Part shown: positions 1 through 64,000 of the stretch, one piece after another
Layout of the letters: each line of letters begins with the position of its first letter
Position numbering within the stretch: the stretch's first letter is position 1
Assembly: GCA_028135785.1 (NCBI GenBank)
Contig: JAOIHS010000002.1
Location: 6,222 to 70,221 of the forward strand
DNA: 64,000 nt
Reading direction: 5' to 3'
Source: SAR86 cluster bacterium
Lineage (GTDB): Bacteria > Pseudomonadota > Gammaproteobacteria > Magnimaribacterales > AG-339-G14
Notes under the pieces: generated by a model
What the model saw: only the letters and a program-made list of their open reading frames with translations
What the model was told of the DNA's origin: nothing
Database searches by the model: none
Translations under genes and position numbers: made by a program

Positions 1-1895
<1,895 letters not shown>

Positions 1896-2921
1896 TTATA
1901 AATCAATAACGGAATCAAATTTGATATTTTCTATTTTTTTTACTGAAGTTATTATCTTTTGTTGGTTTACTTTTTTTAATGCATTTAAAGCAAGTGATAA
2001 ATTTTCTTCATCTAATTCAGAGGGCAGATCGTCGATGAGATATATAGATTCTTTATCTTCAAGGCTAGAAAAGAAATTACCAAATGATAAAAAGACCAAT
2101 AAAATCAGTAGTTTTTGCTCTCCTCTAGATAATATATTGCCGCTATTCGTTTCAAAAATCTTTATATCTAAATCAAATTTTTGAGGTCCTATAGTTGTAT
2201 ATCCTTTTTCTAGATCTACCAAATAAGACTCTCTAAGTGCCTCTACTAAGCTTACCCCTTTCCACCCTTTGATAAATTCAAAAGACAAATTAGATGATAT
2301 TTCTTTCCATTTAACATTTAAAGGAAGTTCGTTTAAAAAGACCGGAATGGAAGGTATTATTTTATTGAATATTTTCTCTCTTTCTTGTGTGATTAATTCC
2401 GATTGCTCAGTTAATAATTTTGTCCATAAAACTATCTGATCTTCATTCCTGTTTTTTAATGCTATATTCCTAGATCTTAAGATTTTTTTAAATTTTTTAT
2501 GTTCTGCTAGATAGTCATGTTTCACGTGAAACATAAAATAATCCAAAAAATCTCTTCTTGTATCTTTGCTTGTTTCTAAAAAAGCTAAACTAAAGTTATT
2601 TATTAAAAGAGGCAAGGTTTTGAATTTATCATAATCTTTTTTATATCCTATTTTATTTACCTTTGTTCTCCTTCTTTTTTGTAGTGAAAAAATATCTACG
2701 TTATTTTTGCAACTAAGCTCAAAAGACTCGCTATTACAATTTATTAAACTATTGATTGAGGGGGTTCTAAATGATCTAAATTTTAGCAACAAATGAAGTG
2801 CTTCCAAAATTGATGATTTACCTGAGCCATTTTTTCCAGTTACTAATGTAAATGAGTCTAAATTATAAATAGAATCCTCAAAGGATCTAAAATTTTTTAG
2901 GTGAAGATTATTAAATGCCAT
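1896..2921 (-). CDS. recF: DNA replication and repair protein RecF
   Basis: Walker A GKNGSGKSS near the N-terminus, SMC-like C-terminal LLILLVF..IYLIDDLPSELD, and position between dnaN and gyrB. Confidence 0.9.
   Translation of the reverse strand: MAFNNLHLKNFRSFEDSIYNLDSFTLVTGKNGSGKSSILEALHLLLKFRSFRTPSINSLINCNSESFELSCKNNVDIFSLQKRRRTKVNKIGYKKDYDKFKTLPLLINNFSLAFLETSKDTRRDFLDYFMFHVKHDYLAEHKKFKKILRSRNIALKNRNEDQIVLWTKLLTEQSELITQEREKIFNKIIPSIPVFLNELPLNVKWKEISSNLSFEFIKGWKGVSLVEALRESYLVDLEKGYTTIGPQKFDLDIKIFETNSGNILSRGEQKLLILLVFLSFGNFFSSLEDKESIYLIDDLPSELDEENLSLALNALKKVNQQKIITSVKKIENIKFDSVIDL
2518..2533. promoter_or_regulatory. parS centromere-like site (TGTTTCACGTGAAACA), embedded in recF coding sequence
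   Basis: Exact 16-bp palindrome matching the canonical ParB-binding consensus TGTTNCACGTGAAACA. parA and parB are encoded about 9.5 kb away in the same window. Confidence 0.75.
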
Positions 2922-2925
2922 TTAC

Positions 2926-4026
2926 TCATAATCTCATTGGCATGATTACATGAATAAGGTTTTCATCATCTAAATTCTTAACTAAGCAAGAATTTTCTGA
3001 ACCATAGAAAACAAACTCAACATTTTTTTTTGAGATAACAGATAAGGACTCTTGAATATAGGATATGTTAAACCCAATCTCAAAAGAATCACCATCGTAC
3101 TTAACAGGCACCTCTTCTTCAGCGCTTTCTTTACTAGGGTTATTAGCACAAATTTTTAAATTATTTTTTTCTAGAATAAATTTAACTCCTCTATACTTTT
3201 CGTTAGATAAAACAGATGCTCTATTCAAAGCAGTCTGAACTAATGTTTTTTCAACTTGAAGCTTTTGCTCTTCGCCAGAAGGAAATACTTTTTGATAGTC
3301 GGGATAACTTCCTTCAATTAACTTAGATATAAAAGAGAAGTTATCAGAGAAGACTTTTAGTTGGCTTGAATTAAAAGAAATGCTTACATTCTCAGGATAT
3401 AGAGATAAAAGCTTTTGCAATTCCAGTGCTGATTTTCTTGGAATAATTACTTTGTCTTCGAGAAAATCAGTTTTTATTTTGCAAGATGACCAAGCGAGTC
3501 TGTGGCCGTCTGTAGCAACTACATTTATTTGTGTTGGTGAAACCTCTAATAAAACTCCATTTAAATAATATCTTACATCTTGAGATGCCATTGCAAATGA
3601 AGTATTTTCTATTAAGGATGAAAGCTCTTTTCCAGGCAAAGCAACTTCTAATTCAAATTCTGGCTGCTCTATAACTGGAAAGTCGCCAACAGGAAGTGTA
3701 GAAAAATCTGCAAAAAACTTTAAAGCGCTAATTTCTAGCTGATTTTCTATTAATTCGAAGGTTAACATTGTGTCTTCCGGAACCGATCTTATTAAATCTG
3801 CCATCTTTCGGGCTGAAACAGTGGTTTCTCCTGGTGTCTCTATTTGCAAATTTTCTACAATAAATGTTAATTCTATTTCTAAATCAGTGGCTATTAGAGT
3901 TAATTTACTATCGTGTGCTTTTAGAAGTATGTTAGATAAAACAGGAATTGATTGTCTTTTTTCAGCTACTGATGAAACTAAGCTTAATGGCTCTGATATT
4001 TCCTTTTTTTCAACTGTAAATTTCAT
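2926..4026 (-). CDS. dnaN: DNA polymerase III beta sliding clamp
   Basis: 366 aa with clamp-like three-domain length. N-terminus [11 protein letters not shown]......R..IPVLSNILL and C-terminal MPMRL. Lies between dnaA and recF. Confidence 0.95.
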   Translation of the reverse strand: MKFTVEKKEISEPLSLVSSVAEKRQSIPVLSNILLKAHDSKLTLIATDLEIELTFIVENLQIETPGETTVSARKMADLIRSVPEDTMLTFELIENQLEISALKFFADFSTLPVGDFPVIEQPEFELEVALPGKELSSLIENTSFAMASQDVRYYLNGVLLEVSPTQINVVATDGHRLAWSSCKIKTDFLEDKVIIPRKSALELQKLLSLYPENVSISFNSSQLKVFSDNFSFISKLIEGSYPDYQKVFPSGEEQKLQVEKTLVQTALNRASVLSNEKYRGVKFILEKNNLKICANNPSKESAEEEVPVKYDGDSFEIGFNISYIQESLSVISKKNVEFVFYGSENSCLVKNLDDENLIHVIMPMRL

Positions 4027-5357
4027 TATGCTGTTAGAGCTCTTACCAGTTTTTTATAATCTTCTTCTATTCCGTTATCTTCTTCTCTTAAAGCTACTAT
4101 TCTTCTGCAAGCATGAAGAACAGTTGTGTGGTCTCTTCCGCCAAAAGATTCACCTATTTCTGGCAAACTATGATTTGTCAGTTCTTTTGCTAAACTCATT
4201 GACAGCTGCCTAGGTCTTGCCAAAGATCTGTTTCTTTTACTAGATAATAAGTCTGAAAGCTTAATATTATAATAATCCGAGACGGTCTTTTGTATATTAT
4301 CAATACTTACTTGTCTAGCTTGAATTGCTAATAAATCTTTTAAAGACTCCTTGATTAGATTGATATCAATAGGTCTGTTTGTAAATTTGGAATTTGCTCC
4401 AACTCTTTTCAAAGAACCTTCTAATTCTCTGACATTAGATCTTATTTTTTGGGCTATATAAAAAGCGCTGTCTTGAGGAAGATCTATTCCCATTTCCTCT
4501 GATTTACTTAGAAGAATAGCTACTCTGGTTTCTAGTTCTGGAGGCTCCACTACTACTGGAAGACCCCAACCTAATCTAGACTTCAGTCTTTCTTCTAAAC
4601 CATTAATTTCTTTAGGATACCTGTCGCAAGTGAGTATCATTTGTTGACCTCCTTCTAGTAAAGAATTAAAAGTATGGAAAAGTTCTTCTTGAGACTGTTC
4701 TTTTCCAGCAAAAAACTGTATGTCGTCGATCAATAGAGCATCCACTCCTCTATAAAAATTTTTAAATTCGTTTATAGCGCCTAGTTGAAGAGATTTAACC
4801 ATGTCTCCAACAAACCTTTCTGAATGAACGTAAACAATTTTTTTTGATGGGTCTTGTTTTTTTAGTTTATTACCAACTGCGTGCATCAAATGCGTCTTTC
4901 CCAGGCCTACGCCTCCATATATAAAAAGCGGGTTATAAGCATTATCTGGCATTTCTGCTATTTGTTTAGCAGCGGCTAGTGCTACGTTATTAGACTTACC
5001 TTCTACAAAAGTTTCAAAAGTATAATTATCTATCAATGTATTTTCTTGGTTGGCAAATAGAGAAACTGAATTTTTTTTATTTTCCTTTAAATTCAGTACT
5101 TTATGAGTATTCTCTAACTCGTAAATAACTGAAAACTCTTTAACCCCTGAAGCCTTTTCTAATTGAGCTCTAAAATCACTATCTAGATTTATTCTAATAT
5201 GTTCTTTAATAAAATCGTTAGGCGCAAGAATGTAAAAAGTCTTTACTCCGTTGCCGTCTTTAATTTCATCAAACTCCAACGGATTTATCCAAGTAGCGTA
5301 TTCTTCCGCAGAAAGTGAAGATTCAAAGCCTTTTTTACATTTGTTCCAAACTTGCAA
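4026..5357 (-). CDS. dnaA: Chromosomal replication initiator DnaA
   Basis: AAA+ Walker [11 protein letters not shown], Walker B LLIDDIQF, and C-terminal DNA-binding signature [11 protein letters not shown]. Confidence 0.97.
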
Positions 5358-5406
5358 TATTTTCTCCTAATAAATTCAGAATTAATATTAGTATGTTTTT
5401 TTATAC

Positions 5407-5443
5407 TTATCCACAGGGTATCCATTATATAACCTGTGGATAA
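5407..5443. promoter_or_regulatory. Pair of perfect DnaA boxes in inverted orientation (dnaA promoter / candidate oriC core)
   Basis: TTATCCACA at 5407-5415 and TGTGGATAA at 5435-5443. The inverted repeat extends to 11 bp (TTATCCACAGG / CCTGTGGATAA). An AT-rich tract follows at 5450-5495. Located in the divergent dnaA-rpmH spacer. Confidence 0.7.
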
Positions 5444-5520
5444 AGTGTATATAACTATATATTTATGATTTGATTTTTTTTTTAAACACTATAATATCTG
5501 GGTCTCAAACAAACAAAGCA

Positions 5521-5655
5521 ATGAAAAGAACATATCAACCAAGCGTAATAAAAAGAAAGAGAACTCATGGCTTTAGAAAAAGAGCCGCAACTCTAGGCGG
5601 TCAAGCTGTTTTAAAAAGAAGAAGAGCCAAAGGAAGAAAGTCCTTATCTGTTTAA
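5521..5655 (+). CDS. rpmH: 50S ribosomal protein L34
   Basis: [21 protein letters not shown]..., 44 aa. The ATG at 5521 is preferred over the upstream start given in the track. Confidence 0.95.
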
Positions 5656-5659
5656 TCTT

Positions 5660-5995
5660 TTGGATTTAAAACCCCTAAAAAAAGAAGACGAGTTTACATT
5701 TGTTTTTAAAAACAAAATAGAGTCTATTAACATTAATAGTTACAGGGCCATGTTAACTTGGAATGATTCCGGGAATATAAACTACGGCTTCATACTACCG
5801 AGAAAATATTTGAAACTTGCCGTTAATAGGAACTACATTAGAAGGCTTGTTAAACAAACATTGAGAGAGCTTGATACAGCTAAAGGTTTTAATTTTATAT
5901 TTATGATTCGTTCAAAAATAGCTTCATTTGAAAAAGAAGAAGTAAAAAAAAATATCGAAGAATTAAAAAGAAAGTTAGAATTAGCCCTGCGATAA
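5660..5995 (+). CDS. rnpA: RNase P protein component
   Basis: Small basic protein directly after rpmH (conserved rpmH-rnpA-yidD-yidC order). Contains KLAVNRNYIRR-type basic motif. TTG start. Confidence 0.85.
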   Translation: MDLKPLKKEDEFTFVFKNKIESININSYRAMLTWNDSGNINYGFILPRKYLKLAVNRNYIRRLVKQTLRELDTAKGFNFIFMIRSKIASFEKEEVKKNIEELKRKLELALR

Positions 5996-6017
5996 ATAAA
6001 TTCAAACTATTAAAAAA

Positions 6018-6260
6018 ATGAAAAATTATCTGAAAAAAATTACTAAAAATAGTCTGATTTTTTTAGTTAAACTTTACCAATATCTAATAAGTCCTTTGCT
6101 CGGACCTAATTGTAGATTTCAACCAACATGTAGCGCCTACTTATTAGAAAGCGTTGAAAAACATGGACTGCGTACCGGGTTGAAATTAGGATTTAAAAGA
6201 ATATCGAAATGTCATCCCTGGGGAGGTCATGGTTTAGATCTCGTCCCAGATAAAAAATAA
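6018..6260 (+). CDS. yidD: Membrane protein insertion efficiency factor YidD
   Basis: Motifs CRFQPTCSAY and KCHPWGG. Position upstream of yidC. Confidence 0.87.
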   Translation: MKNYLKKITKNSLIFLVKLYQYLISPLLGPNCRFQPTCSAYLLESVEKHGLRTGLKLGFKRISKCHPWGGHGLDLVPDKK

Positions 6261-6265
6261 AAATC

Positions 6266-7900
6266 ATGGAAAGCTTTCAAAGATATTTTTTAATATTTTC
6301 AATCATGATCTTTTCTTATTTCTTGATAATAAGATGGGATCCTCCAAAAGAAGACTTAGCAGAGTCAATAATTGTAGAACCTTTTGCTGATAGTGAGTAC
6401 TTACAATCAATTGAAAATGAATCGCCCAATGCAGACTTTACAAATGATTTAGCCCTTAACACTAACCTATGTGAAAACATAATAAAGACATCGATAAAAA
6501 CGCCTCTTTGGTCTCTGGAGCTGGACTTAAATAATGCTGAGCTTGTTAAAGCCGAACTAAAAGAATTTCCAACAGAAATAGATTCCAATAGTGGAAAAGT
6601 ATTATTTAATAAGTGTGGGTCTGAAAATTATTCTCACAAAAGTGGATTTGCTTTTGTAGATAAATCATTAAAATTTGGTTTTGAAAATTTTGTTAAGGCT
6701 GGGTCGTATATTGCAGATGAAAAGAAGTTTATTATTTACGAAAAAACAGAAAATAATTTCCTTTTAAGAAAAACTTTAAGTTATTCAGAAAATGATTATT
6801 TTATCGATATTGAAGATTCAATTTCCAATCAATCTTCTGAAACAAAAAATTTAGCACCCTACTCTAAAATTGATCGAGCTAATATTGATTTGCTAGAAAA
6901 TAGTTCTATTTTTAATCCAGCAAGCTTTGCCTATTTAGGGCCTGCTTTCCAAACCTCAGCTGATAACTACGAGAAAATATCTTTTGGAGATATTAAAGAA
7001 AATAATTTTAGGCAAGTTTCAGACAAAGGCTGGGTGTCCATGATTGAACATTATTTTATTACTGCAATTATTCCTGTTCAGGGAGAAAATTTAATTTACC
7101 AAGCAAAACAAGCCTCTACTTTAAATACATTTTCAGCCGGAGTTGTCGGAGCTACTGAACCTCTTTTGCCAGGTGAAAGCAGAGCATTTAAACAAAAAAT
7201 TTATTTTGGACCGAAAATCAAGCAAGAATTGCTAAAAACTCATCCAGATCTAGATTTAGCAATAGATTATGGTTGGCTTTGGTGGATAGGACAGCCTATG
7301 TATGCAGCAATGAAAGGATTTCATGCGTTAACTGGAAATTGGGGTTGGTCCATAGTTTTGGTTACTATTCTGATAAAATTACTTTTATGGCCTTTATCCA
7401 TGGTTTCATACCGTAATATGGGCAAAATGAGAGCAGTACAGCCTCAGATGCAAGAAATACAGCAAAGATTTGCTGATGATCGCCAAGCTCTGTCGAAAGC
7501 CATGATGGACCTTTATAAGAAGGAAAAAGTAAATCCAGCACTAGGGTGTTTACCAATGCTGATGCAAATGCCCTTCTTTTTAGCTTTTTATTGGGTGCTT
7601 ATAGAAACAGTAGAATTAAAATATGCGCCTTTTATGTTTTGGATCACAGACCTTTCTTCGCGGGATCCGCTTTTTATTCTTCCTGTTTTAAACATGGCAG
7701 CAATGTGGGGAATGCAGCAGTTACAACCGCAACCTGTTGGAGCGGATCCGATCCAGGCCAATGTTTTTAAGTACATGCCATTAATCTTCGGCGTAATGTT
7801 TGCACTGTTTCCTGCTGGTTTAGTCCTTTATTGGTTTTTGAACTCTCTTATATCGGCAATACAAATGGTTCTTCATGGGCCAAAAAGAGAGAGAGCCTAA
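6266..7900 (+). CDS. yidC: Membrane protein insertase YidC
   Basis: 544 aa with an N-terminal TM, a large periplasmic domain, and a C-terminal 60 kDa-insertase core (WGWSIVLVTILIKLLLWPL, LGCLPMLMQMPFF). Confidence 0.95.
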   Translation: MESFQRYFLIFSIMIFSYFLIIRWDPPKEDLAESIIVEPFADSEYLQSIENESPNADFTNDLALNTNLCENIIKTSIKTPLWSLELDLNNAELVKAELKEFPTEIDSNSGKVLFNKCGSENYSHKSGFAFVDKSLKFGFENFVKAGSYIADEKKFIIYEKTENNFLLRKTLSYSENDYFIDIEDSISNQSSETKNLAPYSKIDRANIDLLENSSIFNPASFAYLGPAFQTSADNYEKISFGDIKENNFRQVSDKGWVSMIEHYFITAIIPVQGENLIYQAKQASTLNTFSAGVVGATEPLLPGESRAFKQKIYFGPKIKQELLKTHPDLDLAIDYGWLWWIGQPMYAAMKGFHALTGNWGWSIVLVTILIKLLLWPLSMVSYRNMGKMRAVQPQMQEIQQRFADDRQALSKAMMDLYKKEKVNPALGCLPMLMQMPFFLAFYWVLIETVELKYAPFMFWITDLSSRDPLFILPVLNMAAMWGMQQLQPQPVGADPIQANVFKYMPLIFGVMFALFPAGLVLYWFLNSLISAIQMVLHGPKRERA

Positions 7901-7912
7901 ACTTTAGTTGTT

Positions 7913-9220
7913 TTGATTAGTCTTGAGGATACAATAGTTGCTTGCTCTTCACCGCTCGGTGTGGGAGCTATTTCTAGTATAAGAGTTTCGGGTCCTGATT
8001 CTGGAGAGGTTTACACAAAAATTTCTTGTAAAGAATTAGTACATTTTAATGTAATTATTAAAGAAATTCCTCTTGCTGTTGATATAAAAGAGAAGTGTGT
8101 ACTTACTTCCTATAAAAATCCTAGTTCGTATACTGGTGAAGATTCTTTCGAGATATCTTGCCACGGAAATCCCTTAATTGTTGATCTTATAATTGATCAT
8201 CTAATATCTTTAGGATGTCGTTTGGCCGAACCAGGAGAATTTACGATGCGGTCTTTTTTGAATGGTAAAATAGGTCTTGTGGAGGCTGAAGCTGTATCTG
8301 ATCTAATTCACGCTGAAACTTTGGAAAAGGTAAGAGCGGTTGGAAGGTCTTTAAAAGGGGAATTCACAACAGAAATAGATAAAATTATATTAAATTTAAG
8401 AGAAATTAGAACACTTGTAGAAAGTGAGATAGATTTTAACGATCAAGAAATTAACATAGATTTTAGCCGCATTAAAGGAAACTTAGAGTCTTTTAGCAAT
8501 CTTTTGTCTTCTTTTATAAGCACGACAGAAGAGGCCGTTTATTTAAATGAGGGAATTAATACGGTCATTACAGGCCCTACTAATGTGGGAAAGTCTACTC
8601 TAATGAACTATTTATCTAAAAATGAGACATCTATCGTCTCCGAAATATCTGGTACGACCAGAGATTTGGTATCAAAGTCTTTTAAAATCGGCAATCATGT
8701 TTTTAATTTTTGTGATACTGCAGGCATAACAAAAGATTCCTCTGACCCTATAGAAAGAAAGGGAATCTCAATGGCGGAGAAAGCTCTTCTTGAGTGTGAT
8801 CTAGTAATAGAGCTTGTAGATGACAAAAATATTAACTACAAAAAAGTTTATCCAGATAAAAAGGTTCTGAGGGTAATTAACAAAATTGATAGGTTTAAAA
8901 ATAAAGACACTGGGTTGCTGGGTATTTCTTTGAAAACTAAAACTAATTTAGAGAATCTTGAAGAGGCACTTATAAAAACAGCATTTGGATCAGGGAAACC
9001 AAAGTTAAAAAGCTTTTCAGCTCGTTCGAGACATTTGGGTCTGTTACGTGAGTGTTATAAAGAAATTGAAGCTGCCAATGTTATAGATATTGAGGACTCT
9101 ATAGAATTGTTTGCAGAACATTTAAAACTTGGAAGTCTTAAACTTGGACAAATAAAAAATCCATATTCTTCAGATGACTTGCTTGGAGATATATTCGCTA
9201 ATTTTTGCATAGGAAAATAA
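7913..9220 (+). CDS. mnmE: tRNA modification GTPase MnmE
   Basis: G-domain GPTNVGKSTL, DTAGI and NKID, plus the C-terminal CIGK tetrapeptide. Confidence 0.93.
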   Translation: MISLEDTIVACSSPLGVGAISSIRVSGPDSGEVYTKISCKELVHFNVIIKEIPLAVDIKEKCVLTSYKNPSSYTGEDSFEISCHGNPLIVDLIIDHLISLGCRLAEPGEFTMRSFLNGKIGLVEAEAVSDLIHAETLEKVRAVGRSLKGEFTTEIDKIILNLREIRTLVESEIDFNDQEINIDFSRIKGNLESFSNLLSSFISTTEEAVYLNEGINTVITGPTNVGKSTLMNYLSKNETSIVSEISGTTRDLVSKSFKIGNHVFNFCDTAGITKDSSDPIERKGISMAEKALLECDLVIELVDDKNINYKKVYPDKKVLRVINKIDRFKNKDTGLLGISLKTKTNLENLEEALIKTAFGSGKPKLKSFSARSRHLGLLRECYKEIEAANVIDIEDSIELFAEHLKLGSLKLGQIKNPYSSDDLLGDIFANFCIGK

Positions 9221-9475
9221 AACTGTTTGTTTCTTGTTAGTAAATAGTTATCTCTAAGTTAACAAATCAGGTGCCAAATTTATTGCTCTAATTAATACAG
9301 AAGGTATTACAGGTTCTTAACTTTTTAAACCTTATTTAATAACAGGGTTTGGATTAGCTACGAGATAAACTATAGTTGCGTTACGTGAGTTACTAACAGA
9401 AAAACGCACCCTTAATAATAACAACAATAATATAAGTATATATATAAAATTAATATCAATATTAATAATTAAAAA

Positions 9476-11368
9476 ATGAATTTTGAAATAATTGTAATCG
9501 GTGGGGGCCATGCTGGCACAGAAGCAGCTTACACGAGTAGCAGGTTTGGAAAAAAGACTTGTTTGGTAACGCAATCAAAAAAAGCTATTGGCCAAATGTC
9601 TTGTAATCCTGCGATAGGAGGGATAGGTAAAAGCCACTTAGTTAGAGAAATAGATGCAATGGGAGGGCTTATGGCGGATTGCGCTGATAAGGCGGGCATT
9701 CATTTTAGAGTCCTGAATTCTTCAAAGGGGCCAGCAGTTAGAGCAACTAGGTGCCAGGCAGATAGAGATTTATATAGTACTTCAGTTAAAGATATTATAA
9801 ATAGTGAGCACTTACTAACAGTTATCGAGAGCGAGGTTATAGGCTTAGATATATCTAACAATAAAGTTACGGGTGTTCAACTTAAGAACGGTGAAAAACT
9901 ATCTTCACTGAAAGTCATATTAACGGCAGGAACTTTTTTAAATGGCAAATTATTCACTGGAGATGAAGCCACAGAAGGAGGAAGGATTGGAGAAAAACCT
10001 TCAAAGAATTTAGCGGATTATTTGGCAGATCTTGAAATGGGTACCGGTAGATTAAAAACAGGAACGCCGCCAAGAATTTTATCGAAATCTGTAGATTGGG
10101 AGAAGACAATTGAGCAACGAGGGGATAACCCAAGACCAGCAATGTCTTTTCATAATTCTCCTGAAATTCATCCTAATCAGATTAGCTGTTTTTTAACAAG
10201 AACTAACGAAGAAACACACGAGCACATAAAAAAGGGGATAGATAAATCTCCAATGTTCTCTGGAAAAATAGAAGGAGTGGGCCCTCGTTATTGCCCTTCT
10301 ATAGAAGATAAAATTTATCGCTTTGCAGACAAGCTTTCTCATCAAATATTCATAGAACCAGAGGGCTTAAAATCAGAACTAATATATCCAAACGGAATAT
10401 CAACTAGCATGCCGGCTGTTATTCAGGATGCAATGGTTAGCTCTATAAAGGGTTTCGAGAATGCAAAAATAGCTCAGTATGGTTATGCCGTTGAATATGA
10501 CTTTTTTGACCCAAGAGGTTTGAAACACACCCTAGAAACAAAAAAAATAAAAGGTCTTTATTTTGCAGGTCAAATAAACGGAACCACAGGATATGAAGAG
10601 GCAGCAGCTCAAGGGTTAGCAGCTTCTATAAATGCATGTTTATCCATAGACGAGAAAGAACCATGGATATCTGGACGAGATAATAGTTATATCGGGGTAT
10701 TAATTGATGACTTAGTAACATTAGGGACAAAAGAACCTTATAGGATGTTCACCAGCAGAGCTGAGCATAGACTAATTTTGCGAGAAGATAATGCGGATCA
10801 AAGACTAACACCAGAGGCCAGAAAAATGGGATTGGTAAGCGATATTAATTGGAACAACTTCGAAAAAAAACTATTAATGATAGAAAAAGAAAAAAATAGG
10901 TTGAAAAGTATAAAAATAGACAGGAAGAGCTTACCGAACTCAGAAACAACTGCAAAAAACAAAACGGCAGAAAAAATATCAGCTTTAGAGGCCCTCAGAA
11001 GACCTGAGGTTAATTATCAGGAGCTTTGTCTTCAACTAGGAATAGAAGAGGCTGAAGAAAAAGTTTCTCTTGATGTCGTAACTCAAGAAAAATACTCTGG
11101 ATATATATCTAGACAGAATAAAGAAATCAAAAAAGTTCAAAAAAATGAGAACGCCTTAATACCGGAATCTATTATTTACAAAGAAATAAAAGGGCTTTCT
11201 AATGAGTCAAAACAAAAACTAACCCAAGTTAGGCCAAGAACATTAGCTCACGCCCAAAGAATTCCTGGAATGACTCCTGCAGCAATCTCTCTTTTATTGG
11301 TGCACTTGAAAAAAGCTTCTACCAGTAACAAAAAAAATGTTAATAAAGAAGCTCCTGAAAGAATCTAG
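9476..11368 (+). CDS. mnmG: tRNA uridine 5-carboxymethylaminomethyl modification enzyme MnmG (GidA)
   Basis: N-terminal FAD fold [23 protein letters not shown], 630 aa. Confidence 0.97.
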
Positions 11369-11939
11369 TCAAGAAATAGACCAAATCGTAGAAGACAAAC
11401 TAGAAAAATATCTAGTGCTCTTGTGCAAGTGGAACAAAACAAGAAACCTGGTTTCAAGAAATCTGAGCAGAGTAGAGTTAGCAAAACACATTTATGATTG
11501 TATTTGCTTAATGCCGCTTTTAGACGATAAACCCATAATAGATATAGGAACGGGTGCAGGTTTACCGGGAATCATAGTTAACATAATGGATGAGAATAAA
11601 AGTGTGACACTTATTGAGCCAAATAAAAAAAAGATCTCTTTCTTATTACACATTCAAGCAGACATGGGCTTAAAAAATTTGATAATAAAAGAAGAAAGGC
11701 TTGAGGACGCAGTATTTAACAGCGAAGGAACAATTGTAACCAGAGCATTTACTGAACCGAATAAATTCATACAATTATTAGAAAAAAAGAACATAAAAAA
11801 CAATAGAATAATAATGATGGTCTCTGAAGATATAAAAATCTTAAACCCAAACTGGCAGACTGTTTATACAACCTCAGAAGCCGAGCAAGTGTTAGAAAAA
11901 AAACGGGGTTTTTTGAATATTTCTCGTAACAAAAACTGA
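11337..11939 (+). CDS. rsmG: 16S rRNA (guanine527-N7)-methyltransferase RsmG (GidB)
   Basis: SAM motif [10 protein letters not shown]. Follows mnmG. The start is uncertain because the ORF overlaps the mnmG 3' end by 32 nt. Confidence 0.85.
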
Positions 11940-11949
11940 TATAGTATTT

Positions 11950-12732
11950 TTGTTGATTACTTTAGTCGTTGCTAACCAAAAAGGAGGTGTGGGAAAAACC
12001 ACAACCGCTTTAAATTTAGCCGCCTCGCTCTCGGCAGCATCCAGGAAGGTTCTTTTAGTAGATCTAGATTCGCAAGGAAACTCAACTACTGGAATAGGAA
12101 AGGAAAAGAGAAAAGAAAATAACTCTTTAATAGATGTCTTGGTAAAGAACGACGGCCTCTTAAATTTAGTAATAGAGGAAACTAGATACAAATTTGATTT
12201 AATCCCCGCTAGTTCTGATTTGATATCAGCAGAAATAGAATTAAGCTCGCTCAAGAATCCCACAGCAATTTTGAGAAGCAAGCTCTTACAAGTTGCTAGC
12301 AAATATGACTATATAGTTATTGATTGCCCGCCTTCACTTGGAATGCTTTCAGTCAGCGCGTTAAGAGCTGCTTCAAAAGTTTTAATCCCGCTGCAATGTG
12401 AATATTACTCATTAGAAGGGTTAGCAGCCATGAATAAAACAATTAAAGAAATAAACGAGGCAACTGGAGAGAGCATCGAGATTGATGGAATTCTTAGAAC
12501 AATGTATGACTCAAGGATTAGACTATCTAGAGAGGTATCTAAGGAGCTCGAAGAGCATTTTTCAGAAAAGCTTTGCGATACCGTTATTCCGAGAAACGTA
12601 AAATTAGCTGAGGCACCTAGTTTTGGAATGCCTGCTTTGTATTACGAACCAGAAGCGAAAGGAACACTTGCATATTTGGCGTTAGCCGGTGAAATTATTA
12701 ATAAGTTTGAAAATAATCAGGTGGCAATTTAA
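11950..12732 (+). CDS. parA: Chromosome partitioning ATPase ParA (Soj)
   Basis: Deviant Walker A NQKGGVGKTTT, Walker B-like IVIDCPPSLG. Confidence 0.93.
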   Translation: MLITLVVANQKGGVGKTTTALNLAASLSAASRKVLLVDLDSQGNSTTGIGKEKRKENNSLIDVLVKNDGLLNLVIEETRYKFDLIPASSDLISAEIELSSLKNPTAILRSKLLQVASKYDYIVIDCPPSLGMLSVSALRAASKVLIPLQCEYYSLEGLAAMNKTIKEINEATGESIEIDGILRTMYDSRIRLSREVSKELEEHFSEKLCDTVIPRNVKLAEAPSFGMPALYYEPEAKGTLAYLALAGEIINKFENNQVAI

Positions 12733-13590
12733 GTGGTAGATGAAACAAATAAGACTTTAAAAAGAGGTTTGGGCGCTTTGCTAGGGAATGAGGAGAAACC
12801 AGAGCTCAAAAATGATGATACATTCGTAAAAGTAGAAAAAATAAGCCCAAGCAGATTTCAAGCCAGAACAGATATTACTGAAGAAAGTTTAGAGGAACTT
12901 AAGGATTCTATAAAGTCTCAAGGTGTCATACAGCCCTTGATTGTTAGAAAATCTCCTGCAGGAAACTTTGAGCTGGTGGCAGGCGAAAGGAGACTCAGAG
13001 CATCAAAAATGGCAGGCCTTTCTGAGGTGCCAGTAGTCATAAAAAATCTAAGCGACGAAGAAATAATAAAAATGGGCTTAATAGAAAACCTCCAAAGAGA
13101 GGATTTAAACCCATTAGACGAAGCAAGAGGAATCCAGAGATTACAGAAAGAATTTAATTTAACTCAAGAAGATCTTGGCATATCTTTAGGTAAATCTAGA
13201 ACAGCAGTTACTAACTCTTTGAGGCTTCTCCAATTAACAAAGAATGTGCAAAATTTTTTAGAGTCAGGGATTTTAAACATGGGTCAATCTAGACCTTTAT
13301 TAGGATTGCCCGAAGGTCTTCAAGAAGCTTATGCAAAAAAAATAGCAAAAAATAGACTTTCTGCTAGACAAGCAGAAACGCTTGTAAAGCAATATCACAC
13401 TGAAAAGAATCCAAAAATTAAACCATCAAAAGATGCAAATCTCTTGTCGCTAGAAACAGAACTGAGCGATGCGCTGGGCTCCAAAGTACTGATAAACCAT
13501 CAAAAAAAAGGTTCAGGAAAAATTACTTTTACATATAGAAACCTTGAACAGCTTGATTTTATAATCAAACCTCATAGAAAAAAGGAATAA
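12733..13590 (+). CDS. parB: Chromosome partitioning protein ParB (Spo0J)
   Basis: ParB box GERRLRA, LIENLQREDLNPLDEA, and an HTH segment. Confidence 0.93.
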   Translation: MVDETNKTLKRGLGALLGNEEKPELKNDDTFVKVEKISPSRFQARTDITEESLEELKDSIKSQGVIQPLIVRKSPAGNFELVAGERRLRASKMAGLSEVPVVIKNLSDEEIIKMGLIENLQREDLNPLDEARGIQRLQKEFNLTQEDLGISLGKSRTAVTNSLRLLQLTKNVQNFLESGILNMGQSRPLLGLPEGLQEAYAKKIAKNRLSARQAETLVKQYHTEKNPKIKPSKDANLLSLETELSDALGSKVLINHQKKGSGKITFTYRNLEQLDFIIKPHRKKE

Positions 13591-13662
13591 GCTAAAAAAA
13601 AATTGAGTTAGTTCTTGAATAGAACCAACAGACCTAACTATAATGCTTTGCCCAAGAAACTT

Positions 13663-14547
13663 ATGGCCGAAAATAATCATACAGAATCGTCAAATTACGC
13701 ATCGGAGTTAACTTCGACTTCAGACTATATAAGTCATCATTTAACAAATCTTACTTTCGGCTGGTGTGAAAAATCTCAATCTTGGGGTTACGCAAATCAC
13801 CAACAAAGCTTATTCGAAGAAACCCCGTGTAAAGTTTCAGAAATGGGGTTTTGGACTTTACACATAGACACAATAGTTATGTCCTCTTTGCTGGGGACAG
13901 TTTTTTTTGGGTTTTTTGGTTTAGTTTTAATGGGTGCGAAAAGTGGTGTACCAGGAAAAGTACAAAATTTTGCAGAATTTGTTTTTGAATTTATAAGCAA
14001 TGCAGTAAAAACAAATTTTCACGGAACTTCTAAAATCTTGGGCCCCTTAGCTTTTACATCTTGTGTTTGGATTCTTTCTTGGAATCTAATGGATCTTCTA
14101 CCTGTCGAGTTAACAAATTTTGTGGGTAATGCAGGAGTTGGCATAGATTATTTTAAATTATTGCCGACCGCAGATGTAAATGGACCTCTAGCACTAGCAA
14201 TAGTAGTAATGTTTTTTGTCACTTATTACACAATAGCCACTCATGGCTTAGGCGGTTTTTTAAAAGAGTTTATAAACCCAATTGAATTAGTGGGCTATTT
14301 TTCAAAACATGTTGCATTGGCTTTAAGGCTCTACGGAAATTTATTTGCAGGAGAAATGATATTCATCCTGATTGGAATAATGTTTGGACAATTTTTTATG
14401 TCTTTTGGACAAACCCTCTGGTTTATTCCAGGGCTTATGATGAATTTGGTGTGGGCTCTTTTCCACATACTTATAATTGCTTTGCAGGCATATATCTTTA
14501 TGATGCTGACCATTGCTTACATTAACTTGGCTTGTGCAAAACACTAG
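13663..14547 (+). CDS. atpB: F0F1 ATP synthase subunit a
   Basis: Multi-TM protein with ALRLYGNLFAGE (essential Arg motif). Track ORF starts at 13615; the ATG at 13663 is preferred. No atpI is seen upstream. Confidence 0.92.
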   Translation: MAENNHTESSNYASELTSTSDYISHHLTNLTFGWCEKSQSWGYANHQQSLFEETPCKVSEMGFWTLHIDTIVMSSLLGTVFFGFFGLVLMGAKSGVPGKVQNFAEFVFEFISNAVKTNFHGTSKILGPLAFTSCVWILSWNLMDLLPVELTNFVGNAGVGIDYFKLLPTADVNGPLALAIVVMFFVTYYTIATHGLGGFLKEFINPIELVGYFSKHVALALRLYGNLFAGEMIFILIGIMFGQFFMSFGQTLWFIPGLMMNLVWALFHILIIALQAYIFMMLTIAYINLACAKH

Positions 14548-14557
14548 CCTCTATTAG

Positions 14558-14791
<234 letters not shown>

Positions 14792-14805
14792 AAATAGATA
14801 ATTAA

Positions 14806-15276
14806 ATGAACGTTAATGCTACCTTTTTTGCAGAGCTAATAGCTTTCTGCATCTTTATATTTATAACTTATAGATACCTTTGGCCTAGTTTTTCTTCTAT
14901 TTTAGATGCTAGAAGAAAAGAGATAGCCGAGGGCTTGGAAGCAGCTAGTCAGTCTCAAAGAAAACTAGAGGATGCTAATGAGGAATCTAGAAAGCTTGTT
15001 GAAGACGCAAAATCAGAGGCTTCAAATCTTATCAATTTAGCGGGCACTAGAGGAGACCAGATTGTTGATGAAGCCAAAAATCAAGCCGTAGAAGAGCAAA
15101 AAAAGATTAAAGCTAGCGCAGAAGCAGATATAGAACAAAATATAACAAAAGCAAAAGAAGGCTTAAAACAGGAAGTAGCAGCCTTGGTGATTTCCGGCGC
15201 CGAAAAAATCCTAAACAAAGAAGTCGATGAAAAATCCAATAAAGACATAGTCGATGCTTTAATTAAAGAGTTATAA
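14806..15276 (+). CDS. atpF: F0F1 ATP synthase subunit b
   Basis: N-terminal TM followed by a long charged coiled coil. Operon position. Confidence 0.9.
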   Translation: MNVNATFFAELIAFCIFIFITYRYLWPSFSSILDARRKEIAEGLEAASQSQRKLEDANEESRKLVEDAKSEASNLINLAGTRGDQIVDEAKNQAVEEQKKIKASAEADIEQNITKAKEGLKQEVAALVISGAEKILNKEVDEKSNKDIVDALIKEL

Positions 15277-15279
15277 AAA

Positions 15280-15816
15280 ATGTCTGAACTTCTAACTCAA
15301 TCTAGACCATATGCTGAAGCTATATTTGAAATAGCAAAAGACGAAAAGTCACTTGATATTTGGGTTGATGATTTGTCTAAAGTTGTTTCGGCAATGCAAG
15401 AAGACACAGTAAGAACTTTAATAGATTCTCCAGATCTTTCGCAAAGAAATAAAGCTGAAATATTTGTTTCATTGTTTGAGAGTGAAATATCAAAGAAGGT
15501 ATCAAATTTTGTTTTGGTTATAGGTCAAGCTAACAGATTAAAATTATTAGAGAAGGTTTTAGAGAATTTTAAAAGTCTGGTTGCCTTAGAAAAAAAACAA
15601 AAAAATGTAACAGTCGCTTCTTCCTATTCTCTCGAACAAGATCAGATAGAAAGAATTAAATTAGCTTTACAAAAGAGAACGGGTTCCGAAATAAACGTCT
15701 CAGCAGAGATAGATAAATCTCTGATCGGCGGAATCAAAATTTCATATGAAGACCAAGTAATAGACTTGTCTTTAAAAAATAAACTAGAAGCCTTAAAGGC
15801 TCAACTAAGAAACTAA
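15280..15816 (+). CDS. atpH: F0F1 ATP synthase subunit delta
   Basis: 178 aa, OSCP-like, LIGGIKI motif. Operon position. Confidence 0.9.
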
Positions 15817-15826
15817 TAGGTGTGAT

Positions 15827-17371
15827 ATGGACAACTTAAATCCTTCGGAAATAAGCAAAATTATAAAAGACAGAATTAATAACTTAGATATTTCTTCAGA
15901 TGAATCCAATGAGGGAACAATTGTGTTCTTGTCAGATGGTATAGCAAGAGTGCACGGCTTAAGCGAAGCAATGTATGGAGAGTTGATTGAGTTTGAGGGT
16001 GGAATTTTTGGAATGGCTCTTAATTTAGAGAGAGATTCAGTGGGAGTTGTAATTTTTGGTGACTACAAAACATTAGCAGAAGGCGGCACAGCAAAATGTA
16101 CTGGAAAAATACTAGAGGTACCAGTTGGGCCTGAGCTCGTTGGAAGAGTTGTTGATGGATTAGGAAATCCAATTGATGGCAAAGGACCGATCGAAACAAA
16201 ATTAACAGCGCCCGTTGAAAAAGTTGCTCCTGGAGTAATGACAAGACAGCCAGTTGATGAGCCCGTCCAAATAGGTTTAAAAGCAATAGACAGTATGGTC
16301 CCAATTGGACGAGGACAAAGAGAATTAATTATCGGGGATAGGCAAACAGGTAAAACTGCTATCGCATTAGACGCCATCATAAATCAAAAGGGTACCGGGG
16401 TAACTTGTGTTTATGTTGCTGTAGGCCAGAAACAATCTTCAATAGCAGCGGTCGTAAGAAAATTAGAAGAATTTGGTGCTATGGAACATACGATTGTTGT
16501 GGCAGCAGGTGCGGCAGATCCAGCTCCTATGCTATTTCTAGCTCCTTACGCTGGCTGCACAATGGGAGAATACTTTAGAGACAAAGGAGAAGATGCTTTA
16601 ATTATTTATGATGATCTATCAAAACAAGCTGTAGCTTATCGTCAAATTTCTCTTTTACTTAGAAGGCCTCCGGGAAGAGAAGCTTATCCAGGCGATATTT
16701 TTTATCTTCACTCAAGACTTTTAGAAAGAGCTTGCAGAGTTAACAAAGACTATGTTGCTGAGCAAACTAATGGAAAAGTAACAGGTCAAACTGGTTCTTT
16801 GACAGCTTTACCAATTATTGAAACTCAAGCGGGAGATGTATCTGCTTTTGTTCCAACCAACGTAATTTCAATTACTGATGGGCAAATATTTTTAGAAACA
16901 TCTTACTTTAATAAAGGTTTGCTGCCGGCAATGAATCCAGGCATATCTGTATCTAGAGTGGGTGGAGCAGCACAAACGCCTTTAATTAAAAAATTAGGTG
17001 GAGGGGTGAGAATAGCTCTAGCCCAATTTAGAGAGCTTGAGGCTTTTGCGCAATTTGCATCTGATCTTGATGATGCATCTAGAGAACAATTAGAAATGGG
17101 TCAAAAAGTAACTGAGCTTATGAAACAAAAACAATATTCTCCAATGTCAGTATCTCAAATGGGCTTGGTTCTATTTGCAGTTGATAGAGGTTATTTAAAA
17201 GATGTGGAAATTAATAAGATTGGAAGTTTCGAATCAGCGCTTCTTTCATACATGGCTACAGAGCACAAAGACTTTATGGATACGCTGGCGGAAACTGGCG
17301 AACATTCAGATGAGGTTCTTAAAGTTTTTGCCGACTCACTAGATAAATTTAAATCTACTCAAAGCTGGTAG
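15827..17371 (+). CDS. atpA: F0F1 ATP synthase subunit alpha
   Basis: Walker [30 protein letters not shown]. Confidence 0.98.
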
Positions 17372-17377
17372 TTATAA

Positions 17378-18238
17378 ATGGCTAATACTAAAGAAATAAG
17401 AAAGCAGATTTCAAGTATTTCAAATACTCAGAAAATAACCAGCGCTATGGAAATGGTAGCTTCTAGTAAAATGCGTAAAACTCAGGACCGAATGGAAATG
17501 GGAAGACCTTACGCAGATAGAATGCTTTCTGTAATTGGACATTTAGCCAATTCTAACCCGGAATATAAACCACTTTACATGTCAGAAAGAGACGTTAAGG
17601 GAATAGGAGTTATTGTTGTTGGTTCCGACAAAGGATTGTGTGGTGGATTAAATATTAATTTATTTAGGTCATTGTTACCTTTTTTGAAAGAACAATCCGA
17701 TGCTGGTATAAACCAAATGTTTTGTCCTATAGGAACTAAAGCAAAAATATTTTTTAATTCTTTTGGCGGAGATGTTGTAGCAGTTTCAGAAAAACTTGGA
17801 GATATTCCGGCTTTAGAAGATTTGATAGGTTCCATTAAGGTTTTATTGGATAAATTTGAAAGCGGCGAAATTGATAAGGTTTATCTAGCCAGTAATAGAT
17901 TTGAAAATACCATGACGCAACAGCCTGAAATCAGACAGTTGTTACCTCTTTTGCCAGAAGACACGCCTGAACTTAAGCATAGATGGGACTATATATATGA
18001 GCCTGATGCAAAGGAATTGTTAGATGGTTTGATGCAACGCTATATCGAATCATTGGTATATCAAGCAGTAATAGAAAATATTGCCTGCGAACAAGCTGCA
18101 AAAATGGTGGCAATGAAAAATGCTACAGAAAATGCAGGAACAATAATTGACGAGTTACAACTTATTTACAACAACGCCAGGCAAGCCGCAATTACTCAGG
18201 AACTTTCTGAGATTGTTGCAGGTGCCGAGGCAATATAG
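17378..18238 (+). CDS. atpG: F0F1 ATP synthase subunit gamma
   Basis: N-terminal [22 protein letters not shown] and C-terminal ITQELSEIV. Confidence 0.95.
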
Positions 18239-18253
18239 ATTTAGTAGAGGTAA

Positions 18254-19630
<1,377 letters not shown>

Positions 19631-19634
19631 TTTT

Positions 19635-20048
19635 ATGGCCACTATTCAATGCAGCATTGTCAGCGCAGAAAAAGAAATATTTTCTGAAGCAGTCACAATG
19701 GTGGTTGCCACCGGTTCGATGGGTGAGTTAGGAATTACTCCAGGACACTCACAACTTTTAACCGGAATAAAACCAGGTCCGGTGAAAGTTGTTAAAGAAA
19801 ATGGCGAAGAAGAAATATTCTTTCTATCTGGCGGATTCATCGAAGTCCAACCAGATGTAGTAACTTTATTATCTGATGTTGCGATAAGAGCAGAAGATAT
19901 CGATGAAGAGCAAGCAGAAAAAGCTAGAGAGCAAGCGGAACAAATTAGAGATAATGCAGATTCAGATCTAGACTTTTCTAGAGCCAGAGCAGAATTGGCA
20001 GAAGCTGCCGCCAGACTACAAACCTTGCGCAAGTTACGCAAGAAATAG
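19635..20048 (+). CDS. atpC: F0F1 ATP synthase subunit epsilon
   Basis: 137 aa with a beta-sandwich followed by a helical hairpin. Last gene of the atp operon. Confidence 0.93.
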   Translation: MATIQCSIVSAEKEIFSEAVTMVVATGSMGELGITPGHSQLLTGIKPGPVKVVKENGEEEIFFLSGGFIEVQPDVVTLLSDVAIRAEDIDEEQAEKAREQAEQIRDNADSDLDFSRARAELAEAAARLQTLRKLRKK

Positions 20049-20090
20049 TTTAATATCACACAATAGAGCTATTAAATTAGCTCAATTATT

Positions 20091-21437
20091 ATGAATGTAG
20101 ATATTATTATATTAGCAGCTGGTAAAGGTACCAGAATGCAATCTCCACTCCCCAAGGTTTTACAGACGCTTGGACATAAATCACTGCTTCAACACATAGT
20201 CGATACATGTGCTGATATCAAACAAAGCAAACTTCATATTATTGTTGGCGATCAAAAGGAATTAGTTAAAAAGGTTACTTCAGTACCAAAATCAACCAAT
20301 TGGGTAAATCAAAACAAACAACTTGGTACTGGACATGCGGTGAAGCAGGCTTTGAATCAGCTAAGACCGAATGCTTGTTGTTTAGTGCTTTACGCAGATG
20401 GCCCTTTAGTAACTGCAAATACTCTAAAAAAACTAATTAAGGCAGCTGATAAAGATAATTTAAGTTTGCTTACATTTGAGCCCACTATTTCAAAAGGGCT
20501 TGGAAGAATTATTCGGAATGATAAAAAACAAATTCAAAAAATTATAGAAGAAAAAGATGCCTCTTCTCAAGAAAAACTTATTAAAGAAGTTAATTCAGGA
20601 ATATTAGCCACATCAAGTAAAAACTTTAAAACTTGGCTTCCCAAAATAAAAAACAAGAACGCTTCTAAAGAATACCAATTGACTGACATCATTGCTTTTG
20701 CAGTTAACGATCAAAAGAAAATAAATGCTATTAACTTAGGCAACACAAATGAACTGCTAGCTGCAAATGATGCTTTAGAGCTGCATAACTTAGAAAAAAT
20801 ATATCACAAAAATATAGCTGAAAAGTTTGTTAAAAAAGGCGTAAGGTTTGCAGATATCAACCGAGTTGATTTTCGAGGTGAAGTTGAGATCAAATCGGGA
20901 ACTTTCGTCGATAACAACGTAATTTTTGAGGGGAACGCTCTAATTGGTAAAGACTGTAAAATTGGATCGGGAAGCATCATTAAAAATGCCACTTTAAAAG
21001 ACAATGTTGAAATAGAGCCTTTTACAATCATAGAAAATTCTAAAGTTGGAACCAACGCGAAGATAGGACCTTTTGCCCATGTTGGTCCAGGCACAACCTT
21101 GGAAGACGAAGCAGAAATTGGTAATTTTGTGGAAGTAAAAAGGAGCGTTATTGGAAAGAAAACCAAAGCCAAGCACTTAGCTTATATTGGCGACGGCATA
21201 TTAAGAGATCAAGTAAACGTCGGCGCTGGAACAATTTTTGTCAATTACGATGGTAAAAATAAAAACAAAACAATAGTAGGCACTAAGGCTTTTATCGGCT
21301 CCAATTCTTCTTTAGTAGCTCCTTTAAAAATAGGCAAGAATAGCATGATCGGCGCTGGCTCAGTTGTCACTAGCAATGTTCCGGAAAATAAATTGGCTTT
21401 AGGCAGAAGCAGACAAAAAAATATTAAAAGAAAATAA
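20091..21437 (+). CDS. glmU: Bifunctional GlcNAc-1-P uridyltransferase / GlcN-1-P acetyltransferase GlmU
   Basis: N-terminal LAAGKGTRM, C-terminal left-handed beta-helix hexapeptide repeats. Its stop overlaps the glmS start (TAATG). Confidence 0.95.
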   Translation: MNVDIIILAAGKGTRMQSPLPKVLQTLGHKSLLQHIVDTCADIKQSKLHIIVGDQKELVKKVTSVPKSTNWVNQNKQLGTGHAVKQALNQLRPNACCLVLYADGPLVTANTLKKLIKAADKDNLSLLTFEPTISKGLGRIIRNDKKQIQKIIEEKDASSQEKLIKEVNSGILATSSKNFKTWLPKIKNKNASKEYQLTDIIAFAVNDQKKINAINLGNTNELLAANDALELHNLEKIYHKNIAEKFVKKGVRFADINRVDFRGEVEIKSGTFVDNNVIFEGNALIGKDCKIGSGSIIKNATLKDNVEIEPFTIIENSKVGTNAKIGPFAHVGPGTTLEDEAEIGNFVEVKRSVIGKKTKAKHLAYIGDGILRDQVNVGAGTIFVNYDGKNKNKTIVGTKAFIGSNSSLVAPLKIGKNSMIGAGSVVTSNVPENKLALGRSRQKNIKRK

Positions 21438-23263
21438 TGTGTGGAATTATTGCAGCAGCAACCAATAGAAATGTAGGTAAGCTTTTGGTCCAAGGCCTTC
21501 ATAAAATGGAGTATCGAGGATATGACTCAGCAGGTATTGCCTTACACCAAGAAACCTCAATAGTGCATTTAAGATGTTTAGGAAAAGTAAGGCGCTTAGA
21601 AGAGAAAATGATTGAAGAAAAGCCTAAGGGTAAAGTTGGTATTGCTCATACCAGGTGGGCAACTCATGGCGAGCCCTCTGAAGTAAATGCTCATCCGCAT
21701 TCCTCTAAAGAGAGGGTTTATATCGTACACAATGGCATCATTGAAAACTACATTGAGCTGAAAAAAGAATTAATTGAATACGGATATGCTTTCAGTTCGC
21801 AAACAGATTCAGAACTAATCGCTCATTTACTGGATTATTTTCTAAATCAGAAAAACACCATGATTGATGCCATGCATTCGATTAAAGAAAAAATGCAGGG
21901 TGCTTATGCGATTGCTGCAATTGATCAAGAAGATAGCGATTCTTTTTATCTGGCTAGAAATAATTCACCTCTATTATTAGGAGTAGGTTCAGAAGAGTTA
22001 TTTGCAGCCTCAGATCCTTTGGCTATTTCAGACTTAACGGATAAATTTATTTTTCTTGAAGATGGTGATGTGGTTGAGGCCTCCAGCAAAGCTTATAAAA
22101 TTTACGATAAAAATAAAGAAGAGGTACAAAGAGAGTTAACGCATTTAAATATTTCTGCTCAAGCAACTTCAAAAGGTGAATATAAGCACTTCATGGAAAA
22201 AGAAATATTCGAACAACCTACTGCTATCTTAAATACTATCGATGGCAGAATTGGCGGTGAAGACGTCTTGGAAAATATTTTTGGGGAAGGTTCAAACGAA
22301 TTATTGGCTCAAGTAAAAAGAATTCAGGTTGTTGCTTGCGGTACTAGTTTGCATGCAGGGAGAGTAGCAGCAAATTGGTTTTCTTCTATTTCTCAAGTTC
22401 CTACACAAATAGATTACGCCAGTGAGTATCGATACAAAAACCCATATATTGATAAAAATACTTTGCTAGTGACGATTTCACAGTCAGGCGAAACCGCCGA
22501 TACTTTGAGCGCTTTAAGATACGCTAAGAGTCAAAATTATTTGGGGTCGCTTACTATCTGTAACGTTCCAACTAGTTCTATTGCGCGAGAGTCTGATTAT
22601 GTTTTGCTCACCAATGCTGGACCAGAAATAGGCGTAGCTTCAACTAAGGCCTTCACCACTCAATTAACTGCTTTGATGCTGTTGGCACTTTCTATTGCTA
22701 AAGCCAAAGATATAAATCCAAAACTTAGAACTAGACTGGCTACAGCCCTTAGAGCTTTACCAGAAATAGTATCTCAGTCTTTAGAATTGAGAGGTCAACT
22801 GATAGAGATAGCACCAAGTATCGCCAATAAAGACAATGCACTTTTTCTAGGTAGAGGAATGTTTTACCCAATTGCTAAAGAGGGTGCTTTAAAACTAAAA
22901 GAAATATCTTACATTCATGCGGAAGCCTATCCGGCTGGAGAATTGAAACATGGTCCTTTGGCTTTGATAGATGAGAACATGCCAGTCATCGCGCTAGCTC
23001 CCGAAAGTGACTTTGCTGAAAAATTAATTTCAAATTTAGAAGAAGTAAAAGCGAGGGGTGGAACTTTATATGTGTTTGGTAACGCTGCTGGAGATCTAAG
23101 TATTGATTCCGGGAAACTCATCAACATGCCGGAGTGTGATTTTTTGCTTACGCCAATTTTATACACTGTGCCCTTGCAAATTCTTTCTTACGAGGTTGCT
23201 TTGCTTAGAGGTACAGATATTGATCAACCAAGAAACTTGGCTAAGTCTGTGACGGTGGAGTAG
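21437..23263 (+). CDS. glmS: Glutamine--fructose-6-phosphate aminotransferase GlmS
   Basis: MCGI N-terminal nucleophile, two SIS domains (SQSGETADT), conserved C-terminus NLAKSVTVE-stop. Confidence 0.98.
   Translation: MCGIIAAATNRNVGKLLVQGLHKMEYRGYDSAGIALHQETSIVHLRCLGKVRRLEEKMIEEKPKGKVGIAHTRWATHGEPSEVNAHPHSSKERVYIVHNGIIENYIELKKELIEYGYAFSSQTDSELIAHLLDYFLNQKNTMIDAMHSIKEKMQGAYAIAAIDQEDSDSFYLARNNSPLLLGVGSEELFAASDPLAISDLTDKFIFLEDGDVVEASSKAYKIYDKNKEEVQRELTHLNISAQATSKGEYKHFMEKEIFEQPTAILNTIDGRIGGEDVLENIFGEGSNELLAQVKRIQVVACGTSLHAGRVAANWFSSISQVPTQIDYASEYRYKNPYIDKNTLLVTISQSGETADTLSALRYAKSQNYLGSLTICNVPTSSIARESDYVLLTNAGPEIGVASTKAFTTQLTALMLLALSIAKAKDINPKLRTRLATALRALPEIVSQSLELRGQLIEIAPSIANKDNALFLGRGMFYPIAKEGALKLKEISYIHAEAYPAGELKHGPLALIDENMPVIALAPESDFAEKLISNLEEVKARGGTLYVFGNAAGDLSIDSGKLINMPECDFLLTPILYTVPLQILSYEVALLRGTDIDQPRNLAKSVTVE
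23246..23263 (+). repeat. glmS-terminus copy 0 (resident, functional): TCT GTG ACG GTG GAG TAG = SVTVE-stop
   Basis: Last 18 nt of the glmS ORF. Serves as the reference for copies 1-5. Confidence 0.95.
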
Positions 23264-23274
23264 TTTCGAGTGAC
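23264..23274. repeat. Left arm of a perfect 11-bp inverted repeat (TTTCGAGTGAC) bounding unit 1
   Basis: Exact reverse complement of 24141-24151. Starts immediately after the glmS stop and contains the GTG start (23270) of the unit-1 ORF. Confidence 0.85.
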
Positions 23275-24097
23275 TATTAAAGAAGTAAAAAAATTAGTTA
23301 CTTCATACACTCAAACAAAGAATAAACTAAAAAAACTTGCCCCCACTTTTAATTGGGGAAATCTTCTTGCTGATTATGGTGAGTATGTTTGTATTCAACA
23401 TTATTCTTTGAAACAAGCACCAATTGGAACAAAAGGATTCGATGCAAAAACCAAGAGAAATAAAAGTGTGCAAATCAAGACTGTCAGGGACACTACTAGG
23501 AACATCAGATTCACAAAAGGAGCAGATTACTTGTTGGTTATTGAGGTAGACGAAGATGCTGAATGGAACGAAGTTTATTACGGAAATTTTGCCAAAATTA
23601 TCAAGGCATCTTCCATGACAAAAAATGGCAAATATACTATAGGGATAGAGAAACTTAAGAAAATTTCAAACAATACCTACAAACCAAAGGAAGATATTGA
23701 ATTAACACTCAAAACAGGCAGGAAAATAACTGCTGCCTCTAGAGAAGAACTACATAAAAAACTTACAAAAATGGGGCATAAGTTACCTCGAATAGAAACA
23801 ATTAATAGACGAATAAATGACTTTGATTGGCAATTAGAAAGAGCATTTCAAATAAAGGTTCCTCCCAATTATGCTGAAGTAGAAAATTTAGTAGAAAAAG
23901 AAGGTTATGAGTGGTTTCCTGAAACACCAACTCAAGATAACAGCAGACAACCCTTTGTTTCAGATTTTGAAAAGAGAGTATATATTTCCCAAAAATACTT
24001 TTGCAAAGAGCATGGATTAAAAGAATGGTATGTTAGTGAAAAAAAAGAACTGGGTTGGGATTCAGCAAGGATAATTATGAGTTTTAGGCAGTCATAA
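23270..24097 (+). CDS. Hypothetical protein: N-terminal Mrr-like PD-(D/E)xK nuclease core fused to two C-terminal HTH-like modules of the kind seen in free-standing homing endonucleases
   Basis: 275 aa. Has E38 (GEY), D58 (KGFDA) and Q68-I-K70 (SVQIKT), followed by hydrophobic strand YLLVIEVDED, i.e. a D..QxK signature as in Mrr-cat nucleases. C-terminal half has RIETINRRINDFDWQLERAF and LKEWYVSEKKELGWDSARII (x-I-x-R-R-I..[GD]W..E-x-A type). The GGTGGAG of the glmS end serves as a Shine-Dalgarno-like element 7 nt upstream of the GTG start. Motif-level call only. Confidence 0.5.
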   Translation: MTIKEVKKLVTSYTQTKNKLKKLAPTFNWGNLLADYGEYVCIQHYSLKQAPIGTKGFDAKTKRNKSVQIKTVRDTTRNIRFTKGADYLLVIEVDEDAEWNEVYYGNFAKIIKASSMTKNGKYTIGIEKLKKISNNTYKPKEDIELTLKTGRKITAASREELHKKLTKMGHKLPRIETINRRINDFDWQLERAFQIKVPPNYAEVENLVEKEGYEWFPETPTQDNSRQPFVSDFEKRVYISQKYFCKEHGLKEWYVSEKKELGWDSARIIMSFRQS

Positions 24098-24140
24098 AAA
24101 ATGACTTATAAGTATAATAAAAAGTTAAATGTCTTTATTC

Positions 24141-24151
24141 GTCACTCGAAA
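24141..24151. repeat. Right arm of the perfect 11-bp inverted repeat (GTCACTCGAAA) bounding unit 1
   Basis: Exact reverse complement of 23264-23274. Ends 4 nt before glmS-terminus copy 1. Confidence 0.85.
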
Positions 24152-24155
24152 ACAG

Positions 24156-24173
24156 TCAGTGACAGTGGAGTAA
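24156..24173 (+). repeat. glmS-terminus copy 1: TCA GTG ACA GTG GAG TAA = SVTVE-stop
   Basis: 15/18 identical to copy 0. All 3 differences fall at codon third positions (stop TAG to TAA). A terminator-like hairpin follows. Confidence 0.85.
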
Positions 24174-24217
24174 ATCAACCTCAACTTTCGTTTTAATCCC
24201 GCATTCTGCGGTTGTTT
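24167..24217. repeat. Left arm of an approximately 50-nt imperfect inverted repeat flanking the R-M unit
   Basis: The reverse complement AAACAACCGCAGAATGCGGGATTAAAACGAAAGTTGAGGTTGATTTACTCC aligns with 25989-26036. The distal 25 nt match 22/25, and the AAAC(A)ACCGCAGAA block is shared apart from a 1-nt indel. The middle has small indels. Confidence 0.75.
24199..24217 (+). terminator. Possible intrinsic terminator (CCGCA-TTC-TGCGG followed by TTGTTT), candidate ancestral glmS terminator
   Basis: 5-bp GC-rich stem with a 3-nt loop and a T-rich tail, 26 nt after the stop codon of copy 1. The stem is short. Confidence 0.4.
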
Positions 24218-24339
24218 CGTAAATTAATAAAAAGAATTCCCGGTAAAAATTACCTTAAAAATTTCACCTATTTTTTCGTGTTAGCGGAAGTCATAAGGGG
24301 TTTATAAGAACGATTGCGATCTCTTATGAGTATTAATAA

Positions 24340-24378
24340 GGCAATTGCCTGGAAATTTCAATAATCACAAGTTATAAT
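24340..24378 (+). promoter_or_regulatory. Candidate promoter/operator of the methyltransferase gene
   Basis: 10-bp palindrome GGCAATTGCC (24340-24349) abuts a -35-like TGGAAA (24350-24355). A 17-nt spacer leads to a perfect -10 TATAAT (24373-24378), only 7 nt before the ATG at 24386. No Shine-Dalgarno is present, which suggests a leaderless mRNA. Confidence 0.35.
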
Positions 24379-24385
24379 TAAATCG

Positions 24386-25135
24386 ATGAAATTAAACAAA
24401 ATTTATGAAGAAGATTGCCTTTCAACATTAAAAAAGATGAAAGATGATTCAGTTGATGTTGTTATAACCTCTCCCCCATACAACATGAATCTAAGGATTA
24501 GAAATGGGAAATACTGCTCAAGACAAATCGTTAAAGAAATAAGTACAAAATATACTGAATTCAGCGATAACCTACCAATCGATGAATACAATGAATTTCA
24601 CACAAATGTATTAAAGGAACTCCTAAGAGTATCAAATCTAATTTTCTATAATATTCAAATTGTTACTGGTAGCAAAAGATCAATTTTTAAAATGATAGGT
24701 GAGTTTTCTGAGAATCTAAAAGAGATAATTGTATGGGATAAGGGAAATGGTCAACCAGCAATGCAACAACAAGTTCTTAATAGAAGAACTGAGTTAATAC
24801 TTGTTTTTGAGAAGGACTATCCGATAAGCAGGCAATTTAGAAAGAGAGGAGAATTTAAAAGAGGAACACTTGATGATTTGTGGTTGATAAAAAGAGGAAA
24901 AAAAGTCGGAGGAGAGAATCACGGAGCAGTTTTTCCTGAAGAACTCGTATCAACCATACTTGAAAACTTTTCTAAAGAAGATGACATCATCTATGATCCT
25001 TTTATGGGTACTGGAACAACCGCAGTTGTTGCTAAGCAATTAAATAGAAAATTCATTGGAAGCGAAATAAGTCAACGGTATATAGAAATAGCAGAAGAAA
25101 GACTTAAAAAGACAAATGATCTTTTAAGTAAATAG
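24386..25135 (+). CDS. Type II DNA methyltransferase, beta-class, predicted N4-cytosine specific
   Basis: Motif IV SPPY at residues 29-32 (DVVITSPPYN) lies N-terminal to motif I (DPFMGTGTT), giving the beta-class circular permutation. SPPY rather than DPPY favours N4mC. Adjacent to an MvaI/BcnI-like nuclease. Confidence 0.85.
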   Translation: MKLNKIYEEDCLSTLKKMKDDSVDVVITSPPYNMNLRIRNGKYCSRQIVKEISTKYTEFSDNLPIDEYNEFHTNVLKELLRVSNLIFYNIQIVTGSKRSIFKMIGEFSENLKEIIVWDKGNGQPAMQQQVLNRRTELILVFEKDYPISRQFRKRGEFKRGTLDDLWLIKRGKKVGGENHGAVFPEELVSTILENFSKEDDIIYDPFMGTGTTAVVAKQLNRKFIGSEISQRYIEIAEERLKKTNDLLSK

Positions 25136-25171
25136 ATAGTTTTAGAGAATCATTTATGTCATATTTCTTAT

Positions 25172-25924
25172 ATGGCAGACATAGAAAAAGCAAAACGAGA
25201 ATTTCAAAGAATCAAATCGCTTGGTTATGTCTTAAGCGATAAACCCTTTGCAAAAAAGAATGACGGAGCAATTGGCAATACTTTTGAAACTTTGCTTGGC
25301 GTTGAAGAGAACAACCTAAGAGATGCAGATTTTGAAGGTTGGGAATGCAAAAGTCAGCGCAAACACACCAATTCCGCTTCTAGTTTATTTACAAGGAAAC
25401 CAGACTATCCTCATGGAGGTGATGAATACATGAGGGAGAATTGGGGTATAAAAGATACTGAGTTCCCAAATTTAAAGGTATTTAGAACCTCAATTTATTA
25501 TCATAGGTGGTCGATGGTGTATAACAAATACAAAATGAGATTAAGGATAAATGAACCCAATGAAAGACTTGAAATAATCCTCTGTGATCTTGATGAAAAT
25601 ATTATTGATGAAAGTGTTTATTGGTCATTTAAATCACTAAAAGAAGCAAGTTCAAAACTTAAGAACACATTCGTTGTAAAAGCAGAAGAAAAAACCATTA
25701 ATGAAAAAGTATATTTTAAATATATAGAAGGAACAGTCTATATGAATTTTAATTTTGGTAATCTAATTAAATTAATAAAAGATGGCAAAGCAAGATATGA
25801 CAATAGACTTGGAGTATATCGCACAGGAGACAAGAGAGGAAAAAAACATAATCATGGGGGTGGGATAAGACTAGTTAGTTCAGACTCTTACAAAGATCTC
25901 TTCGATGATTATGAAAGTTTATAG
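25172..25924 (+). CDS. Type II restriction endonuclease, MvaI/BcnI-like
   Basis: 250 aa. The block GYV..(x)..DGAIGNTFETLLGVEENNLRDADFEGWECKS (D..ExK core ECK at 58-60) and the C-terminal HNHGGGIRL..YKDLF resemble, from memory, the BcnI/MvaI family. Lies 36 nt downstream of the methyltransferase. Confidence 0.7.
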   Translation: MADIEKAKREFQRIKSLGYVLSDKPFAKKNDGAIGNTFETLLGVEENNLRDADFEGWECKSQRKHTNSASSLFTRKPDYPHGGDEYMRENWGIKDTEFPNLKVFRTSIYYHRWSMVYNKYKMRLRINEPNERLEIILCDLDENIIDESVYWSFKSLKEASSKLKNTFVVKAEEKTINEKVYFKYIEGTVYMNFNFGNLIKLIKDGKARYDNRLGVYRTGDKRGKKHNHGGGIRLVSSDSYKDLFDDYESL

Positions 25925-25988
25925 TTTTGTATCTAAGGAATATAAAGTAACTTATGAGTAATTTATGCAACCAAACCCCAATACTTTC

Positions 25989-26036
25989 AAACACCGCAGA
26001 AATAGCGGAGAATGAAAGTCGAGGTTCACTTACTCC
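25989..26036. repeat. Right arm of the approximately 50-nt imperfect inverted repeat flanking the R-M unit
   Basis: AAACACCGCAGAAATAGCGGAGAATGAAAGTCGAGGTTCACTTACTCC is an inverted copy of the segment formed by GGAGTAA plus the hairpin region at 24167-24217. Its terminal TTACTCC pairs with the GGAGTAA of copy 2 (7-bp stem, 8-nt loop). Confidence 0.75.
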
Positions 26037-26051
26037 GTTACCGTGGAGTAA
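26034..26051 (+). repeat. glmS-terminus copy 2: TCC GTT ACC GTG GAG TAA = SVTVE-stop
   Basis: 14/18 identical to copy 0. All 4 differences are at third codon positions. Confidence 0.85.
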
Positions 26052-26243
26052 TCAAAGGGGGTGTAGTTTTAGAGTTCACATTAGAGACTTAATCGAACAA
26101 CCTCACCTATCACCAACCCTATTCCAAGAGACAACAAATAATCTTTAACCTTATTGAATGTCTTCATGAAGATAAGGGTTGCGATTTCTATTTATTCTGA
26201 GATTATAGAAAATTAAATTAAACTCATTTTGTAGGGAAAGATT

Positions 26244-26624
26244 ATGATAAAAAAAGAATCTATTTTTTTAGTATTTGTTGCTATTGGTGTATTTTCTGCT
26301 TCTTTGGGATATGGTTTTGTACCAAGCCTAACAATGCCTTTTTTGTATGAAATAGAAATAACCAATACAAATTTATTAAATATTTTAAGAGCAATTTCGG
26401 GTTTATATATAGCCTTAGTAACCTTTTGGATAATAGGTGCATATAACTCTAATCTTCAATTACCTGCTCTATGGAGTTTAACAATCTTCATGACTGGGAT
26501 AGCTTTAGGAAGAGTTGCAAGCATCTTAATTGATGGTTTGCCCAGTCCAATCTTTATTTTTTATCTATTTATAGAAATTATTTCCGGCTTAATAGGTTAC
26601 GCACTTTTGAAGGGGAAATTATGA
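26244..26624 (+). CDS. Small four-TM membrane protein (DUF4345-like)
   Basis: 126 aa, four hydrophobic segments, GRVASILIDGLPSP motif. The family assignment is tentative. Confidence 0.6.
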   Translation: MIKKESIFLVFVAIGVFSASLGYGFVPSLTMPFLYEIEITNTNLLNILRAISGLYIALVTFWIIGAYNSNLQLPALWSLTIFMTGIALGRVASILIDGLPSPIFIFYLFIEIISGLIGYALLKGKL

Positions 26625-26818
26625 AGTTTCTATTAAGCGTGATCGCACTATGCACTTTAATGATTAAAGCCCAACAGAGAATATTAGTTTTAGAAAAGGA
26701 ACTAATCCACAAAAAAAAGAGCAGTAAAGTCATTGGAATTACTAGAAAACCCCCCAATACGAATCATAAACAACTCCGTAACGGTGGAGTAGATTTGGTT
26801 GTACCGGTTTTAAAATAA
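26621..26818 (+). CDS. Small hypothetical protein (65 aa), translationally coupled to the upstream gene
   Basis: ATGA start/stop overlap with 26244-26624. Hydrophobic N-terminus and basic C-terminus. Its 3' end reads through glmS-terminus copy 3 in a different frame. Confidence 0.4.
   Translation: MKFLLSVIALCTLMIKAQQRILVLEKELIHKKKSSKVIGITRKPPNTNHKQLRNGGVDLVVPVLK
26775..26792 (+). repeat. glmS-terminus copy 3: TCC GTA ACG GTG GAG TAG = SVTVE-stop
   Basis: 16/18 identical to copy 0. Both differences are at third codon positions. Confidence 0.85.
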
Positions 26819-26828
26819 GGAGAAAGAT

Positions 26829-26993
26829 ATGAGATTTAGTATTTCAACAATTATAGGAATTTTCCTAGGTGTATCTACATTTATGTTTTATGTCTCCAAT
26901 GTCAGACCAGTGGGTTGGTTTGATTCACTGGTAGGTATGATTTTAGGGGTAATAGTATTTGTGGTAGTTAAGAGATTTAAAGGTTTTAAGTGA
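26829..26993 (+). CDS. Unlisted small membrane protein (54 aa, two TM segments)
   Basis: ATG at 26829 is preceded by AAGGAG (26817-26822, 6-nt spacer). Translation is MRFSISTIIGIFLGVSTFMFYVSNVRPVGWFDSLVGMILGVIVFVVVKRFKGFK. Too short for the ORF track. It is the only ORF in the interval between copies 3 and 4. Confidence 0.55.
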   Translation: MRFSISTIIGIFLGVSTFMFYVSNVRPVGWFDSLVGMILGVIVFVVVKRFKGFK

Positions 26994-27018
26994 AAACAAC
27001 TGTTACAAACAATTCAAC

Positions 27019-27036
27019 TCGGTCACTGTTGAGTAG
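27019..27036 (+). repeat. glmS-terminus copy 4: TCG GTC ACT GTT GAG TAG = SVTVE-stop
   Basis: 14/18 identical to copy 0. All 4 differences are at third codon positions. Lies 7 nt upstream of the msrAB-fusion ATG. Confidence 0.85.
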
Positions 27037-27043
27037 AAATATA

Positions 27044-28330
27044 ATGAAGGTTTTGTCGCTTTTATTGATCTCTTTTTTTAGTATTTTTGCATCAGCTGCG
27101 ATCACCGAAGCAACGATTCACTCTGAGAAAATTATTCTTGGCTCTGGTTGTTTTTGGGGTGCTGAAAAAGGTTATGAATCTCTGCCCGGAGTGATAGATG
27201 CAGTATCGGGTTATGCTGATGGCGATGGGGTGCGACCAACCTACAGAGAGATCACAAAGCCAAAAAATAAATTCAACCCAAACAATCATGCTGAAGTGGT
27301 GGAGGTTACTTATAACAAAAATATTATTTCTACAGAGGGCATTCTCATCCATTACCTAGAATCACATGATCCAACTCAAGTGAATAGACAGGGCAATGAT
27401 ATTGGAACCCAATATAGATCCATAATTCTTTATTCAAACGAAGATCAAAGATTAGCGATTTTGAATACGATTTCTATCTATCAGGCGCTGCTTAAAGATG
27501 CTGGATACGGCAAGATAGCAACTGAAGTAAAGCCAATCCAAGAGTTTTATAAAGCCGAAAAATACCATCAAGACTACATTAAAAAAAATCCAAATGGGTA
27601 TTGTCCAGATCACTCCACAGGAGTGACTTTTAATGAGGTTAAAAAAGGCATTTCAGATCTTAAACCATTTGCTGACCCAGCTTTTGACAATAGTCTTTTA
27701 TTAAAAGGAAAACATATTTTGGTAATAGTTTCAGATGGGTATTGTCCATATTGTGAAAAATTTAAAAAAGATATTACTAGTGAATACAAAGGAACGATTC
27801 CGCTCACCAACAGAACAGCCAGCCAGCTCAATGACTTAAAAATAAAAACACCAAAATGGGCCACACCAACAATTATTTTTATTCAAGACGGAACAGAGGT
27901 ATTTGGTCATCAAGGGTACATGACACCCAAAGAATTTTATAAGGCTCTTGGTAAATTCAAATTGGGTAATTCAGAAGCATATAAGGTAGCTTTTGCAGAT
28001 GGAACTGACGCAAGGTTCTGTAAAGAATACGAAATCTTTAAAAATACTCCTGATGGAGTTTTTATAGACAAGCTTAGTGGAGCGGCGTTATTCGATACAA
28101 AAGATCGATTTAATTCTTCCACAGGCTGGCTATCATTCACAAAGCCAGTATACGATTCTGTTTATACCAAACCTGATAATAGCTATGGGATGAGAAGAAC
28201 AGAAATAAGATCTATAACTTCTGACATTCACCTAGGCCATGTATTTGCTGATGGGCCAAATGGGATGCCAAGGTATTGTATAAACGCCACAGTGTTAGAA
28301 TTTATTAAACGAGCAGATATCAAAATCTAA
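27044..28330 (+). CDS. msrAB: Secreted tri-domain methionine sulfoxide reductase: MsrA - thioredoxin-fold (CPYC) - MsrB
   Basis: Signal peptide MKVLSLLLISFFSIFASAA. MsrA motif GSGCFWG. Middle Trx-fold with CPYC and cis-Pro TPT. C-terminal MsrB motifs GWLSF, HLGHVFADGP, RYCIN. Start moved to the ATG at 27044, because the track start at 26990 would read through copy 4. Confidence 0.85.
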   Translation: MKVLSLLLISFFSIFASAAITEATIHSEKIILGSGCFWGAEKGYESLPGVIDAVSGYADGDGVRPTYREITKPKNKFNPNNHAEVVEVTYNKNIISTEGILIHYLESHDPTQVNRQGNDIGTQYRSIILYSNEDQRLAILNTISIYQALLKDAGYGKIATEVKPIQEFYKAEKYHQDYIKKNPNGYCPDHSTGVTFNEVKKGISDLKPFADPAFDNSLLLKGKHILVIVSDGYCPYCEKFKKDITSEYKGTIPLTNRTASQLNDLKIKTPKWATPTIIFIQDGTEVFGHQGYMTPKEFYKALGKFKLGNSEAYKVAFADGTDARFCKEYEIFKNTPDGVFIDKLSGAALFDTKDRFNSSTGWLSFTKPVYDSVYTKPDNSYGMRRTEIRSITSDIHLGHVFADGPNGMPRYCINATVLEFIKRADIKI

Positions 28331-28388
28331 TAATATCTATCACAGTAGCCTAGTCTATAACCGTTACAGGATAAGAACCCTTTTTAGT

Positions 28389-28745
28389 TTAATTCAAATT
28401 ATATTTGATAATAAACTTAAGATCGCCCTGAGGAGATTCAAAATTGGTTGGCTGAAAAGTATTTGATACATCATCTAAATTACTTGTTTCGAAATTAAAT
28501 TCGAACCTGTTAGGTTTTTCTGAGCTTTGACTAATCAATTCACTAGTTTCTTCTTCTTCCTCAGTATCTCTAGTCAAGAAATATATCAATCCACCAACAA
28601 GTAACAACCCAGCTATAGCGCCTCCGCTTCCGCCTCCGCCATATCCTCCTCCGCCTGAGCTACTTCCACCTCCTCCTCCTCCATAAGCTTGGGTAAAACC
28701 AAGTGGAGCCATGACAAGCATGGTAACAAATAATAATATTTTCAT
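28389..28745 (-). CDS. Secreted/anchored glycine-rich low-complexity protein
   Basis: Signal peptide, a run GGGGGGSSSGGGGYGGGGSGG, one TM (AIAGLLLVGGLIYFL), then an acidic EEEEE tract. The only minus-strand gene in the array. Confidence 0.5.
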   Translation of the reverse strand: MKILLFVTMLVMAPLGFTQAYGGGGGGSSSGGGGYGGGGSGGAIAGLLLVGGLIYFLTRDTEEEEETSELISQSSEKPNRFEFNFETSNLDDVSNTFQPTNFESPQGDLKFIIKYNLN

Positions 28746-28961
28746 ATCTTCCTCTAATAATTTTATTAAAAAAATGTTGAGTGTCTAAAAGTTTTAAATT
28801 TTTAGTTAAAATAAAAAATTAAAGCTGAAGCAAGGCAACATCTTTAGTCTATGCTTAATTTTTTTAAATTCAATGCTTTCTAAAAGAGGTTATAAGCTAA
28901 AAGATATTAATGAACTCTATTTATTTAATCTTCAATCTCATCCAGTTTAGGCTTTAACTAA

Positions 28962-28976
28962 GTAACTGTTGAGTAG
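28962..28976 (+). repeat. glmS-terminus copy 5 (15 nt): GTA ACT GTT GAG TAG = VTVE-stop
   Basis: Ser codon lost, with an in-frame TAA directly upstream. All 3 differences from copy 0 are at third positions. Shares the 14-mer ACTGTTGAGTAGAA with copy 4. Confidence 0.7.
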
Positions 28977-29003
28977 AATCGCAAGTAAGGCTTAAAATAA
29001 GTA

Positions 29004-29390
29004 ATGAAACTAATAATCATAGCCTTATCAATATTTTTATCCTTTAATGCTTTTTCAGAAAAAGTTTATTTTATTAATCTTGAAGATGGAGATGTCTTAA
29101 AATCTCCTTTCCTCATCCAATTCGGTTTGTCGGGCAAGGGCGTTGCTCCTGCTGGAGTTGATATAGATAACACAGGTCATCACCATTTACTCATAAATGT
29201 CGATGAAATAAATTACTCTCTACCTATTCCTTCAACAAATCAGCATCTCCACTTTGGCTTAGGACAAACTGAAACTAATCTCGATCTGCCTCCAGGCAAA
29301 CACAAACTCCAATTGGTACTAGGTAATAAATACCATGTGCCTCTTCAACCATTACTAATCTCAAAGAAAATTGAAGTTGTCATAGAGTAA
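29004..29390 (+). CDS. Periplasmic DUF4399-like protein
   Basis: Signal peptide and the GHHHLLI motif typical of DUF4399. Confidence 0.6.
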   Translation: MKLIIIALSIFLSFNAFSEKVYFINLEDGDVLKSPFLIQFGLSGKGVAPAGVDIDNTGHHHLLINVDEINYSLPIPSTNQHLHFGLGQTETNLDLPPGKHKLQLVLGNKYHVPLQPLLISKKIEVVIE

Positions 29391-29502
29391 CTTTGAGCAA
29401 AGAAACCAAATAGTAAAACTTATTAATCAATAAAGAAGCAATGTTAATATCGTCCAAGAAAACGGAATAATAATAAAATCTATATTAATAAGTACTGGGA
29501 GA

Positions 29503-29859
29503 GTGCTACTAGCAATTTATTTTCTAGCACCAGGCATCGGAAAATTTGTATCATGGGATACGTCTCTTGCATTAATGGAAACCCATAACATTATCATGGC
29601 TCCGATTTTACTAGCCATCGCCGGTATTGCTCAAATTGGAGGAAGTATTTGTCTTTTATTTAATAAGAAGGTGGTTTTGTGCGCACTTGGCTTTGCTGCA
29701 ATGGTTTTGCTCATTAACTTAAATTTGCATGATTTTTGGAATGTTTATGAGGGGGTTGACGCTAAGCATGAGTCGCAAAATTTCTTTAAAAATTTGGGAA
29801 TATTAGCCGGCCTCTTACTGCTGGCAGCAGTCAACCTGGAAAAAGAGATTAATAAGTAG
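29503..29859 (+). CDS. DoxX-family membrane protein
   Basis: 118 aa, 4 TM, N-terminal LLAIYFLAPGIGKF. GTG start. A 10-bp AT-rich hairpin (29849-29879) spans the stop codon. Confidence 0.6.
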   Translation: MLLAIYFLAPGIGKFVSWDTSLALMETHNIIMAPILLAIAGIAQIGGSICLLFNKKVVLCALGFAAMVLLINLNLHDFWNVYEGVDAKHESQNFFKNLGILAGLLLLAAVNLEKEINK

Positions 29860-29919
29860 TCACACCATTTACTTATTAAGTTAATATTAAAATCAGTTAA
29901 ATAATCTAGGAAGGTAACA

Positions 29920-30447
29920 GTGAATCAGTTTAAAAATTTAATCGTACTCAGTCCGTTAATTTACGCCATTCATCATTTTGAAGAGCACATAATATTTAAT
30001 TTTATAGAATGGAAACTAAAATACTTTTCTCATTCAGCTGCAGCATTATCGACGGAAGCAATTTTGTCTATATTGGTCTGTATATTTGTAATATTTACTC
30101 TTCTACATTTAGTTAAAAACAATAGGGCCAGCGCATACGTTATTTTGTACATATTATTTACCATTCAAGTCATCAACGCATTTTTTCACATATTTTTCAG
30201 CCTTTACTACAGTGACTTTAGTCCCGGCACGATTACGTCAGTCTTGCTTTACTTGCCCGTTAGCTTTTTCATTGTCCGCACAGCATTCAAAGAGGGTTGG
30301 TTAAAAACTTATTCGGAATACGCGGTAATTGCTTTTTTAGGAACAATAACCTTCGTTTTATTTGAAATATATGGGCCAATAGTTATAGTTTTATCGGTGA
30401 TAGCTAGTCTTGGCTATTATGTTTGGGCTAACAAAAAATTAACTTAA
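29920..30447 (+). CDS. HXXEE-domain membrane protein
   Basis: IHHFEEH motif near the N-terminus, multi-TM. Confidence 0.6.
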   Translation: MNQFKNLIVLSPLIYAIHHFEEHIIFNFIEWKLKYFSHSAAALSTEAILSILVCIFVIFTLLHLVKNNRASAYVILYILFTIQVINAFFHIFFSLYYSDFSPGTITSVLLYLPVSFFIVRTAFKEGWLKTYSEYAVIAFLGTITFVLFEIYGPIVIVLSVIASLGYYVWANKKLT

Positions 30448-30518
30448 ATTCTTTAAATTTGTCTAATTCAGACATGTTTGTATAGAATCAAACAATTATT
30501 TAATTTTTGGAGGACATC

Positions 30519-30743
30519 ATGAGTAATGCTAAATGGGAATATAAAATTGTAGATCACAGTAATTCAACTTCGATGGGGTATACAAATCCCGAAACCGAAG
30601 AATTTAAAGAAAATCACAAAGACAAGGACTGGAAACTAGAGATGATGAATCTAGAGATTAACAAACTTGGTCAAGACGGGTGGGAAATGGTTGCTGCGAA
30701 TAATTCCAGTGAAATTTACTTAAAACGCAAGATTGAAGATTAA
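30519..30743 (+). CDS. DUF4177-like small protein
   Basis: WEYKIV..GQDGWEMV pattern. GGAGGA Shine-Dalgarno at 30509-30514 supports the ATG at 30519 over the track's TTG at 30507. Confidence 0.6.
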   Translation: MSNAKWEYKIVDHSNSTSMGYTNPETEEFKENHKDKDWKLEMMNLEINKLGQDGWEMVAANNSSEIYLKRKIED

Positions 30744-30788
30744 AACTTTACGTTAATCCTTAAAAAATTCTAATCGTTAGAAAAAGCT

Positions 30789-31115
30789 ATGAAAAAACTT
30801 TTTTTTTGCTTATCAATTTTAGCTATTACTGCTTGCGCATCTCCGCAACTTTCTTTGTTAAAAGAAAGCTTCGAAAGGGAAAATCAATTTATTCAAATCA
30901 ATAATTTTTTCCAAGATCTAAGTCAAGAGGAAATTATTTTTGCAAAAAGAAAAGCGCTGCTTACTTGTGAAAATGAAAAGCGAAGCGTTATTCTGCCTGA
31001 TGTAGATATTAATAACACAGATATGGTGAGTGTTGAAACTTACAAGAACACAATTGACGCTAGAAAGATACTTAATAAGAACTGTATGGAATTAAAAGGG
31101 TTCAAAAGAATTTAA
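30789..31115 (+). CDS. Lipoprotein, function unknown
   Basis: Signal peptide with lipobox LAITAC. Confidence 0.6.
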   Translation: MKKLFFCLSILAITACASPQLSLLKESFERENQFIQINNFFQDLSQEEIIFAKRKALLTCENEKRSVILPDVDINNTDMVSVETYKNTIDARKILNKNCMELKGFKRI

Positions 31116-31123
31116 ACGATTAA

Positions 31124-31870
31124 TTACTCTAATAGAATCTTGACACCACCAAGATAAATTTCACCATCTCTTAGCGCTTTCATATCTGCGGCGTTTTCAA
31201 GAATTTTTTCTTTTTCCAGCGCTTTAATAATAAATGCATGGACACCTTCTCCTCTGCCGTCGACTTCTTTAACAAAAGATATTTTTGATTCATTCAAATG
31301 AATGCTTAACTCATTAGAAGATTTTTGCACGCCTAATGCTTTTTCCCACTTTGAACATAATTTGGCAGGATCTTCTGATTGCAGTATTACCCCCGATAAG
31401 CGATCAACTAAAACTTTATTAATATCTTTTTTCCAGTCAGTGCCAGCCCAAAGCCAAGCATCTTTTGGGTGCATTATGTCTAGGGATACAATAGCACCAC
31501 CAACTTGTTTTGGATGTAAGTGAATAGTTCGAGCCTGAATTCCTTCTTCTTTTCTATTTCCTTCCCAAACTATATCGATACCCGAGGCGCTAACTCTCTC
31601 TTTCTCTTTCTCAAAATCTGCAACATCAACAATCACCATATAACCGCCATCACCTTTTCTTTTCGTTAAAAATCTTTCGGCCGTTGTGTTCTCTGTAACG
31701 GGAGTTACGATTTCAATAAAAGTGTCATCAAGAGGAATAAGAACATTTTCCAGTCCAAAGCTAATTAATCCGGCATCGTTATAAGTTTCATTAAGATCGA
31801 AGAGGGTACAAATTTGACGGCTCAATTCATCTCTTTCTTTTGCAACAAAAACCAACTGTCTAATTCTCAT
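31124..31870 (-). CDS. Glyoxalase-like (VOC superfamily) protein
   Basis: Start set to MRIRQLVFVA (31870). The track's 50-codon N-terminal extension overlaps the divergent crotonase gene. Repeated beta-alpha-beta-beta-beta-type pattern; tentative call. Confidence 0.55.
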   Translation of the reverse strand: MRIRQLVFVAKERDELSRQICTLFDLNETYNDAGLISFGLENVLIPLDDTFIEIVTPVTENTTAERFLTKRKGDGGYMVIVDVADFEKEKERVSASGIDIVWEGNRKEEGIQARTIHLHPKQVGGAIVSLDIMHPKDAWLWAGTDWKKDINKVLVDRLSGVILQSEDPAKLCSKWEKALGVQKSSNELSIHLNESKISFVKEVDGRGEGVHAFIIKALEKEKILENAADMKALRDGEIYLGGVKILLE

Positions 31871-31911
31871 AATGTTTGTAGAATAACAAATAAAAAAGAA
31901 GTGAGGAATAA

Positions 31912-32733
31912 GTGATGGAATTAGAAACAGGAACGATAGATTTAATAGCAAAAAAAGAAAACGGAGTAGGTTATTTAATAATGAATAGACCTGACGCCAG
32001 AAATGCAATGTCTGATGCAATGAATAAAGCTCTACAACAAAAACTTGCAGAGTTTGAATTGGATAACGAAGTTCGGTGTATTGTTCTAACTGGAGCTGGA
32101 AAAGGTTTCTGTGCTGGCGGAGATGTTAAAGGCATGGCAGCTAAAAATGAAAAAGCTGACGAAAACAATACCATTGATAAAGCTATTCATCGACAAAGAG
32201 ATCATCAAAGAGGGACTTCGGGAAAATTATTTAAAATGCCCAAACCGACTATCGCCTCGTTACCTGGTCCAGCAGCAGGAGCAGGACTTTCATATGCGCT
32301 ATCTTGTGATTTAAGAATTATGTCTTCTAGTGCGATCATGACAACCGCTTTTGCCAAGGTAGGTTTTTCAGGAGATTATGGCGGCAGTTATTTTATGACG
32401 CAACTAATAGGTTCGGCGAAAGCCAGAGAGTTATACTTTTTATCGGATAGAGTTTCCGCCGAAGAAGCTCTTGATTTGGGGTTGACTAACTGGGTGACCG
32501 CGCCAGAAGATTTAGAGCAAAGAACTAAAGAAATTGCAGAAAAATTAGCCTCAGGACCTTCGGTAGCTTTCCGATACATGAAAGAAAATTTAAATAGAGC
32601 CATGGCAGGCGATGTTGATGACTGTCTTGACTTAGAAGCAACTCATCATGTTCATTGCGGAGAAACCATGGATCACAAAAATGCTGCAAAGGCATTCATA
32701 GAAAAAAAGACTCCGGAATTTGAAGGAAGATAA
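31912..32733 (+). CDS. Enoyl-CoA hydratase/isomerase family protein
   Basis: Crotonase signatures NRPDARNAM, GAGKGFCAGGD, and oxyanion-hole GPAAGAG. Confidence 0.85.
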   Translation: MMELETGTIDLIAKKENGVGYLIMNRPDARNAMSDAMNKALQQKLAEFELDNEVRCIVLTGAGKGFCAGGDVKGMAAKNEKADENNTIDKAIHRQRDHQRGTSGKLFKMPKPTIASLPGPAAGAGLSYALSCDLRIMSSSAIMTTAFAKVGFSGDYGGSYFMTQLIGSAKARELYFLSDRVSAEEALDLGLTNWVTAPEDLEQRTKEIAEKLASGPSVAFRYMKENLNRAMAGDVDDCLDLEATHHVHCGETMDHKNAAKAFIEKKTPEFEGR

Positions 32734-32740
32734 TATAAAA

Positions 32741-33469
32741 ATGATAGACCTTTATTACGCACCGACACCTAATGGCTGGAAGATTTCAATCATGCTGGAA
32801 GAGTGCGGGATGGACTATAACGTTGTAATGGTAAATTTAGGTAAAGGAGATCAATTTAAACCTGATTTTTTAAAGATCAGTCCGAATAATAGAATGCCAG
32901 TAATTGTTGATCACGACAATATCATCAATGACAAACCTATGAGTATTTTTGAGTCAGGTGCAATTTTGATGTATTTAGGAGAAAAATCTGGCCAATTTTT
33001 TACTCAACAATCTCCAGAAAGAGAAAAAGTTTTAGAATGGCTTTTTTGGCAAATTGGTGGGCTTGGACCGATGGCTGGGCAAGTTAGCCACTTTGTAAAC
33101 TACGCACCAAATTTTCCTGGCGATCACTCTTATTCAGAAAAAAGATACAAAAATGAATACGATCGCTTATTAGGAGTTATGGATAGAGTATTAGAAGAAA
33201 GAGAGTATTTGGCCGGAGATTACTCAATTGCTGATATGGCATCTTTCCCTTGGGTAACCGCTTATAAAAGATATGAAGTAGATTTAGATTCTTTTACTAA
33301 TGTAAGAAGATGGTTTGACGCAATCAAAGTTAGACCCGCGGTAAGAAAAGGTATGGATGTAGGCAAAGAGAGCAGGAATTTTGGCAAAGGTATTTCTAAA
33401 GAAAGTTTAAAAACAATGTTCAGTCAAGATTCAGACAGCACAGCTAAAATGGCAAAAGAGAAAGAATAA
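32741..33469 (+). CDS. Glutathione S-transferase (YfcG/Nu-class-like)
   Basis: MIDLYYAPTPNGWKI, IFESGAILMYL, FPW. Start set to the internal ATG at 32741. Confidence 0.8.
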   Translation: MIDLYYAPTPNGWKISIMLEECGMDYNVVMVNLGKGDQFKPDFLKISPNNRMPVIVDHDNIINDKPMSIFESGAILMYLGEKSGQFFTQQSPEREKVLEWLFWQIGGLGPMAGQVSHFVNYAPNFPGDHSYSEKRYKNEYDRLLGVMDRVLEEREYLAGDYSIADMASFPWVTAYKRYEVDLDSFTNVRRWFDAIKVRPAVRKGMDVGKESRNFGKGISKESLKTMFSQDSDSTAKMAKEKE

Positions 33470-33473
33470 AGTT

Positions 33474-34070
33474 TTATAGAGTTTTTTCAAGCAACTGAAT
33501 TCTGTCGTTTCCAAAAAACATGTTGTCACCGTCTACAAAAAAGGTTGGAGATCCAAAACCTCCCCTATCCATAAGTTCTTGAGTGTTTTCGATCAATCTA
33601 GTTTTTGTTTCCGCTTTGTTGATAAATTCTTGAAACTCTTCTGGAGACTCATTTAATTTTTCAGCAATAAAATTTAAACAATCATCACCAGAAATATCTT
33701 TTCCATTAGTCCAATAGGCAGAAAAAATTAAATCAAGATATGGAATAATATTTTTTTTATCTAAAAAAAATAAGGAACCGCGCATTGCTTTAACGCTATT
33801 TACCGGGAATATTTTAGGCCAATTGATAGAGATGCCTCGGTATTTAGACCAATCTTCAAGATCCTTTTGTGAATATTCAAGCTTTTCTTTAACTGGGTTT
33901 TTTCTGCCTTCATAAACACTCGGATTGATGGAATTAAATATGCCACCAACCAAAATAGGCTTCCAAACAATTTCGAAATCTTTTCTTTCTGATAATTCCA
34001 ATATTCCTTTAAAGGAAAGATAAGTCCATGGACTGCTGCAATCCAAAAAGTATTCTATTTTTTTAATCAA
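33474..34070 (-). CDS. 2-hydroxychromene-2-carboxylate isomerase / DsbA-like (kappa-GST-type) protein
   Basis: FLDCSSPWTY N-terminus, GSPTFFVDG..FGNDR C-terminus. Confidence 0.75.
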   Translation of the reverse strand: MIKKIEYFLDCSSPWTYLSFKGILELSERKDFEIVWKPILVGGIFNSINPSVYEGRKNPVKEKLEYSQKDLEDWSKYRGISINWPKIFPVNSVKAMRGSLFFLDKKNIIPYLDLIFSAYWTNGKDISGDDCLNFIAEKLNESPEEFQEFINKAETKTRLIENTQELMDRGGFGSPTFFVDGDNMFFGNDRIQLLEKTL

Positions 34071-34073
34071 TTA

Positions 34074-34454
34074 CTAAGCAATAAGATTTGAGCCCATCAT
34101 AAATAAAACAATAACAGAGGGTGCCCATATAAAAGGTCTAACAAGTTTGAATTTATAAAGATCTATCATAGCGCCTAGAAGATAAGCGACTCTTAATCCC
34201 AACCAAATCTGAGCCAAAAGCAAATTATCTACTTTCAAAACTACAGATAAAACAGCAAAAGTTAAAAAAATAGGTAGCGTTTGTCTTAAATTTTCACTTG
34301 CTAAAACCATTCTCTTTGAAAGATTGTTCTCATTAGAGACATCGCCACCAGCAAAAGACCATTCAACGAAAGGCACTTTATTAAACGAAAAACTCATTCT
34401 TAAAAAAAGGTGTAATAGATAAAAAACTCCAACATAATAAATTACCTCAACCAT
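34074..34454 (-). CDS. MAPEG-family membrane protein (membrane glutathione-transferase-like)
   Basis: 126 aa, 3-4 TM, SENLRQTLPIF (N..E..P.F motif). Confidence 0.65.
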   Translation of the reverse strand: MVEVIYYVGVFYLLHLFLRMSFSFNKVPFVEWSFAGGDVSNENNLSKRMVLASENLRQTLPIFLTFAVLSVVLKVDNLLLAQIWLGLRVAYLLGAMIDLYKFKLVRPFIWAPSVIVLFMMGSNLIA

Positions 34455-34574
34455 AATAATTCTCCCAATTAATTTATTTAATATTAATGTTTTAGCAGGT
34501 AATTGAAAAGTTATTAATGATTTAAATAAAAGACAAGTTTTTTAAAAACTCTATATCTGTTTATAATAATTATT

Positions 34575-35489
34575 ATGGAGAATTACGATTCTATATTGAG
34601 CCATGATGAAATTGCTCAACTGAAAAAAAAGAATAGTTGGATTACGACCGGGACATTACTTTCTATTTGGTTGCAGGTTTCCTTGGCTTTTATAATTTTT
34701 ATTATTTTTCCTAGCCCAATGACTTTCATAGTCTCGGCTTTAATTATTGGGGCAAAACAATTTCAGATGACGGTCATGATGCATGACGGAGCGCACGGAT
34801 TAATGTACGAAAATAGAAAATTAAATGATTTGGCTTCACAGTGGCTATGTGCCTTTCCGGTAATGACAGATACGCTTCCATACCGAAGAATCCACTCTCA
34901 ACACCACAAATATACTGAAACGGATAAAGATCCAGATAAAGGATTAACAGAAGCTTTTCCGACTTCAAATAAAAGCCTTTGGAGAAAAGCTTTCAGAGAT
35001 CTAACGGGAATAGCCGGAACGCGAAGATATCTAGGAACTTTAAGATCTGCATGGGGCAAAGATTTAACCCTAATAAATCATTTAGATAGATTCATAAATA
35101 AAATGCATGGGTTTTTCATCACTAATGCAATAATTTTTATTGCTTTGTTCTCAGTCGGAAGTCCTTGGCTTTATGTTTTATTATGGTGGGTACCTATGCT
35201 TACTCTGTTCAGCTTCTTTTATAGAATTAGAAGTATCACTGAACATTCTGGCGTTGAGGGAGGTAATGATCTCAAAAATACTAGAACAACTATTGTTCCA
35301 TGGTATTTAAAATATTTTTTAGCACCTTTGAATGTTAACTTTCATATCGAGCACCATCTTTTCACTTTTTGTCCTTGGTATAATTTGCCTAAAGCGCACA
35401 AAATGCTTGAAAAAAAATCTTATTTTCCAAAGATGGAAATTGCTTATAGTTATCAAGAAGTTTACAAAAAAATCCTTTATACAAACTGA
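34575..35489 (+). CDS. Membrane fatty-acid desaturase family protein
   Basis: Three His boxes: HDGAHG, HSQHHKY, HIEHHLF. Confidence 0.85.
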   Translation: MENYDSILSHDEIAQLKKKNSWITTGTLLSIWLQVSLAFIIFIIFPSPMTFIVSALIIGAKQFQMTVMMHDGAHGLMYENRKLNDLASQWLCAFPVMTDTLPYRRIHSQHHKYTETDKDPDKGLTEAFPTSNKSLWRKAFRDLTGIAGTRRYLGTLRSAWGKDLTLINHLDRFINKMHGFFITNAIIFIALFSVGSPWLYVLLWWVPMLTLFSFFYRIRSITEHSGVEGGNDLKNTRTTIVPWYLKYFLAPLNVNFHIEHHLFTFCPWYNLPKAHKMLEKKSYFPKMEIAYSYQEVYKKILYTN

Positions 35490-35605
35490 TAAGTAAATAA
35501 TCATTTATCCAATTAACTGGATTTAACAAATTTTAATCTTTTTAGAATACTAATTTCTATTCTCGCTAAATTTGATTTAAAACATTGTTCGTTTATGATT
35601 CATAA

Positions 35606-36037
35606 ATGGATTTTAAATTTTCTAAGATAATAAAAGGCCTTCACTGGACGACGGTTTCTAGTGAAAAAGTTCTTCTAGCAATAATCGGTATTGCAACTTG
35701 TATAGCTGCAGCACAATATTTAATTGGTATGTATTTGGTGAGAGAAATCCTCCTAGCAGATCTATTTATGCTATTTATTTATGTTGAAATAATAGGCATG
35801 GTCGGAGCATTTTATAGCACAAATAGAATTCCCGTCACTTTGCCAATCATCATTGCCATAACGGCACTTTGTCGGTTAATTATTATGCAAAGCAAAGACA
35901 TGGACGCCTTGATGTTAGTAGGAGAGTCTGGAGCAATATTAATATTAGCTGTATCGGCTTATATCATGAGCTTGAAAGACAGAGTAAGCCTTAGAAAAAA
36001 GAAAGAGTTCCACGACGAAAAAAATATTTCTGATTAA
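35606..36037 (+). CDS. PsiE-like (phosphate-starvation-inducible) membrane protein
   Basis: 143 aa. FIYVEIIGMV..IPVTLPIIIAITALCRLIIM resembles the PsiE core (recalled from E. coli PsiE). Confidence 0.5.
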   Translation: MDFKFSKIIKGLHWTTVSSEKVLLAIIGIATCIAAAQYLIGMYLVREILLADLFMLFIYVEIIGMVGAFYSTNRIPVTLPIIIAITALCRLIIMQSKDMDALMLVGESGAILILAVSAYIMSLKDRVSLRKKKEFHDEKNISD

Positions 36038-36055
36038 CAAGCAATACTAAATCAT

Positions 36056-36910
36056 ATGGAAATGGCCAAAGTTATTCGTAATTTTATAATCGCCATATGG
36101 TTCTTAATTTCATCATCTATATTCGCAGATGAAAATCTAAAAGATTTCATTGAGCTTTCATATGGAGATCACGAAAAACAAAAAATAGATTTCTATCCTG
36201 GAAGCTCGGATAAAGTTCTTGTCTGGATTCATGGCGGCGGTTGGGTTTTTGGAGGCAAGAGAGCAACGAGATGGGTAGAGAGACTAGAAAGATATTATGA
36301 GGTTAATAAAGACCTAAACGTTTTTATGGTTGGTTATCGTTACGGACAAGATACCGCTCCTCAAGCGGCAGAAGACGCTCTATGTGCATATAAATACATA
36401 GAACAAGAAATTAGAGAAAGAGGTTTGTCGAGTGATGACATTGTTATTATGGGACTAAGTTCTGGAGGTCATCTGGCTCTTTTAGTTGGTATGATGAATA
36501 GCAAAGGGAGCGATCATAGATGTCAGGCAGACAAATCCCCCGCAGCTATAGTAAATTTTTTTGGAATTACCGAAATAGAGCAAAATTATAATTTTCTTGA
36601 AGATAATAATTACTTTTTAAATTTTGTAAATTGGTGGGTTCCTCCAAATGGAGATTTAAAAGAAATTTCTAAAGCTTACTCACCGATCCACTTTGTTAGC
36701 AAAAATACACCACCAGTAATTACAGTACATGGTACGGATGATGATCTTGTCCCATATGAACAGGCACTTATTTTGAAAGCCAAACTTGGCGACAGAAATG
36801 AGCTAATAACAGTTGAGGGCGGCGGTCATTGGAGATTTTCTGACGAACAGCACCTAGAGATAAAAAAAAGTGTAGATAGTTTTTTAGATAGAAATGTTTA
36901 TAAAAATTAA
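36056..36910 (+). CDS. Secreted alpha/beta hydrolase (esterase/lipase, HGGG type)
   Basis: Signal peptide, oxyanion HGGGW, nucleophile elbow GLSSGG, HGTDDDLVP. Confidence 0.8.
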   Translation: MEMAKVIRNFIIAIWFLISSSIFADENLKDFIELSYGDHEKQKIDFYPGSSDKVLVWIHGGGWVFGGKRATRWVERLERYYEVNKDLNVFMVGYRYGQDTAPQAAEDALCAYKYIEQEIRERGLSSDDIVIMGLSSGGHLALLVGMMNSKGSDHRCQADKSPAAIVNFFGITEIEQNYNFLEDNNYFLNFVNWWVPPNGDLKEISKAYSPIHFVSKNTPPVITVHGTDDDLVPYEQALILKAKLGDRNELITVEGGGHWRFSDEQHLEIKKSVDSFLDRNVYKN

Positions 36911-36928
36911 GTGAGGTAAACTTATTTT

Positions 36929-37321
36929 ATGAAAATGTTAATGGAAAAAATAGTACTAGAATGTTCCGCATCTCATCTTTGGAGCATCTTATCTGATGTA
37001 ACTCGATGCGATTGGGTGCCAACAGTTGAAGAAATTCGACTCGAGGGAGATTGTCGAGTATTCGAAATGGAGGGTATGGGAGCAGTGAAAGAAAGAATTC
37101 TCCTACTGGATAATGAATTAATGAAATTACAGTACTCTGCAGTAGAAACAAGAACGCCAATTGAGCATTTAGCAACGATGCAAATATCTGAAATCGATAA
37201 TGAAAATTGTCAACTTGAATGGACCACTGAAATTGATCCAGAAATATTTGCTGAGGCTATTCATCAAGGCATGCTAGTTTCAATAGAAGGTATCAAAGCT
37301 GTAATAGCAAATGAGAACTAA
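36929..37321 (+). CDS. SRPBCC-superfamily (polyketide-cyclase/START-like) protein
   Basis: 130 aa. Start pattern C.AS.LW..L.D and size fit the family. Tentative. Confidence 0.5.
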   Translation: MKMLMEKIVLECSASHLWSILSDVTRCDWVPTVEEIRLEGDCRVFEMEGMGAVKERILLLDNELMKLQYSAVETRTPIEHLATMQISEIDNENCQLEWTTEIDPEIFAEAIHQGMLVSIEGIKAVIANEN

Positions 37322-37378
37322 TGGATTTAGTTTTTCATCATTATGCATGAAGAAATAATATTTAATTAGAAAGGCAAA

Positions 37379-37921
37379 ATGGACTACGTTAAATCTCAAA
37401 AAATAATACATTGGCTTATGGCTATCGCAATTATGCTGGATTTGAATATTGCTCAAAAATTCGGTGGAGAAATGGAACTATGGGATAGATTAGAGTCTCG
37501 AGCAGATCATGCCACCATGGGTTTAATCGTGACTTTTTTATTTATTTTAAGGTTAATTCTTCGATATCGATATGGTGCTCCGAGTTTGCCCAGTTCGATG
37601 CCAAAGTGGCAAGTTTATGCTGCTCACGGAGGTCATTATGGTTTGTATTTTTTAATGGGCACTCTAATGCTGACCGGAATAATTTCAGCTAATTTTGCTT
37701 CAGATCCAATAATAGTATTTGGTTCATATGATCTTGCTTTTGCGAATCATAATGCTGATTTGTTTCTATCAGTAAGAAGCATTCATGAGTTTTGCACCAA
37801 TGCAATAATTGCTCTTATCGTCATTCATATCGCTGCGGCTATTTACCATCACTTCATCGTTAAAGACAATACAACTCTGAATATGACAAAATTTTGGACC
37901 ACAAAATACTCTGGCAAATAA
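37379..37921 (+). CDS. Cytochrome b561 family protein
   Basis: 4 TM with conserved His residues (KIIHWLMA, ADHATMG, YAAHGGH, IHEF..HIAAAIYHH). Confidence 0.75.
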   Translation: MDYVKSQKIIHWLMAIAIMLDLNIAQKFGGEMELWDRLESRADHATMGLIVTFLFILRLILRYRYGAPSLPSSMPKWQVYAAHGGHYGLYFLMGTLMLTGIISANFASDPIIVFGSYDLAFANHNADLFLSVRSIHEFCTNAIIALIVIHIAAAIYHHFIVKDNTTLNMTKFWTTKYSGK

Positions 37922-38111
37922 AAATCCACTTCGCTAGAGAAACAGAATCACTTGACAGTTTGTATACAGATGCTCAAAATAAATTGATGGTTTTTTAAAG
38001 AAAACTTTCTAGAATTTTAATCCTAGAATTTGAGGGACATGGACACTAGGAAAGATTTGGGTCATGAGATTTGGAAATGCTCTAATGTATTTATTAGATA
38101 GGGAGTAAAAA

Positions 38112-38480
38112 ATGAGTACCCTGATATTTGGAATTTGTTCAACAATTTGTTTTGGTGCTCTATTTTTGCATGAGTTAAAAGGCACACCATTAGTGATCCC
38201 TCCATTAGAGGCGTCCAGTCTAGACGGAAATGTCAAAGCTCTTTTAAAATTTTCTTGGCACGTAGGCTCAATTTTGACTGTAAGCATAGGAGTTTTATTT
38301 GCCTGTTCTGTATTAATCCCTGGTAATGAGTTGATGGCTATTATTGGAACAGCAATGTTGATATGCATGGCACTTCTTGTTCTTGGCTTAGCATTCAAAG
38401 ACGTTAATCTTAGAAAGACGCCAGCTCCTTTTTTATGGCCATCTCTTTCATTGCTTGCCTTAATGGGGCACCTGTTTTAA
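38112..38480 (+). CDS. Hypothetical membrane protein
   Basis: 122 aa, 4 hydrophobic segments. Preferred over the fully overlapping minus-strand ORF 38009-38398. Confidence 0.45.
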   Translation: MSTLIFGICSTICFGALFLHELKGTPLVIPPLEASSLDGNVKALLKFSWHVGSILTVSIGVLFACSVLIPGNELMAIIGTAMLICMALLVLGLAFKDVNLRKTPAPFLWPSLSLLALMGHLF

Positions 38481-38494
38481 TCAAAGCAAAAATT

Positions 38495-40393
38495 ATGAAT
38501 ATAAATATTAAGCACCCACTAGAGGCCCTAACCATAGAAGAAATAAACAGTGCGGTGGAAATTTTTAAAGCTGATAAAAATACAGATAAAAATTCAGCAT
38601 ATAGCCACATAACGCTAATTGAGCCTGATAAAGATTTTATAAAAAGCTACAAAGACGGAGATGAATTTTCAAGATTAGTAAAAATAGTCGGGGTAGATTC
38701 TCAATCGAAAGGCTTTGAAGCTGACATAAATCTATCCGAAAAAAAAATTATATCTTTGAAAGCACTCTCTTCAGATGCTCAGCCTACTTATCACACGAGC
38801 GAAGTTTTCTCTGCAATTATGCTGGTTCTAGAAAACAAGGACTACCAGGAAGCCTTAAAAAAAAGAGGCATTACTAATTTAGACTTAGTTCATATAGACC
38901 CTTGGCCTGGCGGGGGGATCATTCACAAAGATTTAAAAGAAGGGCACAGAGCTCTAAAAGCGATTTCCTTTTTGAAGGAAAATCCAACAGATAATGCATA
39001 TGCAAAACCAGTTCAAGGATTAATAGCTCATATCGATTTAACTGATATGAAAGTGTTAGAAATAGAGGATCATGGTGTAATAGATATGCCAAAAGCTAAT
39101 GCTAGATACGATGCCGATGGTCAAGATAAATTAAGAGACGAACCTAAAGAAATCTCAATTACCCAACCTCAAGGACCTGGTTATAAAGTAAATAGTAATA
39201 AAATCTCATGGGAAGGATGGGATGTTAGAGTTTCTATAGATCCAATAGGCGGCATAATTCTTCAAAATCTTTGTTTTGATGAAAGGCCGATACTTTTCCG
39301 AGCTGGAATGTCAGATATGGTTGTGCCTTATGGAACTTCTGATCCAATGCATTCGTGGAAGGCAGTTTTTGATGGTACAGAGTATGGATTTGGAGCTTTA
39401 GCTAATTCTTTAACATTAGGATGTGACTGTTTGGGTGAAATTCACTACTTTGATTCCCACCAATTATCTTTCGATGGCTCAGTCAATACTATTGAAAATG
39501 CTATTTGTTTGCATGAAGAGGATTACGGCATTCAATGGAAGCATACCAATACTATAGGAGAGGGTTCTAGTGAAGTTCGTCGATCAAGAAGACTAGTAAT
39601 TAGTTCTTTTTCAACAGTGGGCAACTATGACTATGGAATTTTTTGGTATCTTTATTTAGATGGAACAATTCAGTTAGAAATGAAACTTACAGGAATCGTT
39701 GGAGTAAGTGCATTCGATGCAAGCATTCATAAAACCAGTCAGGATATGAGAATTACTCAAGAATTAGTTTCTCCAATTCATCAACATTTATTCAACGTTA
39801 GATTAGACTGGTTTTTAGATGGAGGAAATAATCAGCTTTTAGAAACCGAAGTTGAACCTATGCCTATGGATTCTTCGAACCCATATGGAACTCAGTTCCA
39901 AGCAATTTCAAGACATCTATCTACTGAAAATGATGCTAAAAGAAATACTTCCGCAGAAAAAAGTAGAGTATGGAAGATTTTAAATCCAGAAAAGAAGAAT
40001 TCAATAGGTTCCTCTTCAGCATATAAAATATTACCGGGGAACACACCAGTTTTGCTTTCAAATTCTGACTCAGTTGTCGGGCAAAGAGCTTCGTTCGCTA
40101 AACATAATCTTTGGGCAACTCCTTTTCATAAAGAAGAAATTTATGGAGCAGGAATGCATACTGTTATGCACTCCGGTCAAGGCGGCTTAGATGATATTAC
40201 TTCTAAAAATAGAGATATCAGCAATTGTGATTTAGTAACTTGGTATACCTTTGGAGTTACTCACGTTCCGCGTCCAGAAGACTGGCCAGTAATGCCGGTT
40301 GAATATTGCGGTTTTCATTTAATTCCGGTTGGTTTCTTTGATCAAAATCCAACTATAAATTTACCTCCATCTTGCAAAACAAATAAGGATTAG
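38495..40393 (+). CDS. Copper-containing (topaquinone) primary amine oxidase
   Basis: TPQ precursor motif TVGNYDY, Cu ligands HQHLF and a downstream His. About 630 aa. Start set to MNINIKHPLE (38495). No signal peptide seen. Confidence 0.88.
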   Translation: MNINIKHPLEALTIEEINSAVEIFKADKNTDKNSAYSHITLIEPDKDFIKSYKDGDEFSRLVKIVGVDSQSKGFEADINLSEKKIISLKALSSDAQPTYHTSEVFSAIMLVLENKDYQEALKKRGITNLDLVHIDPWPGGGIIHKDLKEGHRALKAISFLKENPTDNAYAKPVQGLIAHIDLTDMKVLEIEDHGVIDMPKANARYDADGQDKLRDEPKEISITQPQGPGYKVNSNKISWEGWDVRVSIDPIGGIILQNLCFDERPILFRAGMSDMVVPYGTSDPMHSWKAVFDGTEYGFGALANSLTLGCDCLGEIHYFDSHQLSFDGSVNTIENAICLHEEDYGIQWKHTNTIGEGSSEVRRSRRLVISSFSTVGNYDYGIFWYLYLDGTIQLEMKLTGIVGVSAFDASIHKTSQDMRITQELVSPIHQHLFNVRLDWFLDGGNNQLLETEVEPMPMDSSNPYGTQFQAISRHLSTENDAKRNTSAEKSRVWKILNPEKKNSIGSSSAYKILPGNTPVLLSNSDSVVGQRASFAKHNLWATPFHKEEIYGAGMHTVMHSGQGGLDDITSKNRDISNCDLVTWYTFGVTHVPRPEDWPVMPVEYCGFHLIPVGFFDQNPTINLPPSCKTNKD

Positions 40394-40402
40394 ATCAAAA
40401 AA

Positions 40403-41572
40403 TTAAATAGCCGAAGAAATTGCTTCGATTCCTAAGAGGGAGGACACATAGAGATCATTATTAGCTGGGTTAGGGTGCGATGAAAACTTCACCACAACTA
40501 TTCCTGTTCTTTGATTTATGTATATCGTTTGACCATAAATGCCAAGGCAAAGCATTGTGTCAGAATCAGTAACCCAAACTTGATTCTTGTAATGTCCATT
40601 GGGAAACAAAAGACTATAATCGCTATCTGAAAATCTTTTTCTATATCCATCGTCTCCTTTTCGGGTAGATTTTATCCATGATGCAGGTACGATTTGTTTT
40701 TCATTGTAATATCCATCATGCATTAGCATTAACCCAAATCGCGCTAGATCTCTAGCACAAGCACTCATGCCCGCACCCACATATGGAAAACCAGTTTTGT
40801 CTGAGACAATTACTGCATCTTGTTCAGGCCCTAGCTTCTGCCATAGAAATTTTTCTAATAAATCTTGAAATCTTTTTCCAGTAGCTCTTTCAATGGCCAT
40901 AGCAATAACATTGGTAAGCACTGTTTGATAATAATATCTCTCTCCATCTCTTTGATCTATTTCTTTTAATGACAAGGCAAATTGAAAAAGATTTTCTGGC
41001 GTTTCTTTCTTTAACAAATCAGGGCGCCAGCCGACAACTGCAGCTTCATACCAAAAATCAGCTAAAAGGTCATTGTAATCTTCTGTGAATTTAACAGCAG
41101 CTGACATATCTAAGGCATTTTGAAGAGTAGTTTCTGCAAAAGCAGTATTTATAAATTCTGGAATATAAAAAGACACTTTTTTATTGGGGTCTAGTTCGTT
41201 ATTTTCAGCAAGAATACCTGCAAGCATTCCTACGAATGATTTTGTTACTGAATTCATTAAATGCAAACTTTCTGGACCCATTTTATTTAAATATTCTTCA
41301 AAAATAATTTCATCATTTTTCAATACTATAAAAGCATCTGTAAAGGTTGTATTGAGCATTTCTTCTATCGTTTTTTTACCATCTAAATCATCAAATTCTA
41401 TAGTTTCTATAGGTTGTAAATTTTTCTTGAGAACGGAAGATTGATCATCTCCTTTTCCTAAAACGATAGAAGGAAACAAAGATGCAACATTTTGAAAGCT
41501 ATATCTATTGTTAGAAGGAGTAAGCCAATTTTTAGAATTAATTTCTTTCATATTTTTTAAAATCACTGACAT
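40403..41572 (-). CDS. Serine hydrolase, beta-lactamase/transpeptidase-like family
   Basis: SxxK motif SVTKSF. 389 aa. Confidence 0.75.
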   Translation of the reverse strand: MSVILKNMKEINSKNWLTPSNNRYSFQNVASLFPSIVLGKGDDQSSVLKKNLQPIETIEFDDLDGKKTIEEMLNTTFTDAFIVLKNDEIIFEEYLNKMGPESLHLMNSVTKSFVGMLAGILAENNELDPNKKVSFYIPEFINTAFAETTLQNALDMSAAVKFTEDYNDLLADFWYEAAVVGWRPDLLKKETPENLFQFALSLKEIDQRDGERYYYQTVLTNVIAMAIERATGKRFQDLLEKFLWQKLGPEQDAVIVSDKTGFPYVGAGMSACARDLARFGLMLMHDGYYNEKQIVPASWIKSTRKGDDGYRKRFSDSDYSLLFPNGHYKNQVWVTDSDTMLCLGIYGQTIYINQRTGIVVVKFSSHPNPANNDLYVSSLLGIEAISSAI

Positions 41573-41804
41573 TTAATATAGTTCAATATAGTCTAAATTA
41601 TTGATCAGTTAATATCTAACCCTTTGCAGAACGATCCTAAGTAATGTTTTTCAGCACTGAATGAGAGCATTTAATTATTCCAATGATAAATATTGCACCT
41701 TCATTTTGCTTAGCAAAAGAGTAATTAAGACATAATAAAATGCTCTAGTAACGTTATAAGGAGGATGTTAAATTAAATATTATTACTTAAATAGGAAGGA
41801 AGAA

Positions 41805-43709
41805 ATGGCGGCTAACAAAGAAGACTTAAATTTTGATCCAGATTTACTGAGAGACAAATATAGGGAAGAGAGAGACAAAAGACTCAGACAAGATGGTAAT
41901 GAACAATATCAGCAAGTAGAAGGCGACTTTACATACTTCGTTGAAGACCCTTATGTCGATAAAAAAATTGAAAGGGAAGCTATTGAAGACGAAATTGAAG
42001 TAGCGATAATCGGCGGTGGTTTTGGAGGAATACTAGCAGCAGCTCGATTGAAAGAATCCGGAATTGATAACTTTAAAATTTTTGAAAAAGGCGGAGATTT
42101 TGGAGGTACATGGTACTGGAATAGATACCCAGGAGCCTCTTGCGATATAGAATCCTACATTTATTTCCCACTGCTAGAACAGACAAAGTTTATACCTAAA
42201 CAGAAATATACTAATGCCCCCGAAACGCTCGAGTATATAGGCGTTATTGCAAAAAAATACGGTCTTAAAGAGAGGGCTATTTTCCAAACAGAGATTACAA
42301 AAGTATCCTGGTCAGATGAAAAAAAGCTTTGGAATATATCCACAAATAAAGGTGATTCCATAAATGCAAAATTTGTTGTGCATTCCAATGGGCCTCTAAA
42401 CAGACCTAAGTTGCCTGCGATCAAAGGAATAGATAAATATCAAGGACATACCTTTCATACTAGCAGATGGGACTATAAATTTACCGGTGGAAATTCAAAA
42501 GGAAATCTAAACGGACTTAAAGATAAAAAAGTTGCAATTATTGGAACGGGAGCAACAGCGGTCCAATGCATTCCTCATTTAGGTGAAGCAGCTCAAGAAC
42601 TTTTTGTTTTCCAAAGAACACCTTCATCTATTGATGAAAGAAATAATAAGGATACTGATGAAAATTGGTTTGAATCTCTTAAACCAGGTTGGCATGAAAA
42701 AAGAAGAGAAAACTTTGAAGGGTTTTTAACAGGAAGCTTGCAAAAAGAAGATCTTGTAAACGATGGTTGGACTGAAATATTTAGAACTATTTTGGGCAGC
42801 ATTAGAAACAGTGCGCCTTCAAAACTAAGATTTGCTTATTGGGCAGCAAGTGCAATTTTTTCTAAGAATTTTTATCGTCTTGGCTTCAAAGACTTCATGA
42901 TGGAAAAATTTGTTAACTATGTTGGTAAAGAGAATCTTTCCAATCAAGTTGAGATGGTAGATTTTGCCAAAATGGAAAAAATACGTGCACGAGCGAATGA
43001 GGTTGTGAAAGATCCAGAAACTGCTGAATCTTTAAAACCTTATTATCGTCAATTTTGTAAAAGACCTTGTTTTCATGATGAATACCTAAAAACCTACAAT
43101 AGAGAAAACGTTACTTTGATAGATACCAATGGCAAAGGACTAGAAAAAATAACCGAGAAGGGTATTTACTTTGATGGAAAAGAATATGAAGTTGATTGCA
43201 TTATTTTTGCTACTGGATTCGAAGTAGGAACAGACTATACAAGAAGAAGTGGTTATGAAATCTACGGGAAACAAGGACTTACTCTTTCCGAAAAATGGAA
43301 GGATGGTCTTTCATCTTTGCACGGAATGCATTGCAGAGGATTTCCTAATACCTTCTTTTTTGGACCTGCTCAAGGCGGCTTTACTGCTAATTACACTCAC
43401 TCATTAGATGAACAAAGCATTCATCTTTCTTACATATTAAAAACGATGAAAGAGAAAAAATTAAACGTCGTTGAAGCATCTCAAGAAAGCGAAGAAAAAT
43501 GGGTTGAGACAATAATAAACAAAGCTAGGGATATGCAAGCATTTCAGGAAAGTTGTACGCCTGGATATTATAACAATGAAGGAAAACTAAATACGGCTCC
43601 TCAAAATAATGTATACGGCGGAGGCTCTTTAGAATTCTTTAAGATTATGAATAAATGGCGAAAAAAAGGAAAACTTGAAGGCTTGGAAATGCAAGGCGAC
43701 ATCTCTTAA
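41805..43709 (+). CDS. Baeyer-Villiger (flavin-dependent, type I) monooxygenase
   Basis: FAD fold GGGFGG, BVMO fingerprint-like YQGHTFHTSRWD, NADPH fold GTGATAVQ, ATGF. Confidence 0.85.
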   Translation: MAANKEDLNFDPDLLRDKYREERDKRLRQDGNEQYQQVEGDFTYFVEDPYVDKKIEREAIEDEIEVAIIGGGFGGILAAARLKESGIDNFKIFEKGGDFGGTWYWNRYPGASCDIESYIYFPLLEQTKFIPKQKYTNAPETLEYIGVIAKKYGLKERAIFQTEITKVSWSDEKKLWNISTNKGDSINAKFVVHSNGPLNRPKLPAIKGIDKYQGHTFHTSRWDYKFTGGNSKGNLNGLKDKKVAIIGTGATAVQCIPHLGEAAQELFVFQRTPSSIDERNNKDTDENWFESLKPGWHEKRRENFEGFLTGSLQKEDLVNDGWTEIFRTILGSIRNSAPSKLRFAYWAASAIFSKNFYRLGFKDFMMEKFVNYVGKENLSNQVEMVDFAKMEKIRARANEVVKDPETAESLKPYYRQFCKRPCFHDEYLKTYNRENVTLIDTNGKGLEKITEKGIYFDGKEYEVDCIIFATGFEVGTDYTRRSGYEIYGKQGLTLSEKWKDGLSSLHGMHCRGFPNTFFFGPAQGGFTANYTHSLDEQSIHLSYILKTMKEKKLNVVEASQESEEKWVETIINKARDMQAFQESCTPGYYNNEGKLNTAPQNNVYGGGSLEFFKIMNKWRKKGKLEGLEMQGDIS

Positions 43710-43725
43710 CTAAGGAGCTAAAAAA

Positions 43726-44949
43726 ATGACGAAGAACTATCCATCCGGGGGATATTGTGATCCAAAATTTAAAGATATCGAAGAGATTTTTAATCAAGCC
43801 ATTGAGTCTGGCCATGAAGTTGGAGCCTCGCTGGCAATTGAACACGAAGGTAAATTAGTTGTAAGTTTATTTGGCGGGCACAAAGATCAAGAAAGAACTT
43901 TGCCTTGGGAGAAAGATACCTGGGTAAATGTTTTTTCCGTAACCAAAGCGGTAACTGCAACTTGTATTGCCAAATTAATAGAAGAAGGAAAAATTGATGT
44001 CGATAAATTAGTTTCAACTTATTGGCCAGAGTATGGCTGTAATGGCAAAGAAAATACTAAAGTTAGCGATTTTCTATGTCATCGTGCTGGAGCGTTTGGG
44101 TTCCAAGAGAGTGTTCCAAATATTAAATGGACAAATTGGCAAGGTTTTATAAAGGCACTAGAAATACAAAAACCATTTAGAGAGCCAGGGTCATCGCAAG
44201 GTTACCATGCGCTTACTTATGGCTGGCTGGTTGGTGAACTCATTAGACGCGTAGACGGAAGAACAGCTGGGCAGTATTTTAAAGAAGAAATAGCTGAGCC
44301 GTTTGGAATAGATTTCAAGATAGGCCTAGAAGAACAAGATTTTAATAATTGTGCGGATATGTTGATGTTGGAAAATTCCGGAATAGGATCAAGAACTTTA
44401 GGTTTTTTTAAATATATTCCGGACTTTTTTCTGCCCCGTGGTTTAAAGAACTTTAAGAAAGCCCTAATCGGTGGCGACTTTACTGTTGCCTTTGAAAGTT
44501 TAGAAAATGACAACATGGGAGATGTAAATAGCGCTGACTGGAGAATGTCAGAAATTCCATCTGCCAATGGGCATGGATCTGCAGAAAGTCTAGCAAGACT
44601 TTATGGCAATCTAAGCTCAAGCGGACAGGACAAAGAGAGATCCATTATAAAAGCAGAAACTTTAAAAAAAATAACAACCGAATACTCTTCAGAGCCAGAC
44701 TCTGTTTTGATGGGCGGCGATATGTCGTTTGGACTTGGGTATATGCTGCACAATAAATTCTCTAGATTTGAAATGTCTAGAAAGTATTATCAAGGCTATT
44801 TTGGGCATTCAGGAATTGGCGGAGCCGTAGCCTTTGGAGACCTTGAAAAGGAATTAGGTTTTGCTTTTATTTGTAACAAACAACATAAATTAAATGAATT
44901 ATATAAGACCTCTAATGAACTTTCTAAAGCTTTAATTTCAATAATATAA
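43726..44949 (+). CDS. Serine hydrolase / esterase, beta-lactamase family (EstB-like)
   Basis: SxxK motif SVTKAV. 407 aa. Lies 17 nt after the BVMO gene. Confidence 0.75.
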   Translation: MTKNYPSGGYCDPKFKDIEEIFNQAIESGHEVGASLAIEHEGKLVVSLFGGHKDQERTLPWEKDTWVNVFSVTKAVTATCIAKLIEEGKIDVDKLVSTYWPEYGCNGKENTKVSDFLCHRAGAFGFQESVPNIKWTNWQGFIKALEIQKPFREPGSSQGYHALTYGWLVGELIRRVDGRTAGQYFKEEIAEPFGIDFKIGLEEQDFNNCADMLMLENSGIGSRTLGFFKYIPDFFLPRGLKNFKKALIGGDFTVAFESLENDNMGDVNSADWRMSEIPSANGHGSAESLARLYGNLSSSGQDKERSIIKAETLKKITTEYSSEPDSVLMGGDMSFGLGYMLHNKFSRFEMSRKYYQGYFGHSGIGGAVAFGDLEKELGFAFICNKQHKLNELYKTSNELSKALISII

Positions 44950-44960
44950 AAGGAGATAAG

Positions 44961-45353
44961 ATGTTCAGTCATATAATGATCGGAGCAAATGATATAGAAA
45001 AATCAAAAATATTTTACGATAAAATCTTAGGAGTATTGGGCTGCAAGCCTGGCAGATTTTTTGCAAATCTATCGGGTCAAACAAGATATTTTTATTTTCA
45101 TAATAAAATGACCTTCTGTATATCAGAACCAATTGATAATGAGCCCGCAACTCATGGAAATGGAACCACAATTGGTTTTAGTGTAAAAAATCCGAAGGAA
45201 GGAGATGCTTGGCATGCTGCGGGGATAGCAAATGGCGGCATAACCTGTGAAGATCTTCCAGGAATTCGAGAGGGCGACGGTTACAAAATGTATTTGGCTT
45301 ATTTAAGAGATCCTTCTGGAAACAAGCTATGTGGTTTTTTAAACCTAATCTAA
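44961..45353 (+). CDS. VOC/glyoxalase-family protein
   Basis: 130 aa. MFSHIMIGANDIEKSKIFYDKILG is a typical VOC N-terminus. Confidence 0.7.
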   Translation: MFSHIMIGANDIEKSKIFYDKILGVLGCKPGRFFANLSGQTRYFYFHNKMTFCISEPIDNEPATHGNGTTIGFSVKNPKEGDAWHAAGIANGGITCEDLPGIREGDGYKMYLAYLRDPSGNKLCGFLNLI

Positions 45354-45357
45354 AAAA

Positions 45358-45984
45358 ATGCACTCTTTATTTAAAAATCATTGGTTTATTTTTTCAACGA
45401 TTTATCTAATCTTTTTCTTTTGGTATACAAATATTTCAGGACCTCTTTCTGAAGCTGAAATAAAGGAAGCCATGAAAAGATTTGATAGTAGAAATATAGT
45501 AACTCCATTAAAAGATAGAGAAAACTTTCTTAAATTCATTCAAGAAGACGATGGCGGTGATTTTTACATGGTTAATTATCTAGACCTTAACGAAAGTCCT
45601 CCAATTATGGAAAATACTGGAAAAGACGCCTCTGCTAATGATCTTTTAGACTATTACATGGAGTATATGTTTCCTGAAATGTTTTCTAGGGCTTCTCATC
45701 CAGTATTTTTTGGCTCCACTTCAGCCAATGCTATAGATCATATTGGCTCACCAGAAACAAAAGAATGGGATCAAGTGGGTCTAATAAGATATAGAAGCAT
45801 AAGAGATATGTTAGAAATAAGTGGTAACGAAGTTTTCACTGAAAGACATCAATACAAAACAGGGGCTTTAATAAAAACAATAGCTGTACCTGTAGCTTCT
45901 CCATTTATCATTGACATGAGAATCGTTATTTTTATGCTAATTTTAATGTTGGCCTTAAGCGTAGATAAATTAAGAAAAAAGTAG
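45358..45984 (+). CDS. Hypothetical protein with N- and C-terminal TM anchors
   Basis: ORF with no recognisable motif. Tightly packed in the operon. Confidence 0.45.
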   Translation: MHSLFKNHWFIFSTIYLIFFFWYTNISGPLSEAEIKEAMKRFDSRNIVTPLKDRENFLKFIQEDDGGDFYMVNYLDLNESPPIMENTGKDASANDLLDYYMEYMFPEMFSRASHPVFFGSTSANAIDHIGSPETKEWDQVGLIRYRSIRDMLEISGNEVFTERHQYKTGALIKTIAVPVASPFIIDMRIVIFMLILMLALSVDKLRKK

Positions 45985-46077
45985 ACAAAGTATCACTTTT
46001 TTAACCTCTTTTTAGATATACAACTCATGTAAAAATTGGTTAAAGTTACGTTCTTAAAAATAAATATTGGGAAAAAT

Positions 46078-47214
46078 ATGACCGCAACTAGCTCGAAAGA
46101 AATAAGAACAGAAATTAATGAGGAAGGTAAACTTACTTTATCAATAGCAACATCCGATGTCCCAACACCTGGTGACGATGAAGTTTTAATAAAAGTCGAA
46201 GCGGCTCCAATAAATCCATCTGATCTTGGATTATTAATCAGCTTTGCTGCTGACTTGGGTAGCATCACCACATCTGGCACTGGCGATGAAGCGGTCACAA
46301 CTCTCGGAATTCACCCTGCTTTAATGCAATCTCTTAAACCTAGAGTTGGTCTTTCAATGAAGGCTGGTAACGAAGGCGCAGGAGTTATTATTGATGCTGG
46401 TAAAAATGTTCAAGATTTAATAGGAAAAACTGTTGGAGTTGCGGGTGGGGAAATGTATTCGCAATATCGTTGCATATCGGCTATGAGTTGTTTGGTTATG
46501 AATGAAGGCACATCTTCAGCGGAAGCAGCTTCTTCTTTTGTAAACCCATTAACTGCATTGGGATTTACAGAAACAATGAGACTGGAAAATCATACGGCGC
46601 TTGTGCATACAGCAGCAGCATCTAATTTAGGTCAAATGCTCGTAAAAATATGTGCAGCTGACTCTATTCCTTTGATCAATATTGTTAGAAAACAAGAACA
46701 AGTAGACTTATTGAAAGGCCTAGGTGCTAAGTATGTTTTAAATACTTCTGATGCAGACTTTATGGGTAACTTAATAGAAGCTTTGGTAGAAACCGGAGCG
46801 ACATTAGGATTTGATGCAACTGGCGGCGGAAACGATGGAAAGCTAGCTGGACAAATTCTATCGGCAATGGAAATTGCAGCTAATAAAAATGCTAAGGAGT
46901 ACAGTCGATATGGCTCCGATACATATAAGCAAGTTTATATATATGGTGGATTAGATCCTTCTCCAACTATTCTAAATAGATCTTTTGGACTTTCTTGGGG
47001 ATTAGGCGGTTGGCTTTTGACTCCATTTATTGGCAGAGTTGGTATGGAAAAATTTCAAGCAATGCGAGAGCGAGTTGCAAAAGAAATTACAACAACTTTT
47101 GCAAGTAATTACACCCAAGAAATATCTTTGGAAGAAATGCTTGAGCCAGAAATAATCAAAACTTATGCTAAACAAGCTACAGGAACAAAATTTCTAGTAA
47201 CGCCGCATAAATGA
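46078..47214 (+). CDS. Medium-chain dehydrogenase/reductase (quinone-oxidoreductase/enoyl-reductase-like)
   Basis: GDDEVLIKVEAAPINPSD, and a Gly-rich nucleotide-binding region. Start set to the ATG at 46078. Confidence 0.7.
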   Translation: MTATSSKEIRTEINEEGKLTLSIATSDVPTPGDDEVLIKVEAAPINPSDLGLLISFAADLGSITTSGTGDEAVTTLGIHPALMQSLKPRVGLSMKAGNEGAGVIIDAGKNVQDLIGKTVGVAGGEMYSQYRCISAMSCLVMNEGTSSAEAASSFVNPLTALGFTETMRLENHTALVHTAAASNLGQMLVKICAADSIPLINIVRKQEQVDLLKGLGAKYVLNTSDADFMGNLIEALVETGATLGFDATGGGNDGKLAGQILSAMEIAANKNAKEYSRYGSDTYKQVYIYGGLDPSPTILNRSFGLSWGLGGWLLTPFIGRVGMEKFQAMRERVAKEITTTFASNYTQEISLEEMLEPEIIKTYAKQATGTKFLVTPHK

Positions 47215-47459
47215 TCAAAAGATTTATTGGCGTAGCGCTAATATTTATATCGGTTGCCTATATACCTATAATCGGTTCTATAGCCGTAAGCTCATCTTTT
47301 TCTGTTGCTGAAAAAGGAGTTTATAGCGCAATAGTTTATGGACTTAGTTGGGCAGTGCTATTTTTAGGAATATATTGGGCTGGTCCCGAATTAGTACAAA
47401 AACTGAAAGATTATTATAAAAGATTAAAAAACAAGATTTTTAATAGAAAAGATTTATAG
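47211..47459 (+). CDS. Small two-TM membrane protein
   Basis: 82 aa. ATGA overlap with the upstream gene. Confidence 0.45.
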   Translation: MIKRFIGVALIFISVAYIPIIGSIAVSSSFSVAEKGVYSAIVYGLSWAVLFLGIYWAGPELVQKLKDYYKRLKNKIFNRKDL

Positions 47460-47505
47460 CTTTTAGATTTTAAGCAACTAAGATAACTTTGATTATATTA
47501 TTAAT

Positions 47506-48411
47506 ATGAAGCAAAAAATTAAAACAATAGTTGTCACTGGAGGGGAAGGCTTTATTGGAAGCAATTTAATAAACAAATTAAATTCAAAACTAAAAAATTT
47601 AAAAATTATTTCAATCGATAATGGTTTATCTAAACAATCAAATCGAATTAAGGCGAATAAAAATAATAAGATTATTTATATTAAAGGTCATACAAAACAA
47701 ATTAAATCACTACTAAAAAAAGAAAAAAGTATAGATACTATCTTTCACTTTGGAGAATTTTCTAGAATAGTTAAAAGTTTTGAACACTCAGAAAAATGCT
47801 TCTCTTCCAACCACACAGGAACACTTGAGGTTATAAAGTTTTGCTCCAATAATAAGATAAGAATAATTTATTCTGCCTCATCTAGTAAGTTTGGAAACAA
47901 AGGAAGAGATGAGAATCTCTCTCCGTATAGTTGGACTAAAAGTAAAAATATAGAACTTATAAAAAATTATGCAAAGTGGTTTAATTTAGATTATGAAATA
48001 GTCTATTTTTATAATGTTTACGGTCCAGGGCAAATCAGAAATGGACACATGGCTGCTGTGATAGGAATTTTCGAAAACTGTTATCTTAAAGGAAAGCCTT
48101 TGACTGTAATTAAACCAGGCACGCAAAAAAGAGACTTTACTCACGTTGATGACATCATAAATGGCGTTATGTTGGCTTGGAAAAAAAAGCTAAATGGAGA
48201 ATTTATGCTTGGCACTAATAAAAATTCAAGTGTCATAGATATCGCTAAACTATTTAATCATCCCATTGAATACATTGGAGAGAAACCTGGAGAAAGACTT
48301 GCTTCGACAATCCCTGACATAAATTCACAAAAAAGGCTTGGCTATAAAGCACAAATAAAAATAGAAGACTACATAAAAACATTCGTCAAACAGAATGCCA
48401 AGCCTAAATAA
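47506..48411 (+). CDS. NAD-dependent sugar-nucleotide epimerase/dehydratase (SDR)
   Basis: VTGGEGFIGSNL Rossmann motif, catalytic YSWTK (YxxxK). Confidence 0.8.
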   Translation: MKQKIKTIVVTGGEGFIGSNLINKLNSKLKNLKIISIDNGLSKQSNRIKANKNNKIIYIKGHTKQIKSLLKKEKSIDTIFHFGEFSRIVKSFEHSEKCFSSNHTGTLEVIKFCSNNKIRIIYSASSSKFGNKGRDENLSPYSWTKSKNIELIKNYAKWFNLDYEIVYFYNVYGPGQIRNGHMAAVIGIFENCYLKGKPLTVIKPGTQKRDFTHVDDIINGVMLAWKKKLNGEFMLGTNKNSSVIDIAKLFNHPIEYIGEKPGERLASTIPDINSQKRLGYKAQIKIEDYIKTFVKQNAKPK

Positions 48412-49423
48412 ATCAAAAAAAATTTTAATAGTTGGAGCTGGTTTTGCAGGAGCAACAATCGCTAGAATTCTCGCCGAAAATGGCTATAAAATTGATGTAA
48501 TTGATAAAAGAGATCATATTGCTGGCAATGCTTATGACTATGAGCATGAGTCGGGAATTACTGTTCATAAATATGGCCCACATATATTTCATACGAGTAA
48601 TGAAAAGGTAATAAACTTTCTCTCTAAATTTACTGAGTGGACGCCTTACGAACATAAAGTAAAAGCAAAACTAGCTGATGGTAATTTAGTCACTCTCCCG
48701 CCTAATAAAGAAACCTCAAAAATTTTAGGGAAAGAGAATATAATAGATATATTATTCAGACCTTATACAAAAAAAATGTGGGGTCTAGATATAGAAGAAT
48801 TAGACCCATCGATTATAAAAAGAATTCCCATAAGGGACGACTTAAATGAGCTTTATTTTCCATCTGACTCTTTTCAAAATATGCCTAAGATGGGTTATAC
48901 AACTTTAATTAAAAATATGATCGATCATGACGCAATTTCTATTTCGCTAGAAACACCATTTAATAAATTAATGGAATCTAAATATGAGAAAGTGTTTAAT
49001 TCTATGCCAATAGACGAGTATTATGATTATGAATTTGGAGAGCTGCCTTACAGATCAATTAGATTTCATAATGAATTAGTAAAAGAGCAAAGTGTTTATC
49101 CTGTTTCACAAGTCAATTTTACAGACGATAGTATTTATACAAGAGTTGTCGAATGGAAAAATTTTCCTAATCATGGAAAAAATGATGATGAAACATTACT
49201 AACTTTTGAAGAGCCTTGCAGCTACAAGGAAAACAATATGGAAAGGTATTATCCAGTTAAGGATATCCAAGGAAATAATAGAAAACTTTATGAAAGGTAT
49301 ACAAAAATAGATAATAATAAAAATATTTTTATTGGAAGGTGTGGACTCTATGTATATGTCGATATGCATCAGGCAATTTCATCATCAATGGCAACAGCAA
49401 ATAAATTTGTTAAGGAAAATTAG
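48395..49423 (+). CDS. glf: UDP-galactopyranose mutase
   Basis: ILIVGAGFAGATIA..DKRDHIAGNAYD, HKYGPHIFHT, YPV...N..LY. Confidence 0.85.
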   Translation: MPSLNKSKKILIVGAGFAGATIARILAENGYKIDVIDKRDHIAGNAYDYEHESGITVHKYGPHIFHTSNEKVINFLSKFTEWTPYEHKVKAKLADGNLVTLPPNKETSKILGKENIIDILFRPYTKKMWGLDIEELDPSIIKRIPIRDDLNELYFPSDSFQNMPKMGYTTLIKNMIDHDAISISLETPFNKLMESKYEKVFNSMPIDEYYDYEFGELPYRSIRFHNELVKEQSVYPVSQVNFTDDSIYTRVVEWKNFPNHGKNDDETLLTFEEPCSYKENNMERYYPVKDIQGNNRKLYERYTKIDNNKNIFIGRCGLYVYVDMHQAISSSMATANKFVKEN

Positions 49424-49431
49424 GTTAAGTT

Positions 49432-50091
49432 ATGAACTTTATAAAAAAAAAGATTTCTTTTATTCATAAAGAAGGTTGGAAGTTTTCTTTTATATCTTTC
49501 GTTGTATCAGTATCTCTAAGCTTTATCTATATTCCCCTTTCTTTGATCGGTTTTTGTATTACTTTTTTTATTATTTGGTTCTTTAGAGATCCAGAAAGAG
49601 TAAGCCCAAATATACCAAATACACTCGTCAGCTCAGCCGATGGAGAGATTTGTTTAATTGATGAGGCAACTCCTCCAAAGGAACTAGGATTAAGTGAGGT
49701 AAAAATGCAAAGAATATGTATATTCATGAATGTTTTTAATGTGCATGTGAATAGAAGTCCAATAAACGGAACAGTAAAAAAAATTGCTTACAAAGAAGGA
49801 AGTTTTTTTAATGCTAGCTTTGATAAAGCCAGCGAAAAAAATGAGAGGAACTCTTTGATTATAGAAACTAAAGATAAAGTTCAAATAGTAGTTGTTCAAA
49901 TAGCTGGATTAATAGCTAGAAGAATTTTAAGTTTTATCGATACTGGAGAGCATTTAAGTGAGGGAGAAAGGTTTGGGTTAATTAGATTTGGATCTAGGGT
50001 AGATATATATATGCCTCAGAATGCAAAAATAGAAAGCAAACTCGGAGATAAAGTTATAGCAGGCGAGACAATTATTGCTTACTTGAAATAA
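49432..50091 (+). CDS. psd: Phosphatidylserine decarboxylase (short, membrane-anchored type)
   Basis: Two N-terminal TM segments, autocleavage-type motif IRFGSRVD. Paired with pssA. Confidence 0.8.
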   Translation: MNFIKKKISFIHKEGWKFSFISFVVSVSLSFIYIPLSLIGFCITFFIIWFFRDPERVSPNIPNTLVSSADGEICLIDEATPPKELGLSEVKMQRICIFMNVFNVHVNRSPINGTVKKIAYKEGSFFNASFDKASEKNERNSLIIETKDKVQIVVVQIAGLIARRILSFIDTGEHLSEGERFGLIRFGSRVDIYMPQNAKIESKLGDKVIAGETIIAYLK

Positions 50092-50098
50092 TTTTTAT

Positions 50099-50821
50099 AT
50101 GAAAAAGATAGATTTTAGATCTTTAGTGCCGAATCTAATAACGCTTACGGGTTTATGTTTTGGTTTGAGTTCTATTCGATTTGCGCTTGAATATCAATTT
50201 GAAATAGCCGTAATCAATATTCTTCTTGCTGCAGTTTGCGATGCCTTAGATGGGGTTTTTGCTCGCATTCTAAACAGTCAGTCTAAATTGGGTGCTGAAT
50301 TAGATTCTCTGGCTGATTTCGTCAATTTTGGCGTTGCTCCAGGACTGGTCCTTTACATGGGGATAATGCAAGAAAGAGACCTTGTTGGATCTATTGCAGT
50401 CTTAATATTTATTGTATTCTCGTGCATTCGACTAGCTATATTTAATTTGGATTCGGACGATGAAAGCTCAGAAGAAGCTGGTTTTTTTATGGGTATTCCA
50501 ACTCCAATGGGAGCCGTATTAATTTTATTGCCTCTTACTCATAGTTTCTTAGGTTTCACATGGGCACAAGAAAATATAAATTTTGTAGCAATGTATACAG
50601 TTCTGATCGGAGCTCTTTTAATAAGCAGAGTTCCAACATATTCATCTAAACGACAAAAATTTAAATTACAAAAAAGTAATTATATTCAATTTTTGGCTAT
50701 ATTTTCTTTAATCCTTTTAGGGTTAATTAATTTTCTGTGGGCTTTTCTGTCCTTTTTATCGGCAATGTATATATTAAGTATTCCTTTTTCCATTAGAGCT
50801 TGGAAAGGTTTAAAGTCTTAA
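50099..50821 (+). CDS. pssA: CDP-diacylglycerol--serine O-phosphatidyltransferase
   Basis: CDP-alcohol phosphatidyltransferase motif DALDGVFAR(x8)GAELDSLAD. Confidence 0.85.
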   Translation: MKKIDFRSLVPNLITLTGLCFGLSSIRFALEYQFEIAVINILLAAVCDALDGVFARILNSQSKLGAELDSLADFVNFGVAPGLVLYMGIMQERDLVGSIAVLIFIVFSCIRLAIFNLDSDDESSEEAGFFMGIPTPMGAVLILLPLTHSFLGFTWAQENINFVAMYTVLIGALLISRVPTYSSKRQKFKLQKSNYIQFLAIFSLILLGLINFLWAFLSFLSAMYILSIPFSIRAWKGLKS

Positions 50822-50896
50822 GGCGATAAATAATTTCTTTAGATAAATAAACTTTTCTTATAAAGTTGAGCTGCATTAAAAATACGGGGGTAGAAA

Positions 50897-51376
50897 ATGC
50901 CAGAAATTTCTATATTGGGTTGGATACATACGATTCTAGGAGTCTTAGCTTTATTATTTGGCTTTTATTCTTTAATAAAATATAAATTTATTAAACTTAA
51001 AAACTATTCAGGAAAAATTTATTTAGTAATTACATTGATCGTTGCAGGTACTTCTTTATTTATATATCACCAAGGCGGATTTGGACCGGCGCACGTGATG
51101 GGAATTTTAGCTATTGGGGCGGTATTCACTGGAGCAATAGCAGAACAAACATCTTTTTTTAAAAGCTTTTCTCAGTACATAGAATCTCTAAGTTATTCAT
51201 CTACATTTTTATTTCATTTGGTTCCCGCTACATTTGATGGGTTGAGAAGACTTCCCGTTAGTGATCCGATCGTCAAAGAATTAGATGACCCACTTCTTTT
51301 AAATTCAATCTTAGTTATATTTGTTTTATATTTAATAGGCATCATTTATCAATTTATTATTTTGTATAAAAAATAA
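50897..51376 (+). CDS. Hypothetical multi-TM membrane protein
   Basis: 159 aa, about 5 hydrophobic segments. Confidence 0.45.
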   Translation: MPEISILGWIHTILGVLALLFGFYSLIKYKFIKLKNYSGKIYLVITLIVAGTSLFIYHQGGFGPAHVMGILAIGAVFTGAIAEQTSFFKSFSQYIESLSYSSTFLFHLVPATFDGLRRLPVSDPIVKELDDPLLLNSILVIFVLYLIGIIYQFIILYKK

Positions 51377-51384
51377 AAGTTTTA

Positions 51385-52602
51385 ATGAAAAAGATATTCA
51401 AAGCAGCACTATTAATAGTTTTAAGTATTTTATTTATTTTAGCTATACTATTTGGACCCAAAATCTGGAAAATTTATAAAGTGACAAATTTATTTGACGA
51501 ACAAACAATTTCTTATAATTTCATTCACATGGATGAATTTTTCCCTATTTCCAAGCCTATAAAAGCGTCAAGAAAACCTCACGTGTTTGAAAAAACTGAA
51601 AACTTTAAATTTCCTAAAACTTATTCATTCGAAGGTAAAGATAAAAGCATATCTGAAGCCATTGAATATTTTCAGACAGATGGAATGATTATTCTTCATA
51701 AAGGAAGGTTAGTTTATGAAAATTATTGGAATAAAAATACTGAAAATACCAGACACATTATATGGTCAGTATCTAAATCATTTTTATCTGCTCTAGTCGG
51801 AATAGCCTTAAATGATGGTCTGATAGATAGCCTAGATGATCCAATTACTAAATACTTAAAAGATTTTAATGAAACTGGTTACGAAGGTGTTTCTATTAAG
51901 AATCTGCTTCAAATGTCATCAGGAATTGGATTTAATGAAGATTATGGGGATCCTGATTCAGATATAAATCGTTATGGAAGAGTTACAGCAACCGGTACCT
52001 CTCAGAGAGAATTCGCAAAAACATTAAAAAACTCAAGAACTCCAGGAACTTATAATCATTATGTAAGCTTAGATTCGCAAATGCTGGGAATGTTGATTGC
52101 AGAAGTATCAGGCGTTTCTGTAAAAGAGTACCTTCATGAAAAAATTTGGAGCCAAATTGGTATGCAAGATGATGCTTATTACCTTACTGATCAACAAGGA
52201 ATTGAGATGTCATTAGGCGGCCTAAATGTAACAGTTAGAGATCTAGCAAAATTTGGACAACTCTATTTAAATAAAGGAAATTGGAATGGAAAACAAATTG
52301 TTCCAGAGCAATGGGTTGAAGATTCAACTATTCCCGATGGTATCCATGTTCAGCCAAATGCTGGAGATAATTTATCATCAAGTTCTTGGGGATATGGTTA
52401 TCAATGGTGGGTACCTGGCCCTGTAGTTACAGATTTCACAGCACATGGGATTTATAATCAATTTATTTATGTAGATCCTAAAACTGAAGTAGTGATAGCT
52501 AAAACTTCCTCAAATTTTCGGTTTGTTGCCGAAAAAGAATTTACTAAAGATGCTCATATTGCGATCTTTAGATCTATAGCAGACTCAATTTCTAACAATT
52601 AA
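51385..52602 (+). CDS. Membrane-anchored serine hydrolase, beta-lactamase family
   Basis: N-terminal TM, SxxK motif SVSKSF. Confidence 0.75.
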   Translation: MKKIFKAALLIVLSILFILAILFGPKIWKIYKVTNLFDEQTISYNFIHMDEFFPISKPIKASRKPHVFEKTENFKFPKTYSFEGKDKSISEAIEYFQTDGMIILHKGRLVYENYWNKNTENTRHIIWSVSKSFLSALVGIALNDGLIDSLDDPITKYLKDFNETGYEGVSIKNLLQMSSGIGFNEDYGDPDSDINRYGRVTATGTSQREFAKTLKNSRTPGTYNHYVSLDSQMLGMLIAEVSGVSVKEYLHEKIWSQIGMQDDAYYLTDQQGIEMSLGGLNVTVRDLAKFGQLYLNKGNWNGKQIVPEQWVEDSTIPDGIHVQPNAGDNLSSSSWGYGYQWWVPGPVVTDFTAHGIYNQFIYVDPKTEVVIAKTSSNFRFVAEKEFTKDAHIAIFRSIADSISNN

Positions 52603-52621
52603 ATTTTTATAATCTTATTAA

Positions 52622-53443
52622 ATGAGTCAATTTATTATGAGCTGTCATCACAAGGATGATGAATCAATAGATGTCTTCAAAAAATATTTTACACCGATAA
52701 ATGTTGGAGCAAATACGAACCATATAAAAAAAGAAATTTTAAAAGATAATTCTTTAAATAATATTTCTGATAAAAATCCACATTTTTGTGAGCTAACTGC
52801 TCTTTACTGGGCATGGAAAAATAATTCTGATGATTATGTTGGATTAATGCATTACAGAAGAATTTTTTTAAAATCTGAAGATTCATTGCTCTCAAGCAAT
52901 TTAAAAAAACTTAGACTCTTTTTAAGAAAAAAATTAAACAAATATAGTATCAATCATTATTATTCAAAAGTAATTGATGAATCGAAGATAGAAAAAGAAC
53001 TTAAGGACTTGAACCTTTTTTTTGATAGCGAGCTGATAAATTACGATATTGTTATGTCAGCCCCTTTGTATCTAGACGGCTTATCAATAGAGGAGCAATT
53101 TATCTCTGTTCATTCTCAAAGGTTTTTTACCAAAATGATAAAAGTGACTTTAGAGCTATATCCAGATATGAAAGAGTCCATGCAGAAAACTTTAAAAAGA
53201 AAAGATATGTCAGCTTTTAATATGTTGGTAATGAAAAGAGATATTTATGAAAAATATATGGAGGCATTATTCTCAGTAATGTTTAAAATAGAACAAGAAA
53301 TTAATTTAGATCAAGAGGATGCTTATCAGCAAAGAATGATTGGTTTTTTAGCTGAAAGGTTTTTTAACATTTATACGGACTATTTTTTCTCCATCAATCC
53401 GGATTCCAAAAGAAAATATTTAGAGTTAGCTTTAATTAAATAA
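52622..53443 (+). CDS. DUF4422-like putative glycosyltransferase
   Basis: ELTALYWAWKN and GLMHYRR motifs, as in DUF4422 LPS/capsule proteins. Confidence 0.6.
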   Translation: MSQFIMSCHHKDDESIDVFKKYFTPINVGANTNHIKKEILKDNSLNNISDKNPHFCELTALYWAWKNNSDDYVGLMHYRRIFLKSEDSLLSSNLKKLRLFLRKKLNKYSINHYYSKVIDESKIEKELKDLNLFFDSELINYDIVMSAPLYLDGLSIEEQFISVHSQRFFTKMIKVTLELYPDMKESMQKTLKRKDMSAFNMLVMKRDIYEKYMEALFSVMFKIEQEINLDQEDAYQQRMIGFLAERFFNIYTDYFFSINPDSKRKYLELALIK

Positions 53444-53450
53444 ATATTGC

Positions 53451-54053
53451 ATGAAATTGAACGAAATAAAAAAAACAATAGTTCCAGAAATACATAGAGC
53501 AAATAGATCTAGATTTATTAAGTGGATAGGAAGAATCATACAAAAATTTTCAGGCTGGCAGGTTGAAGGTGAGATACCAAATTTAAAAAAATTCGTATTA
53601 GTAGGAGGTCCTCATACTTCTAACTGGGATTTTGTCCATGCTTTAGGTGTTATCTGGTCTCTGGATCTAAAGATGTATGTTCTAGCTAAAAATTCTCTAT
53701 TCAAGGTTCCAATTTTAAAAAAAATTATGTATGGCGTTGGCGGAATACCCGTCAATAGAGATAATCCTCAATTAATAGTTGATAAAGTTTCTCAACTTGT
53801 AGCTAAAGAAGGTGGGGTTATTATTGGCATAACTCCTGAAGGCACTAGATCTAAAGTAGATAGGTGGAAAACAGGCTTTTTAAGAATAGCCAAACAAATG
53901 GATTGTAAGATAGCGCTCATCTCGATAGATTTTGAAAAAAAAATGTGTTCTTTCAATGGTTTTTTTGAACCTTCGGGGGATAATGAACAAGATATAAATA
54001 ATTTAAAACTATTTTATTCTGGATTTAAGGCAAAACATCCAGAAAACTTTTAA
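53451..54053 (+). CDS. 1-acyl-sn-glycerol-3-phosphate acyltransferase-like (PlsC family)
   Basis: HxxxxD motif HTSNWD and ITPEGTRS block. Confidence 0.75.
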   Translation: MKLNEIKKTIVPEIHRANRSRFIKWIGRIIQKFSGWQVEGEIPNLKKFVLVGGPHTSNWDFVHALGVIWSLDLKMYVLAKNSLFKVPILKKIMYGVGGIPVNRDNPQLIVDKVSQLVAKEGGVIIGITPEGTRSKVDRWKTGFLRIAKQMDCKIALISIDFEKKMCSFNGFFEPSGDNEQDINNLKLFYSGFKAKHPENF

Positions 54054-54069
54054 AAAATAAGGAGACAAA

Positions 54070-54486
54070 ATGTTCGAAATTTATCAATCTGTATTTGAAG
54101 GAATCTGGTTAATTTTAACTACAATAATGATTCAAGCATTAGTATTAGTTGCAGCACATAGAGCAGAAAAAGGTTACAAAGTTGGCGTAATAAATCCTTC
54201 TCTTGGTCAAGAATCCTTTTTCTTTAGAAGCTATAGAGCTTTCTGGAACTCCTTAGAAAATATTGTTCCTTTATTGGGTATGACTTTGATAGCTATATTG
54301 GCAGGTTATGATTCAGGCAAATTAAATTTAATAATATGGATCTATGCTATTTCGAGAATAGTTCATATGCTTTTATATTATTTTATTGCGACCGATAAAA
54401 ACCCTAGCCTAAGAAGCTTATTTTGGGTCTCCGGTCTTGTTGTAAATATTTATTTAATTGTGGATTTAGGAATTTTCTTATTTTAA
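54070..54486 (+). CDS. MAPEG-family membrane protein
   Basis: 138 aa, 4 TM, RAFWNSLENIVP motif. Confidence 0.6.
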   Translation: MFEIYQSVFEGIWLILTTIMIQALVLVAAHRAEKGYKVGVINPSLGQESFFFRSYRAFWNSLENIVPLLGMTLIAILAGYDSGKLNLIIWIYAISRIVHMLLYYFIATDKNPSLRSLFWVSGLVVNIYLIVDLGIFLF

Positions 54487-54516
54487 AAAAATTTTAATAA
54501 AAATATATAATTCCTT

Positions 54517-55371
54517 ATGGAAAATAATAGAGCTTCTGTCTCTTTCATTATAGTTTGTTACCAAAGTGCAATTGCGCTAAAAACACTCCTCCTCAGCATC
54601 CCAAAAGAATATGAAGTTATTCTTGTAGATAATTCTCAAGACAAAAAAACCGAAGAAATTGCAAATATATATGATTGTATTCTTATCACAAATAAAAAAA
54701 ATATAGGTTTCGGTGCTGCAAGCAATATAGGTGCAAGAGCAGCTAATGGAGATTTTTTATTTTTTATAAATCCTGATTCGTCTTTAAATCCTGAAAGCGT
54801 TGAGGAACTTTTAAAAGCTGCAAAATCTTATCCTAATGCAAGTGGGTTTAATCCAAAAATATGCGATCAATCAGGGAAACAAAATTTCAAAAGAAGATCG
54901 GTATTGCTTTCTAAATCAGAGTGGATGAGTAAAAAAAATCCTATTGCTGACAAAGAAGTCTCAATTTTAAGCGGGGCAGCAATTTTTATAAAAAAAGATT
55001 TATTCTTTAGAGTGTCAGGTTTTGATGAAAAAATTTTTTTGTATCATGAGGATGACGATCTAGCAATTAGGCTTAGAAAAGAAGTGGGGCCTTTAATGTA
55101 TATTAATAATTCTGTCGTTACACATGTTGGCGGTGGATCAAGCTCAAGAAACACCACAATAGCTTCCCTCAAGGGATACCATATGGGTAAGTCAAGAGTT
55201 TATGCTCAAGCGAAACATAAAATTAAGGGAGTTAATTTAAGAAATATATTTCTTGCCAGTTTACAATTAATATCTCCTGAAATGATTTTCTCAGCTAGAA
55301 AAAGAGCAAAATACATAGCCTTTTTTAAAGGAGTGATTGAACAAATATTTTTTAAGACTAAAGTAGACTGA
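54517..55371 (+). CDS. Family 2 glycosyltransferase
   Basis: VSFIIVCYQS, LVDNSQD, GFGAASN, F.NPD, and ED-containing YHEDDDL. Confidence 0.8.
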   Translation: MENNRASVSFIIVCYQSAIALKTLLLSIPKEYEVILVDNSQDKKTEEIANIYDCILITNKKNIGFGAASNIGARAANGDFLFFINPDSSLNPESVEELLKAAKSYPNASGFNPKICDQSGKQNFKRRSVLLSKSEWMSKKNPIADKEVSILSGAAIFIKKDLFFRVSGFDEKIFLYHEDDDLAIRLRKEVGPLMYINNSVVTHVGGGSSSRNTTIASLKGYHMGKSRVYAQAKHKIKGVNLRNIFLASLQLISPEMIFSARKRAKYIAFFKGVIEQIFFKTKVD

Positions 55372-55373
55372 TT

Positions 55374-56369
55374 ATGATTTTTGTTACGGGTGGTGCAGGC
55401 TTTATAGGTTCTAATTTTATTTTAAAATGGATGGATTCTTCAGATGAAGATGTTCTAAACATAGATAATCTCTCATATGCGGCTAATTTAAAAAATCTCG
55501 ATTCTATAAGTTCTGATTCAAGATACAACTTTGTCGAGGCTAATATTCAAGATCAAAATTCTATTGAAAGTCTATTGGAGAAGCATAAGCCACGAGCGAT
55601 AATTAATTTTGCTGCTGAGAGTCATGTTGATAAGTCTATAGAGGGCCCAGAAGCATTCATAAATGCAAATATTTTAGGAACATTTTCATTATTATCGGCA
55701 GCATTAAACTTTTACAGAAATTTAGAAAAGGAAAAGAAAGATAAATTTAAATTCGTACACATATCAACCGATGAAGTTTTTGGATCGTTATCTATTTCTG
55801 ATCCAAGTTCAAACGAAGAAAGTCCTTATAGGCCAAATAGTCCTTATTCTGCTTCTAAAGCTGCAAGCGATCATTTAGTTAGGGCTTGGTTTCACACATA
55901 TGGCTTGCCTACAATTACATCAAATTGCACGAATAATTATGGACCAATGCAGTTTACTGAAAAATTAATCCCATTAATGATAACTAATGCGATCAATGGA
56001 AAAAATTTATCTATATACGGAGATGGAAAAAACATTAGAGATTGGTTATATGTTGAAGATCATTGTTCCGCAATAATTAAAATTTTAGAAAAAGGCAGAT
56101 TAGGAGAGACCTATAATATTGGTGGGAATAGTGAAAAAAATAATAATGAAATTGTTTTAGAAATATGCAAAATTTTAGATTCCTTGAATCCAAAAAAAGA
56201 CAATACATCATACTCGTCACAAATTGAATACATAAAAGATAGGGCGGGTCACGATTTTAGATACAGCTTAGATATTTCTAAAATAAATAATGAGCTTGGC
56301 TGGACTCCTGAAATGACTTTTTCTGCCGGATTAAAAAAAACTGTCAAATGGTATCTAGATAATTTATAA
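55374..56369 (+). CDS. rfbB: dTDP-glucose 4,6-dehydratase
   Basis: VTGGAGFIGSNF, STDEVFG, YSASKAASDH. Confidence 0.93.
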   Translation: MIFVTGGAGFIGSNFILKWMDSSDEDVLNIDNLSYAANLKNLDSISSDSRYNFVEANIQDQNSIESLLEKHKPRAIINFAAESHVDKSIEGPEAFINANILGTFSLLSAALNFYRNLEKEKKDKFKFVHISTDEVFGSLSISDPSSNEESPYRPNSPYSASKAASDHLVRAWFHTYGLPTITSNCTNNYGPMQFTEKLIPLMITNAINGKNLSIYGDGKNIRDWLYVEDHCSAIIKILEKGRLGETYNIGGNSEKNNNEIVLEICKILDSLNPKKDNTSYSSQIEYIKDRAGHDFRYSLDISKINNELGWTPEMTFSAGLKKTVKWYLDNL

Positions 56370-56377
56370 ATTTTATA

Positions 56378-57298
56378 ATGCTTGATCAAAATATTCATGA
56401 ACACAGTAAGAACAAAATTTTAATTCTTGGTTCAAATGGTCAACTTGGCAGAGATCTCTCAAAAAATTTATCTAAATTAGGTGAAGTGACCTCTTTAGAT
56501 AGAAACGGATTTGACTTTGAAAATCCAGAATCTTTAGATTTAATTATTAAAAGACTTAATCCAAAATTTATTGTAAATGCAGCAGCATTTACAAATGTAG
56601 ATGGTGCTGAAAGTTTTGAAAAAAGTGCTTATCAAATTAATTCTTTGACAGTAAAAAAAATAGCAATATTGGCACATGAAAACAATGCTGTTTTAATTCA
56701 TTTTTCAACTGATTATGTATTTGATGGTTTGAAGGAAGAGCCTTACTTAGAAAGTGATACTCCCAACCCTATTTCAGTTTATGGAAATTCTAAATTAGAA
56801 GGAGAAAACTATATAGCTGAAATATGTTCTAAATATTTAATTTTAAGAACTAGCGGAGTAATCTCTAAAAATGCAGATAACTTTATTTCTAAGATAATTA
56901 ATTTATCAAATGACAGGGATGAGTTGAATATTGTTTCAGATCAGGAGTCGAGCCTAAATTTTTCCGGTTTTATATCTCAAGCAGTTTTAGAAATGCTAGC
57001 CGAACTTAAATTAAACTTGAATGAAGAAAATAGATGGGGGATTTATCACCTATCTGGACAAGAATCCGGAACCTGGTATGAATTCGCTAAATTTACTCAA
57101 GAAATATCAAAAAAAATAAATTTAGATTCAAATTTTTCTAAAGTCGACATAAGTCCAATATCTTCATCGCAATTTATTCAAAAGGCTAAAAGGCCAAAAT
57201 ATTCTTTTCTTTCTTCTGTTAAATTAAAAGATAACTTTGGGATAGAATTACCCAATTGGAAAAATAGCATCATTAAAGTAATGGAAAATAATGAATAA
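56378..57298 (+). CDS. rfbD: dTDP-4-dehydrorhamnose reductase
   Basis: LGSNGQLG, STDYVFDG, YGNSKLEGE. Confidence 0.9.
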   Translation: MLDQNIHEHSKNKILILGSNGQLGRDLSKNLSKLGEVTSLDRNGFDFENPESLDLIIKRLNPKFIVNAAAFTNVDGAESFEKSAYQINSLTVKKIAILAHENNAVLIHFSTDYVFDGLKEEPYLESDTPNPISVYGNSKLEGENYIAEICSKYLILRTSGVISKNADNFISKIINLSNDRDELNIVSDQESSLNFSGFISQAVLEMLAELKLNLNEENRWGIYHLSGQESGTWYEFAKFTQEISKKINLDSNFSKVDISPISSSQFIQKAKRPKYSFLSSVKLKDNFGIELPNWKNSIIKVMENNE

Positions 57299-58175
57299 CT
57301 CTATAAAAAAAAGAAAAGGAATTATATTAGCTGGAGGAGAGGGCTCAAGACTGCATCCGCTTACCCAGATTATTTCTAAACAATTACTTCCTGTATTTGA
57401 TAAACCCATGATATTTTATCCTCTTTCAACACTTATGCTTGCTGGAATAAGAGAAATAGCAATAATCTCTACCCCTCAAGATCTACCAACATTTAAGAAA
57501 CTCTTAGGATCTGGAAAACAGTGGGGTCTAAAACTTAAATATATAAAACAGACGAAACCAAACGGAATTGCTGAGGCTTTCATTTTAGCAAAAGATTTTA
57601 TCAAAAGTGATCCTAGTTGCTTAATACTTGGCGACAACATTTATCATGGAAATGATCTAACAAAAATTCTTAGAGAAGCAAATGAAGACCAAGATAATTC
57701 GACTGTCTTTACATATCAAGTCAAAGACCCAGAAAGATTTGGTATCTTAACTTTAGACAAAAATGGACTGCCTTCAAAGATTCAAGAGAAACCTAAACTG
57801 CCAAAGAGTAATCTTGCTATTACAGGCCTTTATTTTTTCCCGAAAAACGTTTCTTTAAAAGCTAAAAAATTAATGCCTTCTAAAAGAGGAGAATTAGAAA
57901 TTTCCGATCTTAATGCTGAATATTTAAAAGATAAAAAGTTGAGAGTAAAGATGTTGAATAGAGGTTTTACTTGGCTGGATACAGGAACTTTTGATAGCTT
58001 GTTAGAAGCTTCAAATTTTATTTCTCTGATTCAAAATAAGCAAAATACAATTATTGCATGTCCAGAAGAGATAGCTTTTACGAATGGCTGGATAAAGAAA
58101 ATAGATCTTCTAAAAATTTCGAAATCCATGAAGAATTCTTACAGTAGACATTTGCAGGCCATATTAAAAATATGA
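57291..58175 (+). CDS. rfbA: Glucose-1-phosphate thymidylyltransferase
   Basis: GIILAGGEGSRLHPLT, LGDNIYHG, WLDTGT. Confidence 0.93.
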   Translation: MNNSIKKRKGIILAGGEGSRLHPLTQIISKQLLPVFDKPMIFYPLSTLMLAGIREIAIISTPQDLPTFKKLLGSGKQWGLKLKYIKQTKPNGIAEAFILAKDFIKSDPSCLILGDNIYHGNDLTKILREANEDQDNSTVFTYQVKDPERFGILTLDKNGLPSKIQEKPKLPKSNLAITGLYFFPKNVSLKAKKLMPSKRGELEISDLNAEYLKDKKLRVKMLNRGFTWLDTGTFDSLLEASNFISLIQNKQNTIIACPEEIAFTNGWIKKIDLLKISKSMKNSYSRHLQAILKI

Positions 58176-58714
58176 GAAAAGAGATATTTTCCGACATAGA
58201 AATAATCGAACCAAAAGTGTTTTCGGATGATAGGGGTAATTTTTCCGAAAATTTTAATCTGCTCAGATTTACAAAGCTTATAAATATTAATTATTCGTTC
58301 GTTCAAGATAACATAAGCCTTTCAAAGAAGGGTGTCTTTAGAGGTCTGCATTATCAACTTAAAAAACCTCAGGGAAAATTACTTCAAGTTCTATCTGGAG
58401 AAGTATTTGATGTGGTTGTGGATTTAAGAAGAAATTCTAAAACTTATGGAGACTGGATGGGAATAATCTTATCTAAAGAAAACGGTAAACAATTATGGGT
58501 GCCACCAGGATTCGCTCATGGATTTTTGGTTCTGAGCGATGAAGCTAAATTTTTTTATAAAGTTACCGATTACTGGAATAAAGACGATGAAAAATGTATC
58601 AAATGGGATGATCCAGTAATTGGAATAGATTTTCCATGGAAGCCGATCCTTATTTCAGAAAGCGATGCTCAAGGAAAACCATTTCTTGAGGCTGAACACT
58701 TTGATTTTATTTAA
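58172..58714 (+). CDS. rfbC: dTDP-4-dehydrorhamnose 3,5-epimerase
   Basis: F.D.RG.F, RGLHYQ, GFAHGF. Confidence 0.92.
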   Translation: MRKEIFSDIEIIEPKVFSDDRGNFSENFNLLRFTKLININYSFVQDNISLSKKGVFRGLHYQLKKPQGKLLQVLSGEVFDVVVDLRRNSKTYGDWMGIILSKENGKQLWVPPGFAHGFLVLSDEAKFFYKVTDYWNKDDEKCIKWDDPVIGIDFPWKPILISESDAQGKPFLEAEHFDFI

Positions 58715-58776
58715 GACATTTTATTAAATCTTTTTTAAAAATGACGCTAGTAGTATATTTTACTAGGAGATAAATT

Positions 58777-59700
58777 ATGAATAGAGTTACGAAACACCTA
58801 GGAACAAAATATCCAATAATTCAGGCCCCCATGGGCTGGATTGCTAGAAGTAAACTTGCTTCTGCAGTATCAAATGCAGGTGGTCTAGGAGTTATTGAAA
58901 CTTCTTCTGGAGAGGTCGAAGCATGCAAAGAAGAGATAAAAAAAATGGCTGAACTTACAGATAAGCCTTTTGGCGTGAATCTACCAATATTATTTCTAAA
59001 AGACGATTCCATCGTAAATTTTGTTGCAGAATGTGGAGTAAAATTTGTCACCACATCAGCCGGAAGTCCTGCCAAATATATAGATACCCTTAAGAGTGCA
59101 GGTTTAACCGTTTATCATGCAGTGCCGAGTCTTGCTGGAGCTCTGAAAGCAGCCGATGCAGGAGTAGATGGTCTTGTAGTTGAGGGAACAGAAGGTGGCG
59201 GATTTAAAAGTCCGGAAGAAGTTGGATTATTTGTTCTAATTCAAGCTATTAGAAGAAAAATAGATCTTCCAATTATTGCAGCTGGAGGAATAGCCGATGG
59301 CCAAGGTATGGCAGCAGCCTTTGCAGTAGGAGCTGAAGGCATTCAAATGGGTACTAGGTTTGTCTCAAGTGAAGAAAGCCCTGTTCACGATAACTGGAAA
59401 AATGCTATTTTAGAGGGGACCGAATCAGATACTTATGTTTTAAATAAAACTGGCTCTCCATGTTTACGAGCAATTAAAACCGATTATACAAAAGAAATAT
59501 TTGAAAAAGGTTCCATGGATATGAGTGTTTTTGGCGGAGTTCAAGATTTATATTTCGGCGGTAATTTAAACGCAGCACCTGCGCTGACAGGTCAGTCTAT
59601 GGGCTTAATAGATGAAATAAAACCTGTTCGAACAATAATAGATGAAACTGTTAAAGAGTTTAATACCACATGCGAACAACTCCGAAATGCGAAGATTTAA
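58777..59700 (+). CDS. Nitronate monooxygenase / FabK-like FMN oxidoreductase
   Basis: PIIQAPMGWI, TSAGSP, EGGGF, AAGGIADG, IQMGTRF. Confidence 0.8.
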   Translation: MNRVTKHLGTKYPIIQAPMGWIARSKLASAVSNAGGLGVIETSSGEVEACKEEIKKMAELTDKPFGVNLPILFLKDDSIVNFVAECGVKFVTTSAGSPAKYIDTLKSAGLTVYHAVPSLAGALKAADAGVDGLVVEGTEGGGFKSPEEVGLFVLIQAIRRKIDLPIIAAGGIADGQGMAAAFAVGAEGIQMGTRFVSSEESPVHDNWKNAILEGTESDTYVLNKTGSPCLRAIKTDYTKEIFEKGSMDMSVFGGVQDLYFGGNLNAAPALTGQSMGLIDEIKPVRTIIDETVKEFNTTCEQLRNAKI

Positions 59701-59768
59701 CTAAAGTAACTATTTCAATCTATTTAAAAAAGATTTAATCTAAATAAGCAAATAAAAGGAAAGATTAA

Positions 59769-60233
59769 ATGCATTGGTTATTTCAAAATATAGGCGTAAT
59801 AATTCAAGCTGCTGCTGCATTAGGAGCTCTAGGAACTGTTTATTTTTTAATAAGAGAATTATCAGAACAAAATAAAGTTTCTAAAGCTAACGTCAGACAG
59901 AATGTTGCTGATAGCCATCAAAAAATGGCTTTAGCAGGCATGAAAAAAGACTTGGTTAAAATAAAATTAAAACTGCGCAAGGACGAGTCTTTATCAGAAG
60001 AAGAAGATGCGATGTATTTGTCTTATTTCGCTGTGATGCTTAGATCAAGAGAAAACCAGTACTACCAGTACTCTATAGGAATGTTAGATGAGTCTGAATG
60101 GGCAGCGTTCGTTAAGTCATTTAGGACTCTATTTAAATCTCCTCACCATGTGAAACTATGGTCTTTTATGCGAGAAACTTTTGATGATAATTTCGTGATT
60201 ATTGTAGATGATTTGATAAAAGAAGCGTCATGA
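59769..60233 (+). CDS. Hypothetical protein with N-terminal TM, first gene of the signalling operon
   Basis: 154 aa. ATGA overlap with the EAL gene. Confidence 0.45.
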   Translation: MHWLFQNIGVIIQAAAALGALGTVYFLIRELSEQNKVSKANVRQNVADSHQKMALAGMKKDLVKIKLKLRKDESLSEEEDAMYLSYFAVMLRSRENQYYQYSIGMLDESEWAAFVKSFRTLFKSPHHVKLWSFMRETFDDNFVIIVDDLIKEAS

Positions 60234-61324
60234 CATTGAGTGTAGATAAGCAATTTTATTTAACTGAGTCACTGCAGCAACATCCAAGTGCTTTTATAGT
60301 TTTTGATAAAGATTTAAGAATTCAATGGATGAATAATTCTTCTAGATATATTTTTAATGCTGAAAATGATAATGAAATAGAGATTAAAGGAGTTTTCAAT
60401 GTAACAAAATCTAAAAAGTTACATGATATTAAAGTTGCATCCTCCTTTGAATCTAATGTAGATATGAAACTTAGAAAAATCAATTTTTTCTTGAGATCTA
60501 GGGTTCATGAAGTTCCCTTGGAAGATAAAACCTCTTTTTATCTTTTAGAAGTATTAACTAATGATAAAGATAGTTTGGAAGCTCTTCGTGGAACAATTGC
60601 TTGCTTAGAAAATGACAGGATAGACTTGGCTTATCAAAAACAGGTAGATTTAAAATCGGGAAAATTGATTGGTCTTGAGGCGCTTCTGAGAATGCGAGAC
60701 GAAGAAGGAAAAATTATTCCAAATGATAAATTCATACCGCTAATTGAAGGCGAGAGTTTATTTTCTCTTGTTGTTATAGCTTCTTTAGAAAAACTTAAAG
60801 AAGCTTTTAAATTGAAAGAAGAATTCGATATGTTAGGCGTTACAATCTATTTAAACGTTTCTGCACACACTGCAATGCAAGAAAATTTTACAAAAATATT
60901 TATTGATTATGTAAAAGAACTAAATTTGCAACCAGGCGAATTAGGTTTAGAAATAACCGAAACAGCTGAACTTGAAGATTTAAAAAAAGCAGGTGAATCT
61001 TTTCAGAAATTAAAGGATATAGGAATTCCATTGGCAATAGACGATTTTGGAGCTGGTTATTCTTCTTTAAGTTATTTACGAGATTTACCAGTAGATTCAG
61101 TGAAGTTAGATAAAGTATTTGCAGAGACAATTTCTGAAAAAACAACTTCAGAGCTAATTAAATTTGTTGTTAGCGTTTGTCAAACTTTGTCACTAGAAAT
61201 GTTGGGTGAGGGGATAGAAACAGAAGATCAAAAAGAAAAATTTATAGCAATAGGGTGTCCTAATGGCCAAGGATACCTAATGCATAGACCAGAATTTATA
61301 GCCGATTTAAAGAAGAACTTATAG
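60230..61324 (+). CDS. EAL-domain c-di-GMP phosphodiesterase with N-terminal PAS-like sensor region
   Basis: Catalytic set is intact: EALLR, N (YLNVS), EITE, DDFGAGYSS, KLDK, EGIE, QGY. Confidence 0.85.
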   Translation: MTLSVDKQFYLTESLQQHPSAFIVFDKDLRIQWMNNSSRYIFNAENDNEIEIKGVFNVTKSKKLHDIKVASSFESNVDMKLRKINFFLRSRVHEVPLEDKTSFYLLEVLTNDKDSLEALRGTIACLENDRIDLAYQKQVDLKSGKLIGLEALLRMRDEEGKIIPNDKFIPLIEGESLFSLVVIASLEKLKEAFKLKEEFDMLGVTIYLNVSAHTAMQENFTKIFIDYVKELNLQPGELGLEITETAELEDLKKAGESFQKLKDIGIPLAIDDFGAGYSSLSYLRDLPVDSVKLDKVFAETISEKTTSELIKFVVSVCQTLSLEMLGEGIETEDQKEKFIAIGCPNGQGYLMHRPEFIADLKKNL

Positions 61325-62784
61325 TGACCACAGAAAATGAAAAGCCCTCAAAGGGTGCGGAGCAAATATTACTTGCTCAAATAAAACAAGAGTTTACTGC
61401 CCCAGCAGATGCGATTGAGCAATATACTGACTTAGTAGCTCAATTTGCTGAAGAAAACAAAGTAGATATTAATGAAGAGCTTGGACAAATTAAATCGGGT
61501 CAGGAAAAGCTTTTGTCTCAATATGAAGAAGCTTTTAGAGAAAATACTAAAAGCGACGCTCAAAAAAATAAATCAGCGGAAGAATATTCTGAATTGCGAC
61601 ATAATCTGAGAACACCTTTAAACGCTATTATTGGCTATAGCGAAATATTAATGGAAGACTTTGAAGACGATCTTTCGGAAAGCTGTATCGAAGATTTAAA
61701 TAATATTCTTTCTCTCTCTAGAGATACAGAAAAAGCTATAGAGAAATTCGTAGATTTCATTAAAGGAGATCTTAAACCTGAGCTTTCAGATGATTCCGGA
61801 ACAAGCAATGTAAAAAATGCAGAATCTCTTTTTAAATCTTTAGGTGACTTAGATTATAGTTTAGAAATAGACGAAAGTTTAAAAGATGCAGATATTTTGA
61901 TAGTAGATGATAACGTGACAAATTGTGAAGTTCTTCAAAGAAGATTAGGGCAGCATGGATTAGAGTGTCGAGTGGTTTATAACGGTAAAGACGCAATTAA
62001 AGAAGTTAATCGGCAAACTCCTGATTTAATTTTGTTGGATGTAATACTTCCCGATATAAATGGATTAGAACTTTTAAAGGAGTTTAGGTCAAATCATAGT
62101 GCGGATGAACTTCCTATAATAATGGTTTCAGCATTTAATGATGTAGATAGCACAGCAAAATGTATTAAATTGGGCGCTACGGACTATCTTCCAAAGCCCC
62201 TTAATGGAACTATTTTAATGGCTAAAGCAGTTGCTAGCTTAGAAGCCAAGTACTTTCGAGAGGCAAATAGAAAATTATTAAAAGAGCTTCATATAAGAGC
62301 AACCACTTGTCCGTTAACTGGAATATTCAATAGAAAGGTAGTTTTTGATCACGGAGAAGAATGTTTTACTAACATTACAAAAGGCTTAGGATCAGGCTTT
62401 TCGTTGCTATCGATAGATATTGATTTTTTTAAGCAAGTTAATGACACATATGGTCATCCTGGCGGCGACATTGTGATAATTGCTTTAGCTAAGTTAATAG
62501 AAAAAAAAAGTGGTTCCAATATTGTTGGAAGAGTAGGTGGTGAAGAATTTATGGCAATTATCATGGATGATGAAAATCAATCTATCAATGATTTTTGTTC
62601 CTCATTAAGAGTTGATGTAAATAATTTACTCATACCATTCCAAGATATTAAAATTAATATTAATATAAGTGGTGGTGTGGCACATTCTTCAGATTCAATT
62701 GGTTTTGAAGAAATGGTCAATGTAGCCGATGAAAGGCTTTATAAGTCAAAAGAAAATGGAAGAGATCAAATTACTTTCGATTAA
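61324..62784 (+). CDS. HisKA(DHp)-only / REC / GGDEF fusion protein (diguanylate cyclase lacking a kinase ATPase domain)
   Basis: H-box ELRH93NLRTPLNAIIGYSEIL. No N/G1/F/G2 ATP-lid boxes in the roughly 95 aa before the REC domain (ILIVDD..LILLDVILPDINGLE..KP). GGDEF domain has an active-site GGEEF and no RxxD I-site. Confidence 0.8.
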   Translation: MTTENEKPSKGAEQILLAQIKQEFTAPADAIEQYTDLVAQFAEENKVDINEELGQIKSGQEKLLSQYEEAFRENTKSDAQKNKSAEEYSELRHNLRTPLNAIIGYSEILMEDFEDDLSESCIEDLNNILSLSRDTEKAIEKFVDFIKGDLKPELSDDSGTSNVKNAESLFKSLGDLDYSLEIDESLKDADILIVDDNVTNCEVLQRRLGQHGLECRVVYNGKDAIKEVNRQTPDLILLDVILPDINGLELLKEFRSNHSADELPIIMVSAFNDVDSTAKCIKLGATDYLPKPLNGTILMAKAVASLEAKYFREANRKLLKELHIRATTCPLTGIFNRKVVFDHGEECFTNITKGLGSGFSLLSIDIDFFKQVNDTYGHPGGDIVIIALAKLIEKKSGSNIVGRVGGEEFMAIIMDDENQSINDFCSSLRVDVNNLLIPFQDIKININISGGVAHSSDSIGFEEMVNVADERLYKSKENGRDQITFD

Positions 62785-62798
62785 ATAAGGAGATAATC

Positions 62799-63158
62799 AT
62801 GCCAAAAATTTTATATGTAGAAGATAACGAAATGAATAGAGATATGCTTGGAAGAAGACTAACAAGAAGAGACTATGAAGTTATTTTCGCTTTTGATGGA
62901 CAGGAAGGGCTTGATAAAATGAAATCAGAAAGTCCCGATTTAGTTCTTATGGATATGGGCTTGCCAGTTTTAGATGGCTGGGATGCTACAACTAAAGCTA
63001 AAGAAGATCCGGAAATTTCATCAATTCCAATTATTGCTTTAACAGCTCACGCCATGGAACATGATAGGCAAAAAGCTTTAGATTGTGGAGCTGACGATTT
63101 TGATACTAAGCCCGTAGATTTCAAGAGACTTTTAGAAAAGATAGAAGCTAAACTATAA
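62799..63158 (+). CDS. Single-domain CheY-like response regulator
   Basis: ILYVEDN..LVLMDMGLPVLDG..LTAH..KP. 119 aa. Confidence 0.88.
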   Translation: MPKILYVEDNEMNRDMLGRRLTRRDYEVIFAFDGQEGLDKMKSESPDLVLMDMGLPVLDGWDATTKAKEDPEISSIPIIALTAHAMEHDRQKALDCGADDFDTKPVDFKRLLEKIEAKL

Positions 63159-63159
63159 A

Positions 63160-64000
63160 TTAGTTCTCTTTAAGGATTTTCGAAACTAATCCAGGTAACT
63201 GATTTATAGAGACTTCATCTTTTTTTATTAAACCTTCCACATTTTTATTTAGTAATTCAGCCTGAACATCAGTTAGATCTTTTCCTGAATAAACCAGAAC
63301 ATTAGGGCGATCACTTTCTTCTTTTAATTCGATCAAATTCTCTAAAAACTCAAAACCATCCATTCTTGGCATCTCTAAATCCAATACAATTAAAGAAGGA
63401 TCTTTGTCTAATTTTGATAAGCCTTCTTTTCCATCTTTAGCTAGAACAGGATCATAACCAGCATCAATTAAAGACCTTTTTAGAATATCTCTAGTATTCG
63501 CATCGTCATCTACGATAAGAATAGTTTTATTTTTATTATTTGTACCTATTAGGGTAGAGACCGTTTTTAGAAATTTAGCTCTATCTATCGGTTTTGTAAG
63601 ATAATCGTCAGCTCCCAAAGAAGAAGCGAGTTTTTCTTGAGACATTTGGCTTACCATTACAACAGGGATATCTTTTAATTCTTCATCTGATTTACATTCT
63701 TTTAAAATAGACCAACCATCTCGACCAGGCATTAGAACATCTAATAAAATAAGTTTAGGTTTTAACTCTCTAATCATTTTTAAGCCTTGTTCTCCATCAG
63801 TTGCTCCTATCAATCTCATGCCGGCTTTTACAATTGTCCTTCTAATTAAATCATGCATAGCAACATCATCATCGATCAACACACAAATACTTTCATCATT
63901 CACGTCATCGGCTATCCCATCATCTAAATCTTCTTGATCACTTGAAACTCTTGGTACTGAAATAATAAAAATAGAACCTTTACCTTTCTCACTTGAAACA
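63160..64000 (-). CDS. Hybrid sensor histidine kinase, C-terminal part (end of HATPase domain plus two REC domains); 5' part lies beyond the window end
   Basis: The track's 247-aa ORF starts at a GTG. The frame stays open upstream to 64000 and reads ..VSSEKGKGSIFIISVPRVSSDQEDLDDGIADDVNDES.., where GKGSIF..P is the G2/C-terminal block of HATPase_c. Two REC domains follow (LLDVLMPGRDG and VLDLEMPRMDG). Confidence 0.8.
   Translation of the reverse strand, partial: VSSEKGKGSIFIISVPRVSSDQEDLDDGIADDVNDESICVLIDDDVAMHDLIRRTIVKAGMRLIGATDGEQGLKMIRELKPKLILLDVLMPGRDGWSILKECKSDEELKDIPVVMVSQMSQEKLASSLGADDYLTKPIDRAKFLKTVSTLIGTNNKNKTILIVDDDANTRDILKRSLIDAGYDPVLAKDGKEGLSKLDKDPSLIVLDLEMPRMDGFEFLENLIELKEESDRPNVLVYSGKDLTDVQAELLNKNVEGLIKKDEVSINQLPGLVSKILKEN

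What the first reader, a model, noticed from the sequence alone, without database searches (positions are those of the whole stretch)
23246..28976. Five extra copies of the glmS stop-proximal 15-18 nt, every substitution synonymous, punctuate a gene-unit array directly behind glmS
The resident glmS ends TCT GTG ACG GTG GAG TAG (S V T V E stop, 23246-23263). In the next 5.7 kb, on the same strand and always between genes, I read five more copies:
- 24156-24173: TCA GTG ACA GTG GAG TAA
- 26034-26051: TCC GTT ACC GTG GAG TAA
- 26775-26792: TCC GTA ACG GTG GAG TAG
- 27019-27036: TCG GTC ACT GTT GAG TAG
- 28962-28976: GTA ACT GTT GAG TAG (Ser codon lost)
All four full copies still translate to SVTVE-stop. 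All 16 differences from the resident copy fall on codon third positions, and none on first or second positions. None of the extra copies ends a present-day ORF of any length.
A protein- or RNA-binding motif would not show 3-nt periodicity in its variation. So each copy most plausibly once served as, or evolved as a mimic of, the functional 3' end of a glmS gene.
By hand: 2304 of 4^18 18-mers encode SVTVE-stop. That gives about 0.004 expected in both strands of 64 kb under uniform base composition.
The copies partition the region into units: nuclease; R-M pair; two small membrane ORFs; one 54-aa ORF; MsrA-Trx-MsrB plus a Gly-rich protein. The units are nearly all co-oriented with glmS, like a promoter-less cassette array.
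Inference: repeated insertion at the glmS terminus (the locus known as attTn7 in other bacteria). Either the elements carry a surrogate glmS end, or recombination imported donor glmS ends together with their downstream cargo. No integrase, transposase, Tn7 genes or integron attC/IntI are present, so the mobilising machinery is unknown or acts in trans.
Basis: partly seen in the sequence, partly recalled or inferred. Interest (0 to 1): 0.88.

Follow-up and report, generated by a model that had tools for sequence, protein, structure and literature searches.

The report
Serine-recombinase cassette array behind glmS
The repeated copies of the glmS gene end are the attachment-site scars of small mobile DNA cassettes that a large serine recombinase stacks behind glmS in SAR86 and other marine bacteria, a known kind of mechanism in a family I could not find described.

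Summary
The window holds six in-frame VTVE-stop 15-mers, all on the + strand between 23249 and 28976, and none elsewhere; 0.14 are expected by chance. The organism is SAR86.

The same arrays follow glmS in 27 of 34 SAR86 species loci and in 120 marine metagenome contigs. They never occur on the minus strand.

Each copy is the 22-bp core of a roughly 58-bp recombination site. Every cassette carries its own ~18-bp inverted arms next to the cores. The dyad axis falls on the invariant AC of the Thr codon.

The window has no recombinase, but relatives supply one. A divergent large serine recombinase (LSR, ~568 aa) is usually paired with a small serine recombinase.
- It ends 7–12-kb elements integrated directly behind glmS in four genomes.
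- It lies next to an intact palindromic attP on free 6.8-kb and 9.7-kb circles.
- Three nearly identical element states (circle; circle plus one cassette; integrated) map the exchange to the AC dinucleotide.

The copies are therefore an attL, hybrid-site and attR series from serial integration. The element-borne half must re-encode T-V-E-stop, which explains the synonymous-only variation. The closest analogues are SCCmec/ECC and tycheposons. This is a new variant of a known kind.

The parts
21437..23263 (+). glmS (608 aa), the integration target. Its last codons are regenerated by the first cassette.
   Evidence: ORF. It is 98% identical in protein to the SAR86 MAG locus L001.
23242..23263 (+). 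attL-type site: glmS coding left half, central AC at 23252-23253, and right half G GTG GAG TAG inferred to come from cassette 1.
   Evidence: The linkage map shows that wobble positions right of AC travel with the right arm.
23264..24151 (+). Cassette 1, one DUF6998 gene (23270-24097). Own inverted arms: starts TTTCGAGTGAC (23264-23281) and ends GTCACTCGAAA (24134-24151).
   Evidence: Pfam. Arm complementarity score 16 against a random mean of 6.9. Absent from L001.
24152..24173 (+). Core copy 1 (hybrid site: left arm of cassette 1, right arm of cassette 2). AC at 24162-24163.
24174..26029 (+). Cassette 2, a restriction-modification pair: N6/N4 methylase 24386-25135 and MvaI/BcnI-type endonuclease 25172-25924. 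It has long conserved end modules (24174-24346 and 25940-26029) that are inverted repeats of each other at their tips.
   Evidence: Pfam. Arm score 17. The end modules are shared at 72-95% identity with about 25 loci holding other cargo.
26030..26051 (+). Core copy 2.
26052..26770 (+). Cassette 3: relic of a small 'Recombinase-domain-only' gene (26069-26173), then a DUF4345 membrane protein (26244-26624). The 65-aa ORF 26621-26818 runs through core 3. Arms are poorly matched, so this is probably a decayed or composite unit.
   Evidence: Pfam. tblastn relic, E = 0.002. blastn to L004 and L091. Arm score 7.
26771..26792 (+). Core copy 3. ACTCCGTAACGGTGGAGT is itself an imperfect hairpin.
   Evidence: Flagged as terminator-like.
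26793..27014 (+). Cassette 4: one 54-aa membrane ORF (26829-26993). Arms ATTTGGTTGTACCGGTT and AACTGTTACAAACAATT belong to an arm family seen in L003, L031, L012 and L007.
27015..27036 (+). Core copy 4. Homology with the relative L001 resumes just after it.
   Evidence: The orthologous copy in L023 has decayed to CTG.
27037..28954 (.). Distal unit or units. MsrA-Trx-MsrB fusion (27044-28330, +), a possible decayed core near 28366-28377 (CCGTTACAGGATAAG), then a Gly-rich secreted protein (28389-28745, -). The segment 28337-28900 is replaced by two other genes in L001.
   Evidence: Pfam. Replacement. Decayed-copy comparison (suggestive only).
28955..28976 (+). Terminal attR-type copy, decaying: Ser codon is TAA here, and the L001 orthologue also has GTT changed to ATT. 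The conserved backbone (DUF4399 gene, 29004-29390) follows.

Best explanation
The six copies are one attL, four hybrid sites and one attR. They were left by serial site-specific integration of circular elements and cassettes into the last codons of glmS, catalysed by a large serine recombinase (LSR) that this window does not encode.

**Site anatomy.** The full site is about 58 bp. It has a 22-bp core (A.TC.GT.AC.GT.GARTAR) flanked by two ~18-bp arms. On the free element (attP) the arms are inverted repeats of each other. Strand exchange occurs at the invariant, non-palindromic AC dinucleotide, which is the first two bases of the Thr codon.

**Why only synonymous changes.** After integration, everything to the right of AC in glmS is element DNA. 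Only elements whose right half still reads (T)-V-E-stop leave a working glmS. The left half mimics glmS because the same protein must also bind the coding half of attB, whose wobble positions vary between hosts.

**How the array builds.** New arrivals enter at or near the glmS-proximal site and push older units distally, where the copies decay. Most units have lost the recombinase, or never had it. They persist as 0.1-8-kb cassettes (median 0.6 kb) with matched arms, so they may still be movable in trans.

**Shown:** site anatomy, presence/absence of units between relatives, linkage of the LSR to the site, free circles carrying attP, and the exchange interval.

**Inferred:** catalysis by this LSR, insertion into an already occupied site, and mobilisation of recombinase-less cassettes in trans.
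For: **1. Generality.**
- 61 extra copies lie within 10 kb downstream of glmS in 27 of 34 SAR86 species loci. None is on the minus strand.
- 120 marine metagenome contigs show the same pattern, including arrays behind glmS genes only 42-52% identical to this one.

**2. Units are gained and lost.**
- L001 lacks window 23264-27042. Homology stops at the glmS stop codon and resumes 6 nt after copy 4.
- The same 128-aa cassette sits at array position 1, 2, 3 or 4 in different genomes.

**3. Arms.**
- A cassette's first 40 nt are complementary to its last 40 nt: mean score 11.3, against 6.9 for random pairs and 7.5 for the two arms at one boundary.
- Covariation is in strict register i+j=7: 1014 Watson-Crick pairs against 735 expected, with no signal at shifts 6 or 8. 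It is confined to positions 15-32 paired with -8 to -25.

**4. Exchange point.**
- Wobble positions 8, 11 and 14 travel with the right arm; -7, -6, -1 and 2 travel with the left arm.
- Natural before/after series at 99.75-100% identity:
  - L220 attP: TCAGTCGGTA|AC|TGTCGAGTAA.
  - L219, the same circle plus an acetyltransferase cassette: TCAGTCGGTA|AC|CGTGGAGTAA and TCACTCAGTG|AC|TGTCGAGTAA.
  - L218, integrated: TCACTCAGTG|AC|TGTTGAATAA plus the same flank as behind glmS in L004.
- The partner sites differ at positions 2 and 5, so only AC can be the overlap. That fits the 2-bp stagger of serine recombinases and not a 6-8-bp tyrosine-recombinase overlap.

**5. Recombinase.**
- L186 carries a 581-aa protein with Resolvase and Recombinase domains ending 61 nt before a core.
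- Homologues on long contigs lie 10 kb or less downstream of glmS in 4 of the 4 loci where glmS is visible (L211, L212, L216, L217). Each ends an element bounded by two cores and matched arms.
- The arm family tracks the LSR clade.
- An LSR C-terminal relic lies at the end of a cassette in L012.

**6. Free circles.** L222 has a 30-nt terminal repeat. L223 and L225 are 100%-identical circular permutations of it. Its single core has arms paired at 19 of 21 positions and there is no glmS on it.

**7. Polarity of decay.** Four of six decayed copies are the distal-most in their arrays. The window's terminal copy is decayed here and in L001.
Against: - No recombinase is present in the window or within 10 kb of glmS in any of the 33 SAR86 species-representative loci. 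Activity in this genome is therefore unproven, and the array could be a fossil.
- Well-studied LSRs recombine only attP with attB. Insertion into an occupied site (attL), or capture at an attP as in L219, needs relaxed partner choice, which is known for SCC Ccr recombinases (my recollection, not read here) but untested here.
- I found no circular form of a recombinase-less mini-cassette.
- The arm covariation could also reflect DNA folding rather than protein half-site recognition. The arm-to-clade correspondence rests on only six elements.
- Position 5 is only weakly linked to either side in the population-level map.
- The role of the conserved small serine recombinase is unknown. L221 also carries a short Phage_integrase ORF beside the LSR.
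Confidence: 0.8

Rival explanations
1. An integron-like or CTX-like mechanism. The cassette junction folds as single-stranded DNA into a hairpin, with the arms as stem and the conserved core near the apex. A structure-specific recombinase recognises it, and base pairing rather than protein half-site recognition maintains the arm covariation.
For: - Compensatory arm variation occurs in strict register.
- The core itself continues the stem on the top strand: ACTC/GAGT plus two G-T pairs.
- Cassettes are small, mostly single-gene, co-oriented and lack a recombinase.
Against: - No IntI-type or other tyrosine recombinase was found in the arrays examined (Pfam family census, top 25 families listed; per-protein scans). 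The one exception is a 196-aa Phage_integrase ORF beside the LSR in L221.
- The exchange point is at the apex or dyad centre, not in a stem box.
- Wobble positions inside the core do not covary.
- Arm families track LSR clades.
- An LSR sits next to every intact palindromic site found.
- Dyad symmetry around a central dinucleotide is the ordinary architecture of serine-recombinase sites (PMC6222049).
Confidence: 0.07
2. Homologous recombination or transformation imported foreign glmS 3' ends together with their downstream genes, so each copy is a displaced former glmS terminus.
For: - All window copies still translate to (S)VTVE-stop.
- The right halves do become functional glmS ends after insertion.
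Against: - Similarity to glmS ends at position -5.
- The preceding Lys codon is mostly AAC/ACT-type, and the Ala-Lys codons (GCN AAR) occur upstream of none of 61 extra copies.
- Instead the upstream flank is the inverted repeat of the cassette's own start.
- Free circles carry the mimic without any glmS.
Confidence: 0.03
3. A tyrosine recombinase (phage-integrase type, as in tycheposons or tRNA islands) is the catalyst, with the core as its identity segment.
For: - Regenerating a target gene's 3' end through an identity segment is typical of tyrosine integrases.
- Serial integration with displaced fragments is documented for tycheposons (10.1101/2020.12.28.424599).
- One 196-aa Phage_integrase ORF lies next to the LSR in L221.
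Against: - Partner sites differ at positions 2 and 5 on either side of AC, which leaves no 6-8-bp identical overlap.
- No tyrosine-recombinase family appears among the families listed for the arrays (top 25 of each census), and the per-protein scans found none.
- The LSR is the gene consistently adjacent to the site.
Confidence: 0.04
4. Tn7-like or CRISPR-associated transposons inserted at attTn7 behind glmS.
For: The locus is the classical attTn7, and TnsD reads the same conserved non-wobble positions (PMC2918618).
Against: - Tn7 inserts about 25 bp downstream of its binding site and does not duplicate the glmS end.
- No TnsA/B/C/D-like family is among the families listed for the arrays (top 25 of each census).
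- Units start immediately after the stop codon.
Confidence: 0.01

Closest known systems
Staphylococcal and enterococcal cassette chromosomes (SCCmec, ECC) moved by the CcrA/CcrB large serine recombinases
   Same: - Integration into the 3' end of a conserved housekeeping gene, which stays intact.
- About 50-bp att repeats with a conserved centre and imperfect inverted repeats that give dyad symmetry.
- A circular intermediate.
- Composite islands with several att copies and highly variable cargo (PMC6222049). That some SCC units lack recombinase genes is from my own knowledge.
   Different: - The target is glmS, not rlmH.
- One divergent LSR is usually paired with a small resolvase/invertase-type recombinase, rather than two LSRs.
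- The hosts are streamlined marine Gram-negative bacteria.
- Units are far smaller (median 0.6 kb against 20-80 kb) and often hold a single gene.
- The core is degenerate at wobble positions rather than a fixed sequence.
- Homology of this LSR to Ccr proteins was not tested.
Tycheposons of Prochlorococcus
   Same: - Marine streamlined hosts.
- Repeated integration at one site, with newcomers pushing older elements into the island.
- Partial target copies and degraded elements scattered along the island.
- A few tycheposons use large serine recombinases (10.1101/2020.12.28.424599).
   Different: Tycheposons target tRNA/tmRNA genes, and 910 of 937 use tyrosine recombinases. Here the target is a protein-coding terminus and the site has serine-recombinase architecture.
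Phage large serine integrases (phiC31, Bxb1, A118/LI, TP901-1 type)
   Same: - Domain set Resolvase plus Recombinase.
- attP next to the integrase gene.
- About 25-29-bp inverted half-sites around a non-palindromic central dinucleotide (established knowledge of the family).
   Different: - Only 24-27% identity to phage integrases in GenBank phages, and no PDB sequence match.
- attP and attB share a 20-nt core, whereas typical phage LSR sites share little beyond the dinucleotide.
- Apparent use of occupied and attP-type sites as targets (L219; the arrays).
Integrons
   Same: - Array of small, mostly co-oriented, mostly single-gene cassettes separated by recombination sites.
- Cargo rich in defence and accessory genes.
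- Cassettes lack their own recombinase.
   Different: - No IntI, attI or attC.
- The conserved part of the site is central and the variable part lateral, the reverse of attC.
- Exchange is at the dyad centre.
- The associated enzyme is a serine recombinase.
Tn7 / attTn7
   Same: The same chromosomal landmark, and the same logic of reading only non-wobble positions of the glmS terminus (PMC2918618).
   Different: Tn7 moves by transposition, about 25 bp downstream, without copying the glmS end. No Tns genes are present here.

Membership tests
Large-serine-recombinase integrative element (att-site series) | Gene for a protein with an N-terminal Resolvase catalytic domain plus a Recombinase domain, next to the attachment site | tested here: met
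   Met in relatives only. L186, L211, L212, L216, L217, L218-L220 and L222-L229 all have the LSR stop 40-60 nt before a core. Not met in the window itself: tblastn with three LSRs and two small recombinases finds nothing at E up to 1.
Large-serine-recombinase integrative element (att-site series) | Site with dyad symmetry around a non-palindromic central dinucleotide where exchange occurs | tested here: met
   The dyad axis lies between core positions 3 and 4 (AC). The exchange is bracketed by positions 2 and 5 in the L220/L219/L218 series and in the population linkage map.
Large-serine-recombinase integrative element (att-site series) | Circular form carrying an intact attP, and integrated form flanked by attL and attR hybrids | tested here: met
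   Circles: L222 (30-nt terminal repeat; permuted copies L223 and L225) and L220. Integrated forms with matched arms split between two cores: L211, L212, L216, L217.
Large-serine-recombinase integrative element (att-site series) | Demonstrated catalysis of attP x attB recombination by the enzyme | not testable with these tools
   Needs a recombination assay.
SCC-type cassette chromosome | Integration in the 3' end of a conserved gene, with att repeats marking several tandem units, some without recombinase | tested here: met
   comparison text in PMC6222049.
SCC-type cassette chromosome | ccrAB or ccrC recombinases and rlmH (orfX) as target, with TATCATAA core | tested here: not met
   The target is glmS and the core is A.TC.GT.AC.GT.GARTAR. 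The partner is a 196-203-aa resolvase-type protein. So this works like SCC but is not a member.
Integron | intI tyrosine recombinase with adjacent attI, and attC sites (RYYYAAC ... GTTRRRY) at cassette 3' ends | tested here: not met
   No tyrosine recombinase in the per-protein Pfam scans or among the families listed by the two censuses of 105 + 148 array proteins (top 25 of each). The site architecture differs. Rfam has no hit.
Tn7-like element at attTn7 | TnsABC+D genes, insertion about 25 bp downstream of the glmS stop, 5-bp duplication, Tn7 end repeats | tested here: not met
   Units abut the stop codon. No Tns families appear among the families listed (top 25 of each census).
Tycheposon | tRNA/tmRNA target and, mostly, a tyrosine recombinase with replication module | tested here: not met
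   No tRNA in the window. The target is glmS and the enzyme is an LSR. The behaviour (serial stacking) is the same.

The most novel reading that the evidence does not exclude
This may be a serine-recombinase counterpart of the integron: a dedicated, community-wide gene-sharing platform in streamlined marine bacteria. Recombinase-less single-gene cassettes with palindromic attP sites would be excised, exchanged and re-inserted in trans by rare LSR-bearing 'helper' circles. They would insert behind glmS, and even into the helpers' own attP, as in L219. They would be expressed by read-through from glmS. The abundant Recombinase-domain-only proteins would act as site-binding regulators.
Probability: 0.3. 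Interest if true: 0.85.

Novelty: new variant of a known kind. Interest (0 to 1): 0.68.

Why it matters
- **Ecology.** SAR86 is one of the most abundant heterotrophic clades of the surface ocean and has a streamlined genome. The sources of its flexible genes are poorly understood. This locus is a precise, sequence-defined entry point for foreign genes, here restriction-modification, oxidative-repair and membrane proteins. It is shared across SAR86 and reaches other marine lineages (glmS only 42-52% identical; GC 0.30-0.52).
- **Mechanism.** It gives a concrete, testable machinery: a divergent LSR, its attP, the AC crossover and free circles.
- **Population genomics.** The core motif can be used directly to delimit cassettes in metagenomes.
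- **Biotechnology (speculative).** This is a natural LSR family whose attB lies in one of the most conserved coding sequences known, the glmS/GFPT terminus that Tn7 also uses (PMC2918618). It reads only non-wobble positions. If active, it could be a broad-host 'landing-pad-free' integrase.

Tried and rejected
1. **ssDNA hairpin / attC-like reading.** It was attractive because of the arm covariation. I set it aside after finding that core wobble positions do not covary, that exchange is at the dyad centre and that arms track LSR clades.
2. **'Every cassette ORF spans the site and borrows a start codon from the upstream cassette.'** Frame statistics show long read-through ORFs at only 19 of 217 sites, mostly one gene family. 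Several apparent ATGs were the ends of upstream ORFs.
3. **Viral contig scan** for ACTCNGTNACNGTNGAGTA. The 51 hits are about the number I would expect by chance (my estimate, not computed). The one recurrent hit lies in a giant repetitive phage gene and has no arms.
4. **Exact-sequence look-up of the window's GlmS.** Not on record.
5. **Pfam hunt inside the arrays of 33 genomes.** It found no recombinase. The two 'Recombinase' hits were 64-89-aa domain-only proteins.
6. **Circular forms of recombinase-less mini-cassettes** among 120 contigs. None found.
7. **Rfam** on 23000-29500: no hit. The promoter scan was not above shuffles.
8. **PDB sequence search** with the LSR: no hit.
9. **Literature.** No paper describing SAR86 glmS islands or an LSR targeting glmS was found in the held library. 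Absence there is not proof of absence.

Full report
**1. The observation**

The sequence is as described. glmS (21437-23263) ends TCT GTG ACG GTG GAG TAG. Five more copies of the last 15-18 nt lie on the same strand at 24156, 26034, 26775, 27019 and 28962. No other 12-mer encoding T-V-E-stop exists on either strand of the 64 kb.

The wobble-degenerate pattern, with one mismatch allowed, gives 6 hits against 0.14 expected from shuffles. A codon-blind Hamming search returns the same copies. Every difference is at a third position, except the TCT to TAA change in the last copy. The single chance hit, at 32108, differs at first and second positions. Similarity between copies is limited to about 20 nt.

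**2. Organism and generality**

GlmS is 98% identical to that of a SAR86 MAG. Thirty-three SAR86 species genomes gave the locus with 10-kb flanks.
- Twenty-seven of 34 loci, counting the window, carry 1-5 extra GTNACNGTNGARTAR copies within 10 kb downstream of glmS (most within about 5 kb): 61 copies in all, every one on the + strand.
- Non-SAR86 loci fetched in the same scan have none.
- A metagenome scan with a left-arm-plus-core pattern hit its 120-contig limit. All contigs are marine. Many have 2-7 copies, always co-oriented. Some lie behind glmS genes only 42-52% identical to this one, at GC up to 0.52.

**3. Anatomy of the site**

In the 61 extra copies three further positions are conserved that the search did not select for: A at -5 (59/61), T at -3 (59/61) and C at -2 (51/61). 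Positions -6 and -4 are not conserved. The Lys codon is not kept, and the Ala-Lys codons of glmS never precede a copy. So the copies are not displaced glmS ends.

Each cassette begins and ends with sequences that are inverted repeats of each other and abut the cores.
- Window cassette 1 starts TTTCGAGTGAC and ends GTCACTCGAAA.
- Window cassette 2 has about 38-nt arms.

Own-end complementarity is 11.3 on average, against 6.9 for random pairs and 7.5 for the two arms that meet at one boundary. The pairing is in strict register: position j after one core pairs with 7-j before the next. That gives 1014 Watson-Crick pairs against 735 expected, and nothing at register 6 or 8. It covers positions 15-32 and -8 to -25 but not the wobble positions of the core.

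The dyad axis therefore lies between the A and C of the Thr codon. The core is itself partly symmetric about that axis (ACTC/GAGT).

**4. Exchange point**

Sites that share a right arm but not a left arm share wobble positions 8, 11 and 14, but not 2, -1 or -4. Sites that share a left arm share -7, -6, -1 and 2, but not 8.

A cleaner mapping came later from three states of one element that are 99.75-100% identical over their shared segments.

| State | Site sequence |
|---|---|
| L220, circle, attP | TCAGTCGGTA\|AC\|TGTCGAGTAA |
| L219, same circle plus a 570-bp acetyltransferase cassette, site A | TCAGTCGGTA\|AC\|CGTGGAGTAA |
| L219, site B | TCACTCAGTG\|AC\|TGTCGAGTAA |
| L218, integrated | TCACTCAGTG\|AC\|TGTTGAATAA, followed by the flank found behind glmS in L004 |

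The partners differ at positions 2 and 5. The exchange is thus confined to the AC dinucleotide.

**5. Units come and go**

L001 is about 90% identical to the window in DNA. It aligns up to the glmS stop codon, lacks 23264-27042 entirely, and resumes six bases after copy 4, so msrAB follows glmS there. The segment 28337-28900 is replaced by two other genes, and homology resumes about 60 nt before copy 5.

A 128-aa membrane-protein cassette with arms ATAGAACTGTCCAC occupies array position 1, 2, 3 or 4 in eight genomes. Backbone genes downstream are conserved but sit at offsets from 0.9 to 6.2 kb. The intervals between copies have a median of 626 bp and range from 85 to 7803 bp. Ninety of 105 in-array ORFs are on the + strand.

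**6. Cargo**

- The window holds a DUF6998 protein, an N6/N4 methylase with an MvaI/BcnI-type endonuclease, a DUF4345 protein, a 54-aa membrane ORF, an MsrA-Trx-MsrB fusion and a Gly-rich secreted protein.
- Relatives hold more restriction-modification systems, SAD/SRA-HNH, GIY-YIG, T5orf172, MORN, sulfotransferases, a desaturase with TetR, and other genes. Seventy of 105 ORFs are singletons.
- Pfam found no integrase or transposase in the arrays of the 33 species genomes (per-protein scans plus a census that lists only the top 25 families).

**7. The recombinase**

Screening 148 proteins from the metagenome contigs gave two Resolvase hits, both on L186.
- The first is a 581-aa protein with Resolvase and Recombinase domains. 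Its stop lies 61 nt before a core with typical arms.
- One cassette further on is a 203-aa resolvase/invertase-type protein.

The LSR has more than 160 homologues of about 568 aa in marine data. Where long contigs exist, the gene lies 10 kb or less downstream of glmS in four of four cases. It is the last gene of a 5.5-11.5-kb element bounded by the glmS core and a second core. The arms of the two sites are inverted repeats of each other, for example TTTTGAACAGAGAATAAGA twice in L211.

A 196-203-aa small serine recombinase accompanies the LSR in most elements; in L218 and L221 none is called next to it. Arm sequence follows LSR clade:
- L186 and L211 (72% identical) use GAACAG(A/T)GA(A/T)T.
- L212 and L216 (90% identical) use AACTGATGAAATAA.
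- L217 and L213 use variants of the latter.

That correspondence explains the arm covariation as co-evolution of half-sites with their binding protein.

An LSR C-terminal relic ends a cassette in L012. The window has a relic of the small domain-only gene just after copy 2, and no LSR.

**8. Free circles**

One LSR (P0133) is found on at least 24 contigs from one sample series.
- L222 has a 30-nt terminal repeat.
- L223 and L225 are 100%-identical circular permutations of L222.
- The 6.8-kb molecule has one core with arms paired at 19 of 21 positions, and no glmS.

A second element (P0165) behaves the same way and supplied the three-state series above. Some of these elements also carry a weak match to a rolling-circle Rep family: P0165's and L221 in the precomputed Pfam hits, and the integrated L211 relative below threshold.

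**9. Why only synonymous changes**

With exchange at AC, the right half of attP (N GTN GAR TAR) becomes the end of glmS. Elements that break it damage an enzyme whose C-terminus is almost invariant (PMC2918618).

The left half never enters glmS. Accordingly, a search keyed only on the right half finds 13 of 74 copies without Val at that place, including six with GCN. The left half keeps the 3-nt rhythm because the recombinase must also bind the coding half of attB, where only non-wobble positions are constant. This is the logic shown experimentally for TnsD.

Internal copies are free to decay. Six copies with first- or second-position changes were found. Four of them are the most distal in their arrays, and one is the orthologue of window copy 4 in L023.

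**10. Comparison with known systems**

The behaviour matches the SCCmec/ECC cassette chromosomes in these respects (PMC6222049; that some SCC units lack recombinase genes is from my own knowledge):
- a large serine recombinase;
- integration at the 3' end of a housekeeping gene;
- about 50-bp dyad-symmetric att repeats;
- a circular intermediate;
- multiple att copies.

It also matches the serial stacking described for tycheposons.

It is not a member of either. The target, core, partner protein, host range and unit size all differ. The LSR is only 24-27% identical to known phage integrases and has no PDB sequence match. Integron and Tn7 membership fail on their defining features. Searches of the held literature found no description of this system.

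**11. What remains inferred**

- That this LSR catalyses the reaction.
- That it can use an occupied site, or an attP, as target.
- That recombinase-less cassettes still move.
- That the window's array is active rather than a fossil.

Noticed in passing
L032 11809-12162, L002, L033, L217 6346-6624, L186 1873-2238 and many metagenome contigs; relic in window 26069-26173: A very common cassette gene encodes a ~95-115-aa protein that consists only of the 'Recombinase' DNA-binding domain of large serine recombinases (PF07508). It has more than 327 standalone homologues of 107-176 aa. It is always the first gene after a core and has no canonical start codon of its own. Its reading frame is open through the core. 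Its function (site-binding regulator or directionality factor?) and its true start are unexplained.
   Followed up: partly
L211 9408-10004, L216 9411-10001, L217 9405-10004, L222 2380-2988, L186 2245-2853: A 196-203-aa resolvase/DNA-invertase-type serine recombinase (Resolvase + HTH_7) accompanies the LSR, often with overlapping stop and start codons. This two-recombinase module has an unknown division of labour.
   Followed up: partly
window 24174-24346 and 25940-26029: The ends of the restriction-modification cassette are non-coding modules of about 170 nt and 90 nt. They are conserved at 72-95% identity in about 25 other loci that hold different cargo. They include a hairpin, CCGCATTCTGCGG, followed by T's. 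There is no Rfam match. They look like a reusable cassette 'chassis'.
   Followed up: partly
window 26990-28330: A GTG at 26990, in the 3' end of cassette 4, opens a frame that runs through core copy 4 and joins msrAB in frame (MKTTVTNNSTRSLLSRNI-MKVLS...). The likelier start is the ATG at 27044. Homologous left arms in other genomes encode MKKTGTTNST.... Probably incidental.
   Followed up: partly
window 26771-26792: Core copy 3 (ACTCCGTAACGGTGGAGT followed by a T-rich stretch) is scored as an intrinsic-terminator-like hairpin. Cores with C at -4 could also act as RNA hairpins between cassettes.
   Followed up: no
L214 ~2640 and 4009; L213, L215 after the LSR stop: In an element whose LSR a source names as alphaproteobacterial (L213-L215, GC 0.43-0.52), the core after the LSR reads AAGTCAACCACTGTGGAGTAG, with Thr in place of the first Val. 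L214 carries a second, longer glmS-like end (NDQPRNLVITVTVE-stop) 1.4 kb further on with an identical right flank. An adhesin-E cassette is bracketed between the two.
   Followed up: no
L219 7789-8322, L220 588-1121, L221 617-1084, L211 8460-8954: The LSR elements carry a ~165-177-aa ORF with weak similarity to the rolling-circle replication protein family REP_ORF2-G2P. The free circles may replicate autonomously.
   Followed up: no
L221 2195-2785: A 196-aa ORF with a Phage_integrase (tyrosine recombinase) hit lies just upstream of the LSR in one element.
   Followed up: no
L186 1-80: The LSR gene in L186 starts with ATGAACAGTGATTTA, which is a right-arm motif. It is preceded by a left-arm motif. 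Between the two, where a core would be, lies a 44-nt insert with TTTACT..TATAAT..GGAG. This looks like a site remodelled into a promoter.
   Followed up: no
L004 11813, L017 11813, L005 11813, L021 12061, L218 4598: A recurrent flank, GAATAA followed by (a/g)gaaa..tttctcggttggtca, follows glmS or the last copy in several genomes. It is the chromosomal side of the L218 junction. It is probably the ancestral right half (B') of attB.
   Followed up: partly

What the first reader, a model, noticed from the sequence alone, without database searches (positions are those of the whole stretch)
23264..24151. Single-gene unit bounded by a perfect 11-bp inverted repeat that starts on the first base after the glmS stop codon
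TTTCGAGTGAC (23264-23274) and GTCACTCGAAA (24141-24151) are exact reverse complements. The left arm begins immediately after the TAG of glmS and contains the GTG start of the only ORF in the unit. The right arm ends 4 nt before glmS-terminus copy 1. Copy 1 is itself followed by a terminator-like hairpin (24199-24217), so it looks like the displaced ancestral glmS end plus its terminator. The geometry is [glmS end][IR-L ... ORF ... IR-R][old glmS end + terminator], which is what a precise insertion of a minimal mobile unit would produce. The unit carries no transposase or recombinase. Its ORF borrows the GGTGGAG of the glmS end as a ribosome-binding site.
Basis: seen in the sequence. Interest (0 to 1): 0.7.

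Follow-up and report, generated by a model that had tools for sequence, protein, structure and literature searches.

The report
Recombinase-less gene cassette behind glmS
The repeat-bounded gene is the newest of five small mobile cassettes stacked behind the essential gene glmS in a SAR86 ocean bacterium, and the array looks like an undescribed gene-capture system that probably runs on a serine recombinase encoded elsewhere.

Summary
The 11-bp inverted repeat is real, extends to 18/20 matches over 20 nt, and is not chance. The unit is not a one-off. It is the first of five cassettes stacked after glmS (23254-28966). Each ends in a copy of the glmS tail SVTVE-stop written with different synonymous codons.

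About 30 SAR86 genomes show the same architecture: 84 distinct cassettes, median 665 bp, 54 of 61 co-oriented with glmS, many with their own terminal inverted repeat.

Comparing the same cassette in different arrays places the exchange point at the invariant AC of the Thr codon. That is 10 nt inside glmS, not after the stop. One comparison used a near-identical copy of this cassette at an internal array position.

Arms plus core form a roughly 60-bp dyad-symmetric site, like the attP of a large serine recombinase. Elements of 6-9 kb carrying such a recombinase occupy the same site with the same kind of ends. Intact attP-type junctions of them occur in metagenomes.

The cassette's ORF is cargo: a methyl-directed restriction-endonuclease-like nuclease. 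Distant homologues lie away from glmS.

Best reading: a non-autonomous cassette moved in trans. The cognate recombinase for this cassette was not found. I found no published description.

The parts
21437..23263 (+). glmS (608 aa), ending AAG TCT GTG ACG GTG GAG TAG
   Evidence: ORF list. The genes upstream are atpC and glmU. There are 80 related glmS loci.
23243..23263 (+). Core 0: the working glmS end (K SVTVE stop). The inferred exchange dinucleotide AC is at 23252-23253.
   Evidence: Identity with the independent copy L101 begins exactly at 23252.
23254..24163 (+). Cassette 1 as a recombination unit (910 bp): the right half-core G GTG GAG TAG, the left arm, the ORF, the right arm, and the left half-core CAG TCA GTG AC
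   Evidence: Crossover map from 18 within-family pairs. L101 is the same cassette with 1 mismatch and a different left flank, and its contig ends at 24162.
23264..23283 (+). Left arm (P'-type arm) of cassette 1. The exact 11 nt are 23264-23274. It contains the GTG start codon.
   Evidence: (I14). Arm symmetry at positions 11-27 from AC is general across 100 cassettes.
23270..24097 (+). Cargo ORF, 275 aa: an N-terminal DUF6998 / PD-(D/E)xK-like nuclease domain plus a conserved C-terminal domain
   Evidence: Pfam DUF6998, E = 9e-22. PADLOC mREase_II, E = 7e-8. The AF2 model has pLDDT 86.8. Foldseek top hits are NhoI and the Eco15I N-domain, E = 5e-6. D58, Q68-x-K70 and D86 are invariant.
24132..24151 (+). 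Right arm (P-type arm) of cassette 1. The exact 11 nt are 24141-24151.
24153..24173 (+). Core 1: CAG TCA GTG ACA GTG GAG TAA (Q SVTVE stop), with AC at 24162-24163
24164..26041 (+). Cassette 2 (1878 bp), a restriction-modification pair: methyltransferase 24386-25135 and MvaI/BcnI-family endonuclease 25172-25924. Arms are at 24174-24190 and 26013-26029. The left end holds the hairpin 24199-24211.
   Evidence: Pfam N6_N4_Mtase, E = 2e-40, and MvaI_BcnI, E = 1e-44. The arms match the arm of the L204 recombinase element at 15/20. The hairpin is listed.
26031..26051 (+). Core 2: TAC TCC GTT ACC GTG GAG TAA, with AC at 26040-26041
26042..26782 (+). Cassette 3 (741 bp), with a DUF4345 membrane protein at 26244-26624. 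Its two arms do not match each other, so it may be a composite.
   Evidence: Pfam result. Arm score 6. The right arm matches L002 cassette 15529-15978.
26772..26792 (+). Core 3: AAC TCC GTA ACG GTG GAG TAG, with AC at 26781-26782. It is palindromic in itself (ACTCC...GGAGT).
   Evidence: Flagged as a hairpin.
26783..27026 (+). Cassette 4 (244 bp), with a 54-aa ORF at 26829-26993
27016..27036 (+). Core 4: AAC TCG GTC ACT GTT GAG TAG. Its right half, ACT GTT GAG TAG, equals the glmS end of relative L001.
27027..28966 (+). Old distal block (cassette 5): a fused msrA-thioredoxin-msrB gene (probable start 27044, end 28330) and a minus-strand Gly-rich ORF at 28389-28745. It is shared with L001.
   Evidence: Pfam PMSR, SelR and Thioredoxin_2. 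L001 homology covers 27056-28334.
28956..28976 (+). Core 5, decayed: AAC TAA GTA ACT GTT GAG TAG. This is the distal end of the array.
   Evidence: The counterpart in L001 is at 14621-14641.

Best explanation
The unit is a non-autonomous gene cassette in a tandem array built by site-specific recombination at the 3' end of glmS.

As a circle, the cassette would carry one recombination site. This is the right arm, the left half-core (NAN TCN GTN), a central AC, the right half-core (N GTN GAR TAR), and the left arm. Together they make a roughly 60-bp dyad-symmetric site of the attP type.

Recombination with the glmS end at the AC of the Thr codon inserts the cassette. It rebuilds the last four codons and the stop of glmS from cassette DNA, which explains why every copy still encodes SVTVE-stop in different synonymous codons. 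The previous glmS end is pushed downstream, so the newest cassette lies next to glmS.

The enzyme is most likely a large serine recombinase supplied in trans by 6-9 kb elements that use the same site and the same kind of ends.

The ORF is cargo: a methyl-directed restriction-endonuclease-like defence nuclease. It is probably expressed by read-through from glmS, using the GGAG carried in its own half-core.

Shown by sequence comparison: the array, the arms, the exchange point, and the link between this recombinase clade and the site. Inferred: that the recombinase acts in trans on this particular cassette, that AC is the staggered-cut dinucleotide, and that a circular intermediate exists.
For: 1. 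Array. There are six VTVE-stop codon strings, all on the + strand, at 23249-28976 and nowhere else in the window. Between 2 and 9 such strings follow glmS in about 30 SAR86-type loci. Non-SAR86 gammaproteobacteria have one.

2. Arms are general. Within the same cassette, the left end against the right end scores at least 10 in 44% of 87 cassettes. The figure is 4% across cassettes and 1% for interior windows. Per-position symmetry is 0.55-0.72 at positions 11-27 from AC, against 0.30-0.44 across cassettes.

3. Mobility and exchange point.
- Nine cassette families occur in different arrays with different neighbours.
- In 18 within-family pairs, identity at wobble positions flips between the Val and Thr wobbles. 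At the left junction the counts are 4, 4 then 12, 9, 17 out of 18. At the right junction they are 17, 13 then 6, 7, 8.
- L101 is this very cassette (1 mismatch) behind a different cassette, and identity starts at 23252.
- L092 and L089 carry the same homologous cassette and diverge right after AC.

4. Relative L001 lacks 23264 to about 27040.

5. Recombinase.
- L024 carries a 6.0-kb cassette with a 551-aa protein matching Resolvase, Recombinase and Zn_ribbon_recom. A profile of this clade matches the TP901-1, SPbeta and phiC31 integrases.
- Homologues at 72%, 65% and 51% identity all sit at glmS ends as the first array element.
- 29 of 33 metagenomic homologues (33-85% identity) have a core within 146 nt of their stop; for two more the nearest core overlaps the predicted stop.
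- Those at 33-35% identity lie behind glmS genes only 47-58% identical to this one.

6. attP-type junctions occur in L194, L201, L196 and L185, where the P arm, the core and the matching P' arm are adjacent.

7. 19% of small cassettes have a P arm matching a sampled recombinase-element arm at 13/18 or better, against 0.2% for shuffled arms. Window cassette 2 matches L204 at 15/20.

8. The ORF is cargo.
Against: - No recombinase gene lies in the 64-kb window or in 85 of the other 86 loci then held, which were mostly glmS loci. Action in trans is therefore inferred.
- The arms of cassette 1 itself match no sampled recombinase-element arm. The best is 10-11/20, and only the inner ACTGACTGTTTTCG is shared with L209.
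- Arm sequences differ widely between cassettes. This is awkward for a single sequence-specific recombinase and would need several specificities or loose recognition.
- Internal array junctions are P+P' hybrids, and the target for later insertions is a B+P' hybrid. Canonical large serine integrases recombine attP with attB only, or attL with attR when a directionality factor is present (my own knowledge).
- Some differences in left neighbour can arise from later insertions upstream, without the cassette itself moving.
- The attP-type contigs could be tandem copies rather than circles.
- The crossover is resolved only to the interval between two wobble positions, that is the two invariant bases AC and their borders.
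Confidence: 0.65

Rival explanations
1. The cassettes are real site-specific units, but a different and still unidentified enzyme moves them. Candidates are a tyrosine recombinase, or an enzyme that acts on single-stranded DNA and recognises the stem formed by the two arms, as integron integrases recognise folded attC. The serine-recombinase elements would merely share the same hotspot.
For: Arm sequences vary between cassettes while their complementarity is kept. This is the signature of recognition by structure. Most small cassettes (about 80%), including cassette 1, have arms that match no sampled recombinase element.
Against: No tyrosine recombinase or HUH-type gene turned up in the cassette ORFs that were scanned. 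Only a subset of ORFs was scanned. The two arms sit at opposite ends of each cassette with the exchange point midway between them. That is the layout of a double-stranded dyad site, not of an attC. The serine recombinase elements have the same core, the same arm geometry and the same AC position. No Rfam family matched.
Confidence: 0.18
2. Small cassettes are not individually mobile. Arrays arise only from repeated insertion of full recombinase-bearing elements at glmS. Internal deletions then leave cargo between the original ends. Variation between genomes arises from homologous recombination in the flanks.
For: Several cassette families share about 45-nt ends with the recombinase elements but carry different cargo. 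The recombinase elements are always first in the array.
Against: The same small cassette occurs with different right-hand neighbours as well as different left-hand ones, and the switch falls exactly at AC. Many cassettes are 170-700 bp with tightly matched arms unrelated to any recombinase-element arm. Deletion would not create a new matched arm pair for each cassette.
Confidence: 0.1
3. The unit is a self-contained minimal mobile element whose own nuclease cuts uninterrupted glmS ends and drives its copying, as a homing endonuclease gene does.
For: The ORF is a nuclease-fold protein. The unit sits exactly at a highly conserved sequence.
Against: Cassettes with unrelated cargo have the same architecture: a restriction-modification pair, membrane proteins, and tiny ORFs. 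Homologues in Thioglobus and Planktomarina lie in integrase-bearing islands with no glmS core nearby. Homing by repair would not leave a duplicated target written in different synonymous codons. The closest structural relatives are methyl-dependent restriction enzymes.
Confidence: 0.03
4. The inverted repeat is a coincidence, and the glmS-end copy is a slippage duplication.
For: AT-rich DNA holds many short repeats. 550 inverted pairs were found in 11.5 kb.
Against: The positional chance is about 1e-5. The same geometry recurs in dozens of cassettes and in the homologous cassette, with a different sequence.
Confidence: 0.01

Closest known systems
SCCmec / pseudo-SCC elements and CcrAB/CcrC recombinases of staphylococci
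   Same: Large serine recombinases insert elements into the last codons of a conserved housekeeping gene. The gene end is rebuilt and duplicated as a direct repeat. The elements have inverted repeats at their ends. Recombinase-less elements pile up in tandem with autonomous ones. This description of SCC is my own knowledge. The best NCBIfam hits of the SAR86 recombinase are the CcrB, XisF and CcrA models.
   Different: The target is glmS, not rlmH. The recombinase scores far below the Ccr cut-offs (81 bits against 900). The cassettes are tiny, with a median of 665 bp, and are often a single ORF co-oriented with the target gene. Many cassettes have a private arm sequence. The hosts are streamlined marine Gammaproteobacteria.
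Integrons (IntI, attI, attC gene cassettes)
   Same: Both have tandem arrays of small, mostly single-ORF, recombinase-less cassettes in one orientation behind a fixed site, with the newest next to the site. Both have recombination sites that vary in sequence but keep their palindromic character.
   Different: No IntI tyrosine recombinase was seen. The palindrome arms lie at opposite ends of the cassette, and the exchange point is at the centre of the dyad, not at the edge of a 3' attC. The fixed site is the coding end of an essential gene. The associated enzyme is a serine recombinase.
Tn7 and Tn7-like transposons at attTn7
   Same: Both exploit the extreme conservation of the glmS 3' end as a safe chromosomal landing site.
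   Different: Tn7 inserts about 23 bp downstream of glmS with a 5-bp target duplication, has TnsB-binding ends, and is targeted by TnsD (my own knowledge). Here the exchange is inside the last codons, the whole gene end is duplicated, and no Tn7 genes or ends are present.
Phage and ICE large serine integrases (phiC31, Bxb1, A118, TP901-1, SPbeta SprA)
   Same: The domain architecture is the same: Resolvase, Recombinase and zinc ribbon. A profile of the clade matches the TP901-1, SPbeta and phiC31 integrases. Both have an attP of roughly 50-60 bp with dyad symmetry around a non-palindromic central dinucleotide.
   Different: The elements are small (6-9 kb), carry a Rep-like gene, and no phage structural genes were seen. 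They are accompanied by a large population of miniature non-autonomous partners.
Tycheposons and additive flexible genomic islands of marine bacteria
   Same: In abundant streamlined ocean bacteria, integrative elements and cargo pile up in tandem next to a conserved gene, with partial copies of the target marking the boundaries (my own knowledge).
   Different: Those use tyrosine recombinases and tRNA or tmRNA genes, and their units are kilobases long. Here the target is a protein-coding gene end, the recombinase is a serine recombinase, and the units are integron-sized.

Membership tests
Element integrated by a large serine recombinase (autonomous) | Encodes a recombinase with Resolvase catalytic, Recombinase and zinc-ribbon domains | tested here: not met
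   Cassette 1 and the whole 64-kb window encode none (tblastn; Pfam). The feature is met by the related elements in L024, L095 and L098. Cassette 1 can therefore only be a non-autonomous partner.
Substrate site of a large serine recombinase (attP-like) | A site of roughly 50 bp with imperfect dyad symmetry centred on the crossover | tested here: met
   For cassette 1, the half-sites read outward from AC match at 18/20 over positions 11-30 and 3/10 over positions 1-10. The symmetry profile was computed over 100 cassettes. In the recombinase elements themselves, 23-28 of 45 positions match.
Substrate site of a large serine recombinase (attP-like) | Exchange at a central, non-palindromic dinucleotide | tested here: inconclusive
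   Junction switches map between the Val and Thr wobble positions. That interval holds the invariant AC. This fits a 2-bp staggered cut, but the cleavage itself cannot be seen in sequence.
Substrate site of a large serine recombinase (attP-like) | Recombined by a cognate recombinase | not testable with these tools
   This needs an in vitro or in vivo recombination assay. No sampled recombinase element has arms matching cassette 1.
SCC elements (Ccr recombinases, rlmH target) | A CcrA, CcrB or CcrC equivalog, with insertion in the rlmH 3' end | tested here: not met
   The NCBIfam CcrB hit scores 80.8 bits against a cut-off of 900. The target is glmS.
Integron gene cassette | An attC palindrome wholly at the cassette 3' end with exchange at its edge, and an IntI tyrosine recombinase with attI | tested here: not met
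   The arms are split between the two cassette ends and the exchange point is central. No Phage_integrase domain was found in the ORFs scanned around the array. A dedicated attC model was not available.
Tn7-like transposon at attTn7 | Insertion about 23 bp downstream of the glmS stop, a 5-bp target duplication, and Tns genes or ends | tested here: not met
   The junction lies inside the Thr codon, 10 nt before the end of the stop codon. An 18-21 nt gene end is duplicated. No transposase-like ORF is present.
Homing endonuclease gene | The nuclease gene is found at the site it cleaves, and homologues occupy the same site | tested here: not met
   Homologues in L081-L086 are not at glmS and have no core nearby. 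Unrelated cargo uses the same site.
DUF6998 / methyl-directed restriction endonuclease-like nucleases (the cargo protein) | Match to the family model and a PD-(D/E)xK-type fold with conserved acidic and lysine residues | tested here: met
   Pfam DUF6998 scores 77.9 bits against a cut-off of 27. PADLOC mREase_II gives E = 7e-8. Foldseek hits NhoI and Eco15I with probability 1.00. D58, Q68-x-K70 and D86 are invariant in 22 homologues. Methyl dependence and cleavage are untested.

The most novel reading that the evidence does not exclude
SAR86 bacteria, and perhaps other marine lineages, carry an integron-like gene-capture platform that evolved independently of integrons. An essential gene's stop-codon region serves as the docking site. 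A dedicated clade of large serine recombinases serves as the engine. A large pool of miniature cassettes circulates in the population. Each cassette has a private dyad-symmetric site that encodes the end of GlmS, and the pool supplies defence and niche genes to some of the most streamlined genomes in the ocean.
Probability: 0.45. Interest if true: 0.85.

Novelty: new variant of a known kind. Interest (0 to 1): 0.72.

Why it matters
SAR86 is among the most abundant bacterial groups at the ocean surface. Its genomes are very small, and how it acquires flexible genes is poorly understood.

A cassette array behind glmS would be a concrete and testable route of gene flow. It holds dozens of shuffled mini-cassettes, including restriction systems.

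For the study of mobile elements, it would show that integron-style cassette capture can be built on a serine recombinase and a protein-coding target. The recombination site has to double as the last codons of an essential enzyme.

The recombinase clade targets a sequence conserved across bacteria (the glmS end, also used by Tn7), so it may also interest people building genome-integration tools.

A cultured strain with an array exists: HIMB1674, locus L038.

Tried and rejected
- Homing-endonuclease reading. Rejected for three reasons: the cargo protein resembles methyl-dependent restriction enzymes, its distant homologues are not at glmS, and unrelated cargo uses the same site.
- Tn7-type insertion. 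Rejected on the junction position and the absence of Tns genes.
- Ancestral-terminator reading of the 24199-24211 hairpin. Rejected because the hairpin belongs to the conserved left end of a cassette family found at many array positions, and L001 has no such hairpin after glmS.
- RNA explanation. An Rfam scan of 21000-30000 at E up to 1 found nothing. The promoter and terminator scan was uninformative: 23 promoter-like sites against 24.5 expected, and 9 terminator-like sites against 3.3 expected, several of which are the cores themselves.
- Viral contigs. The single-protein scan found no relative of the recombinase. The profile scan found only remote ones at 21-28% identity. No evidence was obtained that the elements are phages.
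- Cognate recombinase for cassette 1. No sampled recombinase-element arm matched its arms.
- Solved structures by sequence for the ORF. Nothing meaningful came back.
- Literature. Six searches found no description. The terms covered glmS, SAR86 and cassette; SAR86 islands and recombinases; serine recombinase with glmS; DUF6998; and integron-like serine recombinase cassettes. The library lacks most subscription journals, so this is not proof of novelty.
- An exact empty-site allele lacking only cassette 1 was not found. L001 lacks cassettes 1-4 together.
Full report
**Observation**

glmS (21437-23263) ends AAG TCT GTG ACG GTG GAG TAG. TTTCGAGTGAC follows immediately (23264-23274). Its exact reverse complement lies at 24141-24151, 4 nt before TCA GTG ACA GTG GAG TAA. 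The repeat extends to 20 nt with 18 matches. One long ORF lies between the arms (23270-24097), and its GTG start is inside the left arm. Only 0.33% of 11-mers in the window have an exact inverted partner within 2 kb. With the positional requirement the chance is about 1e-5.

**The unit is one of five**

A codon-degenerate search for VTVE-stop finds six hits in 64 kb. All are on the + strand and all lie between 23249 and 28976. The copies differ at synonymous positions:
- TCT GTG ACG GTG GAG TAG
- TCA GTG ACA GTG GAG TAA
- TCC GTT ACC GTG GAG TAA
- TCC GTA ACG GTG GAG TAG
- TCG GTC ACT GTT GAG TAG
- a decayed TAA GTA ACT GTT GAG TAG

The codon before Ser is not Lys in the copies. The copies delimit five cassettes:
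1. The DUF6998 ORF.
2. A methyltransferase plus an MvaI/BcnI-family endonuclease.
3. A DUF4345 membrane protein.
4. A 54-aa ORF.
5. An old block with a fused msrA-thioredoxin-msrB gene.

**Host and relatives**

The glmS C-terminus retrieves SAR86 genomes. The closest, L001, is about 91% identical in the flanks. It runs from the glmS stop, through about 165 nt, into msrAB. Homology with the window breaks at 23264 and resumes at 27056, so L001 lacks cassettes 1-4. About 30 SAR86-type loci carry 2-9 glmS-end copies after glmS, all in the same orientation. Other gammaproteobacteria have one.

**Arms are a general feature**

Across 87 cassettes, the 32 nt after the stop pair with the 32 nt before the next copy far more often within a cassette than otherwise. 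The score is at least 10 in 44% of same-cassette comparisons. It is 4% between cassettes, 9% across a junction, and 1% for interior windows. The arm sequences differ between cassettes. Examples are TTCACAACAGTGAATAA, TTTCGTTTGCAGAAT and ACAGGTGGGGTTT, around a loose consensus rTTTrAAyrGwGAwTT.

Cassettes are small (median 665 bp, 84 distinct). Where one ORF fills the cassette, it is co-oriented with glmS in 54 of 61 cases.

**Exchange point**

Nine cassette families recur in different arrays with different neighbours. In 18 within-family pairs, the left junction is unrelated up to the Val wobble (4-5/18 identical) and shared from the Thr wobble onward (12, 9, 17, 18 of 18). The right junction shows the mirror pattern: 17, 13, then 6, 7, 8. 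The switch therefore falls at the invariant AC of the Thr codon.

Three independent cases agree:
- L101, a 940-nt contig from another sample, carries this very cassette (one mismatch). It sits behind a different cassette end, AATGAAAGTTCTTATAAACT TAG TCC GTT. Identity with the window begins exactly at 23252, and the contig stops at 24162.
- The homologous cassette (P0007, 63% identity) occurs with two different right-hand neighbours that diverge right after AC.
- The recombinase-bearing contigs L191, L192 and L194 do the same.

The recombination unit is thus 23254-24163 (910 bp). The present glmS stop and its GGAG came in with the cassette.

**The homologous cassette**

The homologous cassette keeps the geometry with a different sequence. 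Its arms are GTTGGAACAGTG and CACTGTTCCAAC, again with a GTG start inside the left arm. The repeat is therefore functional rather than fortuitous. More distant homologues, in Thioglobus and Planktomarina, lie in integrase-bearing islands with no glmS core. The ORF is cargo.

**The enzyme**

One array, L024, begins with a 6.0-kb cassette. Its last gene encodes a 551-aa large serine recombinase, with Resolvase at 6e-24, Recombinase at 1e-11 and the zinc ribbon at 3e-4. The catalytic motifs are conserved. A profile of the clade matches the TP901-1, SPbeta and phiC31 integrases. The cassette also carries a Rep-like gene.

- Homologues at 72%, 65% and 51% identity are again first behind glmS, and their stop lies 25-43 nt from a half-core tac/tat/tag TCC GTT AC.
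- Of 33 metagenomic homologues down to 33% identity, 29 have a core within 146 nt of their stop; for two more the nearest core overlaps the predicted stop.
- The most distant sit behind glmS genes only 47-58% identical to this one. Targeting the glmS end is therefore a property of the whole clade.

Joining the two ends of such an element gives a site with dyad symmetry that runs into the core (TTACTCC mirrors GGAGTAA). This explains the recurrent TAC TCC GTT spelling of the copies. Four contigs contain that joined, attP-type site.

Nineteen per cent of small cassettes have a P arm matching a sampled recombinase-element arm at 13/18 or better, against 0.2% for shuffled arms. Window cassette 2 matches L204 at 15/20. 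Cassette 1 has no sampled match, apart from the inner ACTGACTGTTTTCG shared with L209.

**Cargo function**

The ORF matches Pfam DUF6998 and PADLOC's methyl-directed type II restriction enzyme models. A confident model (pLDDT 86.8) superposes on the methyl-dependent enzymes NhoI and Eco15I (E = 5e-6). D58, Q68-x-K70 and D86 are invariant. With the neighbouring restriction-modification cassette, the proximal array looks like a small defence island.

**Mechanism**

The best-supported reading is integration of a circular cassette by a serine recombinase acting in trans. The exchange occurs at AC. It restores the GlmS tail from cassette DNA and pushes the old end downstream.

That the C-terminal tail of GlmS is functionally important, and that Tn7 uses the same conserved DNA, are my own knowledge. 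So is the description of serine integrase sites as roughly 40-50 bp dyads around a central dinucleotide.

Weak points:
- There is no recombinase in the window.
- No cognate was found for cassette 1.
- The arms are very diverse.
- The array junctions are hybrids that canonical serine integrases do not normally recombine.

**Comparison and novelty**

The system works like SCCmec and pseudo-SCC at rlmH, and it looks like an integron array, but it fails the membership tests for both. The six literature searches listed above found no description. I rate it a new variant of a known kind, with a fair chance that it is an independent, integron-like capture system.

Noticed in passing
window 24386-25924: Cassette 2 is a complete type II restriction-modification pair: an N4/N6 methyltransferase plus an MvaI/BcnI-family endonuclease. 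With the cassette 1 nuclease, the glmS-proximal array forms a miniature defence island.
   Followed up: partly
window 26773-26790, and cores generally: The core reading TAC/AAC TCC GTN ACN GTG GAG TA is itself a hairpin (ACTCC...GGAGT). The synonymous codons chosen in the cassette half-cores mirror the GAG-TAR end of glmS. The 'silent' positions are therefore constrained by the recombination site.
   Followed up: partly
L076 10505-14990: A non-SAR86 gammaproteobacterium has a 4.4-kb insertion after glmS. It is flanked by a much longer direct repeat of the gene end, more than 40 nt including upstream codons. The element carries no obvious recombinase. It looks like a different kind of glmS-end insertion.
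   Followed up: no
L038 (SAR86 HIMB1674, CP151794.1) 10589-11650: A cultured SAR86 isolate with a complete genome carries a short cassette array behind glmS. This makes experiments possible.
   Followed up: no
L081 7652-9566 and L084 568-5906: Outside SAR86, the DUF6998 gene lies in islands that carry a DUF6538 + Phage_integrase gene. In Thioglobus a DUF4379 (zinc-ribbon) gene follows it directly, so it may be a two-gene module.
   Followed up: no
L024 11009-11470, L095 3049-3579, L098 5863-6324: The recombinase-bearing elements all carry a small gene with weak similarity to REP_ORF2-G2P replication proteins. This hints that the excised form replicates as a small plasmid or a phage-like circle.
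   Followed up: no
window 26052-26243: The left arm of cassette 3 does not match its right arm. The right arm matches the family seen in L002 at 15529-15978. Cassette 3 may be two fused cassettes with a lost internal core.
   Followed up: no
window 27016-28976 and L001 10583-14641: The msrA-thioredoxin-msrB block is bounded by a core upstream and a decayed core downstream in both this genome and L001. It looks like an ancient cassette that became fixed in this lineage.
   Followed up: partly

What the first reader, a model, noticed from the sequence alone, without database searches (positions are those of the whole stretch)
23270..24097. Orphan Mrr-like PD-(D/E)xK nuclease fused to tandem HTH modules: candidate glmS-targeted homing endonuclease or single-gene defence nuclease
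Residues 30-100 carry E38, D58 and Q68-x-K70, followed by a hydrophobic strand (YLLVIEVDED). This matches the D...QxK variant of the restriction-endonuclease fold known from Mrr-type nucleases. Residues 150-270 contain two segments (KITAASREELHKKL..RIETINRRINDFDWQLERAF and YISQKYFCKEHGLKEWYVSEKKELGWDSARII). These resemble the short HTH DNA-binding repeats attached to free-standing homing endonucleases. I do not recognise this combination as a named family. Two readings fit the context. (a) A homing-type nuclease that recognises the conserved glmS terminus and drives its own insertion, consistent with the precise IR-bounded insertion. (b) A modification-dependent (type IV-like) or otherwise novel defence nuclease next to a type II R-M system in a defence islet.
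Basis: inference. Interest (0 to 1): 0.72.

Follow-up and report, generated by a model that had tools for sequence, protein, structure and literature searches.

The report
Mobile-cassette nuclease behind SAR86 glmS
This gene encodes an uncharacterised two-part DNA-cutting enzyme carried on a 0.9-kb mobile cassette inserted into the last codons of glmS in a marine SAR86 bacterium, and it is more likely anti-phage cargo of a cassette array than a glmS-specific homing enzyme.

Summary
The ORF at 23270-24097 is real and conserved, with dN/dS of 0.05-0.08. Residues 1-135 are Pfam DUF6998. They model as a PD-(D/E)xK nuclease closest to the BisI-family enzymes NhoI and Eco15I, with the same E...D...Q-I-K active site (E38, D58, Q68-I69-K70).

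Residues 140-275 form a confidently modelled, basic, two-repeat module with no PDB or viral fold match. The same module is fused to GIY-YIG and T5orf172 nucleases elsewhere.

The gene is the only ORF of a 910-bp promoterless cassette with 20-nt inverted repeats, bounded by two copies of the glmS terminus. It is the first of at least five cassettes. Six copies of GTNACNGTNGAGTAR lie at 23249-28976.

A 99.8% identical cassette sits between different neighbours in another contig. In 18 related SAR86 contigs, 10 carry two or three terminus copies bounding other cassettes, and none carries this gene. Relatives elsewhere lie between repeats of argJ or tRNA-Asn ends, or beside integrases. They often neighbour restriction-type genes.

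Best reading: a stand-alone restriction-like nuclease carried as cassette cargo (0.5). Selfish homing remains possible (0.22).

The parts
23270..24097 (+). ORF of 275 aa with a GTG start: DUF6998 nuclease domain plus a C-terminal two-repeat module
   Evidence: dN/dS is 0.05-0.08 between diverged homologues.
23270..23674 (+). N-terminal PD-(D/E)xK domain (residues 1-135), BisI/PvuII-like
   Evidence: Pfam PF22522, E = 9e-22. Foldseek hits to NhoI and Eco15I-N, E = 5e-6. A profile hit to Eco15I aligns the E, D-A and Q-I-K motifs, E = 0.046. PADLOC mREase_II, E = 7e-8.
23381..23383 (+). Codon of E38, the helix glutamate of the active site
   Evidence: At least 90% conserved. It lies in helix 31-44 of the model. 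It corresponds to Glu50 of NhoI as described in PMC11347163.
23441..23443 (+). Codon of D58, the 'PD' aspartate (here F-D-A)
   Evidence: Invariant. It aligns with the 'AD' motif of Eco15I.
23471..23479 (+). Codons of Q68-I69-K70, the (D/E)xK motif in its QxK form
   Evidence: Invariant. The motif is identical to the QIK of Eco15I.
23687..24094 (+). C-terminal module (residues 140-275): two basic strand-plus-three-helix repeats separated by an acidic linker; putative DNA-binding module
   Evidence: Model pLDDT 89.3. pI values. Only 30 representative proteins out of 1.84e9 carry it, among them GIY-YIG and T5orf172/MUG113 fusions. No PDB or BFVD fold match.
23244..23263 (+). Functional glmS terminus (TCT GTG ACG GTG GAG TAG), left copy of the core repeat. 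GGTGGAG at 23254-23260 serves as the Shine-Dalgarno sequence for the ORF, with GGAG 9 nt before the GTG.
23264..23283 (.). Left inverted-repeat arm of the cassette (TTTCGAGTGACTATTAAAGA). It overlaps the ORF start.
   Evidence: I1, 90% complementary.
24132..24151 (.). Right inverted-repeat arm of the cassette (TCTTTATTCGTCACTCGAAA)
24154..24173 (+). Displaced second copy of the glmS terminus (TCA GTG ACA GTG GAG TAA). It differs from the first copy only at synonymous third positions.
24199..24218 (+). Hairpin CCGCATTCTGCGG followed by a T-rich tail: probable original glmS terminator, now also ending the glmS-ORF transcript
   Evidence: Analogous G+C-rich hairpins with a T-rich tail follow the glmS stop in L075 and L035.
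24386..25924 (+). Cassette 2: N4/N6 DNA methyltransferase (24386-25135) and MvaI/BcnI-family restriction endonuclease (25172-25924)
   Evidence: Pfam E = 2e-40 and 1e-44. Promoter-like site at 24350-24378.
26037..28976 (+). Four further copies of the glmS-terminus core (26037-26051, 26778-26792, 27022-27036, 28962-28976). They bound cassettes 2-5.
   Evidence: Six '+' strand matches against 0.2 expected. Sequence contexts.

Best explanation
**What the protein is.** The ORF encodes a stand-alone, two-part DNA endonuclease.
- The N-terminal domain is a BisI/PvuII-like PD-(D/E)xK nuclease. E38, D58 and Q68 are positioned to bind Mg2+, and K70 completes the site. By analogy with its relatives it should act as a dimer and make a double-strand cut.
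- The C-terminal module has two basic repeats and most likely binds DNA. It would choose the target, by sequence and/or modification state.

**Where it sits.** The gene is the sole ORF of a 910-bp promoterless cassette.
- The cassette was inserted by site-specific recombination into the last codons of glmS.
- It is the newest member of an integron-like array of at least five cassettes anchored on the glmS stop codon.
- The gene is expressed by read-through from glmS. Its Shine-Dalgarno sequence lies in the last glmS codons, and the old glmS terminator lies just downstream.

**What moves it and what it does.** The cassette is moved by a trans-acting system that also moves the other cassettes, not by this protein. 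The protein itself most likely serves as a restriction-like or exclusion nuclease against foreign (phage) DNA.

**Shown versus inferred.**
- Shown: fold, conserved active-site motif, purifying selection, cassette boundaries, the array, cassette mobility, and the architecture shared with phage nucleases.
- Inferred: catalytic activity, DNA binding by the C-terminal module, the defence role, and the nature of the target.
For: **Fold and active site.** Pfam DUF6998 hit. Invariant D58 and QIK, with E38 nearly invariant. Model pLDDT 86.8. NhoI and Eco15I are the top structural hits at probability 1.0. The BisI family uses Glu + (W/A)D + Q(V/I)K, and mutating these residues abolishes activity (PMC11347163). 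A profile alignment to Eco15I matches these motifs.

**Functional gene.** dN/dS is 0.05-0.08.

**Cassette and array.**
- Inverted and direct repeats bound the cassette.
- Six core copies occur against 0.2 expected.
- All copies keep S-V-T-V-E-stop with wobble changes.
- 34 of 45 differences between repeat copies fall at third codon positions, p = 8e-9.
- Window 23243-24173 aligns to L014 at 99.1% over 931 bp although the neighbours differ. Identity ends inside the cores, and the ORFs differ at 2 synonymous sites.

**A trans-acting machinery.**
- Among 18 contigs of SAR86 strains with 97-98%-identical GlmS, the 10 that extend far enough carry two or three glmS-terminus copies bounding other cassettes. 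None of the 18 has DUF6998.
- The family is rare: 22 clusters in 5.8e9 proteins.
- Other family members lie beside tyrosine or serine recombinases or in a PrimPol/AlpA/integrase island.

**Defence context.**
- A type II R-M system is the next cassette.
- An SRA-HNH gene lies inside the same argJ-bounded element in L030. An HSDR_N nuclease lies two cassettes downstream in L024. A Z1/SNF2 protein is a neighbour in L017.
- PADLOC mREase_II models hit the protein.

**Module sharing.** The C-terminal module also occurs on GIY-YIG and T5orf172 nucleases, one of them in a phage-like replication module.
Against: - No biochemical data exist for any DUF6998 protein. The literature search found nothing.
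- The BisI 5mC-pocket motif (H/R)(V/I/T/M) could not be located, so modification dependence is unsupported.
- The C-terminal module has no fold match, so DNA binding is inferred only from charge and architecture.
- Several cassettes in the arrays are not defence genes: MsrAB, membrane proteins and a methyltransferase.
- At the Prochlorococcus argJ site, this gene is the only ORF between the repeats in L012, L013 and L026-L028 (about 1.16 kb between terminus copies). L030 carries one extra gene. No recombinase is seen there. This is what a self-mobilising element would look like.
- No recombinase gene was found in the 64-kb window. The trans-acting enzyme is therefore postulated, not identified.
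Confidence: 0.5

Rival explanations
1. The gene is a selfish, free-standing homing-type endonuclease gene. The protein would cut cassette-free alleles at or near the 3' end of the host gene (glmS here, argJ or tRNA-Asn in other hosts). Repair from a cassette-bearing copy would then spread the cassette. The cassette carries a recoded copy of the gene's last codons, so the host gene stays intact.
For: - The architecture is modular, nuclease plus DNA-binding module, and the module is shared with GIY-YIG and T5orf172 nucleases.
- The gene is the only ORF of compact units bounded by repeats of three unrelated gene termini.
- Repeat copies differ almost only at synonymous sites, as expected if the element supplies a functional replacement terminus.
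- The site shows a sharp presence/absence polymorphism: an empty argJ site in L079/L080 and SAR86 relatives without the cassette.
- Divergent Prochlorococcus hosts differ strongly in ArgJ (dN = 0.47) but carry much more similar element proteins (dN = 0.07) at the same site.
- Short DUF6998 genes also sit 6 nt after glmS in L045 and L047.
Against: - Cassettes without any nuclease have the same cores and the same kind of inverted-repeat ends.
- 0 of 18 unbiased SAR86 glmS loci carry the gene, although cassettes differ between the two sampled strain groups and among contigs encoding the same GlmS protein.
- The core is regenerated on both sides of the insertion, so a core-only target would not be destroyed.
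- glmS-located proteins are polyphyletic and are interleaved with integrase-island copies.
- The C-terminal module keeps about 40-50% identity and many shared invariant residues across site types with unrelated target sequences.
- No homologue was found in the phage collections.
- Only 1 of about 40 copies looks degraded. Purifying selection is strong.
- Homing does not by itself create the direct repeats.
Confidence: 0.22
2. The protein is the recombination or processing nuclease of the cassette system. It would recognise the structure formed by the cassette's inverted repeats around the glmS-end core, a cruciform or junction, and would cut there to excise or insert cassettes, in the manner of a junction-resolving enzyme.
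For: - Hjc-type Holliday-junction resolvases are among the structural neighbours, with E = 0.03-0.4.
- Cassette ends carry cassette-specific inverted repeats whose arms co-vary, which suggests a recognised structure rather than a sequence.
- The exchange point maps to 'AC' inside the core.
- No other recombinase gene is present in the window.
Against: - The gene is far too rare for this role. It is absent from all 18 sampled SAR86 glmS loci, 10 of which carry repeat-bounded cassettes, and forms only 22 clusters in the database.
- A hydrolytic PD-(D/E)xK nuclease cannot rejoin DNA by itself.
- The family also occurs at tRNA-Asn and argJ sites and inside ordinary integrase islands, where no such cores exist.
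Confidence: 0.07
3. The protein is a catalytically inactive or non-defence DNA-binding protein, for example a regulator or a partner of another nuclease such as the DUF4379 protein, that happens to ride on mobile cassettes.
For: A DUF4379 zinc-finger gene follows the gene in six loci (2-nt gap in L001/L002), which suggests a partner in some lineages. The C-terminal module has no recognised function.
Against: The full E/D/QxK set is invariant or nearly invariant in 22 sequences. The window copy and most other copies have no DUF4379 partner.
Confidence: 0.05

Closest known systems
BisI family of modification-dependent (type IIM) restriction endonucleases, with solved structures for NhoI and Eco15I-N
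   Same: Same PD-(D/E)xK fold; these are the top Foldseek hits at probability 1.0. Same active-site pattern of helix Glu, xD and Q-(I/V)-K; Eco15I has QIK, as here. Domain size is about 135-150 aa. Stand-alone short DUF6998 proteins also exist.
   Different: Only 15-18% identity in the structural alignments. The sequence-profile hit is marginal, E = 0.046. The (H/R)(V/I/T/M) 5mC pocket could not be identified. This protein has an extra 136-aa C-terminal module. Its substrate is unknown.
Modular free-standing homing endonucleases (GIY-YIG I-TevI/Seg type, nuclease plus linker plus HTH modules) and PD-(D/E)xK homing enzymes such as I-Ssp6803I (named from my own knowledge)
   Same: Bipartite architecture. 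The identical C-terminal module is found on proteins with GIY...YIG motifs or T5orf172/MUG113 domains. The gene is compact and shows patchy presence at a precise site.
   Different: It is not in an intron, intein or phage genome. No target is known. The insertion regenerates the core. Other nuclease-free cassettes share the same ends.
DpnI-type architecture (type IIM: PD-(D/E)xK domain plus a C-terminal DNA-binding domain)
   Same: An N-terminal PD-(D/E)xK domain followed by a separate putative DNA-binding domain. DpnI is a weak structural hit, E = 0.1.
   Different: The C-terminal module shows no significant similarity to any PDB chain, DpnI's C-terminal domain included.
   Same: Uses a D...QxK variant of the motif (Bujnicki and Rychlewski 2001, cited in PMC11347163).
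   Different: No Mrr_cat hit at E <= 1. Mrr is not among the structural neighbours.
Integron gene cassettes, CALINs, and tycheposon-type island accretion (these concern the context, not the protein)
   Same: Promoterless, co-oriented single-gene cassettes are stacked next to a fixed site. Each is bounded by a short conserved core plus an imperfect inverted repeat whose sequence varies between cassettes. The newest cassette lies next to the anchor. Tandem integrations that leave partial copies of the target gene are described for tycheposons at tRNA genes (bioRxiv 10.1101/2020.12.28.424599).
   Different: The anchor is the coding 3' end of glmS, and every core keeps the GlmS C-terminal codons. 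The inverted-repeat arms lie at the two ends of a cassette rather than inside one attC site. The exchange maps to GTSAC|N, not G|TTRRRY. No IntI or other integrase is nearby. The tycheposon paper does not mention glmS or argJ.

Membership tests
Pfam DUF6998 (PF22522) | HMM score above the gathering threshold | tested here: met
   77.9 bits against a cut-off of 27, E = 9e-22, residues 19-135. All 22 homologues carry the precomputed PF22522 assignment.
PD-(D/E)xK nuclease superfamily | An alpha-beta-beta-beta-alpha-beta core with a helix Glu, an Asp at the start of strand 2 and (D/E/Q)xK on strand 3 | tested here: met
   Secondary structure of the model. Foldseek hits to NhoI, Eco15I, Hjc, DpnI and PvuII. 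E38, D58 and Q68-x-K70 are conserved.
BisI family (NhoI/Eco15I) | Recognisable sequence homology to family members | tested here: inconclusive
   The profile hit to Eco15I has E = 0.046 and aligns the catalytic motifs. The single-sequence search finds nothing. PADLOC mREase_II models hit at E = 7e-8 over residues 30-78 only.
BisI family (NhoI/Eco15I) | Methyl-binding pocket motif (H/R)(V/I/T/M) near the domain's C-terminus, and cleavage of multiply 5mC-methylated GCNGC | tested here: inconclusive
   The motif is described in PMC11347163. The profile alignment stops before the equivalent region, and no obvious H/R-V pair is conserved there. Activity cannot be tested with these tools.
Mrr family | Match to the Mrr catalytic domain model (Mrr_cat) | tested here: not met
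   The Pfam scan at E <= 1 lists DUF6998 and three noise hits only.
Homing endonuclease (functional class) | Nuclease domain joined to a separate DNA-binding module | tested here: met
   Two-domain model. The C-terminal module recurs on GIY-YIG and T5orf172 nucleases.
Homing endonuclease (functional class) | Alleles with and without the gene exist at one precise site | tested here: met
   Window versus SAR86 relatives. argJ site occupied versus empty.
Homing endonuclease (functional class) | The insertion disrupts the enzyme's own target, and the mobility depends on the enzyme | tested here: inconclusive
   The glmS-end core is restored on both sides of the cassette. Nuclease-free cassettes have the same ends. 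The true target is unknown, and cleavage cannot be tested here.
Integron gene cassette | attC site with R''/L''/L'/R' boxes, exchange at G|TTRRRY, and an IntI integrase with attI next to the array | tested here: not met
   The exchange maps to 'AC' within GTSAC|NGT. The inverted-repeat arms lie at opposite cassette ends. No integrase is present in the 64-kb window.
Anti-phage defence gene (functional class) | Recurrent neighbourhood of known defence genes, or a match to defence-system models | tested here: met
   R-M system (window), SRA-HNH, HSDR_N and Z1/SNF2 neighbours. PADLOC mREase_II hits. Protection itself cannot be tested here.

The most novel reading that the evidence does not exclude
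The DUF6998-HTH protein may be the active agent of a new kind of minimal mobile element: a single-gene cassette whose PD-(D/E)xK nuclease is guided by a homing-type DNA-binding module. Such an element would insert into the last codons of conserved genes (glmS, argJ, tRNA-Asn) while supplying a recoded terminus. By extension, the SAR86 glmS-anchored, integrase-less cassette arrays would be a previously undescribed integron-like system in one of the most abundant marine bacteria.
Probability: 0.15. Interest if true: 0.85.

Novelty: new variant of a known kind. Interest (0 to 1): 0.6.

Why it matters
No DUF6998 protein has been studied. This subfamily joins a BisI-like cutting domain to a DNA-binding-type module otherwise seen on GIY-YIG and T5orf172 nucleases, one of them in a phage-like replication module. 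The pairing suggests module exchange between defence nucleases and homing-type nucleases, and a possible new specificity for enzyme discovery.

The context may matter more than the protein. SAR86, Prochlorococcus and a Roseobacter relative all carry the gene in tiny units bounded by repeats of a conserved gene's 3' end. In SAR86 these units form an array anchored on the glmS stop codon, in which every repeat still encodes the GlmS C-terminus. I found no description of this in the searchable literature.

Identifying the enzyme that moves these cassettes would explain how streamlined ocean bacteria with no obvious integrases exchange flexible genes.

Tried and rejected
- **PDB sequence search** with the single protein gave noise only.
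- **NCBIfam** gave no hit.
- **Phage collections.** IMG/VR and INPHARED hold no homologue, so this is not a typical phage free-standing homing gene. PLSDB plasmids hold only distant N-domain relatives.
- **Fold search of the C-terminal module alone** against PDB and BFVD gave nothing below E = 0.1. Names such as 'HTH homing endonuclease' at E of about 1-2 are not evidence.
- **Exact look-up of the window's GlmS** failed. I sampled relatives through 97-98%-identical GlmS proteins instead.
- **Ordinary integron.** Rejected on the exchange point, the repeat layout and the absence of an integrase.
- **Tn7-like insertion at attTn7.** Considered but not pursued. The boundary lies inside the glmS coding end, whereas from memory Tn7 inserts about 25 bp downstream of the stop. 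The long ORFs I read between glmS and 30.4 kb were annotated as other families or were short unknowns. No Tn7 gene or end search was run.
- **Transposon target-site duplication.** Rejected because the copies differ, and differ almost only at synonymous sites.
- **TATACC-N5-TATACC motifs as binding sites of the protein's two repeats.** These motifs flank the Prochlorococcus elements. They occur only in argJ-type loci and L015. They mark the element ends even when a second gene is present (L030). A related motif is present in the empty site.
- **Literature.** Nothing on DUF6998 or PF22522. No mention of glmS or argJ in the tycheposon paper. Nothing relevant on SAR86 plus glmS or islands.
Full report
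**1. The observation**

The ORF at 23270..24097 (+ strand, 275 aa, GTG start) is present as described. It begins 6 nt after the glmS stop codon. The last glmS codons (GGTGGAG, 23254-23260) provide a Shine-Dalgarno sequence, with GGAG 9 nt upstream of the GTG.

Twenty-two full-length homologues share 46-67% identity. All come from marine metagenomes or MAGs/SAGs, including Candidatus Thioglobus and Planktomarina temperata. Prochlorococcus single-cell genomes also carry the gene. The N-termini align from residue 1.

D58, K65, Q68, I69, K70 and D86 are invariant, and E38 is nearly so. dN/dS between diverged pairs is 0.05-0.08. This is a real gene under selection.

**2. The N-terminal domain**

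- Residues 19-135 match Pfam DUF6998 (PF22522), E = 9e-22. The domain is therefore named but uncharacterised. No paper mentions it.
- An AlphaFold model built on the family alignment has mean pLDDT 86.8.
- Foldseek against the PDB gives NhoI and the N-terminal domain of Eco15I as the first 12 hits, with E from 5e-6 to 7e-3 and probability 1.0. Hjc resolvases, DpnI and PvuII follow.
- NhoI and Eco15I belong to the BisI family of modification-dependent restriction enzymes. Their active site is a helix glutamate, a 'WD' or 'AD' aspartate, and 'QVK' or 'QIK' in place of (D/E)xK. Mutating these residues abolishes activity (PMC11347163).
- The present protein has E38 in helix 31-44, F-D58-A and Q68-I69-K70.
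- A profile of the family finds Eco15I as the best PDB sequence, E = 0.046. That alignment superposes GDYGE/GDYAE, DA/DA, VQIK/VQIK and DYLL/DYLI.
- PADLOC's 'type II methyl-directed restriction enzyme' models hit residues 30-78, E = 7e-8.
- No Mrr model matches. 'BisI-like' is therefore more accurate than 'Mrr-like'.
- I could not locate the BisI 5mC-pocket motif. Modification dependence is open.

**3. The C-terminal module**

- Modelled alone, residues 136-275 give pLDDT 89.3. The model shows two units of short strands followed by three helices.
- The two units are basic, with pI 10.6 and 9.3. They are separated by an acidic linker.
- Nothing in the PDB or BFVD matches significantly, and no Pfam HTH model hits.
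- A HMMER scan of 1.84 billion representative proteins with residues 140-275 finds only 30 proteins.
- Besides DUF6998 proteins, these include 244-267-aa proteins with T5orf172/MUG113 domains, which are GIY-YIG-like (P0146-P0148 by Pfam).
- They also include 344-414-aa proteins with clear GIY...YIG motifs and extra HTH-like segments.
- One T5orf172 member lies in a phage-like replication module.
- The module is thus a portable partner of three different nuclease domains.

**4. The insertion is one cassette of an array**

- The ORF lies between 20-nt inverted repeats, 18/20 complementary. These are flanked by two 19-nt copies of the glmS terminus, 910 bp apart.
- A search for GTSACNGTNGARTAR with one mismatch allowed finds six copies. 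All are on the + strand, at 23249, 24159, 26037, 26778, 27022 and 28962, against 0.2 expected.
- The copies bound five units:
  1. this gene;
  2. an N4/N6 methyltransferase plus an MvaI/BcnI-family endonuclease;
  3. a 126-aa membrane protein;
  4. a 54-aa ORF;
  5. an MsrA-thioredoxin-MsrB fusion.
- After the last copy come DUF4399, DoxX and HXXEE genes. These are conserved in relatives.
- Five of the six copies encode S-V-T-V-E-stop with different wobble bases. The last copy keeps V-T-V-E-stop.
- Over nine repeat pairs from different loci, 34 of 45 differences are at third codon positions, p = 8e-9. This fits site-specific integration of elements that each carry a coding-competent copy of the target's end. 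It does not fit a transposon target duplication.
- Cassette ends carry inverted repeats of at least three types, whose arms co-vary within a cassette.
- The hairpin at 24199-24211 with its T-rich tail looks like the original glmS terminator. Analogous hairpins follow the glmS stop in L075 and L035. The nuclease gene therefore now sits inside the glmS transcription unit.

**5. The cassette is mobile as a unit**

- Metagenome contig L014 aligns with window 23243-24173 at 99.1% identity over 931 bp. The ORFs differ at two synonymous sites.
- In L014 the cassette sits between different neighbours. Identity starts and stops inside the cores, which maps the exchange to the 'AC' of GTSAC|NGT.

**6. 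Who moves it**

- The window is the oriC region of a SAR86 bacterium: recF-dnaN-dnaA ... parAB-atp-glmUS. Its GlmS is 100% identical to an NCBI SAR86 protein.
- No recombinase gene was seen among the window's long ORFs, which were read by eye rather than scanned with profile models.
- An unbiased sample was taken through two GlmS variants that are 97-98% identical to the window's. It gave 18 contigs. The 10 that extend beyond the first cassette carry two or three glmS-terminus copies.
- The cassettes they bound differ from the window's: a 205-aa unknown protein, a Methyltransf_23 plus GFA pair, and others. None of the 18 carries DUF6998.
- The family is also rare in the databases.
- The array machinery therefore does not depend on this gene in cis. 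The gene is too rare to be the general array enzyme.

**7. The family elsewhere**

- **Prochlorococcus.** In six contigs the gene lies between two copies of the argJ terminus, and two shorter contigs show the downstream copy only. Some of these also duplicate the following hairpin. One such element (L030) also carries an SRA-HNH gene. An empty argJ site exists in another strain.
- **Planktomarina-like contigs.** The gene plus a 68-aa ORF lies between 45-67-nt repeats of the tRNA-Asn 3' half. In L004 this sits next to an integrase island.
- **Other contexts.**
  - a PrimPol/AlpA/integrase island;
  - beside a resolvase and an integrase;
  - directly after an integrase gene in L019 and L031;
  - followed by a DUF4379 zinc-finger gene in six loci;
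  - next to a Z1/SNF2 protein in L017;
  - two cassettes upstream of an HSDR_N nuclease in L024.
- A neighbour-joining tree shows that glmS-located proteins are not monophyletic. They are interleaved with island-borne copies.
- The C-terminal module keeps about 40-50% identity across site types whose sequences are unrelated. This argues against the module reading the insertion site.

**8. Weighing the readings**

The cargo and defence reading explains:
- the shared cassette ends;
- the rarity of the gene;
- the arrays that lack it;
- the integrase-island copies;
- the defence-type neighbours;
- the strong purifying selection.

The homing reading explains:
- the architecture;
- the recurrent single-gene, repeat-bounded units at three different gene termini;
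- the Prochlorococcus comparison, where hosts with very different ArgJ (dN = 0.47) carry much more similar element proteins (dN = 0.07) at the same site. dS is saturated there, so old vertical descent under strong constraint is not excluded.

Homing does not explain how the direct repeats arise. It also does not explain why a core that is restored by insertion would stop being a target.

I put cargo/defence at 0.5, selfish homing at 0.22, a cassette-processing role at 0.07, and a non-catalytic role at 0.05.

**9. Novelty**

The protein is a new variant of known kinds: a BisI-like nuclease joined to a homing-type module. The glmS-anchored, integrase-less cassette array is the less expected feature. 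I found no description of it, but my literature access is partial.

Noticed in passing
window 23244-28976: An array of at least five co-oriented cassettes is anchored on the glmS stop codon. Five of its six copies of the glmS terminus still encode SVTVE-stop and the last keeps VTVE-stop. Cassette ends carry cassette-specific inverted repeats of at least three types. The same array type, with different cassettes, occurs in related SAR86 strains (L059-L075).
   Followed up: partly
window 24386-25924: A complete type II R-M pair forms cassette 2: an N6_N4 methyltransferase plus an MvaI/BcnI-family endonuclease. A promoter-like site lies at 24350-24378. The right end of this cassette (25954-26050) resembles L035 1350-1450.
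   Followed up: partly
window 26990-28330: The MsrA-thioredoxin-MsrB ORF, as listed from GTG 26990, runs across the core repeat at 27022-27036. The real start is probably ATG 27044, giving a signal-peptide-like MKVLSLLL.
   Followed up: no
window 1-23263: The window covers the replication-origin region: recF, dnaN, dnaA, yidC, mnmE, mnmG, rsmG, parA, parB, the atp operon, glmU and glmS. The cassette array therefore lies about 18 kb from dnaA. No integrase was noticed among the ORFs of the 64-kb window.
   Followed up: partly
L012 5841-7056; L013 5828-7033; L026-L028, L030, L036, L039: Prochlorococcus elements at the 3' end of argJ are bounded by diverged copies of the argJ end (some with the following hairpin). 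They carry tandem TATACC-N5-TATACC motifs at both ends. The empty site in L079/L080 has a related TATGAC-N5-TATGAC motif. In L030 the element also holds an SRA-HNH gene.
   Followed up: partly
L001 6001-7915; L002, L019, L020, L025, L031: In six loci the DUF6998-HTH gene is followed by a DUF4379 treble-clef zinc-finger protein, with a 2-nt gap in L001/L002 (three DUF4379 repeats and a weak REase_MTES_1575 hit in the L001 copy, the only one scanned). This may be a two-gene system.
   Followed up: no
L045 377-823; L047 3974-4417: Short stand-alone DUF6998 genes of 138-139 aa start 6 nt after the glmS stop in two GC-richer contigs. They lie between glmS and a UvrD-like gene (identified by eye from its N-terminal sequence). 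There is no second glmS-end copy.
   Followed up: no
L003 215-1894; L004 4818-6487; L033 1765-3528: Mini-islands of 1.6-1.7 kb hold the DUF6998-HTH gene and are bounded by 45-67-nt repeats of the tRNA-Asn 3' half. In L004 the mini-island lies directly beside a larger island with a DUF6538/phage-integrase gene, which indicates tandem accretion.
   Followed up: partly
L059 11847-12464: A 205-aa protein with no Pfam match occupies the glmS-proximal cassette in the most frequently sampled SAR86 variant. Its function is unknown.
   Followed up: no
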